From Erysipelothrix larvae (GTDB lineage: Bacteria; Bacillota_I; Bacilli_A; Erysipelotrichales; Erysipelotrichaceae): a DNA stretch of 32,000 nucleotides. Below are positions 1 through 32,000 of this stretch, one piece after another. The notes under the pieces were generated by a model, which saw only the letters and a program-made list of their open reading frames with translations, did not search any database and was not told where the DNA came from. Position numbers and translations under genes: made by a program. The stretch covers positions 2,040,001-2,072,000 of the forward strand of contig NZ_CP013213.1 in NCBI RefSeq assembly GCF_001545095.1, in the 5' to 3' direction. Position 1 is the stretch's first letter. Each line of letters opens with the position of its first letter.

Positions 1-1464
1 TCCTGACTCATTTCCTTGTACGCCGTATGCATCTGAACCCCAAATGAAAATACGACCTTCATCACTTTGTGCGATAATAAAATATATACCGCCAGCTAAG
101 TCTACAATATTATGATCTTTAAGTAAAGACACTTCAACTAATCGATTTTTTGCGGCTCCCGAATTGATTCCTAACTGTCCGCTTCCACCATAACCCGCAG
201 TATAAACCCTTCCATCACTGGACAAAACGATTGTGTTTTCATACAACAATTGCACACCTCTGGTACTGTAGATTGTAAGATCAAGACACTTCTCAATTGC
301 CGCAAGCCCAGAGCTATCGGTTAGGTTATAACAGATATGGTAGGTTCCTGGTACCTTTGAATCATAGTTTGGAGGTGTTGTAATGACGAGGTTGTTTCTT
401 AATGTTTGTTCATCATCAATATTATCACTCACATTCACAAGACTTGATAGAGATAAATTATCAGTTTTCGCCCTTCGTGGTGAATCGCTGATTGGTGTGA
501 TTACTGGTGGTTCTCCATCCGTTACATAAACTTCACGCACCACCTTTTGTGAGAGTCCATCATGGCTTGCGGTATAAGTGATTGTATAGATTCCAACCTT
601 TGATGTGTTCACATTTCCGGATGTGATGACAGGTACCGATTCATCAAACTCATTGAATGCCACAGCCCCTGGATCAGTGAATTTTGTGTTTTGATCGATA
701 TACATGGGCGTATCACCCAATAGTTCAATTCTTAAACTGCTTGGAATGTTTATGCCGGTATCAATGGGTCCATAAACTTGTGCCATGTCTGTCCATAAAA
801 TGGTTGGGTTGCTTGCGCTTGCATTGACACGGACTCCAATTCCGATTTTATTCGCCATTAACCGATCTCGTAATTCTTTTACCGTTAATTTCGCGTCACT
901 AAGGTGTAATTTATACGTATAGCGTTTCGAGTCATACCCGTCTCCTTCACCACTGATTGTTGAAAGAGTATCTTGGTTGACGGTTTTTTTAACCCCATAT
1001 CGAACGCCACCGGGTGTTTGTAATGCTTGTGTATCGTTTTCGTTAAACCCAATCAATGCATGCGTTCCTGTGTTTGATCGGATATCACCATCATCAGTTG
1101 TTGAAGGATATAAAAGCACAATATCTTTTTCATTGGTTTCGTTTTCAAAAGCGAGCTCGATACTTGATTCAATGTCAACACTAAGATCAGATTTGTTTTT
1201 AACGACAAATTCGACCAACAAAATATCATCCTGCACGATTTTTGTGCCAAATCCACTTGCATCATTTGCATACCAGGTTACTGTACCATCTTGGTTAATG
1301 ACACCCACTCTAAATTCTGTGATGTCAATGTTTAGTTTTGATGCACTAACTTGGTATGAACTACGCACGTTGTCACTGAACATGCTTTGTATTGGAGAGA
1401 ACACAGATAAAAGAAACAGGAAAAATGACCCCATCAAAAGCGCACTTATGAGACGTCGTTTCAT
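1..1464 (-). CDS. Large secreted surface/adhesin-like protein; only the N-terminal 488 codons are in the window (ORF runs off at position 1). Absent from the supplied ORF track
   Basis: Hand translation of the minus strand from ATG 1464-1462 stays open to position 1. It starts MKRRLISALLMGSFFLFLLSVFSPIQSMFSDNVRSSYQVSASKLNIDI: a signal peptide followed by an xFSD...LNIDI motif that resembles the TasA/CalY leader of the gene at 2517-3179. Two Ig-like modules of DUF5011/HYR style follow (FTDPGAVAFNEFDESVPVITSGNVNTSKVGIYTITYTASHDGLSQKVVREVYV; NYDSKVPGTYHICYNLTDSSGLAAIEKCLDLTIY). RCC1-type repeats come next (SSDGRVYTAGYGGSGQLG; SDEGRIFIWGSDAYGVQG). The ATG overlaps the sipW stop (ATGA). Confidence 0.8.
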   Translation of the reverse strand, partial: MKRRLISALLMGSFFLFLLSVFSPIQSMFSDNVRSSYQVSASKLNIDITEFRVGVINQDGTVTWYANDASGFGTKIVQDDILLVEFVVKNKSDLSVDIESSIELAFENETNEKDIVLLYPSTTDDGDIRSNTGTHALIGFNENDTQALQTPGGVRYGVKKTVNQDTLSTISGEGDGYDSKRYTYKLHLSDAKLTVKELRDRLMANKIGIGVRVNASASNPTILWTDMAQVYGPIDTGINIPSSLRIELLGDTPMYIDQNTKFTDPGAVAFNEFDESVPVITSGNVNTSKVGIYTITYTASHDGLSQKVVREVYVTDGEPPVITPISDSPRRAKTDNLSLSSLVNVSDNIDDEQTLRNNLVITTPPNYDSKVPGTYHICYNLTDSSGLAAIEKCLDLTIYSTRGVQLLYENTIVLSSDGRVYTAGYGGSGQLGINSGAAKNRLVEVSLLKDHNIVDLAGGIYFIIAQSDEGRIFIWGSDAYGVQGNESG

Positions 1465-1988
1465 GATACTTTTTCCTTGTTATGCTTACGGTATTGTTTA
1501 AACAGATATAAACCAAGCATTATGGACGCAATGGGCAGCAATCCAAAAAGTACAAAGTTTACTGGTGTTTTAACGATTTCAATTAAGAATACTGCAAGTG
1601 TTGTATGAAAAACTGCGCGTCCTAAAACATCGTGAGACGCGATGATTTCTGGATCAATGTCGTTATTGTTATCGCCTTTAGTAATGAACCCCTCTTCGGT
1701 TATATCCACAACACGGTGGAATACCGTCGCATTCACAACGTTACTATGAAATGCAATTGGATCCCCAACATTGAGGCTCGAAGCATCCGTTTTCTTAATG
1801 ATTACTAAGGTATTAATGGGGTAATCTGGAGCCATAGACCCCGTAGTGATGATAAATGGTTTATATCCAAATATAAACACTTCATCTCTATCTTTTCGTG
1901 TTAAAGAAAAGTGGAGTGCAAGCAATAACAAAACAATCGATAATCCAATAAGCAGATTATTGAATAGATTTTTCTTCATCGTCTTCAC
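1461..1988 (-). CDS. sipW: Signal peptidase I, SipW (ER/archaeal) type
   Basis: 175 aa with an N-terminal TM segment. The catalytic-Ser box is TGSMAP, followed by FHRVV and the GDNN box (ITKGDNNNDIDP), and there is a C-terminal TM segment. It sits in an operon with proteins carrying TasA-type leaders. Confidence 0.85.
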   Translation of the reverse strand: MKTMKKNLFNNLLIGLSIVLLLLALHFSLTRKDRDEVFIFGYKPFIITTGSMAPDYPINTLVIIKKTDASSLNVGDPIAFHSNVVNATVFHRVVDITEEGFITKGDNNNDIDPEIIASHDVLGRAVFHTTLAVFLIEIVKTPVNFVLFGLLPIASIMLGLYLFKQYRKHNKEKVS

Positions 1989-2514
1989 TTCTTTCTTTAA
2001 TTAAATATCCACAAAGTATCAAAGAAGCCCCTATGATTATGAGATATTCCCAGTGTTTGGATTGATGTCCCGTATTGGCGAGTTTTTCGCCTTTTCGAAC
2101 AATACCAAAGGTAAAGCGATACGTCTCAGATAAGGTCTGAATGACATTTCCTGTGCCTGGATAGATACTAAAATCCACATTAAAATCATAGGTTTCATTG
2201 ATGTTCAATCGTGTTATTAATTGATTTACCTCAAGTCCTGAGACATCAAGGGCTTCAGAGCTTTGAGGTAACTTTAGTGTCATACTTTGTGTTAATGCAT
2301 TATCATTCATCGATTTCACACTTATGAGATAAATATCCACTACTTCATGTGTTGTATTGTTAAATGAATAAGTAAATGTTGATGACATTCCTGGATGAAC
2401 ATCATCAACACTTATCTCTATGACAGTATTTTTTTGATTGATTAATGCATCATTGATATCAATCACTGAAACAGGTGTTGACAAACATATTAATGTTGCC
2501 AAGAGCCATTTCAT
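1957..2514 (-). CDS. Small secreted protein with a C-terminal LPXTG-like sorting signal (LANTG + hydrophobic segment + charged tail)
   Basis: N-terminal signal-like segment MKWLLATLICLSTPVSV. The C-terminus reads GEKLANTGHQSKHWEYLIIIGASLILCGYLIKERSEDDEEKSIQ. The body is beta-rich and has a PGM/NNT segment (VDDVHPGMSSTFTYSFNNTTHEVVDIYL) reminiscent of the PGD...N.G strand pair in TasA-family proteins. Its 3' end overlaps the sipW start. Confidence 0.6.
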   Translation of the reverse strand: MKWLLATLICLSTPVSVIDINDALINQKNTVIEISVDDVHPGMSSTFTYSFNNTTHEVVDIYLISVKSMNDNALTQSMTLKLPQSSEALDVSGLEVNQLITRLNINETYDFNVDFSIYPGTGNVIQTLSETYRFTFGIVRKGEKLANTGHQSKHWEYLIIIGASLILCGYLIKERSEDDEEKSIQ

Positions 2515-2516
2515 AA

Positions 2517-3179
2517 TTACGGAGTTTTAATACTGGTTGTTTCGATATTTTGCCATCCTGCATTTGTTGGAAGTCTTCCCTCGTTATTATTACGAAGTTG
2601 TAGCGCTTCTGTAATGAATGTAAAATCAATCGCCTTATCTTGTGCATCATTCTTAGCTTCTGGTGCAAATAAAATGGTATATACAACAGAATATTCATCT
2701 GAAGGACCATCTATTTCAACTGAACCACTTATTTTATCGATTTTCGATGTATATGCACCATTAGGATCGAAGGTTAAAAGTGTAAGTCCAGATTGGGTAA
2801 AATCTTTGACTTCCCCTTCATACACTTTAACTACTGGTGTCGCAGGTGAACCATATGTAATTTTTGTCAGTTCACCACTAATGGTAAGTCCATTGCGAAT
2901 CCATGCACTTTTTGTCCCGTAATTTTTCATCGTTGCTTTTACGTAAATGACATCCCCTGGGTTAAAGTTTGTAAGTGTGTTTGATGGCAATAGATTACCA
3001 TCTTTATCATATAGCTGATACTTACCATCTATATCAAGTGTACCAGCAGTGATTTTCGCATCTCCCTTAACTTGGTCACTAAAGTAAGCTAATAGTGAGC
3101 CTGCAAAAACAAAGAGTGCTACAATGCTAATTAGAAGCGCTAGGCTTCTTTTTCCGTTATTCTTTTTATTCTCTTTCAT
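2517..3179 (-). CDS. TasA/CalY (camelysin, peptidase M73) family secreted fibre subunit with a SipW-dependent leader
   Basis: The leader ...LLISIVALFVFAGSLLAYFSDQVKGDAKITAGTLDIDG matches the known TasA/CalY pattern (GGTFAYFSD ... AGTLDL). LTNFNPGDVIYVKATMKNYGTKSAW is the typical PGD...N.G strand pair. A strong RBS (GGGAGGGG) lies upstream of the ATG. Confidence 0.85.
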   Translation of the reverse strand: MKENKKNNGKRSLALLISIVALFVFAGSLLAYFSDQVKGDAKITAGTLDIDGKYQLYDKDGNLLPSNTLTNFNPGDVIYVKATMKNYGTKSAWIRNGLTISGELTKITYGSPATPVVKVYEGEVKDFTQSGLTLLTFDPNGAYTSKIDKISGSVEIDGPSDEYSVVYTILFAPEAKNDAQDKAIDFTFITEALQLRNNNEGRLPTNAGWQNIETTSIKTP

Positions 3180-3486
3180 AAGTCCCCTCCCTTTGGATCT
3201 CTCCTATTATAGGGGAGTGCATCTGAGCCAAACAAGGTAAATTACTTCATGAAATTGAAAAATTATCATGATAACCATAAAAGATTTCAATACTTTAATC
3301 ATAAAGGTACTGTTTAGTAGGGTTATTCGTTATTTTTATCGTAATTTGATATAGATTCTTCCAATATATTTTATTTAAATCATAATTGATATGATACGAT
3401 TCACTGGATTTTCTTTGTAATAATTCACTATTTATTTATGATCGAACTATAATTAAATCATAAATATTGTTGCTACACCTTTTAAT

Positions 3487-3517
3487 AAAAAGGGGTACCG
3501 CTATGGTTACCCCTTTG
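3487..3517 (-). terminator. Rho-independent terminator after the flavoprotein gene
   Basis: The minus-strand RNA reads AAAGGGGTAACCATAGCGGTACCCCTTTTTATT: a GC-rich stem followed by a U-run, directly after the stop at 3526. Confidence 0.65.
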
Positions 3518-3525
3518 ACCTTAAA

Positions 3526-5007
3526 TCATTTATTCTTGATATATTCCGCAGCTTTAACACCTGATTGTCTTCCAAATATAATGATATCTGCTACAGCATT
3601 ACCACCAATACGATTATTTCCATGGATACCGCCTACGAGCTCACCGGCTGCATACAATCCAGGGATTGGTGTGTTCGATTGATCCAATACTTCAGTATTT
3701 GCATTCATTTTTACACCACCCATTGTATGGTGAACACCCGGTGCAATTTTTATTGCGAAATATGGTCCAGTACCTAAATCATGATCCATTCCAGTTTTTC
3801 GTCCAAAGTCCGTATCGTTTTGAGAAGCAACTGATTGATTCCACGATTCCAGTGTGGTTGTAAAGCTTTCTTTATCTACATTCATTTTCTCAGCGAGGCC
3901 TTCAAGTGTGTCGGACTCGAGTACAAATCCTGCTTCAACATAGGTATTGATTGCTTTAACGCGGTCTTTAACACCTTGATCAAATACAAGGTACGCAGCG
4001 TGATCATCCAATCCTATAATGGCTTGAGACACAGTATCTCGTGTCTCTAATTCGTTAATAAAACGTTTGCCATCTTGAGCCACTAAGATTGCACCTTCAC
4101 CTCTCACAGCTTCTGTAACCAGATACGATGTTTTTTGTTCAACTGTAGGATGGATTTGGATTTGTTCCATATCTATTGCATAACCACCTACTTTTTCAAT
4201 CATGACAATGCCATCACCCGTTGATCCTTTTTGATTGGTTGTAACAAATCCTTTAAGTGATGGATTGTATTGTGTAACCATATCTGCATTAGCACCAAAA
4301 CCACCTGTTGCCACGATTACTGCTTTTGCTTTGATGGTCTTTGTTTCTGTGCCATTGAAGGTTACTTTGACGCCAACAATCTCATTCCCTTCCTTTACAA
4401 GTTCTGTTACTTCAGCTTGTAAGAAGATAGGTACTTGTCTGCTTTCAACATTCTCTAAAAGTCCTTTGACTAAATATTGTCCCACTGCTGATCCATCTGC
4501 GGGGCGGTGAGTACGTTTCACACTCATTCCCCCAGTCACTGTTAAGTTAGACAATGTGATTCCCATTGAATCCAACCAATCAATAGCACTTGATGAATTA
4601 TCCACAAAGAACCGAAGCAATTCAGGATCGTTTGTGTTTTTCCCACCTTTGAGCGTTTCCTCATAAAACAAATCGTTTGAATCTTCGATTCCCTCATTCT
4701 TTTGGAACTTGGTTTCAGATGCATTCATCCCCGCCGATGACTTAGAAGTATTTCCACCAACAACTGGCATCTTTTCGAAGATGACAGTATCAGCACCTGC
4801 TTCTTTTGCAGCGATTGCAGCGGACATTCCTCCACCACCTGCACCGATTACAATTACATCATATGCGTCTTTTAACGTATCAAGTTTAGCACCTTGAAAT
4901 GAAGTAGCACTCGATTTCTCGTCACTGTCTTTATCCGTGGTATTTGACTTACCACATCCTGTGATAACGAATAGAATCACAGCCAAAATACACATTAATT
5001 TTTTCAT
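3526..5007 (-). CDS. Lipoprotein FAD-dependent reductase of the fumarate reductase / flavocytochrome c / urocanate reductase flavoprotein family
   Basis: Lipobox VITGC at residues 14-18. FAD Rossmann motif DVIVIGAGGGGMSAA. Conserved catalytic segments are IQIHPT, TEAVRGEGAILV and HHTMGGV, plus C-terminal GLYAAGE..GG.HG.NR.GGN. There is no CxxCH heme motif, and only about 30 aa separate the lipobox Cys from the FAD motif. Confidence 0.85.
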   Translation of the reverse strand: MKKLMCILAVILFVITGCGKSNTTDKDSDEKSSATSFQGAKLDTLKDAYDVIVIGAGGGGMSAAIAAKEAGADTVIFEKMPVVGGNTSKSSAGMNASETKFQKNEGIEDSNDLFYEETLKGGKNTNDPELLRFFVDNSSSAIDWLDSMGITLSNLTVTGGMSVKRTHRPADGSAVGQYLVKGLLENVESRQVPIFLQAEVTELVKEGNEIVGVKVTFNGTETKTIKAKAVIVATGGFGANADMVTQYNPSLKGFVTTNQKGSTGDGIVMIEKVGGYAIDMEQIQIHPTVEQKTSYLVTEAVRGEGAILVAQDGKRFINELETRDTVSQAIIGLDDHAAYLVFDQGVKDRVKAINTYVEAGFVLESDTLEGLAEKMNVDKESFTTTLESWNQSVASQNDTDFGRKTGMDHDLGTGPYFAIKIAPGVHHTMGGVKMNANTEVLDQSNTPIPGLYAAGELVGGIHGNNRIGGNAVADIIIFGRQSGVKAAEYIKNK

Positions 5008-5090
5008 TAGTAAAATTCCCCCCTTTTATAAAATCATACATCAAATACATATCAATACACCTTTTTTCTGGCACTCATTTAATATTTTAT

Positions 5091-5282
5091 TCACAAAATC
5101 AACATATAATCCAAGAATGCGCTGAATTTTGTTAGGAACAGCAAACATTTCACGATATTTAAACAGAATCCTTTTGAAACACCCATCTTACTTCTAGCAT
5201 TTTTCAAAACCGTATCGTATCGTTTAATCTGATGTTTAGAAGAGGACACCTGAAAGTATCCACCAAACTTCATTGGAATCAT
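5091..5282 (-). pseudogene. Possible C-terminal remnant of an IS4/IS5-type DDE transposase
   Basis: KHQIKRYDTVLKNARSKMGVSKGF... loosely follows the RxxVExxFxxLKxxxGxxK C-terminal signature of IS5/IS1182-type transposases. There is no upstream catalytic domain. It abuts the TnpB remnant. Confidence 0.25.
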
Positions 5283-5441
5283 TATTACCCATTACTTCGT
5301 GAACTACTCGCCACTTAGCATACGCTCGAAGTGAGGGCTTCTTGAGAACAAAGCAAACTTAATCGACATTCCTGTCGACCAGCGGTCACTTTTATTTATC
5401 AAGCTATCCCCGATGTCCCATCGGTTTATTGTTTTTCATTC
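5283..5441 (-). ncRNA. Putative right-end / omega-RNA scaffold region of the decayed IS200/IS605-type element
   Basis: It lies immediately 3' of the tnpB stop, which is where omega RNAs are encoded. Several short hairpins are visible (CCGATGGGACATCGG; GTCGACAGGAATGTCGAT; CTTCGAGC...CACGAAG). This is a positional inference only. Confidence 0.3.
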
Positions 5442-6213
5442 TTAGGATTGATGCGAAAGTCTTAATCCTTCATTCAGGATATTGATGCTTGCATTCAAAT
5501 CACGATCGTGTGTGATGTTGCAGTTGGAACATTCCCATTGACGTATCTCCAGTGGTTTCTTTCCATCATTATGTCCACAGTGACAACACAGCTGACTGGA
5601 CGGATACCAGGAATCAATCTTGATTACTTTTTTCCCATACCAACCGGGTTTGTATTTTTAGCTTTGCCACAAATTGTGACCACGACACATCTGCAATACT
5701 CTTTGAAACCCGCTTCGTCTTCATCATTTCTTTAACTTTTAAGGTTTCTATAAAAGAGCACATCATGGTTCTCGATTAGCTCCTTACTCACCTTGTTTAA
5801 GAAATCATTGCGTCGATTTGCGATCTTCTCATGGATTCGTGCGACTTTTAACTTTTGCTTTTGGTAATTCTTAGCTTCACTCAGCGGGACACCCCGTTTC
5901 TTTGCCTCCCTTTTACGTTTTGATAACTTACGTTGTTCTCGTTTCAGTGTTTGTGCTTCTTGGTTCGTGAACCGTGGGTTTAAAAATCCGTGTTCCATCA
6001 AAAGAGTACCGCAAAAGCAATCAATCCAAGATCAATCCCAACCTCAGACCCCGTCTTAGGTAGGTGCTCGATTGTTTCTTCGACTAAGAGTGAGACGTGA
6101 TAGATTCCTGTTGTACTCCTTGATATCGTCGCGGATTTAATAACACCTTTTGTGTGGCGATGCATCTCTATGGGGTTCACTGTCACAGTCTTCTTCTGAA
6201 TATAATTGGACAA
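5442..6213 (-). pseudogene. tnpB: tnpB (IS200/IS605 OrfB, RuvC-like RNA-guided nuclease family); 5'-truncated and frameshifted
   Basis: Three out-of-frame pieces are present. (a) ...GVIKSATISRSTTGIYHVSLLVEE...TGSEVGIDLGL (RuvC-I). (b) NYQKQKLKVARIHEKIANRRNDFLNKVSKELIENHDV. (c) A hand-translated tail, ...SIADVSWSQFVAKLKYKPGWYGKKVIKIDSWYPSSQLCCHCGH...WECSNCNITHDRDLNASINILNEG (Zn finger + RuvC-III). About 100 N-terminal residues are missing. The expected IEDL motif reads FYRNL. Confidence 0.8.
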
Positions 6214-6614
6214 ATGTTTTTGGAGTTTGATGTCCCTAATTTTACATTAATGATGTTTTTAGATGGCACAACGATTCTTAATTTATTCAGTGATAAAACT
6301 ATCCTTGAACAAACTATGGCAGAACCTTTCCCAAATTCAGACTATGAACGCGGAACATATATTTTTCCTGATAACAGTTCTCTCATTATTGGTGAACATA
6401 GTTTGATATTTGATACACCATTCTCTGCAAACATCGTTTCAATACTTAAGCAAAATTATACTGGTATTTACCATTTTAAATGCCAAAAAGAAAAATCATA
6501 ATCACCAGAATAATATAACCAATATAGCATTCCCTCATTATTTGATTTCATTGCCTCAAAACCCTTTGATTAAGCATTTAAACATTCATTTAAAGTCTAA
6601 TTGCTACAGTTTAT

Positions 6615-8981
6615 TCACCGATTCTTATAATAGATATAAAGTGAATAGTTGCTTATTAAGGCTATGAAACCATAGACAATTAGTGATGTTAAGAAGGTCC
6701 CATTAAATATCGAACCATTCCCCATTAGTAGACTATGCAATGATAGTGCTTCAAAAGATTGTATCCCAATAAGTATCATAAGTAATGGAAGGAGTAACAC
6801 AACCCCTGTCATAATAAATACAATAACTATAGACGTAAATTTAGAGGATATCCATAGAATAATGCTGGTTGAAAATATTGCTCCAGAGAGTCTTAAAACC
6901 CAAACTAGAAGCAGGTATTGCCACAGTTTTAGATCCAGTACCCAAGCTGGTATGTTACTTATTTTGAAATCACTTGGTAAGATACTTTGGAACGTACTTT
7001 GCCATGCATCCATGGTATATATCGAAGAGAATGTAAAAAGGTCAACAAGTGATACTATGATAACTGCTCCGAATGCAATGAGATAAGCAAGCTTAATCTT
7101 ACTTTTGAAAAGGGGTAAATTACCCTTTTTCGTGATGGTAGCAATCCCATCTGGGTCTTGTTCATAATCAAATGCAATAATGGGTGATAACACGAGTACT
7201 AGTAAGACAATGAGTAGTAATGCATTTCTAAATTCTCGTGTTTCTGTATTAATAGAAAACAATGCTTGGTATCCATTTGGATAGACGAGTTCTTCTGAAT
7301 TATTCGTTATGTAATGGTCATAGAATTGATTGAAAACCGCCTTATCAACTGAATGTGATAGGTATTCATTTATAAAGTCGTAATATGCTTCTTCTGTAAT
7401 CGTGTGATCTTTGTATGCTTTTGCGTTTAGACTCAATTGTTTATTTAAGTTATCATAAAAATCATATTGCGTATCAATCCACAATATCTTCTCTTCATTG
7501 AGTTCTCCACCATGTTCACGATAAACCTCAACAAGTTTTTCATCAAGTGTCTTGATATTGAGTCCTTGATATATTCCGATATAGATATTTCCCAAATACA
7601 GACCGATTACGAGTACCACAAGCCATCCCTTTTGCATAATGAAACCTTTGTAAGACTCAAATCCAAACCGTTTCAATCTTGGTACAATAGTCGCATGAAG
7701 TTTATCAAATCTTAAATTGATCGAAAGTTGTGGTTTTAATTGCGCATTGCGCAAAACGATAATGCAGATTGTTCCAATAATGCATATAATAATTCCCACT
7801 CCATATATAAAATTAATTTTTGATAAGGAAAAACCCAATGTCTCAATTATTGAATATGATTGGAATAGGTCTCTTGCTTGAATAAGCGCATAAACATTTA
7901 GATACTTGAAAGGAACAAGCATCATGGTATCTTGAATGGTGAAGTATAACCCTGCACTGAATGAAAAAATCAAGAGGAAAGAGAATACCGCTTGTATACG
8001 ATTTGGAATAACTTGATAGAGTAATCCAAACAAAAATGACAACGCCAGCATGCCTACAAATTGCCCAGACACCATCCACATAAACCATCGACCCAAAGAC
8101 ATATTAAAAGAACTATAAGCCAAAGATGGAAAAGATTGGATTGGTGCAAGCCAGTTGATAGAACTAAAAATGAGTTGATTTGTTAGGATAAGCAAGGCAT
8201 AGATGGATATAAAGACCCCCAACAAACTCATTGTCCCTGCAATAAGTTTTGCGATGGTTGTTCTTGTTCTTCCTTTGTTGGTAATCAATAATAGATCATT
8301 CATCTGTGTTGTATGGTCTATTTCAAAAACAGATAAAAAGATAAATATTCCCACAATTATCAGGATTGGCTCAAGATTTGTACCTAAAAGCACATCAACA
8401 CCCTTATGATTCTCAGATGACAAACTCACTCCCCTTAGGTTCTCAAAATATGCACTTTGTTTACTATAGTAGTCCTTTCTTTGTTCAGAGTAGTTTTTCC
8501 AAAAAGGTTGGTTTTCCATGGCTTCAATGACATTGATCGAATCCTCAACAAACCTTGGAAAGTCTTGAATCATTGTATAATAATCAAAGAGTGCTTGATA
8601 GAGCATTAAAGTCTCATTGATATCAAAATCCCTTACAAATGTTTGATAGTCTTGGATAAAACTTTCTGTCATAAATGCATCATTATAGTATTCTTGACGC
8701 ATACTCTCAGCAATATCAGGAAGTGCTATATAAGTTTCATAATCAATATATAGATTAAGCGTCTCTATTTCATGCGCTATTTCCTGTGTAGCGACATCTA
8801 TTTCCAAAGAATCATAGTTGTCCTTTAATTCCGAATATGCCGAAATATTTACCGAGTCTTTCTCTAAACTTGTCTTTGATATATACATCATTCCTACTGA
8901 AAGAAAGAGCGAAATCAATAAGACTCCCCTAATGAAACGCTGTGACCACAGCTTTTTTAGCTCCTCATATATTAGCATCAT
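6615..8981 (-). CDS. Cassette A: giant ABC-2-type permease, internally duplicated (two TM1 / soluble loop / multi-TM halves)
   Basis: Likely start is MMLIYEELKKLW at 8981. The track ORF extends to 9050, but 8981 gives a 17-nt out-of-frame overlap with the ATPase stop. Each half has one TM, then an acidic/aromatic helical loop (about 170 aa in the first half, about 130 aa in the second), then a cluster of about 5-6 TMs. It pairs with the adjacent ABC ATPase. Confidence 0.8.
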   Translation of the reverse strand: MMLIYEELKKLWSQRFIRGVLLISLFLSVGMMYISKTSLEKDSVNISAYSELKDNYDSLEIDVATQEIAHEIETLNLYIDYETYIALPDIAESMRQEYYNDAFMTESFIQDYQTFVRDFDINETLMLYQALFDYYTMIQDFPRFVEDSINVIEAMENQPFWKNYSEQRKDYYSKQSAYFENLRGVSLSSENHKGVDVLLGTNLEPILIIVGIFIFLSVFEIDHTTQMNDLLLITNKGRTRTTIAKLIAGTMSLLGVFISIYALLILTNQLIFSSINWLAPIQSFPSLAYSSFNMSLGRWFMWMVSGQFVGMLALSFLFGLLYQVIPNRIQAVFSFLLIFSFSAGLYFTIQDTMMLVPFKYLNVYALIQARDLFQSYSIIETLGFSLSKINFIYGVGIIICIIGTICIIVLRNAQLKPQLSINLRFDKLHATIVPRLKRFGFESYKGFIMQKGWLVVLVIGLYLGNIYIGIYQGLNIKTLDEKLVEVYREHGGELNEEKILWIDTQYDFYDNLNKQLSLNAKAYKDHTITEEAYYDFINEYLSHSVDKAVFNQFYDHYITNNSEELVYPNGYQALFSINTETREFRNALLLIVLLVLVLSPIIAFDYEQDPDGIATITKKGNLPLFKSKIKLAYLIAFGAVIIVSLVDLFTFSSIYTMDAWQSTFQSILPSDFKISNIPAWVLDLKLWQYLLLVWVLRLSGAIFSTSIILWISSKFTSIVIVFIMTGVVLLLPLLMILIGIQSFEALSLHSLLMGNGSIFNGTFLTSLIVYGFIALISNYSLYIYYKNR

Positions 8982-9831
8982 AATCCACCATATAGTATAG
9001 ATATGCGTCTTCAAAAGTAGGTGTTTTATCCCCTTGTGCTGTTTCATCAATATAGCGAATCAAATACTTGGATTCGTATTTGTATACTCTTGAAACGCGG
9101 TATTGACTTTGATAATTTGGTAACTCATGGACTTCAATAAACTTTTCTACAACCTTGCCTTTCAATGTCTCTAAAAGTTCAAAGCCTGTACCTTCAAACA
9201 CAATATTCCCTTTATTAAGTAAAATAACTTTGTCTGCAATGGACTCAATATCTTGCATGACATGGGTTGCGATTAATACAATACGATTTTCTGCAATTTC
9301 ACTGATATAATTTCTTAACCGAATCCGTTCAAATGGGTCAAGTCCTGCGGTTGGCTCATCAAGAATGATGATCTTCGGATCACCCAATAAGGATTGCGCA
9401 AACATCAAGCGCTGTCTCATGCCACCTGAATAGGTCTTAATCTTCCGGTTAATACTTTCTTCAAGTCCAACTTGCTTAACCAAGGCATTGACTTGTATTG
9501 TCGCTTCTTGTTTTGAAATTCCCTTTAGGTTCGCCATATAATACATGAAAGCGAGTCCCGAGTAATTACCATAACCTTTTTGATTTTGTGGCATAAGTCC
9601 AATTAAAGAACGATACGATTCCTTTATATCCCAAATATGTTTGTCACCATAAGAAATAACACCTGATGTAGCTTTATCAAGTGTCGCAATGAGCCGAATC
9701 AACGTACTCTTACCAGCACCATTGGGCCCAATTAACCCATATATACCTGGCTTCATGGTAAAAGAAACATCTTTTAGTGCCTGAACTTCTTTAAATTTCT
9801 TTGACACATTTGTTAGATTTAGAAGTTCCAT
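8965..9831 (-). CDS. Cassette A: ABC transporter ATP-binding protein (ABC-2/DrrA-NatA-like)
   Basis: Walker A GPNGAGKST, signature YSGGMRQR, Walker B IIILDEPTAGLD, H-loop ATHV, and a C-terminal extension of about 60 aa. Confidence 0.9.
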   Translation of the reverse strand: MELLNLTNVSKKFKEVQALKDVSFTMKPGIYGLIGPNGAGKSTLIRLIATLDKATSGVISYGDKHIWDIKESYRSLIGLMPQNQKGYGNYSGLAFMYYMANLKGISKQEATIQVNALVKQVGLEESINRKIKTYSGGMRQRLMFAQSLLGDPKIIILDEPTAGLDPFERIRLRNYISEIAENRIVLIATHVMQDIESIADKVILLNKGNIVFEGTGFELLETLKGKVVEKFIEVHELPNYQSQYRVSRVYKYESKYLIRYIDETAQGDKTPTFEDAYLYYMVDYDANI

Positions 9832-9832
9832 A

Positions 9833-10963
9833 TTAGTGACTCAATAAGCCCCAAGGCCAACTTGCGATAATTTCTGCTTCACCAAATGTATTGTTTTGGA
9901 TTGGTATTCTTATAAACTCCATATAATCTTGCCCATATCGATACGCATAGTAATAATCATCAGCTACTATTTGCACAAACCCAACGAGTCTGAGGTCTTC
10001 TTTTTCTGTATATGTCGACAAGATATTTCCTTCAATATCATAAAGGAAAATATCTTCAGGCTCATCAGCTAAATTCCCAATCACAAAGTAATCTTTTTGC
10101 ATGATAACACTGCCTGTTGCTGGTTTTATGTACACTGTTTCTTTGATACTGGAATTATAGAGATTCATTGAATTGGTTGCTTCAACGTAGGTTACATATT
10201 TATCATTCTCCTTTTGATAAGGGGATAGATTTTCATCGATGAGTGATAACTGATTGTCTTCTGTATTCAACGAAATAATTGCATTACTACTAGTCTTGTC
10301 TTCATCAGTGAATGTTGTGGCATTCAAAAATACTTCATTACCGGAGGCCGATATAAGTCGAAGACCTGTTCCGCCTTCTATTTCCTCAAGACTCCAGTCA
10401 CTCATATCAATACGGTTGACTTTAGTGCCGCCATATGTGTAATAAACATAACCCCTATGATAAATCATAGTGAATGATGATTCATCAGGTTTACGTTCAG
10501 ATAGTACCGCAACTTGCCTCCTGTTGTTACCATCCAAATCCATTTGCATTAGTACTTCTGATATGATTCCAGCATCATTAACACTATCACTAACGTAATA
10601 TAAATAGCCATTATAATAGTTTAGTTGATAGTAATCGGTTTCTGAAAATGAAGTACATGATTCTGGTGACTGAAACGAACATTTCGCATCGCCACTAGCG
10701 TCAACAATTGAAAATTGATTAGTCTTTTTATCAACATAACCCAACATGAAAGTATTATTGATTTGCACAAAATCCGTGTTTAAAATTTCAAAGTAAATAC
10801 CCTCTTCACTTTCGGTGGCAGATCTCATCGCTGCAAAAGAACCACTTAATTGGTTTATATTATAATCATAACCCCAAATTGTGGGGTCAATTGGCTTTTC
10901 TTCTGTTTTACTACACCCAGTAAGCAATAAAAATGCAACGAGCACACTTGTTTTTATTTTCAT
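9833..10963 (-). CDS. Cassette A: lipoprotein with DUF5050-like beta-propeller repeats
   Basis: Probable start is MKIKTSVLVAFLLLTGCSK (ATG 10963, RBS AAGGAGAAG; the track ORF starts 12 codons earlier). Lipobox LLTGC. Repeated aromatic blades are present: YYNGYLYYVSD, HRGYVYYTYG, DIFLYDI, DYYYAYRYG. Confidence 0.8.
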   Translation of the reverse strand: MKIKTSVLVAFLLLTGCSKTEEKPIDPTIWGYDYNINQLSGSFAAMRSATESEEGIYFEILNTDFVQINNTFMLGYVDKKTNQFSIVDASGDAKCSFQSPESCTSFSETDYYQLNYYNGYLYYVSDSVNDAGIISEVLMQMDLDGNNRRQVAVLSERKPDESSFTMIYHRGYVYYTYGGTKVNRIDMSDWSLEEIEGGTGLRLISASGNEVFLNATTFTDEDKTSSNAIISLNTEDNQLSLIDENLSPYQKENDKYVTYVEATNSMNLYNSSIKETVYIKPATGSVIMQKDYFVIGNLADEPEDIFLYDIEGNILSTYTEKEDLRLVGFVQIVADDYYYAYRYGQDYMEFIRIPIQNNTFGEAEIIASWPWGLLSH

Positions 10964-11038
10964 AGAGCACTTCTCCTTATCAAAGTATCTAGTTAACAAG
11001 GGACTATAGCTGTTTTTGTTAGTTAGTTTACAGATTAA

Positions 11039-11395
11039 TTAATAACTTTTATCCAGGACTCGCCTGATATTTCCATAAGAAAATTCACCTTTAACACGTG
11101 CGATTTTATAACCAGAAGTGAATGTTATCATCGTATACTCAAAACCGTCCCCTGCACTATTGTCTGATGCTGTACGCTGTAACATAGTTGAGCCCTTATA
11201 TGCCCATGTGGTTTGAATTACTATCAATGCAGTACTTAGACTATTTGACTTTATGGATGCAGTTGCAGTAGTGTCGTTTACTTTGTTAATCAAATATTCG
11301 TATGTATCAGTTGCAGCACTTACACTTTGTGAAAGAAATAGAAAAACTGTTAACGAAAGAATTGTTCCAAGTAATTTCTTTTTAGTTTTGCTCAT
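11039..11395 (-). CDS. Cassette A: small Sec-secreted beta-rich protein of unknown family (about 91 aa mature)
   Basis: MSKTKKKLLGTILSLTVFLFLSQSVSA|ATDTYEY..., with a predicted AXA cleavage site. The mature part is rich in S/T/G/Y and contains no Cys. It is the first gene of the cassette. The track starts one codon earlier, at a TTG. Confidence 0.7.
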   Translation of the reverse strand: MSKTKKKLLGTILSLTVFLFLSQSVSAATDTYEYLINKVNDTTATASIKSNSLSTALIVIQTTWAYKGSTMLQRTASDNSAGDGFEYTMITFTSGYKIARVKGEFSYGNIRRVLDKSY

Positions 11396-11606
11396 CAAAA
11401 TTGTACCCTTATGCTATGGTTCCTAAAACTATTATACTTAATCTTCCAAAAAATATGTAGTACTATCACGCTATTTTTTAAGTGGTTTGTATTTATTTTA
11501 CTTAATTTCAACAGATTTCACATATCAAGGTGAATAATTAGTAATTTTGCTCTATATTAACGGTATAATAATGAACTAAATATACTTCAATAAATAATAT
11601 ATGTTT

Positions 11607-11700
11607 GAATATTAAACTTTATATGGGGTTTTGACAGCCAACACAATTACTATGGGAGAGACAGTTTCTCTCTAAACTCCCTCTTTAAAGTGTTTGGTTT
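11607..11700 (+). mobile_element. Solo, degenerate copy of the left end of the ISL3-like element found at 17494
   Basis: GAATATTAAACTTTATATGGGGTTTTGAC... at 11607 versus GGATATTAAACTTTACTTGGGGTTTTCAC... at 17494. Similarity continues for about 95 bp (roughly 70% by eye) as far as ...CTTTAAAG.GTTTGG. I found no matching right end nearby. Confidence 0.55.
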
Positions 11701-11993
11701 ATCTTATTTTCAAAGGCATAAATGAAAGAAAAAATGCCGTAGCGAGCTGAGATTCAATCAGCATTTACAAATAAAGTGTGGCACTATTTGCGAAAAAAAT
11801 TTTTAATATTACGATTATCTTTGAAGTGACAATCAACAGTTCAATGGATACATTGGTAAACATTTAAAAGCGTTGAATAAAGCATATTCACACATATTCT
11901 GCTACCTATAAATCCTTACTTTCTAAGAATTCAATTTCTCCATAAATCCATTATTCTCGTTTCAATCAATATTGAACAAAATATTTTAAACTG

Positions 11994-12836
11994 TCAGCCT
12001 AACAAATCAATGTACACATCATCAAGGGTTGTCTGGACTTGTCTCTCATGTAAAAGTTTTGAAATAAAGCGAATCTTTAAACCGTTTGATGTAGCCATTG
12101 CGCTCACAAACTTCGCAGAATCATCCTCATTTTTGATTGACTCAAAGGATTCATACGATTCAAAAACATTTGTATCATTAATCAGTGCTTCTTGATTCTT
12201 TATCGACAGAATTTGTCCATCTTTCATCACAATAATCTGGTCTGCAATCATTTCAACATCCGAGATAACATGCGTTGCAAGAATAACAATGCGATCTGTC
12301 GCTACTTCCGCGATAACCTTTCTTAAATTTAACCGTTGAACGGGGTCAAGGCCTGCTGTCGGCTCATCCAATAATAATATCTTGGGATCATTAAGCAGTG
12401 CTTGGGCAATGAGGACCCGCTGCTTCATACCACCTGATAATTGATCCAAAGATTTATGTTTAATCGTTTCTAAATCAGTGCGTTTCATGATGGTGTTTAC
12501 GTTCTCTGAAATCACGTTTCGCTTAATCCCTTTCATTGTACTCATATAAATCAAAAAAGACTCCACTGTGAGATTAGGGATTAGCGATTGTTGTTGTGGC
12601 ATATAGCCAATCATCTTTCGATAGTCATCACCCAATTGATGAATGCTTTTTCCATGATATAAAACGTCCCCTTCATAGCCCAAGGTTGTGCTTAAAATAT
12701 TAATAAGGGTCGATTTCCCAGCACCATTGTGTCCCAATAAAGCATACACACCCTCATCTAACGATAAACTAATCTTATTCAGCGCTATGGTTTCTCCATA
12801 GCGTTTTGTTATGTTTTTAAGCTCAAGAATACTCAT
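11994..12836 (-). CDS. Cassette B: ABC transporter ATP-binding protein, paralog of 8965-9831
   Basis: Walker A GHNGAGKST, signature LSGGMKQR, Walker B ILLLDEPTAGLD, H-loop ATHV. It aligns along its full length with the cassette A ATPase (roughly 40-45% identity by eye). Its start overlaps the permease stop by 4 nt. Confidence 0.9.
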   Translation of the reverse strand: MSILELKNITKRYGETIALNKISLSLDEGVYALLGHNGAGKSTLINILSTTLGYEGDVLYHGKSIHQLGDDYRKMIGYMPQQQSLIPNLTVESFLIYMSTMKGIKRNVISENVNTIMKRTDLETIKHKSLDQLSGGMKQRVLIAQALLNDPKILLLDEPTAGLDPVQRLNLRKVIAEVATDRIVILATHVISDVEMIADQIIVMKDGQILSIKNQEALINDTNVFESYESFESIKNEDDSAKFVSAMATSNGLKIRFISKLLHERQVQTTLDDVYIDLLG

Positions 12837-14905
12837 GATATTAACCCTCTTTTCACATTCATACCAATACCACCAATGACCAAACTCATATAACCTACCG
12901 CAACCACAGGATGTTCTAATATAGCCGTTGTAAGCACCATAAGTGGTGAGTATTCAGGGAAGAGTGTAAACAACCCCATCACCACAATAACAACAAATAT
13001 CATGCCAAATAATGCCTTTAATCCGCTTGTTTGTCGGGCAAGTCGATAACTACTCAAAACAATCAATCCATACACCAAGGCCCTAATTAACAGTGTACAC
13101 ACCATGTACACTGCAAGTGAAACATCCAAGGACAGGTCAGTGTCAAGAATTAGACTCATTGGATAGTTCACAGTAAACAAATTATAGTATTTTAAGATCT
13201 TCGCAATATATATTCCATAAACACCAATACAGAGCACCCCACCAATCCCCAACAACAACTGGAGGTCGATCTTCTTCTTTTGTTTTCGACCTAAAAGAGT
13301 ACTATCAAAAAGTGCATCAATCTTTGATGTCTTCGTTGGATTCACAAACATAAACACAAGACTCATCAGTGCTAAAGAAAGGGTTATAAAATGAATCTGC
13401 ATGCTAAACAAGGACTCTCTACCAAAAAGCTGTTCGTACCCTTGTATATTTGAATAGTAGGCCTCCCCATTTATTAGTACTTGTTCGATTTCATCGCGTA
13501 TCATGACAAGGGTACTGAGGTTGTTTGCTTTCTCGATGAGTTCACTATTATTGGTTTCATCACAATCCATTGTATTATCAATACAGGCATTGAGTTTGTC
13601 GCGCGCTTCTTGAGCGTCAAGGATGCGCACGTTCAAAGCTTCCAAAACATCCGCATCAACAATCCCCAGATACTCAGCACGCATAGCATCCACGTTTGCT
13701 TGTTCTGCATCTTCTAAGATGGTATAGCTCATATAGCGATACCCATTGTATCCAATTAAGATTACACAGATTAAAAATGCTTTATAAAGGATTCCCATTT
13801 GGAAGAATTCTTGAAGGGCAAGTGATTTAAACCTAAAGGAAAGTTTAAGGTCAAACTGCTTAAAGCCAATTCGATTGATATTTCGATACATTCCCCAAGA
13901 TAAAATGCTAACACAAACAGTAAGAACACACAGTGCAACAATTTGCAGTGTAGCAAGTTGAAACCCTAGTCCCAAAACAATCGAAATATTAAAGCTTGGC
14001 ATTGATCCAATAAGATAAGCATACACATTAATATATTTGAGAACACTGTAACCCGATGTAATTGAGATAAAGCTATGCATTAAGTACTGAACTAATGTCA
14101 TCAAAATAAATACAAACAATGCCAGTGCATCATTTCTAAAAATGTGAATAAATATGATTAGAATGGAACCAATGAAAAGCATACTCAGAATACCAAGACT
14201 TGAAATCATAATGAGATAAGACAAACAATTTAGATAATAAGGGAACCGGTTGAATCCTGAAATAAATTGAATCGGAACATATAATGACAACCCCATTAAC
14301 TTAAGTGTACCCACTGTAATAAGAAGCATACCCACTCTAAACAAAACAACACTAACTAATAATGCCAGTATCTTAGAAATATATAGGTGCTTCAACGATG
14401 TATGCGTACTCTCAAAAAGACGCAAAATCTTTATTTGAACATCCTGATAGAAAAGCGCTTGTACACACATAATTACAAAAATAAATGACAGGATTGAAAA
14501 AATAGGAGAGCGCAATACAACCGATGGAACATAGGTATTTTCCACATTCAATTCGAGTGTGTTCAATGTTTGATAATATTGAATTTCCTTCTTAAACCTC
14601 ACTAAATTATCTTTTGAATTAAAAAGCGATGACTGTATTTTCTTCTGATTGTTTTCAATGATTTCGTTATTATATTGCGTAAAGTTTTGAATCGTCTCAA
14701 TTTGATTTTTAAGATATGAACTACTGAGTGCTTCAGTGGAAAGATTCCCTTGAAGATACTGATTCCGTTGTGTTATATAACTTTGGTTTTCATCACTATA
14801 AAATGTACCCACCAAAAAAACCAGGAGTACCAGCATCAGTATCATGACCCCTGGAAGAATACCACGATAAGATTTAAGACGCTTTAGCTCTTGATTTAAC
14901 ATCAT
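12833..14905 (-). CDS. Cassette B: giant internally duplicated ABC-2-type permease, paralog of 6615-8981
   Basis: 690 aa. The plan is MMLNQELKRLKSYRG + TM, a loop of about 95 aa, a TM cluster, then a second TM, a helical acidic loop of about 120 aa and a second TM cluster. The N-terminal motif (ELK+L) and overall plan match cassette A. Confidence 0.8.
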   Translation of the reverse strand: MMLNQELKRLKSYRGILPGVMILMLVLLVFLVGTFYSDENQSYITQRNQYLQGNLSTEALSSSYLKNQIETIQNFTQYNNEIIENNQKKIQSSLFNSKDNLVRFKKEIQYYQTLNTLELNVENTYVPSVVLRSPIFSILSFIFVIMCVQALFYQDVQIKILRLFESTHTSLKHLYISKILALLVSVVLFRVGMLLITVGTLKLMGLSLYVPIQFISGFNRFPYYLNCLSYLIMISSLGILSMLFIGSILIIFIHIFRNDALALFVFILMTLVQYLMHSFISITSGYSVLKYINVYAYLIGSMPSFNISIVLGLGFQLATLQIVALCVLTVCVSILSWGMYRNINRIGFKQFDLKLSFRFKSLALQEFFQMGILYKAFLICVILIGYNGYRYMSYTILEDAEQANVDAMRAEYLGIVDADVLEALNVRILDAQEARDKLNACIDNTMDCDETNNSELIEKANNLSTLVMIRDEIEQVLINGEAYYSNIQGYEQLFGRESLFSMQIHFITLSLALMSLVFMFVNPTKTSKIDALFDSTLLGRKQKKKIDLQLLLGIGGVLCIGVYGIYIAKILKYYNLFTVNYPMSLILDTDLSLDVSLAVYMVCTLLIRALVYGLIVLSSYRLARQTSGLKALFGMIFVVIVVMGLFTLFPEYSPLMVLTTAILEHPVVAVGYMSLVIGGIGMNVKRGLIS

Positions 14906-14910
14906 GAATC

Positions 14911-16035
14911 CTAATTATCAAGTGCGTTGAGATAAGAAGAGGTTGCGATCTTAGTCCACTCACCTGTTTTATAGTTTACTGTATAATATCCCAAGCCATC
15001 ATTCTTGTCATTTGCGACAACAACCAGCGTGTCTTTAAACACACCGATGATTCCAGACACTTCAACCTTACTGCCGTTTAGGTCCAAAGAATTCGAAGGG
15101 ACAAATGACTCACTTGCCTCCACTTCATAGACAAGTGTTCCATCATAATCATACACTTGAAATTTCAACGGAGATTCTGCACTTGTAGCATAAATATACT
15201 GATCATCAATATATTCCATCACTGTATGTTCAAAAGTGGTTCTAACATCACCCGCTTCATTCACAACATGTGCTAATATTTTATCGGCTTGGATTTCATA
15301 ATAAATAAAATTGGAATCATAAGAACTTGCTAAAAAATAGTCTGGAGCCGATATTACATTTTCCAATGAATAATCATCAAAGGAAAAAGCATACAATGTA
15401 CTAACATTCGTTGATTGATTATACATATTAAGATATAAACCATCTTGTGAAGGAACATAACGAAGGAAACGTTGTCCTTCAGGTTCGATAATTTGTGTTT
15501 TCTCCTTCGAATTTAGGTTTACCACAAATACTTCCTGGGTAAAAGTATCAACATAAAATAGGTGACCATAGGTAATAAACATCTTATCAGGGACCGTGTC
15601 AAAAGTATAAACAACTTCTTTATTTAACCCTTCAGAATCAAGGCGATTAAGCATTAAGCCATTTTCCCCTTCAATCGTTCCATAGTATGAAATATAATAG
15701 AGCGACCCACCATAGCATTGAAAGTATTCCCCATCCATGATATCAAAATACTTCTCATACTCTAGCTCATAATCCTGAGAAACACTGACGACTTCATCAT
15801 CGATATAGTTCAAATCCGCTAATTTTAAAGACTCTTGCATCGCATCATCGTACACATAAAGTGTTCCAGAATCAATGTAATAAATTGCGTCATCTGTTGC
15901 TGAAATGCTAATTTTTGAAATATTAGTATTCATCCCAGTAAACATCTGATTTGCAGGAATGCTCTCGTCAATTTTAGTGGATGTTTGCGTACATCCAGCC
16001 AACAATAAAAGTCCAATCAACAAACCTTTCTTCAT
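14911..16035 (-). CDS. Cassette B: lipoprotein with DUF5050-like beta-propeller repeats, paralog of 9833-10963
   Basis: Lipobox LLLAGC. Blade motifs DAIYYIDSGTLYVYD, CYGGSLYYISYYG, YGHLFYVD, NFIYYEI, QYIYATS. The core YxxxYxG(Y/S)LYY(V/I)S ... L(D/M)xxG is shared with the cassette A lipoprotein. Confidence 0.8.
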   Translation of the reverse strand: MKKGLLIGLLLLAGCTQTSTKIDESIPANQMFTGMNTNISKISISATDDAIYYIDSGTLYVYDDAMQESLKLADLNYIDDEVVSVSQDYELEYEKYFDIMDGEYFQCYGGSLYYISYYGTIEGENGLMLNRLDSEGLNKEVVYTFDTVPDKMFITYGHLFYVDTFTQEVFVVNLNSKEKTQIIEPEGQRFLRYVPSQDGLYLNMYNQSTNVSTLYAFSFDDYSLENVISAPDYFLASSYDSNFIYYEIQADKILAHVVNEAGDVRTTFEHTVMEYIDDQYIYATSAESPLKFQVYDYDGTLVYEVEASESFVPSNSLDLNGSKVEVSGIIGVFKDTLVVVANDKNDGLGYYTVNYKTGEWTKIATSSYLNALDN

Positions 16036-16249
16036 ATATTCTTCTTCTCCCTCTTCCGTGGCTTACCAAGACTAATAAATAATATTGTGTTTTAATTTTC
16101 TTTCATCAGTCTTAATAACTTTTACATTCAAGACTAGTAAATTTGATTTTACCTGTAAAAAATACGGCAACTAATCAAGCTTAATACGCTTTTGTGCACA
16201 TCACTAGTGGAGCGGATTCCCTAGTGATATTTTTTACAACAAAAAGAAT

Positions 16250-16654
16250 TTATTGACCGGGTGCTGTAACAGTTCCTGAACCGAGCGTGCTCAAAGTTTT
16301 ACCCTGATAAGTCACAGTTCCTCTTGAAGAAGCACTAGAAATAGCGTAATTCTTAAATTGACAATAAACTCTAACATATGCTCCACCCATACCACTGGAA
16401 CTGCCTGACGAATCGAATGATTGATACCCTATAGTCTCAGTAATATACGTCGTTATTTGACCGTTATACTTTGTATCATTAGCAATTGACCCATCAACTG
16501 ATTTTCTATCACTGACCATTGAAACTCTTACGGTCATATAAGAATCAGTCTTTGACAATGCTGATATGTTTGTTGAAAACAAAATAAGTGTAAGTCCAAG
16601 CAATAAAATCGCAGTAAATATTTTCCTTCCATTATTTTTTGTAGCTCTAATCAT
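16250..16654 (-). CDS. Cassette B: small Sec-secreted beta-rich protein of unknown family (about 102 aa mature)
   Basis: MIRATKNNGRKIFTAILLLGLTLILFSTNISA|LSKTDSY... is a signal peptide. The mature part is S/T/G/Y-rich with a single Cys. It shares with the cassette A protein an N-terminal TD(T/S)Y, a Ser/Gly-rich stretch before an aromatic strand, and a C-terminal G.(F/V).Y.G segment. Confidence 0.7.
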   Translation of the reverse strand: MIRATKNNGRKIFTAILLLGLTLILFSTNISALSKTDSYMTVRVSMVSDRKSVDGSIANDTKYNGQITTYITETIGYQSFDSSGSSSGMGGAYVRVYCQFKNYAISSASSRGTVTYQGKTLSTLGSGTVTAPGQ

Positions 16655-16806
16655 AGTTAGTCCCCTTGTTTATATCTTCCGCTCTAATTATATTTTATCA
16701 TGACAACCGAAAATGTATACCCTTTCATTTATTGTTATTTTTATTTTTATTGCAATCACAAATCTTGTGGGATGTTACATTTTTAACATAGGTTTTTCTA
16801 CTTGCA

Positions 16807-17417
16807 TCAATTAACTTTAGAAAAAGTATTCATCATCAGGGTAACCATTCTTCTTACTGCCTCAGCTGGGTCTTCGATGACAATCAATTTCTTGTTTTCT
16901 TTACGATATCCATGTGGTGCTTGGGGTGATGCATAATTCCCCTCCAAAAATAAGCGTGTTATTCTTGCTTCAGAACATTTCTTTATCTTCTTTAATTCAT
17001 ACCCTCTGAATGCTAATTTGATTTTATATTCGTTCACACCAGAATCGGTACGATAAACACATGTAGATAAAACTCACAATTGTAAGCTTTCAGATACTTA
17101 ATCCAGAAACTATTGTATTCATTCTCACGTCCAATTCTCTCACTATCAGTTGCCATAACAAGATTCACATTACCTTTCTTTATATCTGATAGAAGTCTTT
17201 GAAAATTAGGGCGGTCCATAGTCGTTCCACTTTCACCATCATCCACATAAAATCTTACATTGTGAACACCTCCTATTCCACTATTTGTGATCACATTTTG
17301 AAGTACATCAAATTGATGTCTTACACTATAACCATGTTTGGCTTGTTCATCAGCGCTGACACGAACATATACTCCTATTTTGCGCTCTCTTAATTCTTGA
17401 ATTCTCGAAAAAAAATG
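16807..17417 (-). pseudogene. Large serine recombinase (resolvase/invertase N-domain); lacks a start codon, is frameshifted and is 3'-truncated
   Basis: The open frame from 17417 reads ...RIQELRERKIGVYVRVSADEQAKHGYSVRHQFDVLQNVITNSGIGGVHNVRFYVDDGESGTTMDRPNFQRLLSDIKKGNVNLVMATDSERIGR. It contains the catalytic YxRVSxxxQ box. There is no ATG/GTG/TTG upstream of that box. The frame breaks near 17037, and the second piece (...PHGYRKENKKLIVIEDPAEAVRRM...) stops after 76 aa. Confidence 0.75.
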
Positions 17418-17485
17418 TTAGACCAGTTATCTATTTCAAGCACAAAAAACAGTGAAGGTTGAGAGTTTATTCCCTAAATAATAAT

Positions 17486-17493
17486 ATAAAATC
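17486..17493. repeat. Target-site duplication (ATAAAATC), left copy, of the ISL3-like element
   Basis: The identical 8-mer directly abuts both termini (GG... and ...CC) of the element. 8 bp is the canonical ISL3 duplication length. Confidence 0.65.
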
Positions 17494-17778
17494 GGATATT
17501 AAACTTTACTTGGGGTTTTCACTCGCAACACTATTTCTTGGGGTGAGGTAATCTTGCTCTAGCCTCTGTCTTTAAAGAAGTTTGGGGATTTCTGTTGTAA
17601 ACTGATTATCTTAGACCAGCAGAATAAAAAATCACTTTACTTTATGCACAATTAAGTGCTGTATTAAAGTGATTTTTTTTGTATTATTAGTTTAACGAGG
17701 TTAATAAAATGGTAGAAACCCCAAGTTTCCAGACCTAAGTTTCTACCAATCCAATACCTCCTATAAAGGAGTAAGAAT

Positions 17779-18249
17779 ATGATAACAGTTTTCTCAAACA
17801 CATTCAATAATAAACAGTTTTCTCAAAAGGAATATTACAAATTTCTCAATTCAATTAATCCAAAAACAATACCTTGTCCGTGCTGTTCAAAAACAGATAC
17901 ACTGATTCGTTATGGATACTATCCGAAAACCATAATTACTGGGCGATTAACCATTGTCGTAGAAATCGCACGTTTCTTTTGTAATCAATGTAAGAGAACT
18001 CATGCAATAATACCAAGTAACTTACTTCCCTATTTTCAACTGTCTGTACCCACAATTGAAATAATATTAACCCATGAACTTGATAGCACGCTTTTAACTG
18101 ATATTGATGAATCAACATATATTCGGATAAAAATACGTTTTAACGATTATGAATCGGTGAGACATTTAAGTTATTTGGAACGATTGAATTACTTCATATT
18201 ATCCACAAAACGGAATATCTATCATTCCGCCATTACTTCACCAACATGA
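17779..18249 (+). CDS. IS-associated Zn-ribbon protein (resembles the DUF6431 proteins found with ISL3-like transposases)
   Basis: 156 aa with two CxxC pairs (CPCCSK ... CNQCKR) and a THAIIPSNLLPYFQ motif. It lies immediately upstream of the transposase inside the IS. RBS AAAGGAG. Confidence 0.6.
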   Translation: MITVFSNTFNNKQFSQKEYYKFLNSINPKTIPCPCCSKTDTLIRYGYYPKTIITGRLTIVVEIARFFCNQCKRTHAIIPSNLLPYFQLSVPTIEIILTHELDSTLLTDIDESTYIRIKIRFNDYESVRHLSYLERLNYFILSTKRNIYHSAITSPT

Positions 18250-18382
18250 GAAAAATAGTTTTAACTCCTCAGATTGAATATAATGAAGATGGTTATTTAA
18301 ATAACAGACAATCATTTTTATATTTAGGAGCAAGATACATAATGAAACCTTATCAAAATAGTCAAAGAGAGGCAGGGTTTCT

Positions 18383-19858
18383 ATGAACGCTAATGCCACT
18401 CTTTTAAGTAACGAAAAAATTCTTGAATTATTTAACTTAGAACACCATCAAGTCCAGAAGATTGATATCAAAGGTCAAAGTGACGCATTGAATGTGTACA
18501 TTACGCTTCAGGTAGAGGAACAAACATGCCCAATTTGTGAAAGCAAAACATCCACAATCAAAGATTATTCTGAAAAGAAGCTTCTCCACTCACTGGTAAC
18601 ACATATACCCTGTTACATTCGTTACCGTGCACGACGTTATAAATGCACAACGTGTAATAAATGCTTTTTTGAACACAATCCATTTGCGTATCGAAATATG
18701 AAGATTACTCAGCTGACCGTATATAATGTCCTGAATGATCTTAAATCGCCACATGAAACGTTTACCACAGTTGCCAATAGATATCGGTTATCTCCCACTA
18801 CAGTATCATCTATTTTCGATTCCCACGTTTCTGTCTCCAGACAAAAACTACCCGCTTATCTGCTTATTGATGAATGTTATGCGTACCACAGTGATCGCAG
18901 TGATTATGTATGCGTTCTTATTGATGCAATGACAAAGAATATCGTAGATATATTACCGTCCCGTAAGAAACAAGACTTAGTCGCGTATTTTAGCCAAATC
19001 CCCCTTGAAGAACGCAAAGGAGTCTTAGGTATTGGAATCGACATGTGGTATAGCTATAGAGTCGTCGCAAAACAATTCCTTCCAAACGCGTTTATCAGTG
19101 TTGATCGTTTTCATGTTTATAGTGATTTAATGAAACGTATCGACTCTATTAGGGTAGACACTATGAAGAAACTAAAACCTCCTAAGAACTGGAAGCAAAC
19201 AGAAGATAAAGTCAAAAGACAAGAATATTATAAGCGTGACCAGCAATACTATCTGCTTAAAAAGTTCAACTGGTTACTCTATAAAAACCCCAAAGCAACA
19301 ACCACAGTTAAAGATAAGAAATACAATATATTTGATCCAAATGTACCGAAACAACGCAATAAGAAATTGGGAAAGTTTCTAAACCTTTACGACATAATAG
19401 ACCTAATTCTTCAAACGAGCAATGGCCTTGAAGATGCATATAACATGAAGTTCTTACTCGATCAATTCTTCAATGAATCAAAAGCTGAGAATGCACACGA
19501 GAATCTGAACACACTCATCAGAGTGATGGCTCAGAGTAGAGTTGCATCAATCGTTGATTTTAGCCGAACTTTAGGAAAGTGGAAAAATGAAATTGTCGCA
19601 ACTTTCAATAAAGTAGAAAAATGCACAAAGGTCACAAATAAGAAAACAGGAGAAACCCATTATGAAGTTTCCATAACACACATAAACAGTGCGTTGATTG
19701 AGAATCGAAATCGCATAATCAAGCAAATAAAAAACAATGCAAGTGGCTATCGTAATTGGGAGCGGTTTAGGAATCGTGTGTTGTATGTGCTTAATGAAGA
19801 CGCAACATATCGAATTAACCCAATAATTAAAACAACCTATGACAAAGGACTCTCTTAA
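18383..19858 (+). CDS. ISL3 family transposase
   Basis: 491 aa. N-terminal Zn finger (CPICESK...CTTCNKC). DDE core segments LIDECYAYH..., GIDMWYSY and SVDRFHV. C-terminal SALIENRNRIIKQIKNNASGYRNWERFRNRVLY is typical of ISL3/IS204/IS1001-type enzymes. Confidence 0.9.
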   Translation: MNANATLLSNEKILELFNLEHHQVQKIDIKGQSDALNVYITLQVEEQTCPICESKTSTIKDYSEKKLLHSLVTHIPCYIRYRARRYKCTTCNKCFFEHNPFAYRNMKITQLTVYNVLNDLKSPHETFTTVANRYRLSPTTVSSIFDSHVSVSRQKLPAYLLIDECYAYHSDRSDYVCVLIDAMTKNIVDILPSRKKQDLVAYFSQIPLEERKGVLGIGIDMWYSYRVVAKQFLPNAFISVDRFHVYSDLMKRIDSIRVDTMKKLKPPKNWKQTEDKVKRQEYYKRDQQYYLLKKFNWLLYKNPKATTTVKDKKYNIFDPNVPKQRNKKLGKFLNLYDIIDLILQTSNGLEDAYNMKFLLDQFFNESKAENAHENLNTLIRVMAQSRVASIVDFSRTLGKWKNEIVATFNKVEKCTKVTNKKTGETHYEVSITHINSALIENRNRIIKQIKNNASGYRNWERFRNRVLYVLNEDATYRINPIIKTTYDKGLS

Positions 19859-19894
19859 GAAATGACTCATTATTGATATACTATAACAAAAAGA

Positions 19895-19933
19895 GGGAAG
19901 CTATAGTCATGTGCGACTACGCTTCCCTTTGGT
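19895..19933 (+). terminator. Terminator after the ISL3 transposase
   Basis: GGGAAGCTATAGTC-ATGTGC-GACTACGCTTCCC is a long stem, followed by TTTGGTCTTT. Confidence 0.55.
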
Positions 19934-20018
19934 CTTTAACAAACTTGTTTGGGGTAACTTACTCCCCAAGTTATTTTATATCATTTTCTGAATTATCCCC
20001 AAGTTATTTCAGACCGCC

Positions 20019-20026
20019 ATAAAATC
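20019..20026. repeat. Target-site duplication (ATAAAATC), right copy
   Basis: See the entry for 17486-17493. Confidence 0.65.
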
Positions 20027-20066
20027 TTCTCAAAATCTTCTCAGAAGACTTTTGGGTACAAAAAAA

Positions 20067-20129
20067 TCCACTAAATAGTGGACAATGGGGTCAACTTAGC
20101 ATAAGCTTGGTTGACTCCTTTTCTTTTGT
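20067..20129. repeat. Left terminal inverted repeat of the IS1634-like element
   Basis: It is the reverse complement of 24391-24453, read directly from the sequence. Confidence 0.85.
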
Positions 20130-20139
20130 TCTTTATAAT
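20111..20139 (+). promoter_or_regulatory. Near-consensus sigma-70-type promoter reading inward from the left IR (TTGACT - 17 nt - TATAAT)
   Basis: TTGACT at 20111-20116, a 17-nt spacer, and TATAAT at 20134-20139. The -35 box lies inside the IR. Confidence 0.45.
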
Positions 20140-20145
20140 GACGGT

Positions 20146-20414
20146 TTCAATTATTCGGACAATTAAGTAATGCTTAGCAATGTATAAATCAAGCGTCATT
20201 AAAACAACTTTCGCTATATGGTTACGCAAATTTTGTGTTACAATTTAATTGTCTTAACTACACTATTGTCGTACCGTTCTCAGTCCGTAGTGAGTTCTTC
20301 GGACCTTCGGATGATTTCTACCATCTATTCTAAACCGATAGAATGGAGGAGATTTCATAAAGCGACCATAGCGTTCATAGTGTCTATCTCTCCTGATAGG
20401 CACTATATTTTTTA
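20146..20414 (+). ncRNA. Candidate IS-internal non-coding transcript of about 265 nt (promoter-to-terminator unit, convergent with the transposase)
   Basis: It is bounded by the promoter above and by an intrinsic terminator at 20379-20414 (AGTGTCTATC-TCTCCT-GATAGGCACT + ATATTTTTTA). The only ORFs here lack an RBS and run through the terminator. The GC-richer segment 20270-20400 contains several short hairpins. Confidence 0.3.
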
Positions 20415-20464
20415 TAGCAATTTCGGTGATTAAGGACACTGCCTCAAAAATGATTTTAACATTG

Positions 20465-21148
20465 TCAAATATCACCCCCCTTTACCAAGGTTCCTTCATA
20501 CATCAGATCTTTTAGAGTTACAAATTTTGTTTTAAATCCATCCACGTGATTTTGGGTTCTTTTATTGTGTAATTCTGCATTCAGTTCTGCTTCAATGATA
20601 CCTAAAATATTCAAAGCAATAATGCGTGCAAGAATTTTACATTTGTAAACATCAGGACAAGTTGTATTGAATCGCTCAGCTTCTAATTCGGACTTATAAT
20701 ATTTAAAATGTGTTTCAATTTTCCAACGATCTGAATATAGTTCAGCAACTTCTTTATGCGAGAACTCGGCTTGACTCAAATTTGTGAAATAGATATGGTG
20801 TGTTTCGTCTTTTTTACTGGAATTTTTCAATTCATATTTCACCACACGTATTCTAATGCGAGGATTCGATTCAAATGAATCACGCACTTCTTCGTGTTTA
20901 AGTCTTCTTTGCCACTGTTTATTGACTGTAATATCAATCCATCCATCTTTCTCAATTTTAGCTACTTCCTCTTTGAAAAAGTTCGTTTTCCCTCGTATAC
21001 AATACTTGCATCCATTCAGTTCAAGGAATCTGAACAGTTCAACACTACCATAATACCGATCCGTAATATAAATTGATTTGTGGTTGCGAATCAAATCAAT
21101 TGACTTATACAGGTTTTCATATCCTAGCTTGATTTCTGATGTGTTTCG
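20465..21148 (-). pseudogene. C-terminal half of the IS4/IS1634-like transposase (interrupted gene)
   Basis: ...RNTSEIKLGYENLYKSIDLIRNHKSIYITDRYYGS (second D) ... ELYSDRWKIETHFKYYKSEL (YREK/E region). The reading frame continues upstream to the IS21 left end at 21148/21149. Confidence 0.8.
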
Positions 21149-21266
21149 TGCGCTGTATTTGTTAATCTAAAAGTGGGCCAATTCTCAATTGAAAACTGGT
21201 CCACTATTTTTATAACTTCAGAAGTGTGTGATAATGCTTTTGGAGGTGAAAGAGGTGATATCACAA

Positions 21267-22715
21267 ATGAGCAAATATTCAATTATCACATTAAAAAAGA
21301 AAGGATGGTCCAACAGAAAGATTGCCCTTGAATTGGGTATAGACCGAAAGACGGTCGCACGGTATCTTCAGGAATATAATAAATGTCAAATACAATTGAT
21401 TGATAATCATGATTTATCAGACGAAAGAAAAGTAGAAGTCATTGATCAAATTGTTGGGGACCGTCACTATGATGCAAGCAAACGAGGTAAGCGCAAGTTA
21501 ACGCAAGAAATTCAAGCACGCATCATTGAAATTATGGATTCAGAAAAAGATAAAGATATGTTACTAGGAAGACATCATAAGCAAAAGTTAACAGTCACTC
21601 AAATATTTGAAATTATCAAAAGCGAGGGACATGATATTGGTCAGACAACCATACGAAATTTTGTGCATGAAATTCAAGCTTCACGAGAAACATTTATTCG
21701 ACAAGATTATCGATATGGTGAGCGGTTAGAGTTTGACTTTGGAGAAGTAAAGCTTTTAATTAATGGTGAACTAAGAACATATTATCTCGCTGTTTTCTCA
21801 TCACCAGCAAGCGGATATCGGTATGCATATTTATATCCAAACCAACGCAAACAAGTATTCATAGATGCACATGTTCGCTTCTTTGAGCATTCTAAAGGCT
21901 CTTGGGGTGAAGTTGTATATGACAATATGAGAAACGTCGTGAAGCGCTTTATAACGCCTTATGAAAAAGAAATTAATGATGATTGCCTCAAACTGGCACT
22001 CTATTATAATTTTGAAATTAACCTGACTAATATACGAAGTGGTCATGAAAAAGGAAGTGTAGAAAACAGTGTTAAGGTAATTCGAAATCGTGTATTCGCA
22101 AAGGACTATAAGTTTGAAACATTTGAAGAGGCATGTGTTCATCTTGAACAGACTCTTGATGAAATCAATATAAAGAGTTCAATCGAAGATGAAAAGAAAG
22201 AACTTCAACCTTACAGAATTCCTTATGAATTCGCTGATATCGAAGTATATAGTGTTGACAAGTATGGTTGTATACACGTTGAAAATAATTTTTATTCAGT
22301 CCCAGACTATCTCCAACACAAAAGAGTTACGGTCAAAAACACCGTAAATTCGATACGCATCTATTCAAATCACACATTTGTGTACGAACATAAAAAGATA
22401 GATGGTCACCATCAATATCAGCTTGTGTTGGACCACTATCTGAATACAATGATGACTAAGCCGGGATCCGTAAAGAATTCACTTGTCCTAAAACAACATC
22501 CTGAGCTTTATAACATCTACCATAATCATTATAAAACAAGAACTAAAGAGTTCATAGAAATTCTTCAAGAAAACAGGAATGAAACGTATAAAACGCTCAA
22601 AGATGCTTTAAAGTATCGGTTGGTTTCAAATACAATTGACACCGTTGAGTATGATGACAGCATACAAGAACAATCACGTAAACAACTTAAGAAAATAAGC
22701 CAATTAATGCATTAG
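21267..22715 (+). CDS. istA: IS21 family transposase IstA
   Basis: N-terminal HTH (GWSNRKIALELGIDRKTVARYL). DDE core (LEFDFGE..., VYDNMRNVV, GHEKGSVEN). The start is chosen at MSKYSIITL, which has an AGAGGTG RBS; the track ORF begins 13 codons earlier, at 21228. Confidence 0.9.
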   Translation: MSKYSIITLKKKGWSNRKIALELGIDRKTVARYLQEYNKCQIQLIDNHDLSDERKVEVIDQIVGDRHYDASKRGKRKLTQEIQARIIEIMDSEKDKDMLLGRHHKQKLTVTQIFEIIKSEGHDIGQTTIRNFVHEIQASRETFIRQDYRYGERLEFDFGEVKLLINGELRTYYLAVFSSPASGYRYAYLYPNQRKQVFIDAHVRFFEHSKGSWGEVVYDNMRNVVKRFITPYEKEINDDCLKLALYYNFEINLTNIRSGHEKGSVENSVKVIRNRVFAKDYKFETFEEACVHLEQTLDEINIKSSIEDEKKELQPYRIPYEFADIEVYSVDKYGCIHVENNFYSVPDYLQHKRVTVKNTVNSIRIYSNHTFVYEHKKIDGHHQYQLVLDHYLNTMMTKPGSVKNSLVLKQHPELYNIYHNHYKTRTKEFIEILQENRNETYKTLKDALKYRLVSNTIDTVEYDDSIQEQSRKQLKKISQLMH

Positions 22716-22726
22716 GAGAAAAATTA

Positions 22727-23473
22727 ATGGAAACAATTGAACAATTGTCAAAAGAATTAAAACTTTCATTCATAAAAACACACTATGAAGCAGCAATACA
22801 GGAAGCGAAACACAAAGGATTGGATTTTCAAGAATTTCTTAACGAACTGCTTTATTGCGAACGAAACAATCGTCGTGACAACGGAATAAAACAACGCATT
22901 CGTGCTGCTCGATTTCCTCAAAACAAGACATTGGAGGATTTTACGACTGTAAAATTTAATTCAGAATTAAAACGAAAGTTTAAAGAACTGGAAACATTGA
23001 ACTTTATAGAAAATAAAGAAAACATTATCTTAATGAGTAATCCTGGAATGGGAAAAACACATTATGCGACCGCACTTGGAATCAAAGCTTGTCTAGAAAA
23101 TAAAAAAGTGCTATTTATCAGCGTTCCTAATCTAATTATAGAGTTAAAAGAAGCTATGTCAAAAAATCAAATTACGCAATACAAAAAGAAGTTTGAAAAA
23201 TTTGATCTAGTAATTCTTGATGAACTCGGCTATGTGTCATTTGATAAAGAAGGAAGTGAAATTCTATTCAATCTAATCTCAAATAGAATAACAGTGGGCT
23301 CTATGATTATTACAACAAATTTAATGTTTGATAGATGGGAAGAAATATTCAAAGATCCCATTCTAACAACTGCTCTAGTCGACCGCTTAACCTATAAATC
23401 ACATCTATTAAATATGAGTGGAGAGAGTTATCGTGTTGAAGAAACAATTGCTTGGCTAAAGAGCAAAGAATGA
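22727..23473 (+). CDS. istB: IS21 helper ATPase IstB
   Basis: Walker A NPGMGKTH, Walker B LVILDELGY, and an IstB-type C-terminus (TNLMFDRWEEIF.D..L..A.VDRL). Confidence 0.9.
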   Translation: METIEQLSKELKLSFIKTHYEAAIQEAKHKGLDFQEFLNELLYCERNNRRDNGIKQRIRAARFPQNKTLEDFTTVKFNSELKRKFKELETLNFIENKENIILMSNPGMGKTHYATALGIKACLENKKVLFISVPNLIIELKEAMSKNQITQYKKKFEKFDLVILDELGYVSFDKEGSEILFNLISNRITVGSMIITTNLMFDRWEEIFKDPILTTALVDRLTYKSHLLNMSGESYRVEETIAWLKSKE

Positions 23474-23540
23474 CAAACGGTAGTGGACCAGTTTTCAATT
23501 GAGATTTGGACCATTATTCAGTTGACAAATACATGCGCCA

Positions 23541-24263
23541 ATGGTGGTACTTAAGAAAAAATCGTTGGTTATGTCAAACAATCCCCCCATTTTAGTCGTT
23601 ACACGTTTTACATCGGTTTCGCATCGAACTTTTTGGTTCTTATGGAAGCCAAATGTACTAATTGATTCTTTCGATAAGGGAGCTTCTATAACAGTCCCAT
23701 CTTCTGCAAGAATTATGTATCCTTTATAAGTCTTAACAAGATTTGATTTATAAAAAATACGAGTGAAAGATTGCATAATTGAATCAAACACTTTTGGATT
23801 AATTTTACGAAGTGCTTTAGAAAGTGCTTGCTTTGAAACGATACTCTTTATGCAGTCAACACGCGAGTAAAAACGGATCAATTCTTGATTGATTGTTTTC
23901 CCACTTCTAAAAATGAGAAACATCAATAATCGGAAAAATGTCAGTTCCCTAGTACGCGTGAAATAAGCTGGTGACTTACGGGCGATGTCAACAAGAGAAG
24001 ATTGATTCAATGATTGTCTGAAAGTGTGAATGAAATTAGTAATCGTAGAATTCTTAACTACTTGGTTCGTCATCATAAACTAACCTCGGCTTCTTCTTAG
24101 CAAAAGCTGCTTTTAGATATGGGACGCTTTCCGAAGGGACTTTACCAAAGTTAATCAGTACTTTATGCTTTGATACACCCAAATGATCACGAGATGATTC
24201 AACAAGGGCACAATAATATGAATCATCATTCCCTTTATTATTCTTAACTGCTCTAACAAACAT
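23541..24263 (-). pseudogene. N-terminal part of the IS4/IS1634-like transposase (also frameshifted near 24054-24076)
   Basis: MFVRAVKNNKGNDDSYYCALVESSRDHLGVSKHKVLINFGK is the typical IS1634-family N-terminus. A second frame carries ...YKGYIILAEDGTVIEAP (first D) ...FDITNDFFLSTTI, and then reads into the IS21 right IR. Confidence 0.75.
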
Positions 24264-24390
24264 AACAAAACCCTCCTTTTCTTAACTACATTATATATCT
24301 ATAAGCAATTAAATTAAAGGTTATATTACATTTATTCTTAACTACATTTATATCTTTTGATATTACATTTATTGGAAATATTCTTTGAAA

Positions 24391-24453
24391 ACAAAAGAAA
24401 AGGAGTCAACCAAGCTTATGCTAAGTTGACCCCATTGTCCACTAAATAGTGGA
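24391..24453. repeat. Right terminal inverted repeat of the IS1634-like element
   Basis: It is the reverse complement of 20067-20129. It ends 12 bp from the 3' end of tRNA-Phe. Confidence 0.85.
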
Positions 24454-24465
24454 CTTGATGTCGAA

Positions 24466-24541
24466 TGGTGGCTCCTCTCAGAATCGAACTGAGGACACAC
24501 GGAGCTTCAATCCGTTGCTCTACCAACTGAGCTAAAGAGCC
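24466..24541 (-). tRNA. tRNA-Phe (GAA)
   Basis: GGCTCTTTAGCTCAGTTGGTAGAGCAACGGATTGAAGCTCCGTGTGTCCTCAGTTCGATTCTGAGAGGAGCCACCA. It folds as a cloverleaf with anticodon loop TTGAAGC and an encoded CCA. Confidence 0.95.
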
Positions 24542-24542
24542 A

Positions 24543-24619
<77 letters not shown>

Positions 24620-24671
24620 ATATATATTTACTGCGCTTATACAGTATAACAAACTTTGAAATAAAAATCAA

Positions 24672-24760
24672 TGGCGGAGGAGGTGGGATTCGAACCCACG
24701 CATGCTCTCACATCTGCTGGTTTTCAAGACCAGTCCCTTCAGCCACTTGGGTACTCCTCC
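24672..24760 (-). tRNA. tRNA-Ser (UGA)
   Basis: GGAGGAGTACCCAAGTGGCTGAAGGGACTGGTCTTGAAAACCAG... with a long variable arm and an encoded CCA. Confidence 0.95.
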
Positions 24761-24774
24761 AGTTGAATTTTATT

Positions 24775-24851
24775 TGGTGGACCCTGTAGGACTCGAACCT
24801 ACGACCCACCGGTTATGAGCCGGATGCTCTAACCAACTGAGCTAAGGGTCC
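24775..24851 (-). tRNA. tRNA with CAU anticodon, probably tRNA-Ile2 (lysidine-modified) rather than Met
   Basis: GGACCCTTAGCTCAGTTGGTTAGAGCATCCGGCTCATAACCGGTGGGTCGTAGGTTCGAGTCCTACAGGGTCCACCA. Its body resembles Ile-type tRNAs of Bacillota as I remember them. An initiator and an elongator Met tRNA are already present in the same operon. Confidence 0.85.
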
Positions 24852-24874
24852 GTCCCTTTTGTTATTAATTTAAA

Positions 24875-24951
24875 TGGTAGCGGGAGTGAGGGTCGAACTC
24901 ACGACCTCCCGGGTATGAACCGGACGCTCTGGCCAACTGAGCTATCCCGCC
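24875..24951 (-). tRNA. Elongator tRNA-Met (CAU)
   Basis: GGCGGGATAGCTCAGTTGGCCAGAGCGTCCGGTTCATACCCGGGAGGTCGTGAGTTCGACCCTCACTCCCGCTACCA. Confidence 0.9.
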
Positions 24952-24978
24952 GTATATAAACAGTATCTTTTTTTTAAA

Positions 24979-25055
24979 TGGTCGGGATGACAGGATTTGA
25001 ACCTGCGACCCCTTGATCCCAAATCAAGTGCACTACCAAGCTGTGCTACATCCCG
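24979..25055 (-). tRNA. tRNA-Pro (UGG)
   Basis: CGGGATGTAGCACAGCTTGGTAGTGCACTTGATTTGGGATCAAGGGGTCGCAGGTTCAAATCCTGTCATCCCGACCA. Confidence 0.95.
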
Positions 25056-25064
25056 ATAAAAAAA

Positions 25065-25141
25065 TGGCGCGCCCGACAGGAGTCGAACCCATAACCTTCT
25101 GATCCGTAGTCAGACGCTCTGTCCAATTGAGCTACGGGCGC
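25065..25141 (-). tRNA. tRNA-Arg (ACG)
   Basis: GCGCCCGTAGCTCAATTGGACAGAGCGTCTGACTACGGATCAGAAGGTTATGGGTTCGACTCCTGTCGGGCGCGCCA. Confidence 0.95.
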
Positions 25142-25176
25142 GTTTCTATCTTATCCGATTAACCTTTAAATAAAGA

Positions 25177-25263
25177 TGGTGGGGATGAAGGGACTTGAAC
25201 CCTTACGAAGCTGGCTTCAACGGATTTTAAGTCCGTTGCGTCTACCGATTCCGCCACATCCCC
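25177..25263 (-). tRNA. tRNA-Leu (UAA)
   Basis: GGGGATGTGGCGGAATCGGTAGACGCAACGGACTTAAAATCCGTTGAAGCCAGCTTCGTAAGGGTTCAAGTCCCTTCATCCCCACCA. It has a long variable arm. Confidence 0.95.
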
Positions 25264-25272
25264 ATGTTTTAT

Positions 25273-25346
25273 TGGAGGTTCCTATCGGATTCGAACCGAT
25301 GATCACAGAGTTGCAGTCTATTGCCTTACCACTTGGCTAAGGAACC
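25273..25346 (-). tRNA. tRNA-Cys (GCA)
   Basis: GGTTCCTTAGCCAAGTGGTAAGGCAATAGACTGCAACTCTGTGATCATCGGTTCGAATCCGATAGGAACCTCCA. Confidence 0.95.
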
Positions 25347-25366
25347 GTTTCACACTGTGCTTATTC

Positions 25367-25394
25367 ATTATACAATATCAGTGAAAAATTGCAA
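25367..25394 (-). promoter_or_regulatory. Probable promoter of the tRNA operon (TTGCAA - 16 nt - TATAAT)
   Basis: The minus strand reads TTGCAATTTTTCACTGATATTGTATAATGAATAAGCACAGTGTGAAAC and then tRNA-Cys. The -10 box lies about 20 nt upstream of the mature 5' end. Confidence 0.5.
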
Positions 25395-25495
25395 GCACTA
25401 ATTTACTTTTTTTTTAATTGTTTTTTCTCAGTTATTTATGTTGAGTTTTGACACAACTTTTAGGTCATATTATATTTTGTCTCTATATGAGAATA

Positions 25496-25530
25496 CTGAA
25501 AAGAGGAAGCCAGTTATGGATCCTCTTCAG
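25496..25530 (-). terminator. Probable terminator after the GH4 gene
   Basis: The minus strand reads CTGAAGAGGATCCATAACTGGCTTCCTCTTTTCAG: a 7-bp core stem followed by a short U-run. Confidence 0.4.
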
Positions 25531-25560
25531 TACTCAATTGTTTCTCTTGATATAAATGTT

Positions 25561-26877
25561 TTATTTATTGAACTGTGGCAAATACTCTTTATGAGCTTCT
25601 AACAATTCATCTACGACAACTTCAGCGATCGTTGCACTTGGACACAATGGATTTGCGCTAAGGGCATATATTGCAAGTTCACGATTTCCAGTGATTGCTG
25701 CTTCACATACCATGCGTTCAAATGACTTAATGTTTTGAATTGAACCATTAATTCGTGGATCAAGTTCTCCAACTGTAATTGGCTTCGGACCATCTTTTGT
25801 AATAACACACGCAATCTCGACAGCACTATCTGAAGAAATGTTTGAAATAGCACCATTGTTTCGCACATTTACATACTGAATGTCCTGCTTGTTATTGTGA
25901 ATTGAGTTTATAAGACTGCACGCAGCATCGGAATAATGCGCTCCACCACGTTTTTCAAGTTGTGGGGGTTTAACACGAAGCTCGAGATCTTTATACAATT
26001 CAAATAATTCATCTTCAAGTTTTTTAACAACTTCTCCGCGTACGCGACCTTCTTTGTATTCTTCTAATTCTGTCTCGAGTTGTTCCTTTGTGAAGTAGTA
26101 ATAGTTGTGATATGGACAAGGAAGGTATCCTAGCCCCTTGATAAAGCTTGGTGAATACGATTGAGCTGTAAAGTTGTTCATTTGTAAGGCTTCTTCACTG
26201 CTCTCTATTTGCTTCTCAATGACCTTGTCTAATACAGACTCTCCTTTAACATAAGCATTAGTAACATAAATATGGTGGTTTACTCCACTGATTTCTAATG
26301 TCACATCATTCATATCAACATCTAGTTGTGTTGCGATATTGTGTTTAAGCCCAAAAGGTACATTGCACAAGCCAATTACACGTTTAAAGTTTGTATAGCG
26401 TAATACAGCTTCTGTTACCATACCTGCTGGATTTGTAAAGTTAATTAGCCATGCATTTGGACAGAGTTCCTGAATGTCTTTCACGATATCAAGAATTACC
26501 GGAATTGTTCTAAAGGCTTTGAACATTCCACCCGCTCCGTTTGTTTCTTGACCAATAATTCCGTGTTTAAGGGGAATCCGTTCATCTTTAATCCGAGCTT
26601 CTAATAACCCAATTCTCATTTGAGTTGTGACATAGTCCGCATCAACAAGTGCCTCGCGTCGATCATAGCTTAACACAACTTTAATCGGTAGGTTTGCTTC
26701 TTCTACCATCCGCTTTGCCAATGCACCAACAATTTCGAGTTTCTCGCGTCCTTTTTCAATATCTACAAGCCATAGTTCTGTTAGAGGAAACTCTTCATAA
26801 CGTTTAATAAATCCTTCAATTAATTCAGGCGTATAACTGCTCCCGCCACCAATCGTAACAACCTTTAATTTATCCAT
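25561..26877 (-). CDS. celF: 6-phospho-beta-glucosidase, glycoside hydrolase family 4 (CelF/ChbF/LicH-like)
   Basis: 438 aa. MDKLKVVTIGGGSSYTPELIEGFIKRY..., IGQETNGAGGMFKAFRTIPV and CPNAWLINFTNPAGMVTEA are near-identical in pattern to E. coli ChbF/CelF as I recall it (NAD/Mn-dependent GH4). Confidence 0.9.
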   Translation of the reverse strand: MDKLKVVTIGGGSSYTPELIEGFIKRYEEFPLTELWLVDIEKGREKLEIVGALAKRMVEEANLPIKVVLSYDRREALVDADYVTTQMRIGLLEARIKDERIPLKHGIIGQETNGAGGMFKAFRTIPVILDIVKDIQELCPNAWLINFTNPAGMVTEAVLRYTNFKRVIGLCNVPFGLKHNIATQLDVDMNDVTLEISGVNHHIYVTNAYVKGESVLDKVIEKQIESSEEALQMNNFTAQSYSPSFIKGLGYLPCPYHNYYYFTKEQLETELEEYKEGRVRGEVVKKLEDELFELYKDLELRVKPPQLEKRGGAHYSDAACSLINSIHNNKQDIQYVNVRNNGAISNISSDSAVEIACVITKDGPKPITVGELDPRINGSIQNIKSFERMVCEAAITGNRELAIYALSANPLCPSATIAEVVVDELLEAHKEYLPQFNK

Positions 26878-27000
26878 ATTATTTGCCTTTCTTTTGCGTT
26901 TATTTAACGCATTAAATCACCCATAAATACACTCATAGGTAACACCTAAATCATACACTATACACCTTAATCTTACAACGTATGATTTCTCAATAATCAT

Positions 27001-27038
27001 AAGAAAACAGAAGATCTGAATACTGCTAGATCTTCTGT
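27001..27038 (-). terminator. Rho-independent terminator after potD
   Basis: A perfect 11-bp stem, ACAGAAGATCT/AGATCTTCTGT, is followed on the minus strand by TTTCTT. Confidence 0.7.
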
Positions 27039-27044
27039 TTCACT

Positions 27045-28094
27045 TTATTGAGAGATTACTTTAATCCAAAGGTCACCCATAATTTCTTTTGTTACTGCAT
27101 TGTAGAAGAATTCTTCATCTAAATCAAAGTCAGCACGTGGAATATAAGAAGAAATACCTTCAAATTCTCCGCCTTCTGCTGTTAGTTCTTCAACCACCGC
27201 TTCAATTGGACTTGAGTATCCAACATAAACAGAATTAGCCATTGAGTTTTCTTCACGTGTAATGAAATCAATGAATTTATGTGCTAAGTCTTTATTCTGT
27301 GACACTTCAGGAATTACCATTGAATCAATCCATAGATTTGTTCCTTGTTTTGGTTCAAAGTATTCAAGGTTTTCGTTTTCAGATATAACAAATGTCGCAT
27401 CTCCAGAGTACATAACTGCAATGCTCTTTTCGCCACCAATCATACCATCAATTACAGTATCAGTCACAAAGATTGGATTTGTTGCGGCTTTCATTTCCAC
27501 AAGCCATTCGTATGCTTCATTGAGTTCTTGTTCATTTTCTGTGTTCATCGAATATCCCAAAGCCTTAAGTGCAACCATAAAACCATCGCGTTCTGAATCG
27601 TAGAAGAACACTTGCCCATTGTAATCTGTATTTTTAAAGATTTCCCAACCTTGTGCTTCAACAACACTTGAGTCCACTTTTGTTGTGTCATACACAATTC
27701 CAACACTTCCTACAAAGTAAGGAACGCTGTACTCATTGTTAGGGTCAAAGTGACGGTCTTGATAGTCATCACTAATGTTTGAGTAATTTGTAATCTTACT
27801 AAAATCAATTTTACTTAAGAGACCTTCTTCACGAAGACGTTGAATTGTGTAATCCGAAGGCACAATAACATCATAAGTTTCGCCGGATAAAAGTTTCGTA
27901 TACATTTCTTCATTTGATGTAAATGTATCATACTGAACACGAACACCATATTCTTCTTCAAATGCACTGATTACATCCGTATCAATATACTCACCCCAGT
28001 TATACACTCTTAACACTTCTTGTCCACTGCTATTTGAACCACATCCAACTAATACCATTAGGGATGCAACCAATCCTACAAATATTTTTTTCAT
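27045..28094 (-). CDS. potD: Spermidine/putrescine ABC transporter substrate-binding lipoprotein
   Basis: Lipobox LVGCGS. PotD-type sequence (LRVYNWGEYID..., YDVIVPSDY, NLWIDSMVIP). It is the last gene of a potABCD-ordered operon. Confidence 0.9.
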   Translation of the reverse strand: MKKIFVGLVASLMVLVGCGSNSSGQEVLRVYNWGEYIDTDVISAFEEEYGVRVQYDTFTSNEEMYTKLLSGETYDVIVPSDYTIQRLREEGLLSKIDFSKITNYSNISDDYQDRHFDPNNEYSVPYFVGSVGIVYDTTKVDSSVVEAQGWEIFKNTDYNGQVFFYDSERDGFMVALKALGYSMNTENEQELNEAYEWLVEMKAATNPIFVTDTVIDGMIGGEKSIAVMYSGDATFVISENENLEYFEPKQGTNLWIDSMVIPEVSQNKDLAHKFIDFITREENSMANSVYVGYSSPIEAVVEELTAEGGEFEGISSYIPRADFDLDEEFFYNAVTKEIMGDLWIKVISQ

Positions 28095-28106
28095 CGTATT
28101 TCCTCC

Positions 28107-28910
28107 TTAAACTTTAATACGTTTTGCACTATTCTTATTTAACATTGGTACTACATTAATAACGACTAAGAACACTGTGACAACCAGTACCATAATTGTA
28201 CTCAGTGCATTAATTGATGGGTTTAAGCGTTTTGACATGGTATAAACCATAATTGAGATGTTTTTGACGCCATTCCCAGTCACGAAATATGAAATCACAA
28301 AATCATCAAATGACATTGTAAATGCCAATAACGCTGCGGAAATCACACTTGGCATAATTTGCGGAATAATAATTTTTGTTAATGCCTGAGAGGGTGTTGC
28401 ACCTAAATCCATTGCTGCATCCGTTAAATTCGGATCAATTCTTCTCAGTTTTGGTAAAACCGTCAAGATTACATATGGAATACTGAATGCAATATGCGCA
28501 ATCAACATGGTCACAAAACCACGTGGCACTTTGAATGCCGTAAAGAGAATCATTAAACTGATCGCAGTCACCACTTCTGGATTCATGATTGGTAAGTTAT
28601 TAATCGTCAAGACAACCTGTTTAACTAAAGGCTTTGAATCACTCAGACCAATTGCAGCTAACGTTCCTGCAATCGTTGAAACAAAGGTTGAAATAAGAGC
28701 AATCGCAATTGTCGTTTGAACTGCTGCCATCATTTCTCGATTATTAAATAAGGTTTCATACCATTGTAATGAGAATCCTGTAAAATTAGTGAGTGAGCGT
28801 GAATCATTAAATGAGAACACGATCATCACAAGAATCGGAGCGTAGAAGAATGCAAGCATCGCAAACATTCCAGCAAACGAGAGCCCTTTATGCTTTTTAA
28901 TTCCAACCAT
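28107..28910 (-). CDS. potC: Spermidine/putrescine ABC transporter permease
   Basis: 267 aa with 6 TMs and an EAA-type loop (DAAMDLGATPSQALTKIIIPQIMP). Confidence 0.9.
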   Translation of the reverse strand: MVGIKKHKGLSFAGMFAMLAFFYAPILVMIVFSFNDSRSLTNFTGFSLQWYETLFNNREMMAAVQTTIAIALISTFVSTIAGTLAAIGLSDSKPLVKQVVLTINNLPIMNPEVVTAISLMILFTAFKVPRGFVTMLIAHIAFSIPYVILTVLPKLRRIDPNLTDAAMDLGATPSQALTKIIIPQIMPSVISAALLAFTMSFDDFVISYFVTGNGVKNISIMVYTMSKRLNPSINALSTIMVLVVTVFLVVINVVPMLNKNSAKRIKV

Positions 28911-28912
28911 AA

Positions 28913-29767
28913 TTAAGCCTCCTTCACTTTCTTACTTGGCCGATCATTATCGACAGTTTGATCAACACGGTTTGTTAAGTGCATTGACACCATAATCAGT
29001 GCTGCCATAATCAATGAAATCGCAGATCCAAAGTTCCAGTTTCCTTGTGTAATAAATTGCTTTTCAATTAAGTTACCAATTAGGATATACTGTCCACCCC
29101 CTAAGAATTGAGGAATTACAAAGGTTGAAACAGCGGGTAAGAACACCAATGTTATTCCTGAGATAACACCAGACAAAGAGAGTGGGAAAACGACTTTCAT
29201 GAATGTTTGACGTCGATTTGCCCCTAAATCATAACTTGCTTCGATGAGTGAATTGTCCATTCTACTTAATACCGTATAGATTTGAATAATCATAAAGGGC
29301 AAAAAGTTATAAACCATCCCTAATACAACCGCAAAGTCAGTGTAAAGCATTTTGATGGGACCCAAACCAAATTTTGCTAAGAATCCATTAATGAGCCCCA
29401 CATCGGACAAGATACTAATCCACGCATAGGTCCGAATCAACATATTAATCCACATTGGAATTGTAACAAGAAGAATTAAAAAGGTTTGCATCTTCTCTGA
29501 TTTGCGAGAAATTATATAAGCCAGCGGATAGCCAATAATGAGACAAATCACAGTAGTAATGAGCGCTATCTTTAGTGATTGCCACAACACTTGTAAGAAC
29601 ACCGGTTCAAAGAACCGTTTAAAGTGTTCAAGGGTGAAGTGAATAGGCACAATTGTATTTGACCCTGTTGTGGTAAAAGCATACAACACAATCAACAACA
29701 TTGGCACTACAATCAATAAGGATATCCAGACGATATAAGGAATAACCAGTCTACGATATACCTTCAT
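28913..29767 (-). CDS. potB: Spermidine/putrescine ABC transporter permease
   Basis: Start taken at [11 protein letters not shown] (ATG 29767, overlapping the potA stop as TGATG). EAA loop EASYDLGANRRQTFMKVVFPLSLSG. Confidence 0.9.
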   Translation of the reverse strand: MKVYRRLVIPYIVWISLLIVVPMLLIVLYAFTTTGSNTIVPIHFTLEHFKRFFEPVFLQVLWQSLKIALITTVICLIIGYPLAYIISRKSEKMQTFLILLVTIPMWINMLIRTYAWISILSDVGLINGFLAKFGLGPIKMLYTDFAVVLGMVYNFLPFMIIQIYTVLSRMDNSLIEASYDLGANRRQTFMKVVFPLSLSGVISGITLVFLPAVSTFVIPQFLGGGQYILIGNLIEKQFITQGNWNFGSAISLIMAALIMVSMHLTNRVDQTVDNDRPSKKVKEA

Positions 29768-30810
29768 CAGTATGCCTCCAACTTCCACATAACATGAATG
29801 TCTTCAGGGAAGAAATGGATACCTACCTCTTTTCCAATCTCTGAATTATCCGTTGTATGGATTACATAATCTCTGTATTTTGTGGATACAACGATTTCAT
29901 AATGAACGCCTTTGAACAAAATAGAATCAACAACACCCTTGAGTTTCCCCATCTCAATATCCACAATATCTAGATCTTCAGGTCGTATTACAATATCAAC
30001 CGCTTCATTTTCATCAAATCCATAATCAACACATTCAAATTCATGATCATCAAATGAAACCAAACGATCACGAATCATCGTGCCTTCAATGATATTCGAC
30101 TCCCCAATAAAATCAGCAACAAAGCGATTTTCAGGTTCATTATAAATATCCGATGGTGTTCCAATTTGCTGGATTTCACCTTCATTCATGACAACAATTT
30201 TGTCTGACATTGTTAAGGCTTCTTCTTGATCATGGGTTACATAAACAAAGGTAATCCCAACGTTTTGTTGGATTTCCTTAAGTTCATGTTGCATTTCTTT
30301 ACGCAACTTAAGGTCAAGCGCACCCAATGGTTCATCCAGAAGCAATACCATCGGTTCATTGATGAGCGCTCGCGCAATCGCAATACGTTGTTGTTGTCCC
30401 CCTGACATCAATGTTACAGAACGTTCTCCATAACCTTCTAAGTTAACAAGCTTCAACATGCGATTCACTTTTTGATTAATAATTTCTTCCGATTCTTTTT
30501 TAATACGCAAACCAAACGCAATGTTATCGTATACGTTCATATGCGGGAAGAGTGCATAACGTTGAAAGACTGTATTAATTTCACGTTTATAAGCAGGAAC
30601 TTTACTAATCTCAATCCCCTCAAAGACCACCTCACCCGAGTCTTGTTCTAAGAATCCACCTAAGATACGCAATAAAGTTGTTTTTCCACATCCTGATGGT
30701 CCAAGTAATGTTACAAACTCATTTTCAAAGATATCAAGATTGATACCTTTTAATACAATTTGATCGTCAAATTGTTTAACAATATTCTTAAATTGAATTA
30801 AAGCATCCAT
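29767..30810 (-). CDS. potA: Spermidine/putrescine import ATP-binding protein
   Basis: Start taken at [14 protein letters not shown] (ATG 30810, RBS GGAGGAAAG). The 25-codon extension in the track overlaps the upstream regulator gene. Walker [10 protein letters not shown], signature MSGGQQQR, Walker [12 protein letters not shown], and a TOBE-like C-terminus. Confidence 0.9.
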
Positions 30811-30829
30811 GTTTTTGCTTTCCTCCCTA

Positions 30830-31363
30830 TTAAAAGACTGGTGGTGTACAAACCCATAGGACTTGTACCTGTTGAGGATAGTCATTCCTTAAGAGATGAC
30901 CCTTGTTCCCTTTAATATAGAATGTTTGACCTTTTTTAATGACATAACTCTCATCCCCATATACTAGGGTGACTTTTCCCATTAAGACATAGCCAAACTC
31001 TTCGCCTTCATGTGGCGCAATTTCATTAGACTCAGCCCCTTGACCTAACTCTAATAAGATTGGTTCCATTTCATTTTTTTGTGCGTTTGGCACAATCCAA
31101 TGTATTTTTGAGTTCTCCCGCTCATCCACAAAGAAATCATCTTTTTTAAAGACTATTTGTTCTGAAGACTCTTCCTCAAAAAATCGAGATAAATCCATCC
31201 CTAACGCTTCAACAATATCACTAAGCGTTGCAATTGATGGTGATGTTAAGTCATTCTCGAGTTGAGAGAGAAACCCCTTCGACAATTCACAACGGCTTGC
31301 TAATTCCTCAAGTGTTAATCCATTCTGAATTCGGTAGCGTTTAATTTTCTTGCCGATCTCCAT
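30830..31363 (-). CDS. XRE-family HTH + cupin domain transcriptional regulator (PuuR-like)
   Basis: N-terminal [37 protein letters not shown]-terminal cupin [33 protein letters not shown]. It lies directly upstream of potA. Confidence 0.85.
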
Positions 31364-31537
31364 TTTAGCCTCCTTGTTTACTTCTACTAAACTTAAATGT
31401 TAGTAAGACCAAACAAACATTATTATACAGAGTTCACTTGAAAATGCAAGTAGATTTATCAAAATATTCCTTGATGTCATTAAATATTTTTTTATATGGG
31501 TATAATAATAACCCAGTCAGTATAAAAGGATAAAAAA

Positions 31538-31560
31538 AATCGACATGTTAATGTCGATTT
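31538..31560 (-). terminator. Rho-independent terminator after trxA
   Basis: AATCGACAT-GTTA-ATGTCGATT hairpin flanked by an A-run and a T-run. On the minus strand it is followed by TTTTTTTT. Confidence 0.7.
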
Positions 31561-31563
31561 TTA

Positions 31564-31866
31564 CTATGAATTGATGAATTTTTCAACTTCTGGTTTTGGC
31601 ATAAAACCAGTGCGACGTCCAACAGGTTTCCCATCTTTAAAGAGAATCAATGTAGGAATTGACATAACGTCGAAACGTTGTGCAAGTTCTCCATCAGCGT
31701 CAACGTCAACTTTAACAACTTTAACGTTTTCTTTATTACTTTCCGCAACTTCTTTTAAGATTGGAGATATCATCTTACATGGCCCACACCAATCGGCGTA
31801 GAAGTCAACTAAGACAACACCTTCTTTTACTGCTTCATCAAATGTATGTGTTTTTACAATTTCCAT
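31564..31866 (-). CDS. trxA: Thioredoxin
   Basis: WCGPC active site. Start taken at MEIVKTHTF (RBS AGGAGGTG), 7 codons downstream of the track start. Confidence 0.9.
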   Translation of the reverse strand: MEIVKTHTFDEAVKEGVVLVDFYADWCGPCKMISPILKEVAESNKENVKVVKVDVDADGELAQRFDVMSIPTLILFKDGKPVGRRTGFMPKPEVEKFINS

Positions 31867-31912
31867 ATATGCACCTCCTGATAGCATTAATATTATAGCA
31901 CATTTTTAAATT

Positions 31913-32000
31913 TCACTCATCTATATGCCCAACAGCCTTCAACAGATAGTTCAAAACACCATTCTTCATATTTGAATCAGTAATTGCATCTGCTTTACTT
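31913..32000 (-). CDS. 3' end of an unidentified gene that continues beyond the window
   Basis: The minus-strand frame is open from the window edge: ...KADAITDSNMKNGVLNYLLKAVGHIDE, then a stop (TGA at 31915-31913). It is too short to assign. Confidence 0.4.
   Translation of the reverse strand, partial: SKADAITDSNMKNGVLNYLLKAVGHIDE

Follow-up and report, generated by a model that had tools for sequence, protein, structure and literature searches.

A four-gene SipW cassette in Erysipelothrix larvae encodes a TasA-like subunit, a small protein with a sortase-type sorting signal and an RCC1-propeller protein

Gene organization

The window analysed here is a 32,000-nucleotide (32-kb) stretch of the E. 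larvae genome. At one edge it carries a minus-strand run of four genes, at 3179..2517 (220 aa), 2514..1957 (185 aa), 1988..1461 (175 aa) and 1464..1, the last being 488 codons that remain open at the window edge. The features of the region are as follows.

3180..3525, minus strand: upstream intergenic region with ribosome-binding site (3194-3184) and candidate promoter (consensus matches only)
3290..3262, minus strand: candidate promoter TTGAAA-17-GATAAT (consensus match only)
2517..3179, minus strand: predicted major TasA-like fibre subunit, 220 aa (PF12389, TIGR04088, homologues and PDB profile matches)
3027..3143, minus strand: SipW-type signal peptide and predicted donor-strand region, aa 13-51 (...LLAYFSDQVKGDAKITAGTLDID) (TIGR04088 and conservation)
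1957..2514, minus strand: small anchored protein, 185 aa, with short Sec signal peptide, beta-sandwich of about 125 aa and sorting signal (AF2 and homology)
1960..2082, minus strand: C-terminal sorting signal, aa 145-185, with LANTG, 8-residue spacer, hydrophobic helix, and KER plus acidic tail (conservation)
1461..1988, minus strand: SipW-type (archaeal/ER-type) signal peptidase I, 175 aa (TIGR02228)
1..1464, minus strand: first 488 codons of a 763-aa RCC1-propeller subunit/adhesin (full length from contig L001, 3899-6190)
745..1464, minus strand: TasA-like N-domain with degenerate SipW-type leader and donor-strand segment (QSMFSDNVRSSYQVSASKLNIDI) (hhalign)
280..729, minus strand: two Bact_surface_Ig-like modules, aa 246-314 and about 316-395, the second with approximate bounds (PF16403)
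1..240, minus strand: start of RCC1-type beta-propeller, aa 409-488 in the window (PF13540, PF00415, PF25390)

The initial annotation described four tightly packed genes; its ORF coordinates were reproduced exactly, with all junctions 2 nt apart or overlapping. Two nucleotides separate the stop codon of the 220-aa gene from the ATG of the 185-aa gene, and sipW shares a 4-nt ATGA with the large-protein gene. The 185-aa gene overlaps sipW by 32 nt if the peptidase is counted as 175 aa from its GTG, or by 23 nt from the ATG available at 1979. A strong ribosome-binding site, AAAGGGAGGGG, lies at 3194-3184. The upstream flavoprotein gene has a terminator at about 3490-3520, and no Rfam element was found in the intergenic region. 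The motifs quoted initially (AYFSD...AGTLDID, SMFSD...ASKLNIDI and KLANTG) are all present in the sequence.

Encoded proteins

Three of the four proteins could be assigned to families, and reading the run as a SipW operon with a TasA-like subunit agrees with the family models. The 175-aa protein matches the archaeal-type signal peptidase I model TIGR02228 (77.3 bits; cutoff 51.85). Its Ser (GSMAP), His (FHRV) and GDNN motifs are invariant in the peptidase alignment, and contig L001 encodes an identical peptidase. The 220-aa protein matches Pfam Peptidase_M73 (PF12389, 25.0 bits; GA 22.5) and, at aa 16-48, the SipW-cognate signal model TIGR04088 (20.1 bits; cutoff 19), which bears out the SipW-dependent leader proposed for it. 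It has 54 homologues, many of them named TasA/CalY family, and residues F33, S34, D35, G46, T47 and L48 are invariant across 28 homologues. Searched against the PDB, its family profile scores best with the TasA fibre 8aur and the TasA monomer 5of1, at E about 0.01 and over almost the whole length. Both models had also been suggested for the other two non-peptidase proteins; the 185-aa protein matched no Pfam or NCBIfam family, and the window copy of the large protein matched neither TIGR04088 nor PF12389.

The large protein was followed to its end in Logan contig L001, which is 99.4% identical in nucleotides to the window over 5.1 kb and identical at 488/488 amino acids of this protein. Its full length there is 763 aa, so the earlier label of a giant adhesin does not hold. 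The plan read initially (leader motif, N-domain, two Ig-like modules and RCC1 repeats) is borne out by hhalign and Pfam. PF16403 matches two stretches (74.7 bits), and the RCC1 propeller is complete in L001, matching UVR8 (E 3e-41). No C-terminal anchor was found on the full-length protein. By profile comparison, its N-domain, leader included, shares homology with the TasA-like family (hhalign 95.9% with E 5.9e-9 in local mode; 96.3% in global mode, over 214 columns). The leader is degenerate in the window copy (MFSD, KLNIDI); orthologues carry canonical S[YF]FSD in this leader and donor segment.

The 185-aa protein belongs to a small family, with just 7 true relatives among 1.84 billion proteins searched exhaustively with phmmer. 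It was initially said to end in LANTG, a TM segment and a charged tail, and this is confirmed: its C-terminus is KLANTG followed by LIIIGASLILCGYLI and KERSEDDEEKSIQ, and the tail is net acidic beyond KER. Relatives carry LPNTG, LPSTG, VPNTG, IPDTG or IPETG in register with LANTG, and the remainder of the protein is only 21-46% identical. Within the family T148, G149, W155 and G162 are invariant; position 146 is Pro in 6/7 and Ala in the window copy. Among 12 sequences of anchored-protein homologues, P146, T148 and G149 are at least 90% conserved. The window copy, with its non-canonical LANTG, does not match the LPXTG model TIGR01167, but a paralogue in the same organism with canonical LPSTG (locus L016, 15.9) and the homologue at L009 (16.6) reach its cutoff. 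Judged from this alignment, the C-terminus is a conserved sortase-type sorting signal.

The AF2 model of the 185-aa protein, built from the family alignment (pLDDT 78), shows a beta-sandwich (residues 16-140) and, C-terminal to it, a TM helix (154-184). A TasA-like fold is weakly indicated. TasA 5of2 has the top Foldseek TM-score for this model (0.44, probability 1.00) and is rank 1 for the single-sequence model; no Foldseek match reaches E<1e-3, and generic sandwiches (CUB, PliG and PPC) obtain similar scores. PDB profile searches rank TasA among the top 2-3, and the PGD and NxxQ motifs come in the correct order, but the hhalign probability is 5-17%, below significance. The TasA-like fold proposed for both partners of the major subunit is supported by homology for the N-domain of the large protein and weakly indicated for the 185-aa protein. 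The donor-strand/FSD segment, present after the SipW cleavage site in both SipW substrates, is absent from the 185-aa protein and its family.

Related loci

The gene order recurs in divergent loci whose major subunits are 38-49% identical, which indicates that the arrangement is not due to chance. The order tasA-like gene, 185-aa relative and sipW is found at every locus where the context of such a relative could be read (L001, L002-4, L012, L013, L014, L015 and L016), including a second, paralogous cassette in the same organism. Locus L014 has this trio and no RCC1 gene. Absence of the small anchored protein from homologous operons was to count against the proposed hybrid, and in part it does: the protein is missing at L017/L018 (TasA-like, SipW and RCC1 only) and L005 (TasA-like and SipW only). 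The four-gene cassette is real in Erysipelothrix.

All four components also occur at Saccharibacteria loci L007, L009, L010 and L011 and at locus L008. The Saccharibacteria small anchored proteins are homologous to the 185-aa protein (hhalign 97.7%, E 2e-12), and the combination of leader, Ig-like and RCC1 domains stands beside the same partners in Bacillota, Saccharibacteria and L008. Each of the four Saccharibacteria loci encodes a SipW with a fused Sortase domain (PF04203, 51-79 bits; GA 26.6), gene-fusion evidence that places SipW processing and sortase action in a single pathway. The catalytic Cys is missing in three of these four domains; L009 retains a complete His/Cys/Arg set (TIGR01076, 69.6 bits). 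No sortase gene was found within the window or in the 10-kb flanks of Erysipelotrichaceae-type loci. Sortase A and 21 LPXTG proteins are reported for Erysipelothrix rhusiopathiae (PMC9637936).

Discussion

The donor strand of TasA consists of the 11 residues immediately after the SipW cleavage site (PMC9674648). On balance, we lean towards a surface fibre of the TasA type that assembles through donor-strand exchange, with the RCC1 protein distal and the 185-aa protein as proximal, sortase-anchored acceptor, rather than a sortase-polymerised pilus. SipW would cleave the special leaders off the 220-aa major subunit and the 763-aa protein, exposing the N-terminal strands YFSDQVKGDAK and MFSDNVRSSYQ, respectively, and the exposed strand of each subunit would enter the beta-sandwich of the next. 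The TasA-like N-domain would bring the 763-aa protein into the fibre, where two Ig-like modules and a seven-bladed RCC1 propeller may form a binding head. The 185-aa protein combines an ordinary signal peptide with a small beta-sandwich and has no donor segment; it is probably a pure acceptor at the cell-proximal end, terminating the fibre by receiving the final donor strand. A sortase encoded elsewhere could process its [L/I/V]PxTG, TM and charged-tail signal and so attach the fibre covalently to peptidoglycan; at minimum, the TM helix would retain the protein in the membrane. The 185-aa protein would in effect be a covalent stand-in for TapA.

It is unlikely, in our estimate, that the 185-aa protein is instead a membrane-tethered assembly factor (a nucleator or chaperone like TapA or the TM-anchored PamC/PamD) whose decayed LANTG leaves it held by its helix. 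The failure of LANTG against the LPXTG model, the acidic tail, and the lack of a nearby sortase in the window are consistent with such a role. The Saccharibacteria sortase domains without Cys may merely bind the motif, CPR Pam pili have proposed TM-anchored chaperones, and BsaA oligomers of Clostridium perfringens strain 13 behaved as membrane-anchored, not wall-anchored (PMC11580942). However, [LIV]PxTG held in register across 12 divergent homologues is hard to account for without sortase recognition, and both the canonical paralogue and the complete sortase fused to SipW in L009 speak against this reading.

We likewise give a low probability to the RCC1 protein being an independent SipW-dependent secreted or surface protein, outside the fibre, with an N-domain for export and processing only. 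BsaC, a vWA protein of the C. perfringens bsa operon, is secreted as a monomer (PMC11580942); the trio at L014 lacks an RCC1 gene, and the window leader is degenerate. Homology to the major subunit nevertheless spans the whole N-domain of roughly 215 columns, beyond the leader, the donor-segment motif is kept in orthologues, and the domain plan recurs beside the same partners, all of which speak against independence from the fibre. A camelysin-type metalloprotease or spore-associated identity for the 220-aa protein, within a loose set of secreted proteins, as the name Peptidase_M73 might suggest, is very improbable, since this family is now structurally understood as TasA-type fibre subunits (PMC9674648), no metal-binding protease motif is seen in the protein, and the tight, translationally coupled cassette is kept across phyla.

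The fibre favoured here resembles several known systems. Bacillus subtilis tapA-sipW-tasA (PDB 8AUR, 5OF1/2) also places a SipW-type peptidase and a TasA-family subunit in one operon. It shares the leader/donor-strand motif ([YF]F[SN]D...GTLD) and the PGD and NxxQ core motifs, and, as proposed here, an accessory protein is implicated at the cell-proximal fibre end. Unlike B. subtilis, the Erysipelothrix cassette has no TapA (TIGR04087, 24 bits against a cutoff of 80), as was noted initially; its accessory protein, a small beta-sandwich, has an ordinary signal peptide, lacks a donor segment and ends in a sortase-type signal. SipW has a further substrate here, with Ig-like and RCC1 domains. The major subunit is of a separate subfamily, in which an NxGxKSAWIR motif is invariant, and the proteins score far below the NF046066 (TasA) and NF046067 (Bacillus SipW) equivalog cutoffs.

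C. perfringens sipW-bsaA-bsaB-bsaC with adjacent srtB (Obana 2020, PMC7395162; Kivimaki et al., PMC11580942) shares SipW, a major TasA-like polymer, a second small protein with LPXTG in most strains that is speculated to be the sortase anchor of the polymer, and a large SipW-dependent protein with an adhesive-type domain. BsaA subunits are locked by an Asn-Lys isopeptide. A TasA paralogue can be recognised in the BsaB-like protein, whereas sequence reveals no such kinship for the 185-aa family. BsaC has vWA with no TasA-like N-domain reported, in contrast to Ig-like and RCC1 domains here, and the BsaB-like LPXTG protein adjoins srtB (PMC11580942), whereas no sortase gene lies at the Erysipelothrix locus.

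The initial annotation regarded the arrangement as undescribed; two preprints (2024-2026) had already reported, bioinformatically, LPXTG anchors, tip proteins and sortases in TasA-superfamily loci (PMC11580942; bioRxiv 10.64898/2026.01.04.697558). For related systems the fibre design has so far been a prediction. AbpX/Tafi-type loci follow a similar modular plan, with their own signal peptidase (SPase I), a major subunit of the donor-strand-complementation (DSC) type, a tip protein and an envelope anchor, alongside a minor subunit (bioRxiv 10.64898/2026.01.04.697558). For the LPXTG anchor of Clostridium amylolyticum, AF3 predicts joining to the AbpX-type fibre subunit by DSC (10.64898/2026.01.04.697558). 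AbpX differs as a separate subfamily that clusters apart from TasA, its locus SPase I has ten TM helices, and neither an RCC1 tip protein nor a SipW-sortase fusion is described there.

Sortase-assembled Gram-positive pili (SpaA/SpaB/SpaC type) share a tip adhesin, a shaft and, at the base, a small subunit whose LPXTG ends assembly and links the fibre to peptidoglycan. In those pili a class C sortase links the shaft subunits covalently via pilin-motif lysines, whereas polymerisation in Erysipelothrix would be expected by non-covalent donor-strand exchange, and its locus has no SpaA/Cna_B domains, pilin motif or class C sortase. Chaperone-usher pili (FimH/PapG tip, PapH terminator) share donor-strand exchange, a specialised tip adhesin and a basal terminator subunit, but their proteins are unrelated and the Erysipelothrix cassette has no chaperone or usher. 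PapH has a donor strand and a groove unable to exchange, whereas the proposed Erysipelothrix terminator would be an acceptor without a donor strand.

Organization of the Cassette

Re-reading the minus strand gave exactly the same positions for the four cassette ORFs as the initial annotation, and every peptide motif quoted there was found in the cassette proteins. The reading frames are:

3179..2517, minus strand: ORF of the 220-aa gene
2514..1957, minus strand: ORF of the 185-aa gene
1988..1461, minus strand: ORF of sipW (175 aa), with an alternative ATG at 1979
1464..1, minus strand: ORF of the large-protein gene (488 codons), open at the window edge

The stop codon of the 220-aa gene is separated by 2 nt from the ATG of the 185-aa gene. 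The 185-aa gene overlaps sipW by 32 nt (23 nt with the ATG at 1979 as start), and sipW overlaps the large-protein gene by 4 nt (ATGA). A strong Shine-Dalgarno sequence, AAAGGGAGGGG, lies at 3194-3184 ahead of the 220-aa gene. The spacer 5' of this gene is 346 nt long and has promoter matches at consensus level only, and when the region ahead of the operon was scanned against Rfam for a riboswitch, no element was found.

Putative Major Subunit

By curated model cutoff, the 220-aa protein is assigned to the TasA/CalY family. The initial annotation had proposed searches with the Peptidase_M73/camelysin family and SipW-signal models, and this protein passes both: it scored 25.0 bits with PF12389 (Peptidase_M73; GA 22.5), the match being confined to aa 13-89, and 20.1 bits with TIGR04088 (SipW-cognate signal; cutoff 19). 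Its homologues carry TasA/CalY family annotation, and sipW is the second gene downstream of it in the cassette. When the profile of the TasA-like family alignment (A1, 28 homologues) was compared with the PDB, 8aur and 5of1 were the best matches over positions 35-195, at E-values of just 0.01-0.015. The TapA model TIGR04087 (cutoff 80), run over the cassette proteins, matched the 220-aa protein alone, at 24.3 bits.

Within the A1 subfamily, the motif NxG[NTS]KSAW[IV]R (K90) and E155 are invariant, and D49, on the GTLDI strand, is nearly so. K90 falls in a gap when the subfamily is aligned to B. subtilis TasA. Isopeptide locking of the BsaA style (Asn-Glu-Lys) was considered for the subfamily, and the invariant K90 and E155 are recorded here without interpretation.

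Large RCC1 Protein

The downstream adhesin had been called "giant," but its full length is 763 aa. This length comes from a near-identical Logan contig (L001; 99.4% identity with the window across 5.1 kb), in which all 488 residues encoded in the window are identical. The protein is composed as follows:

aa 1 to about 240: TasA-like N-domain
C-terminal to the N-domain: two Ig-like modules (Pfam Bact_surface_Ig-like)
complete in L001: RCC1-type propeller, with RCC1 repeats matched by family models (best solved relative UVR8, E 3e-41)

A C-terminal anchor is absent from the full-length protein in L001. PF12389 and TIGR04088 had no direct match in the large protein. Alignment of five orthologous N-domains drawn from the loci (A3) against A1 with hhalign gave 95.9% (E 5.9e-9) in local mode and 96% over 214 columns in global mode, with the leader included in the match. 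By this profile comparison, the N-domain is placed in the TasA superfamily, leader and donor segment included. Orthologues have the canonical S[YF]FSD...[AS]G leader, of which SMFSD...ASKLNIDI in the window copy is a degenerate form. The donor strand of B. subtilis TasA consists of the 11 residues right after SipW cleavage and has the FND motif within it (PMC9674648). By mapping to this strand, YFSDQVKGDAK is predicted as the donor segment of the 220-aa protein and MFSDNVRSSYQ as that of the large protein.

Small Anchored Protein

Pfam and NCBIfam scans of the 185-aa protein and all members of its anchor family found no family, and the group could be defined as a new one. When 1.84 billion representatives were searched exhaustively with phmmer, seven real relatives emerged, one near-identical and six divergent (181-196 aa). 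All six divergent relatives terminate in the same register in LPNTG, LPSTG, VPNTG, IPDTG, or IPETG, and each pentapeptide leads into a spacer with a Trp, then a hydrophobic helix and a charged tail. The Thr and Gly of the pentapeptide are invariant in the family, and the Pro is present in all but the window copy, which has Ala. The window copy ends in LANTG, 15 hydrophobic residues, KER, and an acidic tail. This LANTG is non-canonical, and TIGR01167 did not match the window protein at E<1; the model scored 15.9 (equal to its cutoff) on the anchor of a second, paralogous cassette (L016) and 16.6 on that of a Saccharibacteria locus (L009). Because the pentapeptide is conserved in register and L016 has a canonical LPSTG, the sorting signal is considered genuine and under selection in this family.

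The N-terminus of the window protein, MKWLLATLICLSTPVSV, is a short signal peptide by inspection, and its orthologues have canonical signal peptides with AxA-like end sites. Ordinary signal peptides are present in 12 of 12 anchor-family members, while a SipW-type leader or [YF]F[SN]D donor segment occurs in none of the 12. Wherever gene context is readable (L001, L002-4, and L012-L016), the relatives are always encoded between the tasA-like gene and sipW.

The evidence weakly favours a TasA-like fold for the 185-aa protein. With the family alignment, AF2 predicted a beta-sandwich at residues 16-140 plus a TM helix (pLDDT 78). In the Foldseek search with this model, TasA 5of2 had the top TM-score (0.44/0.43, probability 1.00), with nothing at E<1e-3 and with CUB, PliG, and PPC sandwiches ahead of it in E-value order. 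The single-sequence AF2 model was poor (pLDDT 51), and TasA ranked first in its Foldseek search. Anchor profiles compared with the PDB placed TasA within the top 2-3 matches (E 0.3-0.8), with PGD...N followed by NxxQ...F.F in the correct order. Direct hhalign comparison of the anchor and TasA-like families gave a probability of 5-17%, chiefly from the C-terminal GNxxQ..f.f motif. The observed score was reached in 3 of 150 column shuffles, against a noisy null in which hydrophobic-segment outliers scored up to 135; without trimming, a reversed profile gave 33, and no weight is placed on these nulls.

The merged anchor-family profile had its best PDB match, ahead of TasA, in 9p4u_A (E 0.034), the extracellular region of an "ABC-type transport system, permease protein." This beta-rich match is probably by chance.

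Signal Peptidase and Sortase

The 175-aa protein is classed from its profile scores as SipW type and not as a Bacillus SipW orthologue. TIGR02228 (archaeal-type signal peptidase I) scored 77.3 bits against a cutoff of 51.85, and the Bacillus SipW equivalog NF046067 scored 54.7 against 190, below its cutoff. The motifs GSMAP, FHRV, and GDNN are invariant across the signal peptidase alignment (A6).

No sortase gene was found within the 32-kb window or in the regions flanking the Erysipelotrichaceae-type loci. Sortase A is present in E. rhusiopathiae (PMC9637936). In the Saccharibacteria loci, all four SipW proteins continue through two extra TM helices into a fused C-terminal sortase domain (PF04203, 51-79 bits; GA 26.6):

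L007:11603-12820: SipW-sortase fusion
L009:11591-12799: SipW-sortase fusion
L010:11488-12678: SipW-sortase fusion
L011:11590-12687: SipW-sortase fusion

The L009 fusion scored 69.6 bits with TIGR01076 and is the only one with the full His/Cys/Arg set; the catalytic Cys is missing from the sortase domains of L007, L010, and L011, which may be pseudo-sortases. We regard the fusion as the strongest indirect evidence for a single pathway that includes both processing by SipW and recognition of the small protein by sortase, and it offers independent genomic support for coupling of these steps. It also suggests that the cassette design is old or widely transferred. A literature search on SipW-sortase fusions in Saccharibacteria or with TasA returned no title or abstract dealing with such a protein.

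Distribution, Paralogue, and Variants

Scanning genomes with the TasA-like alignment identified distant loci in Saccharibacteria (L007, L009, L010, and L011) and in a MAG labelled Streptosporangiales (L008). Each of the five encodes a TasA-like subunit, a small anchored protein, and a large Ig-like and RCC1 protein, and SipW was found in all four Saccharibacteria loci, which the search for it covered. The small proteins (228-253 aa) carry a signal peptide as well as PG[FD]-type and GNxAQN motifs, and they end in VPNTGE, LPPTGE, LPPSGE, or LPPTAE with a TM segment and a basic tail. They are homologous to the 185-aa family (hhalign 97.7%, E 2.1e-12, 140 columns). The large proteins have an FFSD/YFTD leader, with Ig-like and RCC1 domains at the end.

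A second complete cassette, from the same sample as L001, is located at L016:10001-14084. Its proteins (215/200/174/773 aa) are about 46-49% identical to those of the window, and its anchor carries LPDTG followed by the canonical LPSTG signal. In E. larvae, AOC36_01665 is a 49%-identical paralogue on the same contig as an identical 220-aa protein, and P0003, a protein grouped with the second cassette, is encoded on the contig of the window's 220-aa protein. The two E. larvae cassettes may make antigenically or functionally distinct fibres.

The initial annotation had called for a survey of this gene order in other genomes, and the anchor proved to be missing from some loci. L017:6001-10385 and L018 encode a TasA-like protein, SipW, and a shorter RCC1 protein, and L005:385-1677 has the TasA-like and SipW genes only. 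L014:4094-12944 has the TasA-like, anchor, and SipW genes without an RCC1 gene.

A Mga-type regulator follows the variant cassette in L014 and in L017. L014 additionally encodes a 1683-aa Collagen_bind/SpaA-domain protein with a C-terminal LPNLG.

Comparison With Known Systems

The start, end, and cell attachment of TasA-type fibres are unsettled, and the role of TapA is debated. To our knowledge, LPXTG anchors for such fibres are proposals from gene neighbourhoods and AF3 models only. The arrangement was initially thought to be undescribed, but two preprints already give it in kind (PMC11580942; 10.64898/2026.01.04.697558). The cassette design is thus not new in kind, and the kind is so far predicted only. 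Genes of the BsaA/TasA family often share operons with LPxTG proteins and sortases (Kivimaki et al., PMC11580942). Most C. perfringens strains have a BsaB-like LPXTG protein beside srtB, for which the authors speculate a role in BsaA anchoring, and BsaC, a large vWA protein, is encoded within the bsaA operon (PMC11580942). As counter-evidence to wall anchoring, BsaA oligomers of C. perfringens strain 13 showed membrane-anchored behaviour (PMC11580942). In the AbpX preprint, loci of the TasA superfamily are described that combine SPase I and minor subunits with tip proteins and with anchors of the LPXTG or SLH type, and AF3 predicts there that anchor and fibre subunit pair by donor-strand complementation (10.64898/2026.01.04.697558). 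Our literature search found no paper naming RCC1 together with SipW.

A sortase-polymerised pilus of the SpaA type was rejected: Pfam found no SpaA/Cna_B domain in any of the four proteins, and the window has no class C sortase. The CPR "Pam pilus" preprint was considered as a parallel, since Saccharibacteria homologues occur in the TasA-like family, but it concerns an unrelated system.

Proposed Assembly

In the assembly that we propose, SipW would cut the two FSD-leader proteins (the 220-aa and the large protein), and the freed N-terminal strands of both would power donor-strand exchange. The RCC1 protein would enter the fibre via its TasA-like domain, displaying the Ig-like and propeller head. 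The 185-aa protein, which has no donor segment, would accept the strand of the cell-proximal subunit, and a sortase encoded elsewhere would join it to peptidoglycan. The resulting polarity would place the head distally and the anchor proximally, with the anchor ending growth. This strand logic is opposite to that of TapA, which is a strand donor; the proposed anchor would have its counterparts in the basal pilins of sortase pili and in the terminators of chaperone-usher pili. The sortase step, like the polarity and co-assembly of the fibre, is inferred. Counting against the model are the failure to find a sortase in the window or beside the Erysipelotrichaceae-type loci, the LANTG form of the motif, the operons without an anchor (L005 and L017/L018), the missing RCC1 gene of L014, and the behaviour of the BsaA oligomers. 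The interpretation in the initial annotation is largely sound, though still tentative on the anchor fold and the sortase step.

More broadly, it is conceivable, if somewhat doubtful, that these loci represent a distinct class of monoderm fibre extending from Bacillota to Saccharibacteria (CPR). Such fibres would polymerise by TasA-type donor-strand exchange, start tip-first with an RCC1-propeller subunit, and be terminated and covalently linked to the wall by an acceptor-only LPXTG subunit, with SipW and sortase acting as one coupled machine that is fused in CPR. If true, this class would genuinely combine two pilus paradigms, donor-strand and sortase, in one hybrid. The cassette is present twice in one cultivable Erysipelothrix species and provides a compact, conserved test system. 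Each proposed role (shaft, head, base, and processing enzyme) corresponds to one gene, so anchoring and polarity are directly testable.

Other Features of the Window

Two tandem paralogous modules occupy 6615-16035 on the minus strand, each with an ABC ATPase, large proteins, and small ORFs (119 and 134 aa). The large proteins (811, 388, 690, and 374 aa) matched no Pfam or NCBIfam family. A mobile-element cluster is located at 17779-24076. The features in and beside these regions are:

8965-9831 and 11994-12836, minus strand: ABC ATPases of the tandem modules
18383-19858: DUF6431 ORF and ISL3 transposase
20465-21094: truncated DDE_Tnp_1 transposase
21228-23473: IS21-type istA/istB pair
23495-24076: IS4-family fragment
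24469-25346, minus strand: array of nine tRNA genes (Rfam RF00005, 60-71 bits)

The tRNA array directly adjoins the IS cluster.

What the first reader, a model, noticed from the sequence alone, without database searches (positions are those of the whole stretch)
6615..16654. Two diverged paralogous four-gene cassettes: secreted mini-protein + beta-propeller lipoprotein + ABC ATPase + giant duplicated permease
The same four components occur twice in tandem on the minus strand. Cassette A spans 11395 down to 6615 and cassette B spans 16654 down to 11994. Each opens with a small protein carrying a classical Sec signal peptide. Next comes a lipobox lipoprotein full of xYY beta-propeller blade motifs (DUF5050-like). 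Each ends with an ABC-2-type ATPase and a 690-790 aa permease that is itself an internal tandem duplication (TM, soluble helical loop, TM cluster, twice over). The paralogs are recognisably related but far apart: about 40-45% identity by eye for the ATPases and much less for the others. The ATPase/permease order is swapped between the cassettes. This looks like an old, maintained duplication or two independent acquisitions, not a recent copy. Neither cassette has a regulator, a kinase or a recognisable substrate-binding protein. The closest known architecture I can name is the lactococcin-972-type locus, which combines a Sec-exported beta-rich bacteriocin, a large multi-TM putative immunity protein and an ABC ATPase. 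Here the secreted proteins are larger and I cannot place them in that family. The propeller lipoprotein is an extra component. The whole pair sits in an IS-littered accessory island. I regard it as a candidate undescribed secreted effector plus envelope protection/handling system.
Basis: partly seen in the sequence, partly recalled or inferred. Interest (0 to 1): 0.85.

Follow-up and report, generated by a model that had tools for sequence, protein, structure and literature searches.

The report
Uncharacterised lipoprotein–ABC-2 transporter cassettes, twice
Two diverged copies of a widespread but unstudied Gram-positive gene module (a surface lipoprotein, an ABC ATPase and a giant fused membrane permease) sit side by side, each preceded by a fast-evolving small secreted protein, so it may be a new toxin/self-protection system, though no function has been shown.

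Summary
The ATPases are clear paralogs (44% identity). The permeases are weakly related (E 7e-6). The lipoproteins are related only at profile level. The two small Sec-secreted proteins show no detectable similarity to each other.

Apart from the generic ABC ATPase domain, no component falls in a curated family. Tests against lactococcin-972, its membrane partner and its ATPase family all failed.

A profile search found over 2,300 representative permeases of the same fused 12-TM type. AlphaFold (pLDDT 90.8) gives two ABC-2 (type V) halves, each with a helical domain predicted to lie outside the cell.

I examined 14 distinct cassettes from Erysipelotrichia, Lachnospiraceae and metagenomes. All 14 keep lipoprotein, ATPase and permease together. 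Seven also carry a small Sec-secreted, S/T/G/Y-rich protein of about 10 kDa, one of them interrupted by a stop codon. Two carry a two-component system instead. Small protein A is significantly similar to one of these proteins.

Best reading (about 40%): a hypervariable secreted effector with a LanI/LanFEG-like lipoprotein-plus-ABC protection module, and orphan modules elsewhere. Rivals are a generic envelope resistance exporter and a NosDFY-like handling machine. I rate it a new variant of a known kind.

The parts
11039..11398 (-). Small secreted protein A. It is 119 aa from the TTG start (118 aa from the ATG at 11395). It has a Sec signal peptide cleaved after SVSA. The mature part is about 91 aa, S/T/G/Y-rich and has no Cys.
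   Evidence: The ORF is and a single N-terminal hydrophobic segment. A search of 5.8 billion proteins returned only itself. It is significantly similar to the small protein at the equivalent position in L012 (Smith-Waterman shuffle z 5.4, 1 of 3000; phmmer 2e-5). It has no Pfam, NCBIfam or PADLOC hits.
9833..10963 (-). Lipoprotein A, 376 aa, lipobox LLTGC. It belongs to a DUF5050-like putative beta-propeller family. It carries a conserved C-x8-C-[ST]-S motif and an LYY...MDLDGxN motif.
   Evidence: ORF. It is 44-46% identical to the L002 lipoprotein and 38% to the L011 one. It scores 140 bits against a profile of the more distant family members. One family member hits DUF5050 at 3.3e-6.
8965..9831 (-). 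ABC ATPase A, 288 aa, ABC-2 (DrrA/GldA-like) type.
   Evidence: Pfam ABC_tran 2.7e-28. The best NCBIfam hits are DrrA and GldA, both below their cut-offs. It is 75% identical to the L002 ATPase and 60% to the L012 ATPase.
6615..8981 (-). Fused ABC-2 permease A, 788 aa from MMLIYEEL. It has 12 TM segments arranged as 2 x (TM, helical loop domain predicted to be extracytoplasmic, 5 TM). ECD1 is about residues 36-200 and ECD2 about residues 471-585.
   Evidence: Hydropathy. The AlphaFold2 model has pLDDT 90.8 and pTM 0.80. The best sensible Foldseek matches are NosY, PmtD, ABCG and ABCA transmembrane domains. The profile search gave 2369 hits at E<=1e-3, mostly full length. Some relatives hit ABC2_membrane_2, _3 or _4.
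11399..11993 (-). A 595-nt non-coding spacer between cassette B and cassette A, presumed to hold the promoter region of cassette A.
   Evidence: No ORF is present and no Rfam family matches. The promoter scan gave only weak consensus matches.
16250..16654 (-). Small secreted protein B, 134 aa. It has a Sec signal peptide cleaved after NISA. The mature part is about 102 aa, S/T/G/Y-rich and has one Cys.
   Evidence: ORF with a strong AGGGGA ribosome-binding site. The database search returned only itself. It shows no significant similarity to small protein A. Similarity to the L012 small protein is only suggestive (p about 0.05), and to the profile p about 0.11.
16198..16230 (-). A stable 13-bp hairpin about 20 nt after the small B stop codon, without a U-tract. 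It is a possible partial terminator or mRNA stabiliser inside the 214-nt gap before lipoprotein B.
   Evidence: RNA fold of 16150-16260 gives -27.4 kcal/mol, z -2.4. Any function is inferred only.
14911..16035 (-). Lipoprotein B, 374 aa, lipobox LLAGC. It is a diverged member of the same lipoprotein family and lacks the Cys pair.
   Evidence: Identical to the E. larvae protein AOC36_09300, which UniRef names a DUF5050 domain-containing protein. It scores 30 bits against the family profile, versus 6.6 for the best shuffle.
12833..14905 (-). Fused ABC-2 permease B, 690 aa, with the same 12-TM 2 x (1+5) topology but a shorter first loop domain.
   Evidence: Hydropathy. BLASTP against permease A gives E 7e-6. 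It is recovered by the profile search as P0007.
11994..12836 (-). ABC ATPase B, 280 aa. Its start overlaps the permease B stop by 4 nt.
   Evidence: Pfam ABC_tran 1.2e-32. It is 44% identical to ATPase A and 36-46% identical to all other sampled cassette ATPases.

Best explanation
**What it is (shown).** These are two anciently diverged members of an uncharacterised, widespread Firmicute gene module. The invariant core has three parts:
- a lipid-anchored extracytoplasmic DUF5050-like (probably beta-propeller) lipoprotein;
- an ABC-2-type ATPase;
- a single-chain permease made of two ABC-2 (type V) transmembrane halves, each with an all-helical domain predicted to lie outside the cell.

In about half of the sampled loci, including both copies here, the module is preceded by a gene for a hypervariable Sec-exported protein of about 10 kDa, rich in S, T, G and Y.

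**How it most likely works (inferred).**
1. The small protein is exported by Sec, independently of the ABC transporter. It acts outside the cell as a bacteriocin-like effector.
2. The lipoprotein binds or sequesters it at the producer's surface.
3. The ATP-driven permease expels it from the membrane or envelope. This parallels LanI plus LanFEG in lantibiotic producers.
4. Modules that lack the small gene would be orphan protection or resistance modules. Some of these are controlled by a two-component system.
For: **Architecture and family**
- All genes are intact and tightly linked.
- The permease family is large and mostly full length.
- The AlphaFold model is confident and shows type V-like halves. 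Some relatives hit ABC2_membrane families.
- The lipoproteins form one family.

**Co-occurrence**
- Lipoprotein, ATPase and permease are adjacent in 14 of 14 distinct cassettes.
- Small Sec-type proteins sit at the equivalent position in E. larvae A and B, L005, L007, L009 (interrupted), L012 and L015.
- Small protein A resembles the L012 small protein (p<1e-3). L012 resembles L015, and L015 resembles L009. A profile of ElarA, L012 and L015 finds L009 (1 of 1500).

**Pattern expected of effector plus immunity**
- The small gene is extremely divergent and patchily present or absent within one ATPase subclade. ElarA, L012 and L007 have it. L002, L011 cassette 2, L006 and L004 do not.
- Several loci sit on mobile DNA: the IS-rich island here, T4SS/ICE genes in L007 and AbiEii in L012.
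- Two variants are linked to a two-component system, as in regulated immunity or resistance modules.
- The small gene comes first in the operon. In cassette B it is followed by a hairpin.
- Sec-exported bacteriocins with ABC immunity have a precedent in Lcn972 (PMC4055356). Lipoprotein plus ABC immunity has a precedent in LanI/LanFEG (PMC4828448).
Against: - No small protein resembles any known toxin or bacteriocin family.
- Small proteins A and B are not demonstrably homologous.
- Half of the modules lack the small gene, including the closest relative of cassette A. The core therefore works without it.
- One module sits in a housekeeping context near spo0A and xerD.
- The mature proteins (91-109 aa) are larger than typical Sec-dependent bacteriocins and are only weakly cationic.
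- I have no structural model for the small proteins or the lipoproteins.
- No activity data exist.
Confidence: 0.4

Rival explanations
1. The module is a generic envelope resistance or detoxification exporter. The lipoprotein and the fused ABC-2 transporter remove an exogenous membrane-active compound (an antimicrobial peptide, a polyene or a lipid), as B. subtilis LnrLMN or BcrAB do. The small secreted proteins are unrelated neighbours or dispensable accessories.
For: The three-gene core is complete without the small gene in 7 of 14 cassettes. Two variants sit directly behind a response regulator and histidine kinase, the classic arrangement of sensing/resistance ABC modules. Each permease half (TM, extracytoplasmic domain, 5 TM) has the ABC2_membrane_3-type layout. 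The ATPases are closest to drug-resistance DrrA-type proteins.
Against: A small Sec-type gene recurs at the same operon position in 7 of 14 cassettes across two classes of Firmicutes, with traces of shared ancestry. Chance neighbours would not do this. This reading gives the dedicated, fast-evolving lipoprotein no obvious role. Neither E. larvae cassette has a regulator.
Confidence: 0.27
2. The module is an extracytoplasmic handling machine that works like NosDFY(L) or LolCDE. The ABC-2 transporter does not move a substrate across the membrane. Instead it uses ATP to drive conformational changes in its helical ectodomains and the docked lipoprotein, which fold, mature, anchor or release the Sec-exported small protein (a surface, matrix or adhesion component). 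Modules without an adjacent small gene would serve clients encoded elsewhere.
For: The most probable structural matches of the permease halves are NosY chains of NosDFY complexes (7o0y_E prob 0.97, TMt 0.51). The two large helical ectodomains and an obligatory lipoprotein partner (14 of 14) suggest work done outside the membrane. The client already has its own Sec signal. The L005 and L007 small proteins weakly hit a family of small enterococcal surface proteins (NF053819, E 6.8e-5 and 0.017, below cut-off).
Against: The Foldseek E-values are poor (0.4 or worse) and reflect only the generic type V fold shared with true exporters such as PmtCD and ABCG. There are no homologs of NosD or NosL. 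The small proteins have no anchoring motif (no LPXTG, no lipobox). Their hypervariability is unusual for structural clients.
Confidence: 0.2
3. The locus is a member of the lactococcin-972 type, combining a Lcn972-family bacteriocin, its 7-TM 'bacteriocin-associated integral membrane protein' and the Lcn972-group ABC ATPase.
For: The gene logic is similar: a Sec-exported beta-rich protein, a large membrane protein and an ABC ATPase (PMC4055356). The S/T/G/Y/N/A-rich composition is similar, 58% in Lcn972 versus 54-71% here. ATPase B hits TIGR03608 at 1e-34.
Against: No small protein hits the Lcn972 Pfam or NCBIfam models. The small-protein profile does not find 2LGN in the PDB at E<=10, although 2LGN is in that library. 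Pairwise shuffle tests are all non-significant. Neither permease hits TIGR01654, and both have 12 TM segments, not 7. The TIGR03608 score of 119.8 bits is far below the 254.85-bit cut-off and below the GldA/DrrA scores.
Confidence: 0.03
4. The cassettes are a chance juxtaposition or decaying relics. They would be non-functional cargo of an IS-ridden island, and the small ORFs would be spurious or unrelated.
For: The surroundings are full of broken IS and resolvase fragments. The small proteins are orphans in 5.8 billion proteins.
Against: All eight ORFs are intact, with ribosome-binding sites, translational coupling (4-17 nt overlaps) and coherent signal peptides or lipoboxes. An identical locus was assembled independently (L001). 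The gene order is conserved in distant taxa. Small protein A has a significant relative at the same position in L012.
Confidence: 0.05

Closest known systems
LanI + LanFEG lantibiotic self-immunity (for example NisI/NisFEG; PMC4828448)
   Same: Both combine a surface lipoprotein with an ABC-2-type transporter encoded next to the gene of a secreted antimicrobial peptide. Both are sometimes controlled by a two-component system, and both occur as orphan resistance modules in non-producers. The ATPases hit the lantibiotic-protection ATPase model at 1e-41.
   Different: The ATPase scores (139-143 bits) are far below that family's cut-off of 309.75 bits. Here the permease is one 690-790 aa chain with two large helical ectodomains, not two proteins of about 250 aa. 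The lipoprotein is DUF5050-like and unrelated to LanI. The putative effector is an unmodified Sec-exported protein of about 10 kDa, not a ribosomally synthesised modified peptide with its own exporter.
Lactococcin 972 operon (lcn972-orf2-orf3; PMC4055356)
   Same: Both have a Sec-dependent, beta-rich, S/T/G/Y-rich secreted protein gene first, followed by a large membrane protein and an ABC ATPase thought to give immunity.
   Different: No component meets the family models TIGR01653/PF09683, TIGR01654 or TIGR03608. The permease has 12 TM segments of the ABC-2 fold, not 7. A lipoprotein is obligatory here and absent there.
NosDFY(L) and PmtCD type V (ABC-2) transporters with solved structures
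   Same: These give the best structural matches for each permease half (NosY prob 0.97, TMt about 0.5; PmtD prob 0.84). NosDFYL also couples an ABC-2 transporter to extracytoplasmic partners, including a lipoprotein, and to a secreted client. PmtCD expels peptide toxins and protects the producer (my own knowledge of those systems).
   Different: The Foldseek E-values are not significant (0.4 or worse). The permeases there are homodimers of about 250-270 aa without the helical ectodomains. There are no homologs of NosD, NosL or phenol-soluble modulins here.
B. subtilis LnrJK-LnrLMN (YfiJK-LMN) linearmycin sensing/resistance ABC-2 system (from my own knowledge)
   Same: Each permease half here has the same layout as LnrM/LnrN (N-terminal TM, extracytoplasmic domain, five TM; ABC2_membrane_3-type). 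The L008 and L013 variants have an adjacent two-component system.
   Different: Here the two halves are fused and a dedicated lipoprotein is always present. The E. larvae cassettes have no two-component system. I did not test sequence relatedness to LnrMN directly.
Pfam DUF5050 (PF16472) beta-propeller proteins
   Same: The repeated hydrophobic-Y-Y strands and the 'MDLDGxN' motif resemble DUF5050. One of 11 family members hits DUF5050 at 3.3e-6, and UniRef labels lipoprotein B as DUF5050.
   Different: Neither E. larvae lipoprotein reaches even E<=1 against the Pfam model. DUF5050 itself has no known function.

Membership tests
Lactococcin 972 bacteriocin family (PF09683 / TIGR01653) | The small secreted protein matches the family model or the Lcn972 sequence. 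| tested here: not met
   Small A and B give no Pfam or NCBIfam hit at E<=1, and neither do the related small proteins. The profile of six small proteins does not find 2LGN at E<=10, although 2LGN is in the library. Shuffle tests against Lcn972 give z from -1.2 to 0.4.
Bacteriocin-associated integral membrane protein (TIGR01654) | A protein of about 650 aa with 7 TM segments that matches the model. | tested here: not met
   Neither permease has any NCBIfam hit at E<=1. Both have 12 predicted TM segments.
Lcn972-group ABC ATPase (TIGR03608) | A score at or above the curated cut-off of 254.85 bits. | tested here: not met
   ATPase B scores 119.8 bits. ATPase A does not have this family among its top 25. 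GldA and DrrA models score higher.
ABC-2 / type V ABC exporter | A cytoplasmic ABC ATPase of the DrrA/GldA type. | tested here: met
   ABC_tran hits at 2.7e-28 and 1.2e-32. The best NCBIfam hits are the DrrA and GldA subfamilies at E 1e-48 to 1e-54, although below their equivalog cut-offs.
ABC-2 / type V ABC exporter | A six-TM ABC-2 fold transmembrane domain, here two of them per chain. | tested here: inconclusive
LanFEG/LanI lantibiotic immunity | The ATPase meets TIGR03740, the permeases match the MutE/MutG type and the lipoprotein is a LanI homolog. | tested here: not met
   TIGR03740 scores are 139-143 bits against a cut-off of 309.75. The permeases and lipoproteins have no NCBIfam or Pfam hits.
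DUF5050 (PF16472) | A match to the Pfam model and a beta-propeller fold. | tested here: inconclusive
   Lipoproteins A and B give no hit at E<=1. One of 11 relatives hits at 3.3e-6. UniRef names lipoprotein B as DUF5050.
Bacterial lipoprotein (Lgt/Lsp substrate) | A signal peptide ending in a lipobox [LVI][ASTG][GA]C. | tested here: met
   The lipobox is LLTG|C at Cys17 in lipoprotein A and LLAG|C at Cys15 in lipoprotein B. The Cys is invariant in the 11-member alignment.
Sec (SPase I) secreted protein | A basic n-region, a single hydrophobic h-region, an AxA-type cleavage site and no further TM segment. | tested here: met
   Each small protein has one hydrophobic segment (residues 9-28 and 9-34). 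The sites SVSA|A and NISA|L can be read from the sequence. No dedicated signal-peptide predictor was available.
Known anti-phage defence systems (PADLOC) | A match of the non-ATPase components to a defence model. | tested here: not met
   Only generic ABC/AAA ATPase matches were found. The small proteins, lipoproteins and permeases gave none.

The most novel reading that the evidence does not exclude
The module defines a new, widespread class of Gram-positive antagonism/self-protection system. It would combine a family of hypervariable, unmodified, Sec-exported protein toxins of about 10 kDa with no similarity to known bacteriocins, and a cognate specificity-determining propeller lipoprotein that hands the toxin to a fused ABC-2 transporter with helical ectodomains. 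Orphan lipoprotein/ABC modules would then serve as acquired resistance. Equally novel would be a NosDFY-like ATP-driven machine that works outside the membrane on a secreted client.
Probability: 0.35. Interest if true: 0.8.

Novelty: new variant of a known kind. Interest (0 to 1): 0.6.

Why it matters
- Three of the four components (fused permease, lipoprotein, small secreted protein) have no Pfam or NCBIfam family. Yet the permease family has over 2,300 representative clusters, drawn from public genomes and metagenomes.
- The module is therefore a common but unannotated envelope system of Erysipelotrichia and Clostridia.
- If the small proteins are effectors, this would add a new family of Sec-dependent protein bacteriocins and a new immunity architecture. 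That is relevant to competition in gut communities and to mining for narrow-spectrum antimicrobials.
- If they are not, the invariant lipoprotein plus ABC-2 pairing, with its large helical ectodomains, is still an accessible model for how type V ABC transporters cooperate with extracellular partners.
- The work also turns a vague "hypothetical protein" locus into a defined, testable gene set with natural variants: with the small gene, without it, and with a two-component system.

Tried and rejected
**Database look-ups that found little**
- Exact look-ups of ATPase B and of P0001 found no record.
- Megablast of the 10-kb region and tblastn of permease A against PLSDB plasmids found no match.
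- Word-indexed homolog searches were nearly blind for this family. Lipoprotein B found only itself. Permease A found one relative. A chimera of the two mature small proteins found only self hits.
- PDB sequence searches with the permease, lipoprotein and small-protein profiles found nothing meaningful.

**Locus searches**
- Alignment A6 worked but yielded only 3 genome loci and 2 metagenome loci.

**Structure**
- Single-sequence AlphaFold of mature small protein A was useless (pLDDT 35), so I ran no fold search on it.

**Tests that were negative**
- Sequence comparison of the permease halves did not show the internal duplication.
- A leave-one-out profile over six small proteins was significant only for L012.
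- PADLOC gave only generic ATPase hits.
- Rfam found only tRNAs.
- No repeats bracket the two cassettes as a composite transposon.
- A literature search for DUF5050 found nothing relevant.

**Considered and rejected**
- Membership of the lactococcin-972 family.
- A known anti-phage defence system.
- A recent tandem duplication.

Full report
**1. Where the window comes from and what is there**

The window is from the chromosome of Erysipelothrix larvae. Lipoprotein B is 100% identical to AOC36_09300 on a 2.495-Mb contig, and permease A is AOC36_09270. A Logan assembly (L001) carries the identical locus.

| Component | Cassette A | Cassette B |
|---|---|---|
| Small protein | 11039-11398 | 16250-16654 |
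| Lipoprotein | 9833-10963 | 14911-16035 |
| ATPase | 8965-9831 | 11994-12836 |
| Permease | 6615-8981 | 12833-14905 |

Adjacent genes overlap or are separated by a few bases. The exceptions are the gaps after the small genes, 75 nt in cassette A and 214 nt in cassette B. The B gap holds a stable hairpin without a U-tract.

The surroundings are IS-rich. They contain IS605 OrfB fragments, resolvase fragments, DUF6431 plus ISL3, and an IS21 nested inside an IS4-like element. A nine-tRNA array follows. No repeats bracket the pair of cassettes.

**2. Are the cassettes paralogous?**

- **ATPases:** yes, 44% identity, E 2e-64.
- **Permeases:** weakly, 22% identity, E 7e-6, carried mainly by the N-terminal halves.
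- **Lipoproteins:** not by BLASTP (E 0.9). However, lipoprotein B scores 30 bits against a profile built from ten relatives from other organisms, versus 6.6 for the best of 2000 shuffles. They belong to one family.
- **Small proteins:** no. BLASTP gives no alignment and a Smith-Waterman shuffle test gives z = 0.2. They share only class features: a Sec signal peptide, a mature part of 91-102 aa, 54-58% S/T/G/Y/N/A and at most one cysteine.

**3. Family placement**

Only the ATPases hit curated models. They match ABC_tran and, best, the DrrA and GldA ABC-2 subfamilies, all below the curated cut-offs. Small proteins, lipoproteins and permeases have no Pfam, NCBIfam or PADLOC hit.

The lactococcin-972 analogy was tested in five ways and failed each time:
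- No match to the Lcn972 bacteriocin models.
- No match of the small-protein profile to 2LGN, although 2LGN is in the PDB sequence library.
- No pairwise significance.
- No TIGR01654 hit for the permeases.
- TIGR03608 at 119.8 bits against a cut-off of 254.85.

**4. The permease**

Hydropathy gives 12 TM segments as 2 x (TM, long loop, 5 TM) in both proteins. K/R-rich N-termini and inter-half linkers place both long loops outside the cell by the positive-inside rule, which is an inference.

The halves are not significantly similar in sequence. The "internal duplication" is therefore architectural.

A profile of permease A, its one close relative (P0004) and permease B was searched against 1.84 billion representative proteins. 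It found 2369 hits at E<=1e-3 and 113 at E<=1e-30. Most were full length, 650-825 aa. This is a large unannotated family. Among 60 members scanned, 6, 5 and 1 hit ABC2_membrane_3, _4 and _2.

With that 60-sequence alignment, AlphaFold2 gives a confident model (pLDDT 90.8, pTM 0.80). It is entirely helical, including the two ectodomains at about residues 36-200 and 471-585.

Foldseek against the PDB gives no significant E-value. The only plausible matches are type V (ABC-2) transmembrane domains: NosY of NosDFY (prob 0.97, TMt 0.51), PmtD, ABCG5/8, ABCG25 and ABCA1/3/4/7.

**5. Gene neighbourhoods**

| Locus | Source | Gene order | Small Sec gene? |
|---|---|---|---|
| L002/L010 | Metagenome; permease 41% identical to A | lipoprotein, ATPase, permease | No, within 2.1 kb |
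| L003/L011/L014 | Erysipelothrix sp. MAG | two diverged cassettes in tandem | No |
| L004 | Breznakia blatticola | lipoprotein, ATPase, permease | No |
| L006 | Near spo0A and xerD | lipoprotein, ATPase, permease | No |
| L007 | Next to T4SS/ICE genes | small 119 aa, lipoprotein, ATPase, permease | Yes |
| L012 | Next to AbiEii | small 122 aa, lipoprotein, ATPase, permease | Yes |
| L015/L016 | Metagenome | small 115 aa, lipoprotein, ATPase, permease | Yes |
| L005 | Cuneatibacter MAG | two lipoproteins, small 136 aa, permease, ATPase | Yes |
| L009 | Metagenome | small gene, lipoprotein, permease, ATPase | Yes, with in-frame TAA after codon 17 |
| L008 and L013 | Metagenomes | response regulator, histidine kinase, TM-anchored ~250-aa protein, lipoprotein, ATPase, permease | No |

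A heuristic scan for Sec-type small ORFs within 2 kb confirms these presence and absence calls.

The totals, counting the two E. larvae cassettes, are:
- Lipoprotein, ATPase and permease together in 14 of 14 cassettes.
- A small Sec-type gene in 7 of 14.
- A two-component system in 2 of 14.

**6. Are the small proteins one family?**

Partly.
- Small A resembles the L012 small protein over nearly the whole mature length (z 5.4, 1 of 3000 shuffles; phmmer 2e-5 in the six-sequence set).
- L012 resembles L015 (10 of 3000) and L015 resembles L009 (16 of 3000).
- A profile of ElarA, L012 and L015 finds L009 (1 of 1500) and, weakly, L007 (38 of 1500).
- Small B is only suggestive (p about 0.05 against L012; p about 0.11 against the profile). 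L005 is not significant.

The link between small A and the L012 small protein parallels 60% identity between their ATPases. Other members of that same ATPase subclade (L002 at 75%, L011 cassette 2 at 67%, L006 at 59%, L004 at 55%) lack the small gene. The small gene has therefore been lost or gained repeatedly while the core persisted.

ATPase B is 36-46% identical to every other sampled cassette. The two E. larvae cassettes are different deep lineages of the family, not a recent duplication.

**7. The lipoprotein**

An 11-member alignment shows four conserved features:
- an invariant lipobox cysteine;
- a conserved C-x(6-10)-C-[STN] pair, which is absent in lipoprotein B and L005;
- an "LYY" strand;
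- an "(M/L)DLDGxN" motif.

One member hits Pfam DUF5050 at 3.3e-6. The E. larvae proteins themselves do not hit it. "DUF5050-like, probably beta-propeller" is a reasonable but unproven reading.

**8. Mechanism**

*Shown*
- A conserved tripartite module of a lipoprotein, an ABC-2 ATPase and a fused type V-like permease with two helical loop domains that I infer to be extracytoplasmic.
- A frequent, hypervariable, Sec-exported partner gene at the head of the operon.

*Inferred*
- The small protein has its own Sec signal, so the transporter is not its exporter. Any functional link must act after export.
- The combination of features fits an effector plus self-protection system best. Those features are a fast-evolving secreted protein, a fast-evolving cognate lipoprotein, a conserved ABC engine, orphan modules, mobile-element contexts and occasional two-component control.
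- The closest working analogues are LanI plus LanFEG (PMC4828448) and the Lcn972 immunity ABC transporter (PMC4055356). I put this reading at about 0.4.
- The generic resistance exporter (about 0.27) and the NosDFY-like handling machine (about 0.2) remain live alternatives.
- Membership of the Lcn972 family (0.03) and decay or chance (0.05) are unlikely.

**9. Novelty and verdict**

This is not a member of any curated family beyond "ABC-2-type ATPase". It works most like known lipoprotein-plus-ABC-2 protection modules, with three differences:
- a new fused permease architecture;
- a new lipoprotein family;
- a new family, or several families, of secreted partner proteins.

I rate it a new variant of a known kind, with interest 0.6. 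The main corrections are:
- The conserved unit is three genes, not four.
- The small proteins are not demonstrable paralogs.
- The Lcn972 comparison is an analogy only.
- The family is widespread rather than peculiar to this island.

Noticed in passing
window 24469-25346 (-): An array of nine tRNA genes lies directly beyond the IS-rich stretch (Rfam). It is a plausible integration hotspot that borders the accessory region.
   Followed up: no
window 20064-24456: Nested insertion sequences. An intact IS21 (istA 21228-22715, istB 22727-23473, 53-nt inverted repeats at 21154-21206 and 23481-23533) is inserted into an IS4-like element. That element's 67-nt inverted repeats are at 20064-20130 and 24390-24456, and its transposase is split into ORFs 20465-21094 and 23495-24076.
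   Followed up: partly
window 1461-3179 (-): Three consecutive small ORFs of 175, 185 and 220 aa. The 220-aa ORF hits Peptidase_M73 (camelysin/TasA-like) at 2e-05. This may be a TasA/CalY-type secreted fibre locus, unrelated to the cassettes.
   Followed up: no
L009 4286-4686: The small secreted-protein gene upstream of the lipoprotein has an in-frame TAA after codon 17, inside the signal peptide (MKLKKRSLLFSILGASA*IMFSVSPVMA|STST...). It is either a pseudogene or an assembly error.
   Followed up: partly
L003 / L011 1-8349 / L014: An Erysipelothrix sp. MAG also carries two diverged lipoprotein-ATPase-permease cassettes in tandem, with no small genes. Its second cassette is orthologous to E. 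larvae A (ATPase 67% identical). Its first cassette is not orthologous to E. larvae B. Tandem pairing of different lineages therefore recurs.
   Followed up: partly
L008 1118-8358; L013 1135-8373: A variant of the module lies directly downstream of a response regulator, a HAMP histidine kinase and a TM-anchored protein of about 250 aa with no family. That protein's gene overlaps the end of the kinase gene.
   Followed up: partly
L005 5067-5477; L007 3585-3944: Two of the cassette-associated small proteins weakly hit NCBIfam NF053819, the 'EF2685/EF0750 family sortase-dependent surface protein' (E 6.8e-5 and 0.017; 23 and 16 bits against a cut-off of 47). The aligned region includes the signal peptide, and neither protein has an LPXTG motif.
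   Followed up: no
window 16250-16654 (small B): The source name for the identical database protein reads 'AOC36_11700 (plasmid) [Erysipelothrix larvae]', although it was seen on the 2.495-Mb contig. No PLSDB plasmid matches the region. This is probably an annotation quirk.
   Followed up: no
window 11399-11993: A 595-nt AT-rich (about 30% GC) non-coding gap lies between the two cassettes. It has no ORF and no Rfam match. It contains a short GAGAGAAACTGTCTCTC palindrome.
   Followed up: no
window 3526-5007 (-): A 493-aa lipoprotein with a complete FAD_binding_2 domain (8e-91). It looks like an extracytoplasmic flavin reductase of the fumarate/urocanate reductase type, and it lies just outside the IS605 remnants.
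   Followed up: no

What the first reader, a model, noticed from the sequence alone, without database searches (positions are those of the whole stretch)
11039..11395. Cassette A leader gene: orphan 91-aa (mature) Sec-secreted beta-rich protein
The product has a classical signal peptide with an AXA site (SQSVSA|ATDTYEY). The mature part has no Cys, is rich in T/S/G/Y, and shows the alternating pattern typical of a small beta-sandwich (TALIVIQTTWAYKGS, FEYTMITFTSGYKIARVKGEFSYGN). I could not match it to any family from memory. Being the first gene, only 39 nt upstream of the lipoprotein gene, fits a structural or effector gene followed by handling/immunity genes. Because it has a Sec leader rather than a double-glycine leader, the ABC transporter is not needed for its export.
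Basis: partly seen in the sequence, partly recalled or inferred. Interest (0 to 1): 0.7.

Follow-up and report, generated by a model that had tools for sequence, protein, structure and literature searches.

The report
Rare secreted beta-sandwich protein leading ABC cassette
This is a real gene for a small exported all-beta protein of a very rare Erysipelothrix family that travels with a lipoprotein and an ABC transporter on mobile DNA; it may be a new kind of protein bacteriocin with its own protection genes, but its function is untested.

Summary
Window 11039-11395 (minus strand) encodes a 118-aa protein of Erysipelothrix larvae (AOC36_09285) with a Sec-type signal peptide ending ...SVSA|ATD. 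The mature part is 91 aa (10.1 kDa), has no Cys and has pI 8.9. It is nearly an orphan. An exhaustive search of 1.84 billion representative proteins found five distant relatives (26-34% identity). All are 106-118 aa with aligned signal-peptide cleavage sites. With only six sequences, AlphaFold gives a confident seven-strand beta-sandwich (pLDDT >90 over the mature part), and it has no specific structural neighbour in the PDB. Wherever downstream DNA exists, the next gene is a homologous lipoprotein, followed where the contig extends by an ABCA-like ATPase and a duplicated 12-TM permease. The same three-gene unit also occurs without the small gene. Cassettes lie beside recombinase or IS remnants, and one small gene lies on a mobilisable plasmid-like contig. 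No link to lactococcin 972 was detected, and UniRef's DUF5626 label was not reproduced. My best reading (about 0.4) is a secreted antagonistic protein with a lipoprotein/ABC self-protection module. The main rival is a non-toxic extracellular partner of the transporter. No experiment or fold match supports either.

The parts
11039..11395 (-). Small secreted protein gene (118 aa; E. larvae AOC36_09285 / WP_067633610.1); alternative TTG start at 11398
   Evidence: ORF and sequence; exact match in the NCBI collection; family of 5 distant homologues
11315..11395 (-). Signal peptide, residues 1-27 (MSKTKKKLLGTILSLTVFLFLSQSVSA)
   Evidence: n/h/c regions by inspection; cleavage column conserved in all homologues; modelled as a low-confidence helix 3-21, separate from the domain
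11042..11314 (-). Mature domain, 91 aa, seven-strand Ig-like beta-sandwich
   Evidence: AlphaFold2 with alignment A1: pLDDT above 90, strands 32-38, 43-50, 57-67, 70-80, 85-91, 97-107, 110-117; only generic Ig/FN3-like Foldseek matches
9833..10963 (-). Cassette A lipoprotein (376 aa, lipobox LLTGC; UniRef name 'DUF5050 domain-containing')
   Evidence: ORF; 100% match to E. larvae AOC36_09280; homologues directly downstream of small-protein homologues; no Pfam hit here
8965..9831 (-). Cassette A ABC ATPase (288 aa), DrrA/ABCA-like
   Evidence: PF00005 E 2.7e-28; best NCBIfam hits DrrA and GldA, both below cut-off; closest solved NBDs are ABCA4/3/1/7
6615..8981 (-). Cassette A permease (788 aa from ATG 8981), internally duplicated 2 x (TM1, large loop, TM2-6)
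   Evidence: Hydropathy; the two halves are homologous, hhalign probability 95.7%; no Pfam, NCBIfam or PDB sequence match
16250..16654 (-). Cassette B leader gene: 134-aa secreted protein, possible very remote analogue of the target
   Evidence: No BLASTP similarity. It is the best non-family hit of the A1 HMM among all six-frame segments (E 0.0014). A collinear hhalign alignment reaches only 10% probability. An identical copy is annotated on an E. larvae plasmid
11994..16035 (-). Cassette B partner genes: lipoprotein 14911-16035, permease 12833-14905, ATPase 11994-12836
   Evidence: ORFs; ATPases A and B are 44% identical; the permeases are weakly related and the lipoproteins barely so
11593..11690 (.). 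98-nt repeat in the B-A intergenic region, 73% identical to 17480-17577, which is mostly the terminal region of the ISL3-type insertion
16807..17294 (-). Resolvase (serine recombinase) gene fragments just upstream of cassette B
   Evidence: PF00239 E 2.3e-10; same arrangement in L001

Best explanation
The gene encodes a Sec-exported, released, roughly 10-kDa seven-strand Ig-like beta-sandwich protein. It belongs to a tiny, fast-diverging family so far seen in Erysipelothrix (E. larvae, Erysipelothrix sp. UBA3377) and in unassigned metagenome contigs. It is the optional leader gene of a mobile four-gene cassette: small protein, then a beta-propeller-type lipoprotein, then an ABCA-like ATPase, then a fused 12-TM ABC-2 permease. 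Most likely it acts outside the cell as an antagonistic (bacteriocin-like) protein against related bacteria. In that reading the lipoprotein would bind it and the ABC exporter would clear it from the producer's envelope, as in the LanI/LanFEG and lactococcin 972 logic. Shown here: the gene, the signal peptide features, the fold model, the family, the conserved synteny, the transporter type and the mobile context. Inferred: secretion and release, toxicity, and the protective role of the three partner genes.
For: The gene is real and conserved. Five distant homologues have aligned signal peptides, mature lengths of 89-93 aa, pI 8.1-9.2 and no Cys. The fold model is confident even from six sequences. 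There is no lipobox, LPXTG motif or second TM segment, so the protein should be released. Synteny is conserved: a homologous lipoprotein follows directly in L005, L006/L007 and L010, and the ATPase and permease follow where the contig extends. No terminator hairpin separates the small gene from the lipoprotein gene (z = -0.18). The transporter is an exporter/extruder type, not a peptidase-containing bacteriocin exporter. The three-gene unit exists without the leader gene in L008 and in the second cassette of L009, as expected for orphan immunity. Divergence increases toward the outside of the cell: ATPase 61-75% identity, permease 28-42%, lipoprotein 31-45%, small protein 28-32%. Between two near-identical contigs, 6 of 7 mismatches fall in the small gene; 5 are nonsynonymous and 4 lie in one loop (Fisher p = 0.047). 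The context is mobile: resolvase and IS remnants in the window, a relaxase-bearing plasmid-like contig L002, an identical copy of the cassette B leader on an E. larvae plasmid, and a sharp conserved junction about 100 nt upstream of divergent cassettes. Two divergent cassettes sit in tandem, each with its own leader gene. The precedent is lactococcin 972, a Sec-exported, Cys-free, plasmid-borne beta-sandwich bacteriocin (PMC7476776).
Against: There is no sequence or structural similarity to any known bacteriocin or toxin. The family conserves only structural-looking residues (turn Gly, core Tyr, a GDG loop) and shows no hydrophobic or amphipathic segment. The partner genes match no curated immunity family; the lantibiotic-protection ATPase model scores 139 bits against a cut-off of 310. 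No regulator or quorum-sensing genes are adjacent. The sample is very small, with 4 distinct cassettes carrying the leader gene and 2 lacking it. The selection signal is marginal and could reflect a single recombination event. Loss of the leader gene in some cassettes fits equally well with a dispensable accessory protein.
Confidence: 0.4

Rival explanations
1. The small protein is a non-toxic extracellular partner of the transporter. It docks on the lipoprotein or on the large external loops of the ABCA-like permease, and acts as an acceptor, adaptor or specificity factor for whatever the pump extrudes, such as a lipid or an antimicrobial compound. B. subtilis YxeA, encoded with the YxdLM peptide-resistance transporter, is a comparable case (my own knowledge, untested here).
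For: Gene linkage is tight and co-transcription is likely. Its divergence is similar to that of the other extracytoplasmic parts, which is compatible with co-evolving contacts. The ATPase is closest to ABCA lipid exporters, which hand cargo to extracellular acceptors. An Ig-like binding fold with no catalytic or membrane-active features fits this role.
Against: The three-gene unit occurs intact without the small gene, and its lipoproteins are the same length, so the small protein is not an obligatory subunit. The first-gene position and the mobile, patchy, tandem-paralogue distribution suit a toxin/immunity pair better. No interaction was modelled.
Confidence: 0.3
2. It is an independent secreted or wall-associated protein, for example an adhesin-like, biofilm-matrix or phage-receptor-masking factor. 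It merely shares a mobile island and a promoter with an unrelated resistance transporter.
For: Ig-like small secreted domains are common in surface biology; weak Foldseek neighbours include WxL-interacting protein, CsgH and adhesin repeat domains. The mobile-island context fits. The loop-focused variation could reflect antigenic or phage pressure.
Against: Adjacency to the same lipoprotein family is kept across cassettes that have diverged to about 30% identity. The sharp upstream junction places the small gene inside the variable cassette rather than in the backbone. The protein has no wall-anchoring or wall-binding motif.
Confidence: 0.15
3. It is a divergent member of Pfam DUF5626, as the UniRef name says, and shares that family's (unknown) role.
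For: UniRef100_A0A0X8H1A4 is named 'DUF5626 domain-containing protein'. A genuine DUF5626 protein (E 2.5e-13) lies 2.5 kb upstream of the small gene in L010.
Against: PF18540.6 gives no hit at E <= 10 to any of six family members, to two further family members, or to the mature domain. hhalign of the family profile against the genuine DUF5626 protein gives 0.1% probability. phmmer with --max finds nothing. DUF5626 is about 120 residues against 91 here. This reading would also not explain function.
Confidence: 0.1

Closest known systems
Lactococcin 972 (Lcn972) and its operon, L. lactis plasmid pBL1
   Same: It is a ribosomal, unmodified, Cys-free protein exported with a Sec signal peptide. It is folded as a small beta-sandwich and is borne on a mobile element. 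Its structural gene comes first and is followed by membrane/ABC genes thought to give self-protection rather than export (PMC7476776 and PMC8538875; the operon layout is from my own knowledge).
   Different: No sequence relationship was detected: no Pfam or NCBIfam hit, and hhalign probability 0.2% against the verified 2LGN sequence. The protein here is 91 aa with seven strands, against 66 aa with two three-stranded sheets. 2LGN is not among the 50 best Foldseek matches. The partner genes differ: there is an extra lipoprotein, a 12-TM duplicated permease instead of the TIGR01654-type membrane protein, and the ATPases are below the TIGR03608 cut-off. Activity is untested.
Lantibiotic self-protection modules LanI (lipoprotein) plus LanFEG (ABC-2 transporter)
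   Same: Both combine a surface lipoprotein with an ABC-2-type extruder whose ATPase is a separate gene, encoded next to the gene for a secreted antimicrobial. The proposed logic is the same: bind at the surface and expel from the membrane (family knowledge).
   Different: The ATPases score only 139-143 bits against the lantibiotic-protection model, whose cut-off is 309.75. The lipoprotein is a 376-aa protein that UniRef names DUF5050, a beta-propeller family according to bioRxiv 10.1101/2024.01.30.577966, and is not LanI-like. The permease is one fused 12-TM chain. The putative antimicrobial is a folded 10-kDa protein, not a lanthipeptide.
ABCA-type / DrrA-NatA-type (ABC-2, type V) exporters
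   Same: The ATPase's closest solved relatives are the nucleotide-binding domains of ABCA4, ABCA3, ABCA1 and ABCA7 (E down to 1e-56). The permease has the ABCA-like layout of two homologous halves, each with a large external loop after TM1.
   Different: The permease matches no Pfam ABC2_membrane model and no PDB sequence. The substrate is unknown. The association with a lipoprotein and a secreted Ig-like protein is not a described feature of these families.
YxeA (DUF1093), encoded with the B. subtilis yxdJKLM peptide-resistance ABC operon
   Same: It is a small, signal-peptide-bearing, beta-rich protein of unknown role, co-operonic with an ABC transporter linked to antimicrobial peptides (my own knowledge, not tested here).
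   Different: There is no DUF1093 hit. YxeA is the last gene, not the first. The partner transporter is of the BceAB/FtsX type rather than ABC-2, and there is no lipoprotein.

Membership tests
Lactococcin 972 family (Pfam Lactococcin_972 / TIGR01653) | Sequence match to the family profile | tested here: not met
   No Pfam or NCBIfam hit at E <= 1 or at E <= 10 for six members. hhalign of the A1 profile against Lcn972 (sequence verified as 2LGN) gives probability 0.2%.
Lactococcin 972 family (Pfam Lactococcin_972 / TIGR01653) | Sec signal peptide, unmodified, Cys-free mature protein | tested here: met
   Signal peptide with an A-x-A site conserved across the family; 0 Cys in all mature forms. 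The absence of modification is only inferred from the absence of modification genes.
Lactococcin 972 family (Pfam Lactococcin_972 / TIGR01653) | 66-aa beta-sandwich of two three-stranded antiparallel sheets (Turner 2013, cited in PMC7476776) | tested here: inconclusive
Lactococcin 972 family (Pfam Lactococcin_972 / TIGR01653) | Operon partners: TIGR01654 bacteriocin-associated membrane protein and TIGR03608 ATPase | tested here: not met
   The permeases have no NCBIfam hit. ATPase B scores 119.8 bits on TIGR03608 (cut-off 254.85), ranking below many generic ABC models.
Lactococcin 972 family (Pfam Lactococcin_972 / TIGR01653) | Lipid II binding / septum-inhibiting antimicrobial activity | not testable with these tools
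   Needs purified protein and sensitive strains.
Pfam DUF5626 (PF18540) | Sequence match to the family profile at the gathering score (26.7 bits) | tested here: not met
   No hit at E <= 10 for the whole protein, the mature domain, five homologues, or the L007 and L010 copies. A genuine member (L010:2-400, 50.9 bits) shows no relation by hhalign (0.1%) or phmmer. The UniRef name says otherwise.
Sec-dependent bacteriocins (functional class) | Ribosomal protein with a Sec signal peptide and no dedicated peptidase-ABC exporter | tested here: met
   Signal peptide. The ABC system has a separate ATPase and no peptidase domain.
Sec-dependent bacteriocins (functional class) | Antimicrobial activity against related bacteria and producer immunity encoded nearby | not testable with these tools
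   Support is contextual only: conserved adjacency to the lipoprotein/ABC unit, orphan units without the leader gene, and a mobile context.
LanFEG/LanI-type self-protection (partner genes) | ATPase matches the lantibiotic-protection subfamily TIGR03740; lipoprotein is LanI-like | tested here: not met
   139.1 and 142.9 bits against a cut-off of 309.75. The lipoproteins have no family hit.
ABC-2 / ABCA-like (type V) exporter (partner genes) | DrrA/ABCA-like nucleotide-binding domain plus 6-TM units with a large loop after TM1 | tested here: met
   Top NCBIfam hits are DrrA and GldA (below cut-off). The best PDB relatives are ABCA4/3/1/7 NBDs. Hydropathy shows 2 x 6 TM with 110-170-aa loops and the halves are homologous. 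However, there is no Pfam ABC2_membrane hit.

The most novel reading that the evidence does not exclude
The family is a previously unrecognised class of Sec-exported, folded Ig-like protein bacteriocins. Each variant would be paired with a cognate three-part self-protection machine: a beta-propeller lipoprotein, an ABCA-like ATPase and a fused 12-TM permease. Whole toxin-plus-protection cassettes would be exchanged between Erysipelothrix mobile elements at a conserved junction (CACYTATTTTACACAAYC). A still more unusual alternative, also not excluded, is that the small protein is an extracellular acceptor for cargo extruded by a bacterial ABCA-like pump.
Probability: 0.3. Interest if true: 0.65.

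Novelty: new variant of a known kind. Interest (0 to 1): 0.45.

Why it matters
If the small protein is an antagonistic factor, it would define a new structural family of unmodified protein bacteriocins. It would also define a new three-component immunity architecture, in a genus that includes animal and zoonotic pathogens. Three of the four cassette proteins currently match no curated family, so even a negative result on toxicity would begin to assign a role to an uncharacterised ABCA-like bacterial transporter with a dedicated lipoprotein. The practical value is modest until activity is shown. The family is extremely rare, with six clusters among about 15 billion proteins.

Tried and rejected
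Family and profile searches
- Pfam, NCBIfam and PADLOC scans found no family for the small proteins, lipoproteins or permeases.
- The word-indexed homology search with the single protein found only the 99% identical copy.
- The profile search added nothing beyond what the exhaustive phmmer search had already found.
- P0007 and P0008 from that search are low-complexity repeat proteins and were set aside.
- P0009 is a truncated fusion remnant of a P0006-like gene.

Structure
- Single-sequence AlphaFold failed (pLDDT 44).
- Foldseek against PDB and BFVD gave only generic Ig/FN3-like matches.
- PDB sequence searches with the small-protein, lipoprotein and permease profiles found nothing.

Public collections
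- PLSDB plasmids, INPHARED phages and IMG/VR contain nothing related to the small protein, lipoprotein, permease, cassette B or the L010 DUF5626 protein.
- The small-protein alignment was too divergent for degenerate-pattern locus scans.

Specific hypotheses tested
- Lactococcin 972 homology was tested and rejected at the sequence level.
- DUF5626 membership was tested and not reproduced.

Other checks
- Rfam found no RNA family in window 5000-18000.
- The promoter and terminator scans were uninformative.
- There are no extra small ORFs of note in the 600-nt region upstream of the gene.
- GC content does not set the island apart from its flanks.
- Literature searches for DUF5050, DUF5626 and Erysipelothrix larvae gave nothing on this cassette.

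Full report
**1. The observation**

Window 11039-11395 holds a 118-codon ORF on the minus strand, with ATG at 11395 and its stop codon at 11039-11041. An in-frame TTG at 11398 sits 7 nt after an AAGGG Shine-Dalgarno, so the protein may be one residue longer.

The N-terminus has a signal-peptide layout: MSKTKKK, then a 14-residue hydrophobic core, then SQSVSA|A. The mature part is 91 aa and 10.08 kDa, with pI 8.9, no Cys and 45% S/T/G/N/Y. It has no lipobox, LPXTG motif or further hydrophobic segment.

The exact protein is Erysipelothrix larvae AOC36_09285 (WP_067633610.1), annotated 'hypothetical protein'. The lipoprotein next door is AOC36_09280, on the 2.495-Mb chromosome.

The ATG at 10963 has a GGAG Shine-Dalgarno and matches the 376-aa NCBI product, which gives a 75-nt gap. 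This spacer folds no better than shuffled sequence (z = -0.18), so co-transcription is likely.

**2. A real but very rare family**

- Pfam and NCBIfam give nothing.
- A word-indexed search of 5.8 billion clusters found only a 99% identical copy from a second strain (P0001).
- An exhaustive phmmer scan of 1.84 billion representatives found five genuine distant relatives, P0002-P0006. They are 26-34% identical and 106-118 aa long.
- Two larger hits from that scan, P0007 and P0008, are low-complexity repeat proteins and were discarded.
- In alignment A1 the signal-peptide cleavage sites fall in one column. Mature lengths are 89-93 aa. All members are mildly basic (pI 8.1-9.2) and lack Cys.
- The invariant positions are Y32, S50, G68, G84 (in a GDG loop), Y96 (SGY) and Y107. 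These look structural rather than catalytic.

**3. Fold**

AlphaFold2 on the single sequence failed (pLDDT 44). With only the six-sequence alignment it gave pLDDT above 90 across the mature domain. The model has seven strands, at residues 32-38, 43-50, 57-67, 70-80, 85-91, 97-107 and 110-117.

The fold is therefore an ordinary small beta-sandwich with no informative neighbour.

**4. Neighbourhood**

Cassette A reads, on the minus strand:
- the small gene;
- the lipoprotein (9833-10963);
- an ABC ATPase (8965-9831);
- a permease (6615-8981).

Cassette B lies immediately upstream and has a different order:
- a 134-aa secreted protein (16250-16654);
- a lipoprotein (14911-16035);
- a permease (12833-14905);
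- an ATPase (11994-12836).

*The transporter.* The ATPases are DrrA/GldA-like but score below every curated cut-off. Their closest solved relatives are the nucleotide-binding domains of ABCA4, ABCA3, ABCA1 and ABCA7. The permease has about 12 TM segments, arranged as two halves that each carry a 110-170-aa loop after the first TM. The halves are homologous to each other (hhalign probability 95.7%). The permease matches no Pfam model and no PDB sequence. The system is thus an ABC-2/ABCA-like extruder.

*The lipoproteins.* UniRef calls them DUF5050, a family described as a beta-propeller in bioRxiv 10.1101/2024.01.30.577966. The current Pfam model did not hit them.

**5. Relatives and their neighbours**

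| Locus | Small gene | What follows or surrounds it |
|---|---|---|
| L005 | present | lipoprotein 36% identical to the window's |
| L006 | present | lipoprotein 48% identical over the 58 aligned residues (contig end) |
| L007 (Erysipelothrix sp. UBA3377) | present | full four-gene cassette |
| L010 | present | full four-gene cassette |
| L008 | absent | three-gene unit after a 575-nt gap |
| L009, second cassette | absent | three-gene unit after a 106-nt gap |
| L002/L003 | present | contig ends just after the gene |
| L004 | present | contig ends just after the gene |

The A1 HMM finds no remnant of the small gene in L008 or L009. L002 carries a relaxase, a replication-like gene and, at its other end, the C-terminal half of a related permease. 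This is what a small mobilisable plasmid carrying the cassette would look like.

Identity to the window's cassette A falls from the inside of the cell to the outside:

| Component | Identity to window cassette A |
|---|---|
| ATPase | 61-75% |
| Permease | 28-42% |
| Lipoprotein | 31-45% |
| Small protein | 28-32% |

Between the near-identical contigs L006 and L007, 6 of 7 mismatches in 786 nt lie in the 342-nt small gene. Five are nonsynonymous, and four fall in codons 53-57, the loop between strands 2 and 3. The clustering is marginal (Fisher p = 0.047).

**6. Mobility**

- Resolvase fragments precede cassette B.
- IS21, ISL3 and other transposase genes lie beyond it.
- The second strain (L001, 99.6% identical over window 6113-17493) lacks window 17494-20018, which is an ISL3-type insertion.
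- The B-A intergenic region contains a 98-nt repeat similar to that insertion's terminal region.
- The cassette B leader protein has an identical copy annotated on an E. larvae plasmid.
- In L005, L006/L007 and L010, a motif CACYTATTTTACACAAYC sits 78-115 nt before the small gene, preceded by a hairpin and a T-run.
- L005 and L007 are 96% identical for 81 nt up to that motif. They then diverge abruptly into cassettes whose small proteins are only about 30% identical.

This last point places the small gene inside the exchangeable cassette. The motif is absent from the window.

**7. Is the cassette B leader related?**

BLASTP shows nothing. However, it is the best non-family hit of the A1 HMM among all six-frame segments of all loci (E 0.0014; the next hit is at 1.8). 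hhalign gives a collinear full-length alignment at only 10% probability. That alignment places ...SGMGGAYVRVYCQFKNYAIS...GTVTYQG... against ...AGDGFEYTMITFTSGYKIAR...GEFSYGN....

**8. Known families**

*Lactococcin 972.* There is no profile hit. I verified the Lcn972 sequence against PDB 2LGN, and hhalign against the family profile gave 0.2% probability. Lcn972 is a 66-aa sandwich of two three-stranded sheets that binds lipid II (PMC7476776; PMC8538875). The present protein is 91 aa with seven strands, and its partner genes differ. It may work like Lcn972, but it is not a member.

*DUF5626.* UniRef's name could not be reproduced.

*LanI/LanFEG.* The logic is similar but there is no family membership.

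**9. Mechanism**

I commit, at about 0.4, to the following reading. The small protein is a secreted antagonistic protein. The lipoprotein and the ABCA-like pump provide producer self-protection, and the three-gene units without a leader gene are orphan protection cassettes.

The steps that are shown:
- export signals;
- the fold model;
- conserved linkage to the lipoprotein/ABC unit;
- transporter class;
- optional presence of the leader gene;
- mobile context.

Toxicity, the target and the protective role are inferred.

The main rival (about 0.3) is a non-toxic extracellular partner or acceptor of the pump. A hitch-hiking surface protein (about 0.15) is the remaining alternative. A divergent DUF5626 membership (about 0.1) overlaps with these readings rather than excluding them, and would not itself explain function.

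**10. Verdict**

The gene is real, the description was accurate, and the protein belongs to a near-orphan family in a conserved but uncharacterised mobile cassette. The bacteriocin idea is reasonable but unproven, and the lactococcin 972 lead fails membership tests. Interest is moderate.

Noticed in passing
L007 8033-8136; L005 1-83; L006 123-226; L010 2803-2820: A conserved block of about 100 nt lies 78-115 nt upstream of the small genes. It contains a palindrome AAGGT(A/T)CCTT, a hairpin with a T-run, and the motif CACYTATTTTACACAAYC. L005 and L007 are 96% identical up to the motif and unrelated after it, which looks like a recombination junction or attachment site where different cassettes are exchanged. 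It could also be a shared operator. The motif is absent from the window.
   Followed up: partly
window 17494-20018: An ISL3-type transposase gene (18383-19858) and a DUF6431 gene (17779-18249) form a 2.5-kb insertion that is absent from the otherwise 99.6% identical contig L001. There is an 8-bp overlap at the junction, consistent with a target-site duplication.
   Followed up: partly
window 11593-11690 and 17480-17577: A 98-nt direct repeat (73% identity). One copy lies in the intergenic region between cassettes B and A. The other overlaps the terminal region of the ISL3-type insertion, so the first copy may be a solo IS-end remnant.
   Followed up: partly
window 16110-16250: A strong hairpin (AUAUCACUAGGGAAUCCGCUCCACUAGUGAUGU) lies just after the cassette B leader gene, within a 214-nt gap before its lipoprotein gene. 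The fold has z = -3.4, and none of 200 shuffles folds as well. There is no clear U-run. It may be an attenuator or an mRNA stabiliser. Cassette A has no equivalent.
   Followed up: partly
window 1461-3179: Three tandem minus-strand ORFs of 175, 185 and 220 aa. The last has a Peptidase_M73 (camelysin/TasA-like) hit, which suggests a TasA-type secreted fibre or protease cluster near the island.
   Followed up: no
L007 7939-7995 and 14295-14351; L007 7401-7933 vs 4421-4956: A 57-nt direct repeat (95% identity) brackets the whole cassette in Erysipelothrix sp. UBA3377. A recombinase C-terminal fragment just upstream is an 88% duplicate of the 3' end of a surface-protein/recombinase fusion ORF. The locus appears mosaic and repeatedly rearranged.
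   Followed up: no
L010 2-400, 820-1639, 1643-2182: Upstream of the L010 cassette lie a genuine DUF5626 protein, a secreted protein with a weak DUF7689 hit, and a 179-aa lipoprotein with an internal repeat. This may be another secreted-protein/lipoprotein pair.
   Followed up: no
L013 2273-2641: P0009 shares its first 35 or so residues with P0006 (signal-peptide end and first strand) and then switches to an unrelated Lys/Glu-rich sequence. It is apparently a disrupted or fused remnant of a family member.
   Followed up: partly
window 6113-17493 vs L001: Among the 42 substitutions between the two strains, the cassette A ATPase has 4 synonymous and 0 nonsynonymous changes. The two permeases have 9 nonsynonymous and 4 synonymous changes. 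The only change in the small gene is nonsynonymous (E86A).
   Followed up: yes

Follow-up and report, generated by a model that had tools for sequence, protein, structure and literature searches.

What does the small gene at the head of each of two neighbouring transporter cassettes encode, are the two copies related to one another, and what might their products do outside the cell? The locus lies in Erysipelothrix larvae, a species isolated from the larval gut of a rhinoceros beetle. The window, that is the whole stretch of 32,000 nucleotides analysed here, carries two tandem four-gene cassettes, A and B, both on its minus strand, each consisting of a gene for a small secreted protein (the leader), a lipoprotein gene, and the ATPase and permease genes of an ABC transporter. 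The questions are asked here for the leader of cassette B.

The cassette B leader gene

On the reading of its sequence, the ORF at 16250-16654 is a genuine gene for a Sec-exported, basic protein. The features of the gene and of its surroundings are:

16250..16654, minus strand: cassette B leader gene, encoding a 134-aa precursor that would yield a secreted 102-aa mature protein (10.8 kDa, pI 9.1)
16559..16654, minus strand: signal-peptide coding part of the B leader gene (residues 1-32, predicted cleavage after NISA; sequence reading)
16660..16666, minus strand: Shine-Dalgarno sequence AAGGGGA of the B leader gene, 5 nt before the ATG (sequence reading)
16692..16719, minus strand: promoter-like site upstream of the B leader gene (TATACA, 16-nt spacer, TAAAAT, with TG before the second hexamer; consensus scan)
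16198..16230, minus strand: stable stem-loop in the spacer between the leader and lipoprotein genes (-23.2 kcal/mol, z -4.2)

The n-region of the precursor is positively charged (R3, K6, R10 and K11); the hydropathy profile places a hydrophobic core of about 16 residues within residues 11-31, and the c-region reads STNISA, with LSK on the far side of the predicted cut. The type of cleavage site (I or V at -3, A at -1) is common to the B leader, to the two relatives described below and to the A leader. The first-pass annotation had given the ORF these coordinates, had ended the signal peptide at STNISA with LSK following, and had counted 102 mature residues, all correctly; its description of the ORF as the leader gene of cassette B, coding for a Sec-exported mini-protein, is likewise borne out by the Shine-Dalgarno sequence, the ATG and a canonical Sec signal peptide. 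The mature protein is probably beta-rich. Promoter-like sites are no more frequent around the gene than in shuffled sequence, and the stem-loop, which in the sense direction is not followed by a U-tract, may act in processing, in stability or in partial termination.

Two paralogous cassettes

The remaining genes of the two cassettes are:

14911..16035, minus strand: cassette B lipoprotein (374 aa, lipobox LLAGC)
12833..14905, minus strand: cassette B permease (690 aa, about 12 transmembrane segments by hydropathy)
11994..12836, minus strand: cassette B ABC ATPase (280 aa; PF00005, E 1e-32)
11039..11395, minus strand: cassette A leader gene (118 aa; cleavage predicted after SVSA; mature protein of 91 aa, pI 8.9)
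9833..10963, minus strand: cassette A lipoprotein (376 aa from MKIK, lipobox LLTGC)
8965..9831, minus strand: cassette A ABC ATPase (288 aa)
6615..8981, minus strand: cassette A permease (788 aa from MMLIYEELKKL)

The order of the transporter genes is reversed between the two: in B the permease gene comes before the ATPase gene, the end of the former and the beginning of the latter sharing 4 nt, whereas in A the ATPase gene comes first. In the part of each cassette that begins with the lipoprotein gene, neighbouring genes abut or overlap, a sign of likely translational coupling; the gap between leader and lipoprotein genes is 214 bp in B as against 60-75 bp in A and in two related cassettes found elsewhere, C and D. 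No regulator or processing gene was found within cassettes A and B of the window.

Comparison of the encoded proteins indicates that the cassettes are paralogous in three of their four genes, as had been proposed. The ATPases are 44% identical (E 2e-64), and the permeases are colinear along their length, with 22-25% identity (E 5e-5 to 2e-4). Lipoprotein A has no direct match to lipoprotein B but is linked to it through a B-type intermediate, since it matches the lipoproteins of cassette D (locus L003; E 7e-11) and of cassette C (E 0.002).

The lipoproteins encoded directly upstream of the transporter genes have the lipoboxes LLAGC, LLTGC, LITSC and LVGC, and that of cassette B is about 30% identical to the lipoproteins that follow related leaders in loci L003 and L085. 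A profile of the lipoprotein family gave one weak match in the PDB, to the YWTD propeller blades of LRP4 (E 0.007), and the cassette lipoprotein is probably a beta-propeller; profile searches of the PDB with the leaders, lipoproteins and permeases returned no significant match. Neither the lipoprotein nor the permease of cassette B matches a Pfam family, and the permeases fall into no NCBIfam family either. By hydropathy the permeases have about 12 transmembrane segments arranged in two halves, each of which opens with a transmembrane segment followed by a loop of 90-160 residues, and their N-termini carry the motif M..ELK+L, a start that is common among ABC-2 permeases. The best NCBIfam models for the ATPases are those of ABC-2 exporter types, DrrA and GldA; a lantibiotic-protection model matches as well, all with scores below the cut-off.

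A small leader family under purifying selection

An exhaustive phmmer search of 1.84 billion representative sequences with the mature B sequence recovered two true relatives, P0004 (120 aa, E 2e-14) and P0005 (90 aa, E 2e-12). P0005 is a damaged copy of P0007, a protein of 128 aa with an intact signal peptide that occurs in identical form on 14 contigs; the 10 places listed for it correspond to 10 different samples. The B-type leaders, those of cassettes B, C and D, are 44-52% identical in pairs (BLASTP E 1e-27 and 1e-25), the B leader having 44% identity to those of C and D. Their alignment has the invariant blocks NDT.Y.G, IGYQ.F and G..SG.GGAYV.V, so that the conserved core of the family consists of the Ser/Gly stretch and the aromatic strand that the first-pass annotation had noted. 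When the A leader is counted in, all four leaders have a canonical signal peptide, with pI values of 8.9-9.5. Judged by these alignments, the B, C and D leaders form a small family, not described before, of which three lineages are known.

The B leader had been called an orphan. This holds as regards curated families: the two leaders, like the lipoproteins and the permeases, have no match in Pfam, NCBIfam, PHROGs, PADLOC or the sequences of the PDB. It does not hold in the stricter sense, for the exhaustive HMMER search shows that two related lineages exist. A word-indexed search of 5.8 billion clusters recovered only the B leader's own entry, and searches of the same kind with the A leader and permease B gave only their own or near-identical (at least 99%) entries. 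The regions upstream of the four leader genes have no regulatory motif in common. Altogether, four leader lineages were found among about 15 billion proteins, a rarity that limits the general importance of the family until a function is demonstrated; with four leader sequences in all, every inference made here rests on few data.

Within the B-type clade the leader (44-52% identity) and the ATPase (51%) are the two best-conserved parts; the lipoprotein has 28-30% and the permease 28% (the value for permeases B and C, E 7e-55). Nei-Gojobori estimates of dN/dS for the B-family leaders range from 0.18 to 0.33, values that are rough because synonymous sites are saturated (dS about 2). A second, E. 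larvae-like strain (loci L001/L002) has a B leader free of substitutions and an A leader with a single one (E86A), with 42 differences elsewhere in the locus. The B-type leader is under purifying selection. The suggestion of the first-pass annotation that the leader is a diversifying factor, evolving much faster than the ATPases, is contradicted within this clade, where leader identity is near that of the ATPase, and the dN/dS check that it had called for speaks against fast diversification.

The same data bear on whether there is a functional gene here at all. The pseudogenised transposase and resolvase fragments all around and the lack of any curated family match might raise the suspicion that the ORF arose by chance or is decaying within an island rich in insertion sequences. 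Yet the protein has kept 44-52% identity in three lineages despite saturated synonymous sites, its Shine-Dalgarno sequence, start codon and signal peptide are intact, and the second strain, for all its 42 differences in the rest of the locus, has the identical sequence. This pattern of conservation effectively refutes a non-functional ORF, the probability of which I consider negligible.

A conserved module on mobile DNA

The B-type leader gene is the first gene of its module in all three lineages, and a gene for a homologous lipoprotein follows it in every relative (loci L003, L004 and L085-L092). L085 and L087, which represent cassette C, carry all four genes of the module, while L003, L004 and L088-L092 hold at least the leader and lipoprotein genes. 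In cassette C the leader is followed by a lipoprotein of 372 aa, an ATPase of 285 aa and a permease of 671 aa, so that a leader of the B type heads genes in the order of cassette A; the cassette adjoins genes for RepA_N, ParA, TraG and a thioester-domain adhesin, and belongs to a conjugative element. In cassette D (L003) the end of an ISL3 transposase gene cuts the module off after the lipoprotein gene. In L004 the signal-peptide part of the leader gene has a 58-bp frameshifting deletion, possibly an assembly error, while the lipoprotein gene retains its start.

The two cassettes of the window lie in an IS-rich island that adjoins an array of nine tRNA genes and contains IS605 TnpB fragments, a broken resolvase gene, ISL3 and IS4-type fragments and IS21. 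On a plasmid of Erysipelothrix larvae, fragments are annotated that have over 90% identity to permease B. The module thus travels on mobile DNA. The second strain mentioned above was recovered from the reads of SRR6161627, which contain a 99.6% identical copy of the entire two-cassette locus and come from a rhinoceros beetle sample (PMC10485680). No further cassettes were found in scans of genomes, metagenomes and viral sequences with lipoprotein, permease and leader alignments, and tblastn and megablast searches of the PLSDB plasmids (with lipoprotein B, cassette B DNA, L085 and permease C) gave nothing relevant. The module of small protein, lipoprotein and ABC transporter is rare, is undescribed, and occurs in Erysipelothrix-like bacteria. 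PotA of the window is 82% identical to PotA of Erysipelothrix MAGs.

Are the A and B leaders homologous?

The first-pass annotation had proposed that the two leaders are remote homologues. Under this proposal both would descend from the leader of one ancestral cassette, the secreted component having diverged faster than its three partners. The paralogy of the other three cassette genes is in its favour, as are the features that the leaders have in common: position at the head of the cassette, Sec signal type, size (91 versus 97-102 mature residues), a pI of about 9, and composition. Serine, threonine, glycine, tyrosine and asparagine make up 45-55% of the leaders and 30% of the other proteins of the window. 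The deviations in composition correlate between A and B with r=0.76, and between A and the B family with r 0.75-0.80, which is as close as within the B family itself (0.76-0.88); none of 107 control windows of 100 aa, drawn from other proteins of the window, matches the B composition as well as the A leader does. The composition is therefore both shared and unusual, as had been noted. What it suggests is a common structural style, that of a secreted beta-rich protein, and it is no evidence of common descent.

The motifs that had been put forward are a mixed set. The Ser/Gly-rich stretches directly before an aromatic strand, SSGSSSGMGG-AYVRVYCQF in B and SDNSAGDG-FEYTMITF in A, are present as described. 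TD(T/S)Y is found in both leaders, at positions 2-5 of the mature protein in A and 4-7 in B, so that the two mature proteins do not begin with it in register. The motif was also considered as a shared processing or recognition site and rejected, only its Y being kept among the B relatives (KTDSY, NKNAY, VSNSY); this lack of conservation within the B family counts against homology as well. As to the late element G.(F/V).Y.G, the B leader has it, in GTVTYQG, but A has GEFSYG, with the last G one residue earlier.

Direct sequence comparisons of the two were negative throughout. BLASTP of A against B gave an E value of 0.82, with an aligned region that was mostly signal peptide. Smith-Waterman and global alignments of the mature sequences scored no better than shuffles (z 0.09 and -0.32), and with several matrices and gap costs the comparisons of A with B and with P0004 remained at z of about 0 (for B, z 0.09-0.13, p about 0.43). 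A profile HMM of the mature B family gave A 3.1 bits versus 1.9 +/- 1.6 for shuffles (p 0.17). Aligned with hhalign, the small profiles of A and B reached a probability of 1% and paired in their signal peptides only; restricted to the mature parts, the score was 11.4 versus 11.1 +/- 2.5 for shuffles (p 0.40). Searches by tblastn (E up to 50) for remains of a B-type leader near cassette A, and for those of an A-type leader near cassette C, found none. Single-sequence AlphaFold2 models had mean pLDDT values of 44.9 and 44.3 for the two leaders, below 50 in the mature parts, with confidence confined to the signal-peptide helix. Remote homology finds no significant profile-profile score in its support, an outcome that the first-pass annotation had itself named as refuting it, and is unproven.

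How much weight should these results bear? The tests have low power, the proteins being about 95 aa long and the profiles holding just 2-4 sequences. The lipoproteins of cassettes A and D match with 49 bits over 331 residues; the same density over 95 aa would yield about 14 bits, so that a leader diverging like the lipoprotein would escape detection and the failure to detect a match is by itself uninformative. One comparison went the other way: P0005 aligns with A at z 2.3-3.2 (uncorrected p 0.01-0.03), in a colinear manner that includes NDT, S.G.G..Y and AR.KG....G...R.L and takes in the blocks pointed out by the first-pass annotation, a point in favour of homology whose best value, z about 3, is lost after correction for the 18 comparisons made. 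Conversely, scaling the identities within the B-type clade to those between A and B for the ATPase (37-44%) and the lipoprotein (about 22%) predicts that the A and B leaders should be roughly 35-40% identical, a level of similarity that is easily detected. Since no such identity is seen, either the lineage of the A leader has evolved several-fold faster or the leader gene has been replaced. The A leader would accordingly be either a paralogue that has changed past recognition or a replacement that is not homologous; in my estimate the chance that the two are true homologues is slightly less than even.

A lead to the fold

The phmmer search with the B leader also matched P0006, an actinobacterial protein of 1731 aa, through 10 repeats with a summed E value of 7e-8. 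Pfam assigns these repeats to CHB_HEX_C_1 / Fn3_assoc, domains found in surface glycosidases and adhesins, which raises the possibility that the B-family leader is a free-standing beta-sandwich of this kind, a carbohydrate- or surface-binding module. Besides phmmer, BLASTP to single repeats (E 3e-5 to 1e-3) and hhalign with the B family (51% probability) detect the similarity, which follows the pattern N.T.Y.G...T....T[IV].Y[QR][ST]F...G. The latter match, however, spans 34 columns, about one third of the protein; the E value for the whole of P0006 is inflated by the summing of near-identical repeats; both sequences have high contents of S, T and G, and the similarity is prone to reflect composition; and the B family does not conserve the residues by which the domains are defined (DGS.P, D..GN). 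The A leader gave nothing against the P0006 repeats. Moreover, the Pfam models PF13290 and PF13287 miss all members of the family (B, P0004 and P0005 even at E up to 10), which leaves an Ig/Fn3-like sandwich as a lead, and the leader is in my estimate quite unlikely to be such a module.

What might the leader do?

The reading that I favour, with a probability of roughly 0.4 and by analogy to known systems, is that the B leader is a Sec-dependent bacteriocin-like protein whose producer is shielded by the lipoprotein and the ABC exporter. Outside the cell, the leader protein would be an effector that works in the manner of Sec-dependent bacteriocins; the lipoprotein encoded with it would bind it at the membrane surface, and the ABC exporter would expel it, whereby the producer would be protected. 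The analogues that suggest such a scheme are the lactococcin 972 system, which comprises a membrane protein and an ABC ATPase, and the LanI lipoprotein, with LanFEG. Several observations point this way: a small, Sec-exported, basic protein is encoded first and followed by a lipoprotein and an ABC exporter; the module is carried on mobile DNA, has a patchy distribution and exists as two divergent tandem copies; the partners are immunity-like, comprising lipoproteins with a lipobox and ATPases whose best models are of ABC-2 exporter types and which also match the lantibiotic-protection model; and in L004 the signal peptide of the leader is lost and the start of the lipoprotein gene kept, as in bacteriocin loci that have lost their toxin. 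Searches of Pfam, NCBIfam, the PDB, PADLOC and PHROGs gave no sequence or structural link to a known bacteriocin, toxin or immunity protein.

The leader is also better conserved than the lipoprotein and permease, which is unlike the usual arms-race toxin and fits the partner of a transporter equally. The main alternative is that the leader is no toxin but an extracellular accessory or ligand-handling subunit of a machine formed by the lipoprotein and the ABC transporter, for instance one that presents a substrate, senses or docks, in which case the module would export, or confer resistance to, some other compound at the cell envelope. The conservation of the B-type leader at the level of the ATPase, above lipoprotein and permease, the purifying selection on it, the invariable position of its gene directly upstream of the lipoprotein gene, and the two large extracytoplasmic loops of the permease, which could dock partners, are all as this alternative would have them. 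On the other hand, the 214-bp gap, the stable hairpin and the promoter-like site before the lipoprotein gene of cassette B suggest that the leader is dosed separately, and the A leader is unrecognisable although the other three parts are homologous, which would be odd for an obligate subunit. ABC-2 exporters are not known to have an analogous subunit. I consider a role of this kind somewhat less likely than the bacteriocin-like one.

The bacteriocin-like reading can be extended to the locus as a whole: cassettes A to D might belong to a new class of mobile loci for Sec-dependent protein bacteriocins, in which toxins that are unrelated, or too diverged to be recognised, are swapped on a homologous immunity chassis of propeller lipoprotein, fused 12-TM permease and ATPase, with two tandem versions in Erysipelothrix larvae. 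I consider this extension less likely than not. If the leaders are antimicrobial, they would form a new family of unmodified, Sec-exported bacteriocins with an unusual immunity made of lipoprotein and ABC transporter; they would originate from little-studied Erysipelotrichaceae (insect gut, metagenomes) and from conjugative elements, and the window would offer a natural example of adjacent, paralogous immunity chassis that serve different toxins. Should the leaders instead be accessories of the transporter, the cassettes would represent a new architecture of ABC-2 exporters, one that includes two extracellular partners dedicated to it.

Of the known systems, that of lactococcin 972 resembles the cassettes in gene order, a small beta-rich protein with a Sec signal coming first and being followed by a large multi-TM protein and an ABC ATPase, in its location on mobile DNA, and in the lack of modification or dedicated export genes. 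The cassettes differ from it by their additional lipoprotein gene and by a permease that is ABC-2-like, in two halves and with about 12 transmembrane segments. Mature lactococcin 972 is 66 aa long, versus about 100 aa here, and acts by inhibiting septum formation through lipid II. Neither the Pfam model Lactococcin_972 nor TIGR01653 matches any of the leaders (B and A at E up to 1; B, P0004 and P0005 at up to 10; P0007 at up to 1), the NCBIfam model for the bacteriocin-associated membrane protein does not match the permeases, and with TIGR03608 the B ATPase scores 119.8 bits versus a cut-off of 254.85, the A ATPase scoring no higher.

LanI with LanFEG (NisI/NisFEG, SpaI/SpaFEG) is similar in that a lipoprotein and an ABC exporter are encoded beside the gene of a secreted peptide. 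With the lantibiotic-protection model TIGR03740 the ATPases score 142.9 and 139.1 bits, below the cut-off of 309.75. Here, however, a single fused permease takes the place of LanE and LanG, and the lipoprotein, probably a propeller, matches no known family model, that of LanI included. No lantibiotic precursor or modification genes were found among the window ORFs scanned for families, nor in L085.

A small secreted protein is likewise encoded with an ABC transporter in the yxdLM-yxeA genes of B. subtilis, where YxeA (DUF1093) accompanies a transporter of the BceAB type. The present cassettes differ from that system in having no DUF1093 match in Pfam, no FtsX-type permease and no two-component system; in yxdLM-yxeA the small gene comes last, whereas here it comes first.

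Gene order and copies of the cassettes

The ATPase and permease genes do not stand in the same order in the three cassettes. In cassette B (window 11994-14905) the permease gene comes first and the ATPase gene second, while in cassette A (window 6615-9831) the two are swapped, the ATPase gene preceding the permease gene. Cassette C, the related module of a conjugative element (L085 8256-12698), combines the A-type gene order with a B-type leader. Because of this pairing, the order found in cassette B is probably the derived one, a product of rearrangement.

Sequences close to cassette B are also found on a 16,378-bp plasmid of Erysipelothrix larvae, which encodes permease B-like fragments of 169, 422 and 428 aa (P0009-P0011, members of the permease B cluster). 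Since these fragments share over 90% identity with permease B, their sequences suggest that a second, broken cassette B is present on the plasmid.

The window was further compared, over positions 6615-14905, with the near-identical two-cassette locus of a second strain (L002). Permease B differs by five non-synonymous changes and one synonymous change, and permease A by four and three, respectively; ATPase A displays four synonymous changes and no non-synonymous one. The permease changes are therefore mostly non-synonymous, but the numbers are small and some changes could be errors in the Logan assembly from which L002 comes.

A leader variant and the neighbours of cassette C

In one metagenomic cassette C locus (L004), the leader gene carries a 58-bp frameshifting deletion (L004 579-640 versus L085 8256-8340) which deprives the signal peptide of its hydrophobic core. 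The start of the lipoprotein gene is undamaged. The deletion reflects either loss of the putative toxin or an assembly artefact. Downstream of cassette C lie genes for an 82-aa lipoprotein and a secreted adhesin with a thioester domain (TED), and upstream a gene for a 57-aa HTH_23 protein, which may regulate the cassette. The flanking genes are located as follows:

L085 12716-13275: cassette C flanking genes
L087 6187-7160: cassette C flanking genes

Surroundings of the cassettes in the window

Cassettes A and B are surrounded by dense mobile-element debris, and the IS-rich island is bordered by a nine-tRNA array:

5732-6213, 16807-17294, 17779-19858, 20465-21094, 21228-23473 and 23495-24076: mobile-element debris, including IS605 OrfB fragments, a split resolvase, DUF6431 and ISL3 transposase, a DDE_Tnp_1 (IS4-type) fragment and an IS21 IstA/IstB pair (the ORF at 23495-24076 is counted here as a putative member)
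24466-25346, minus strand: tRNA array (Phe, Met x3, Ser, Pro, Arg, Leu, Cys)

A stable hairpin follows the B leader gene (16198-16230). Since its T-run is on the plus strand only, it looks like a terminator of antisense transcription rather than of the leader transcript. Between cassette B and the A leader gene is an AT-rich gap of 595 bp (11399-11993, ~30% GC) containing no ORF and no Rfam match; the start of the A leader gene is preceded, at a distance of ~30 nt, by a TATAAT box.

A separate small operon, with no relation to the cassettes, is located near the window start:

1461-3179, minus strand: small operon, first product a camelysin/TasA-like secreted protein (PF12389)

Its second product contains an LPXTG-like LANTG motif. 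The last gene, for which a Pfam hit is absent, is assigned from its sequence as a probable SipW-type signal peptidase.
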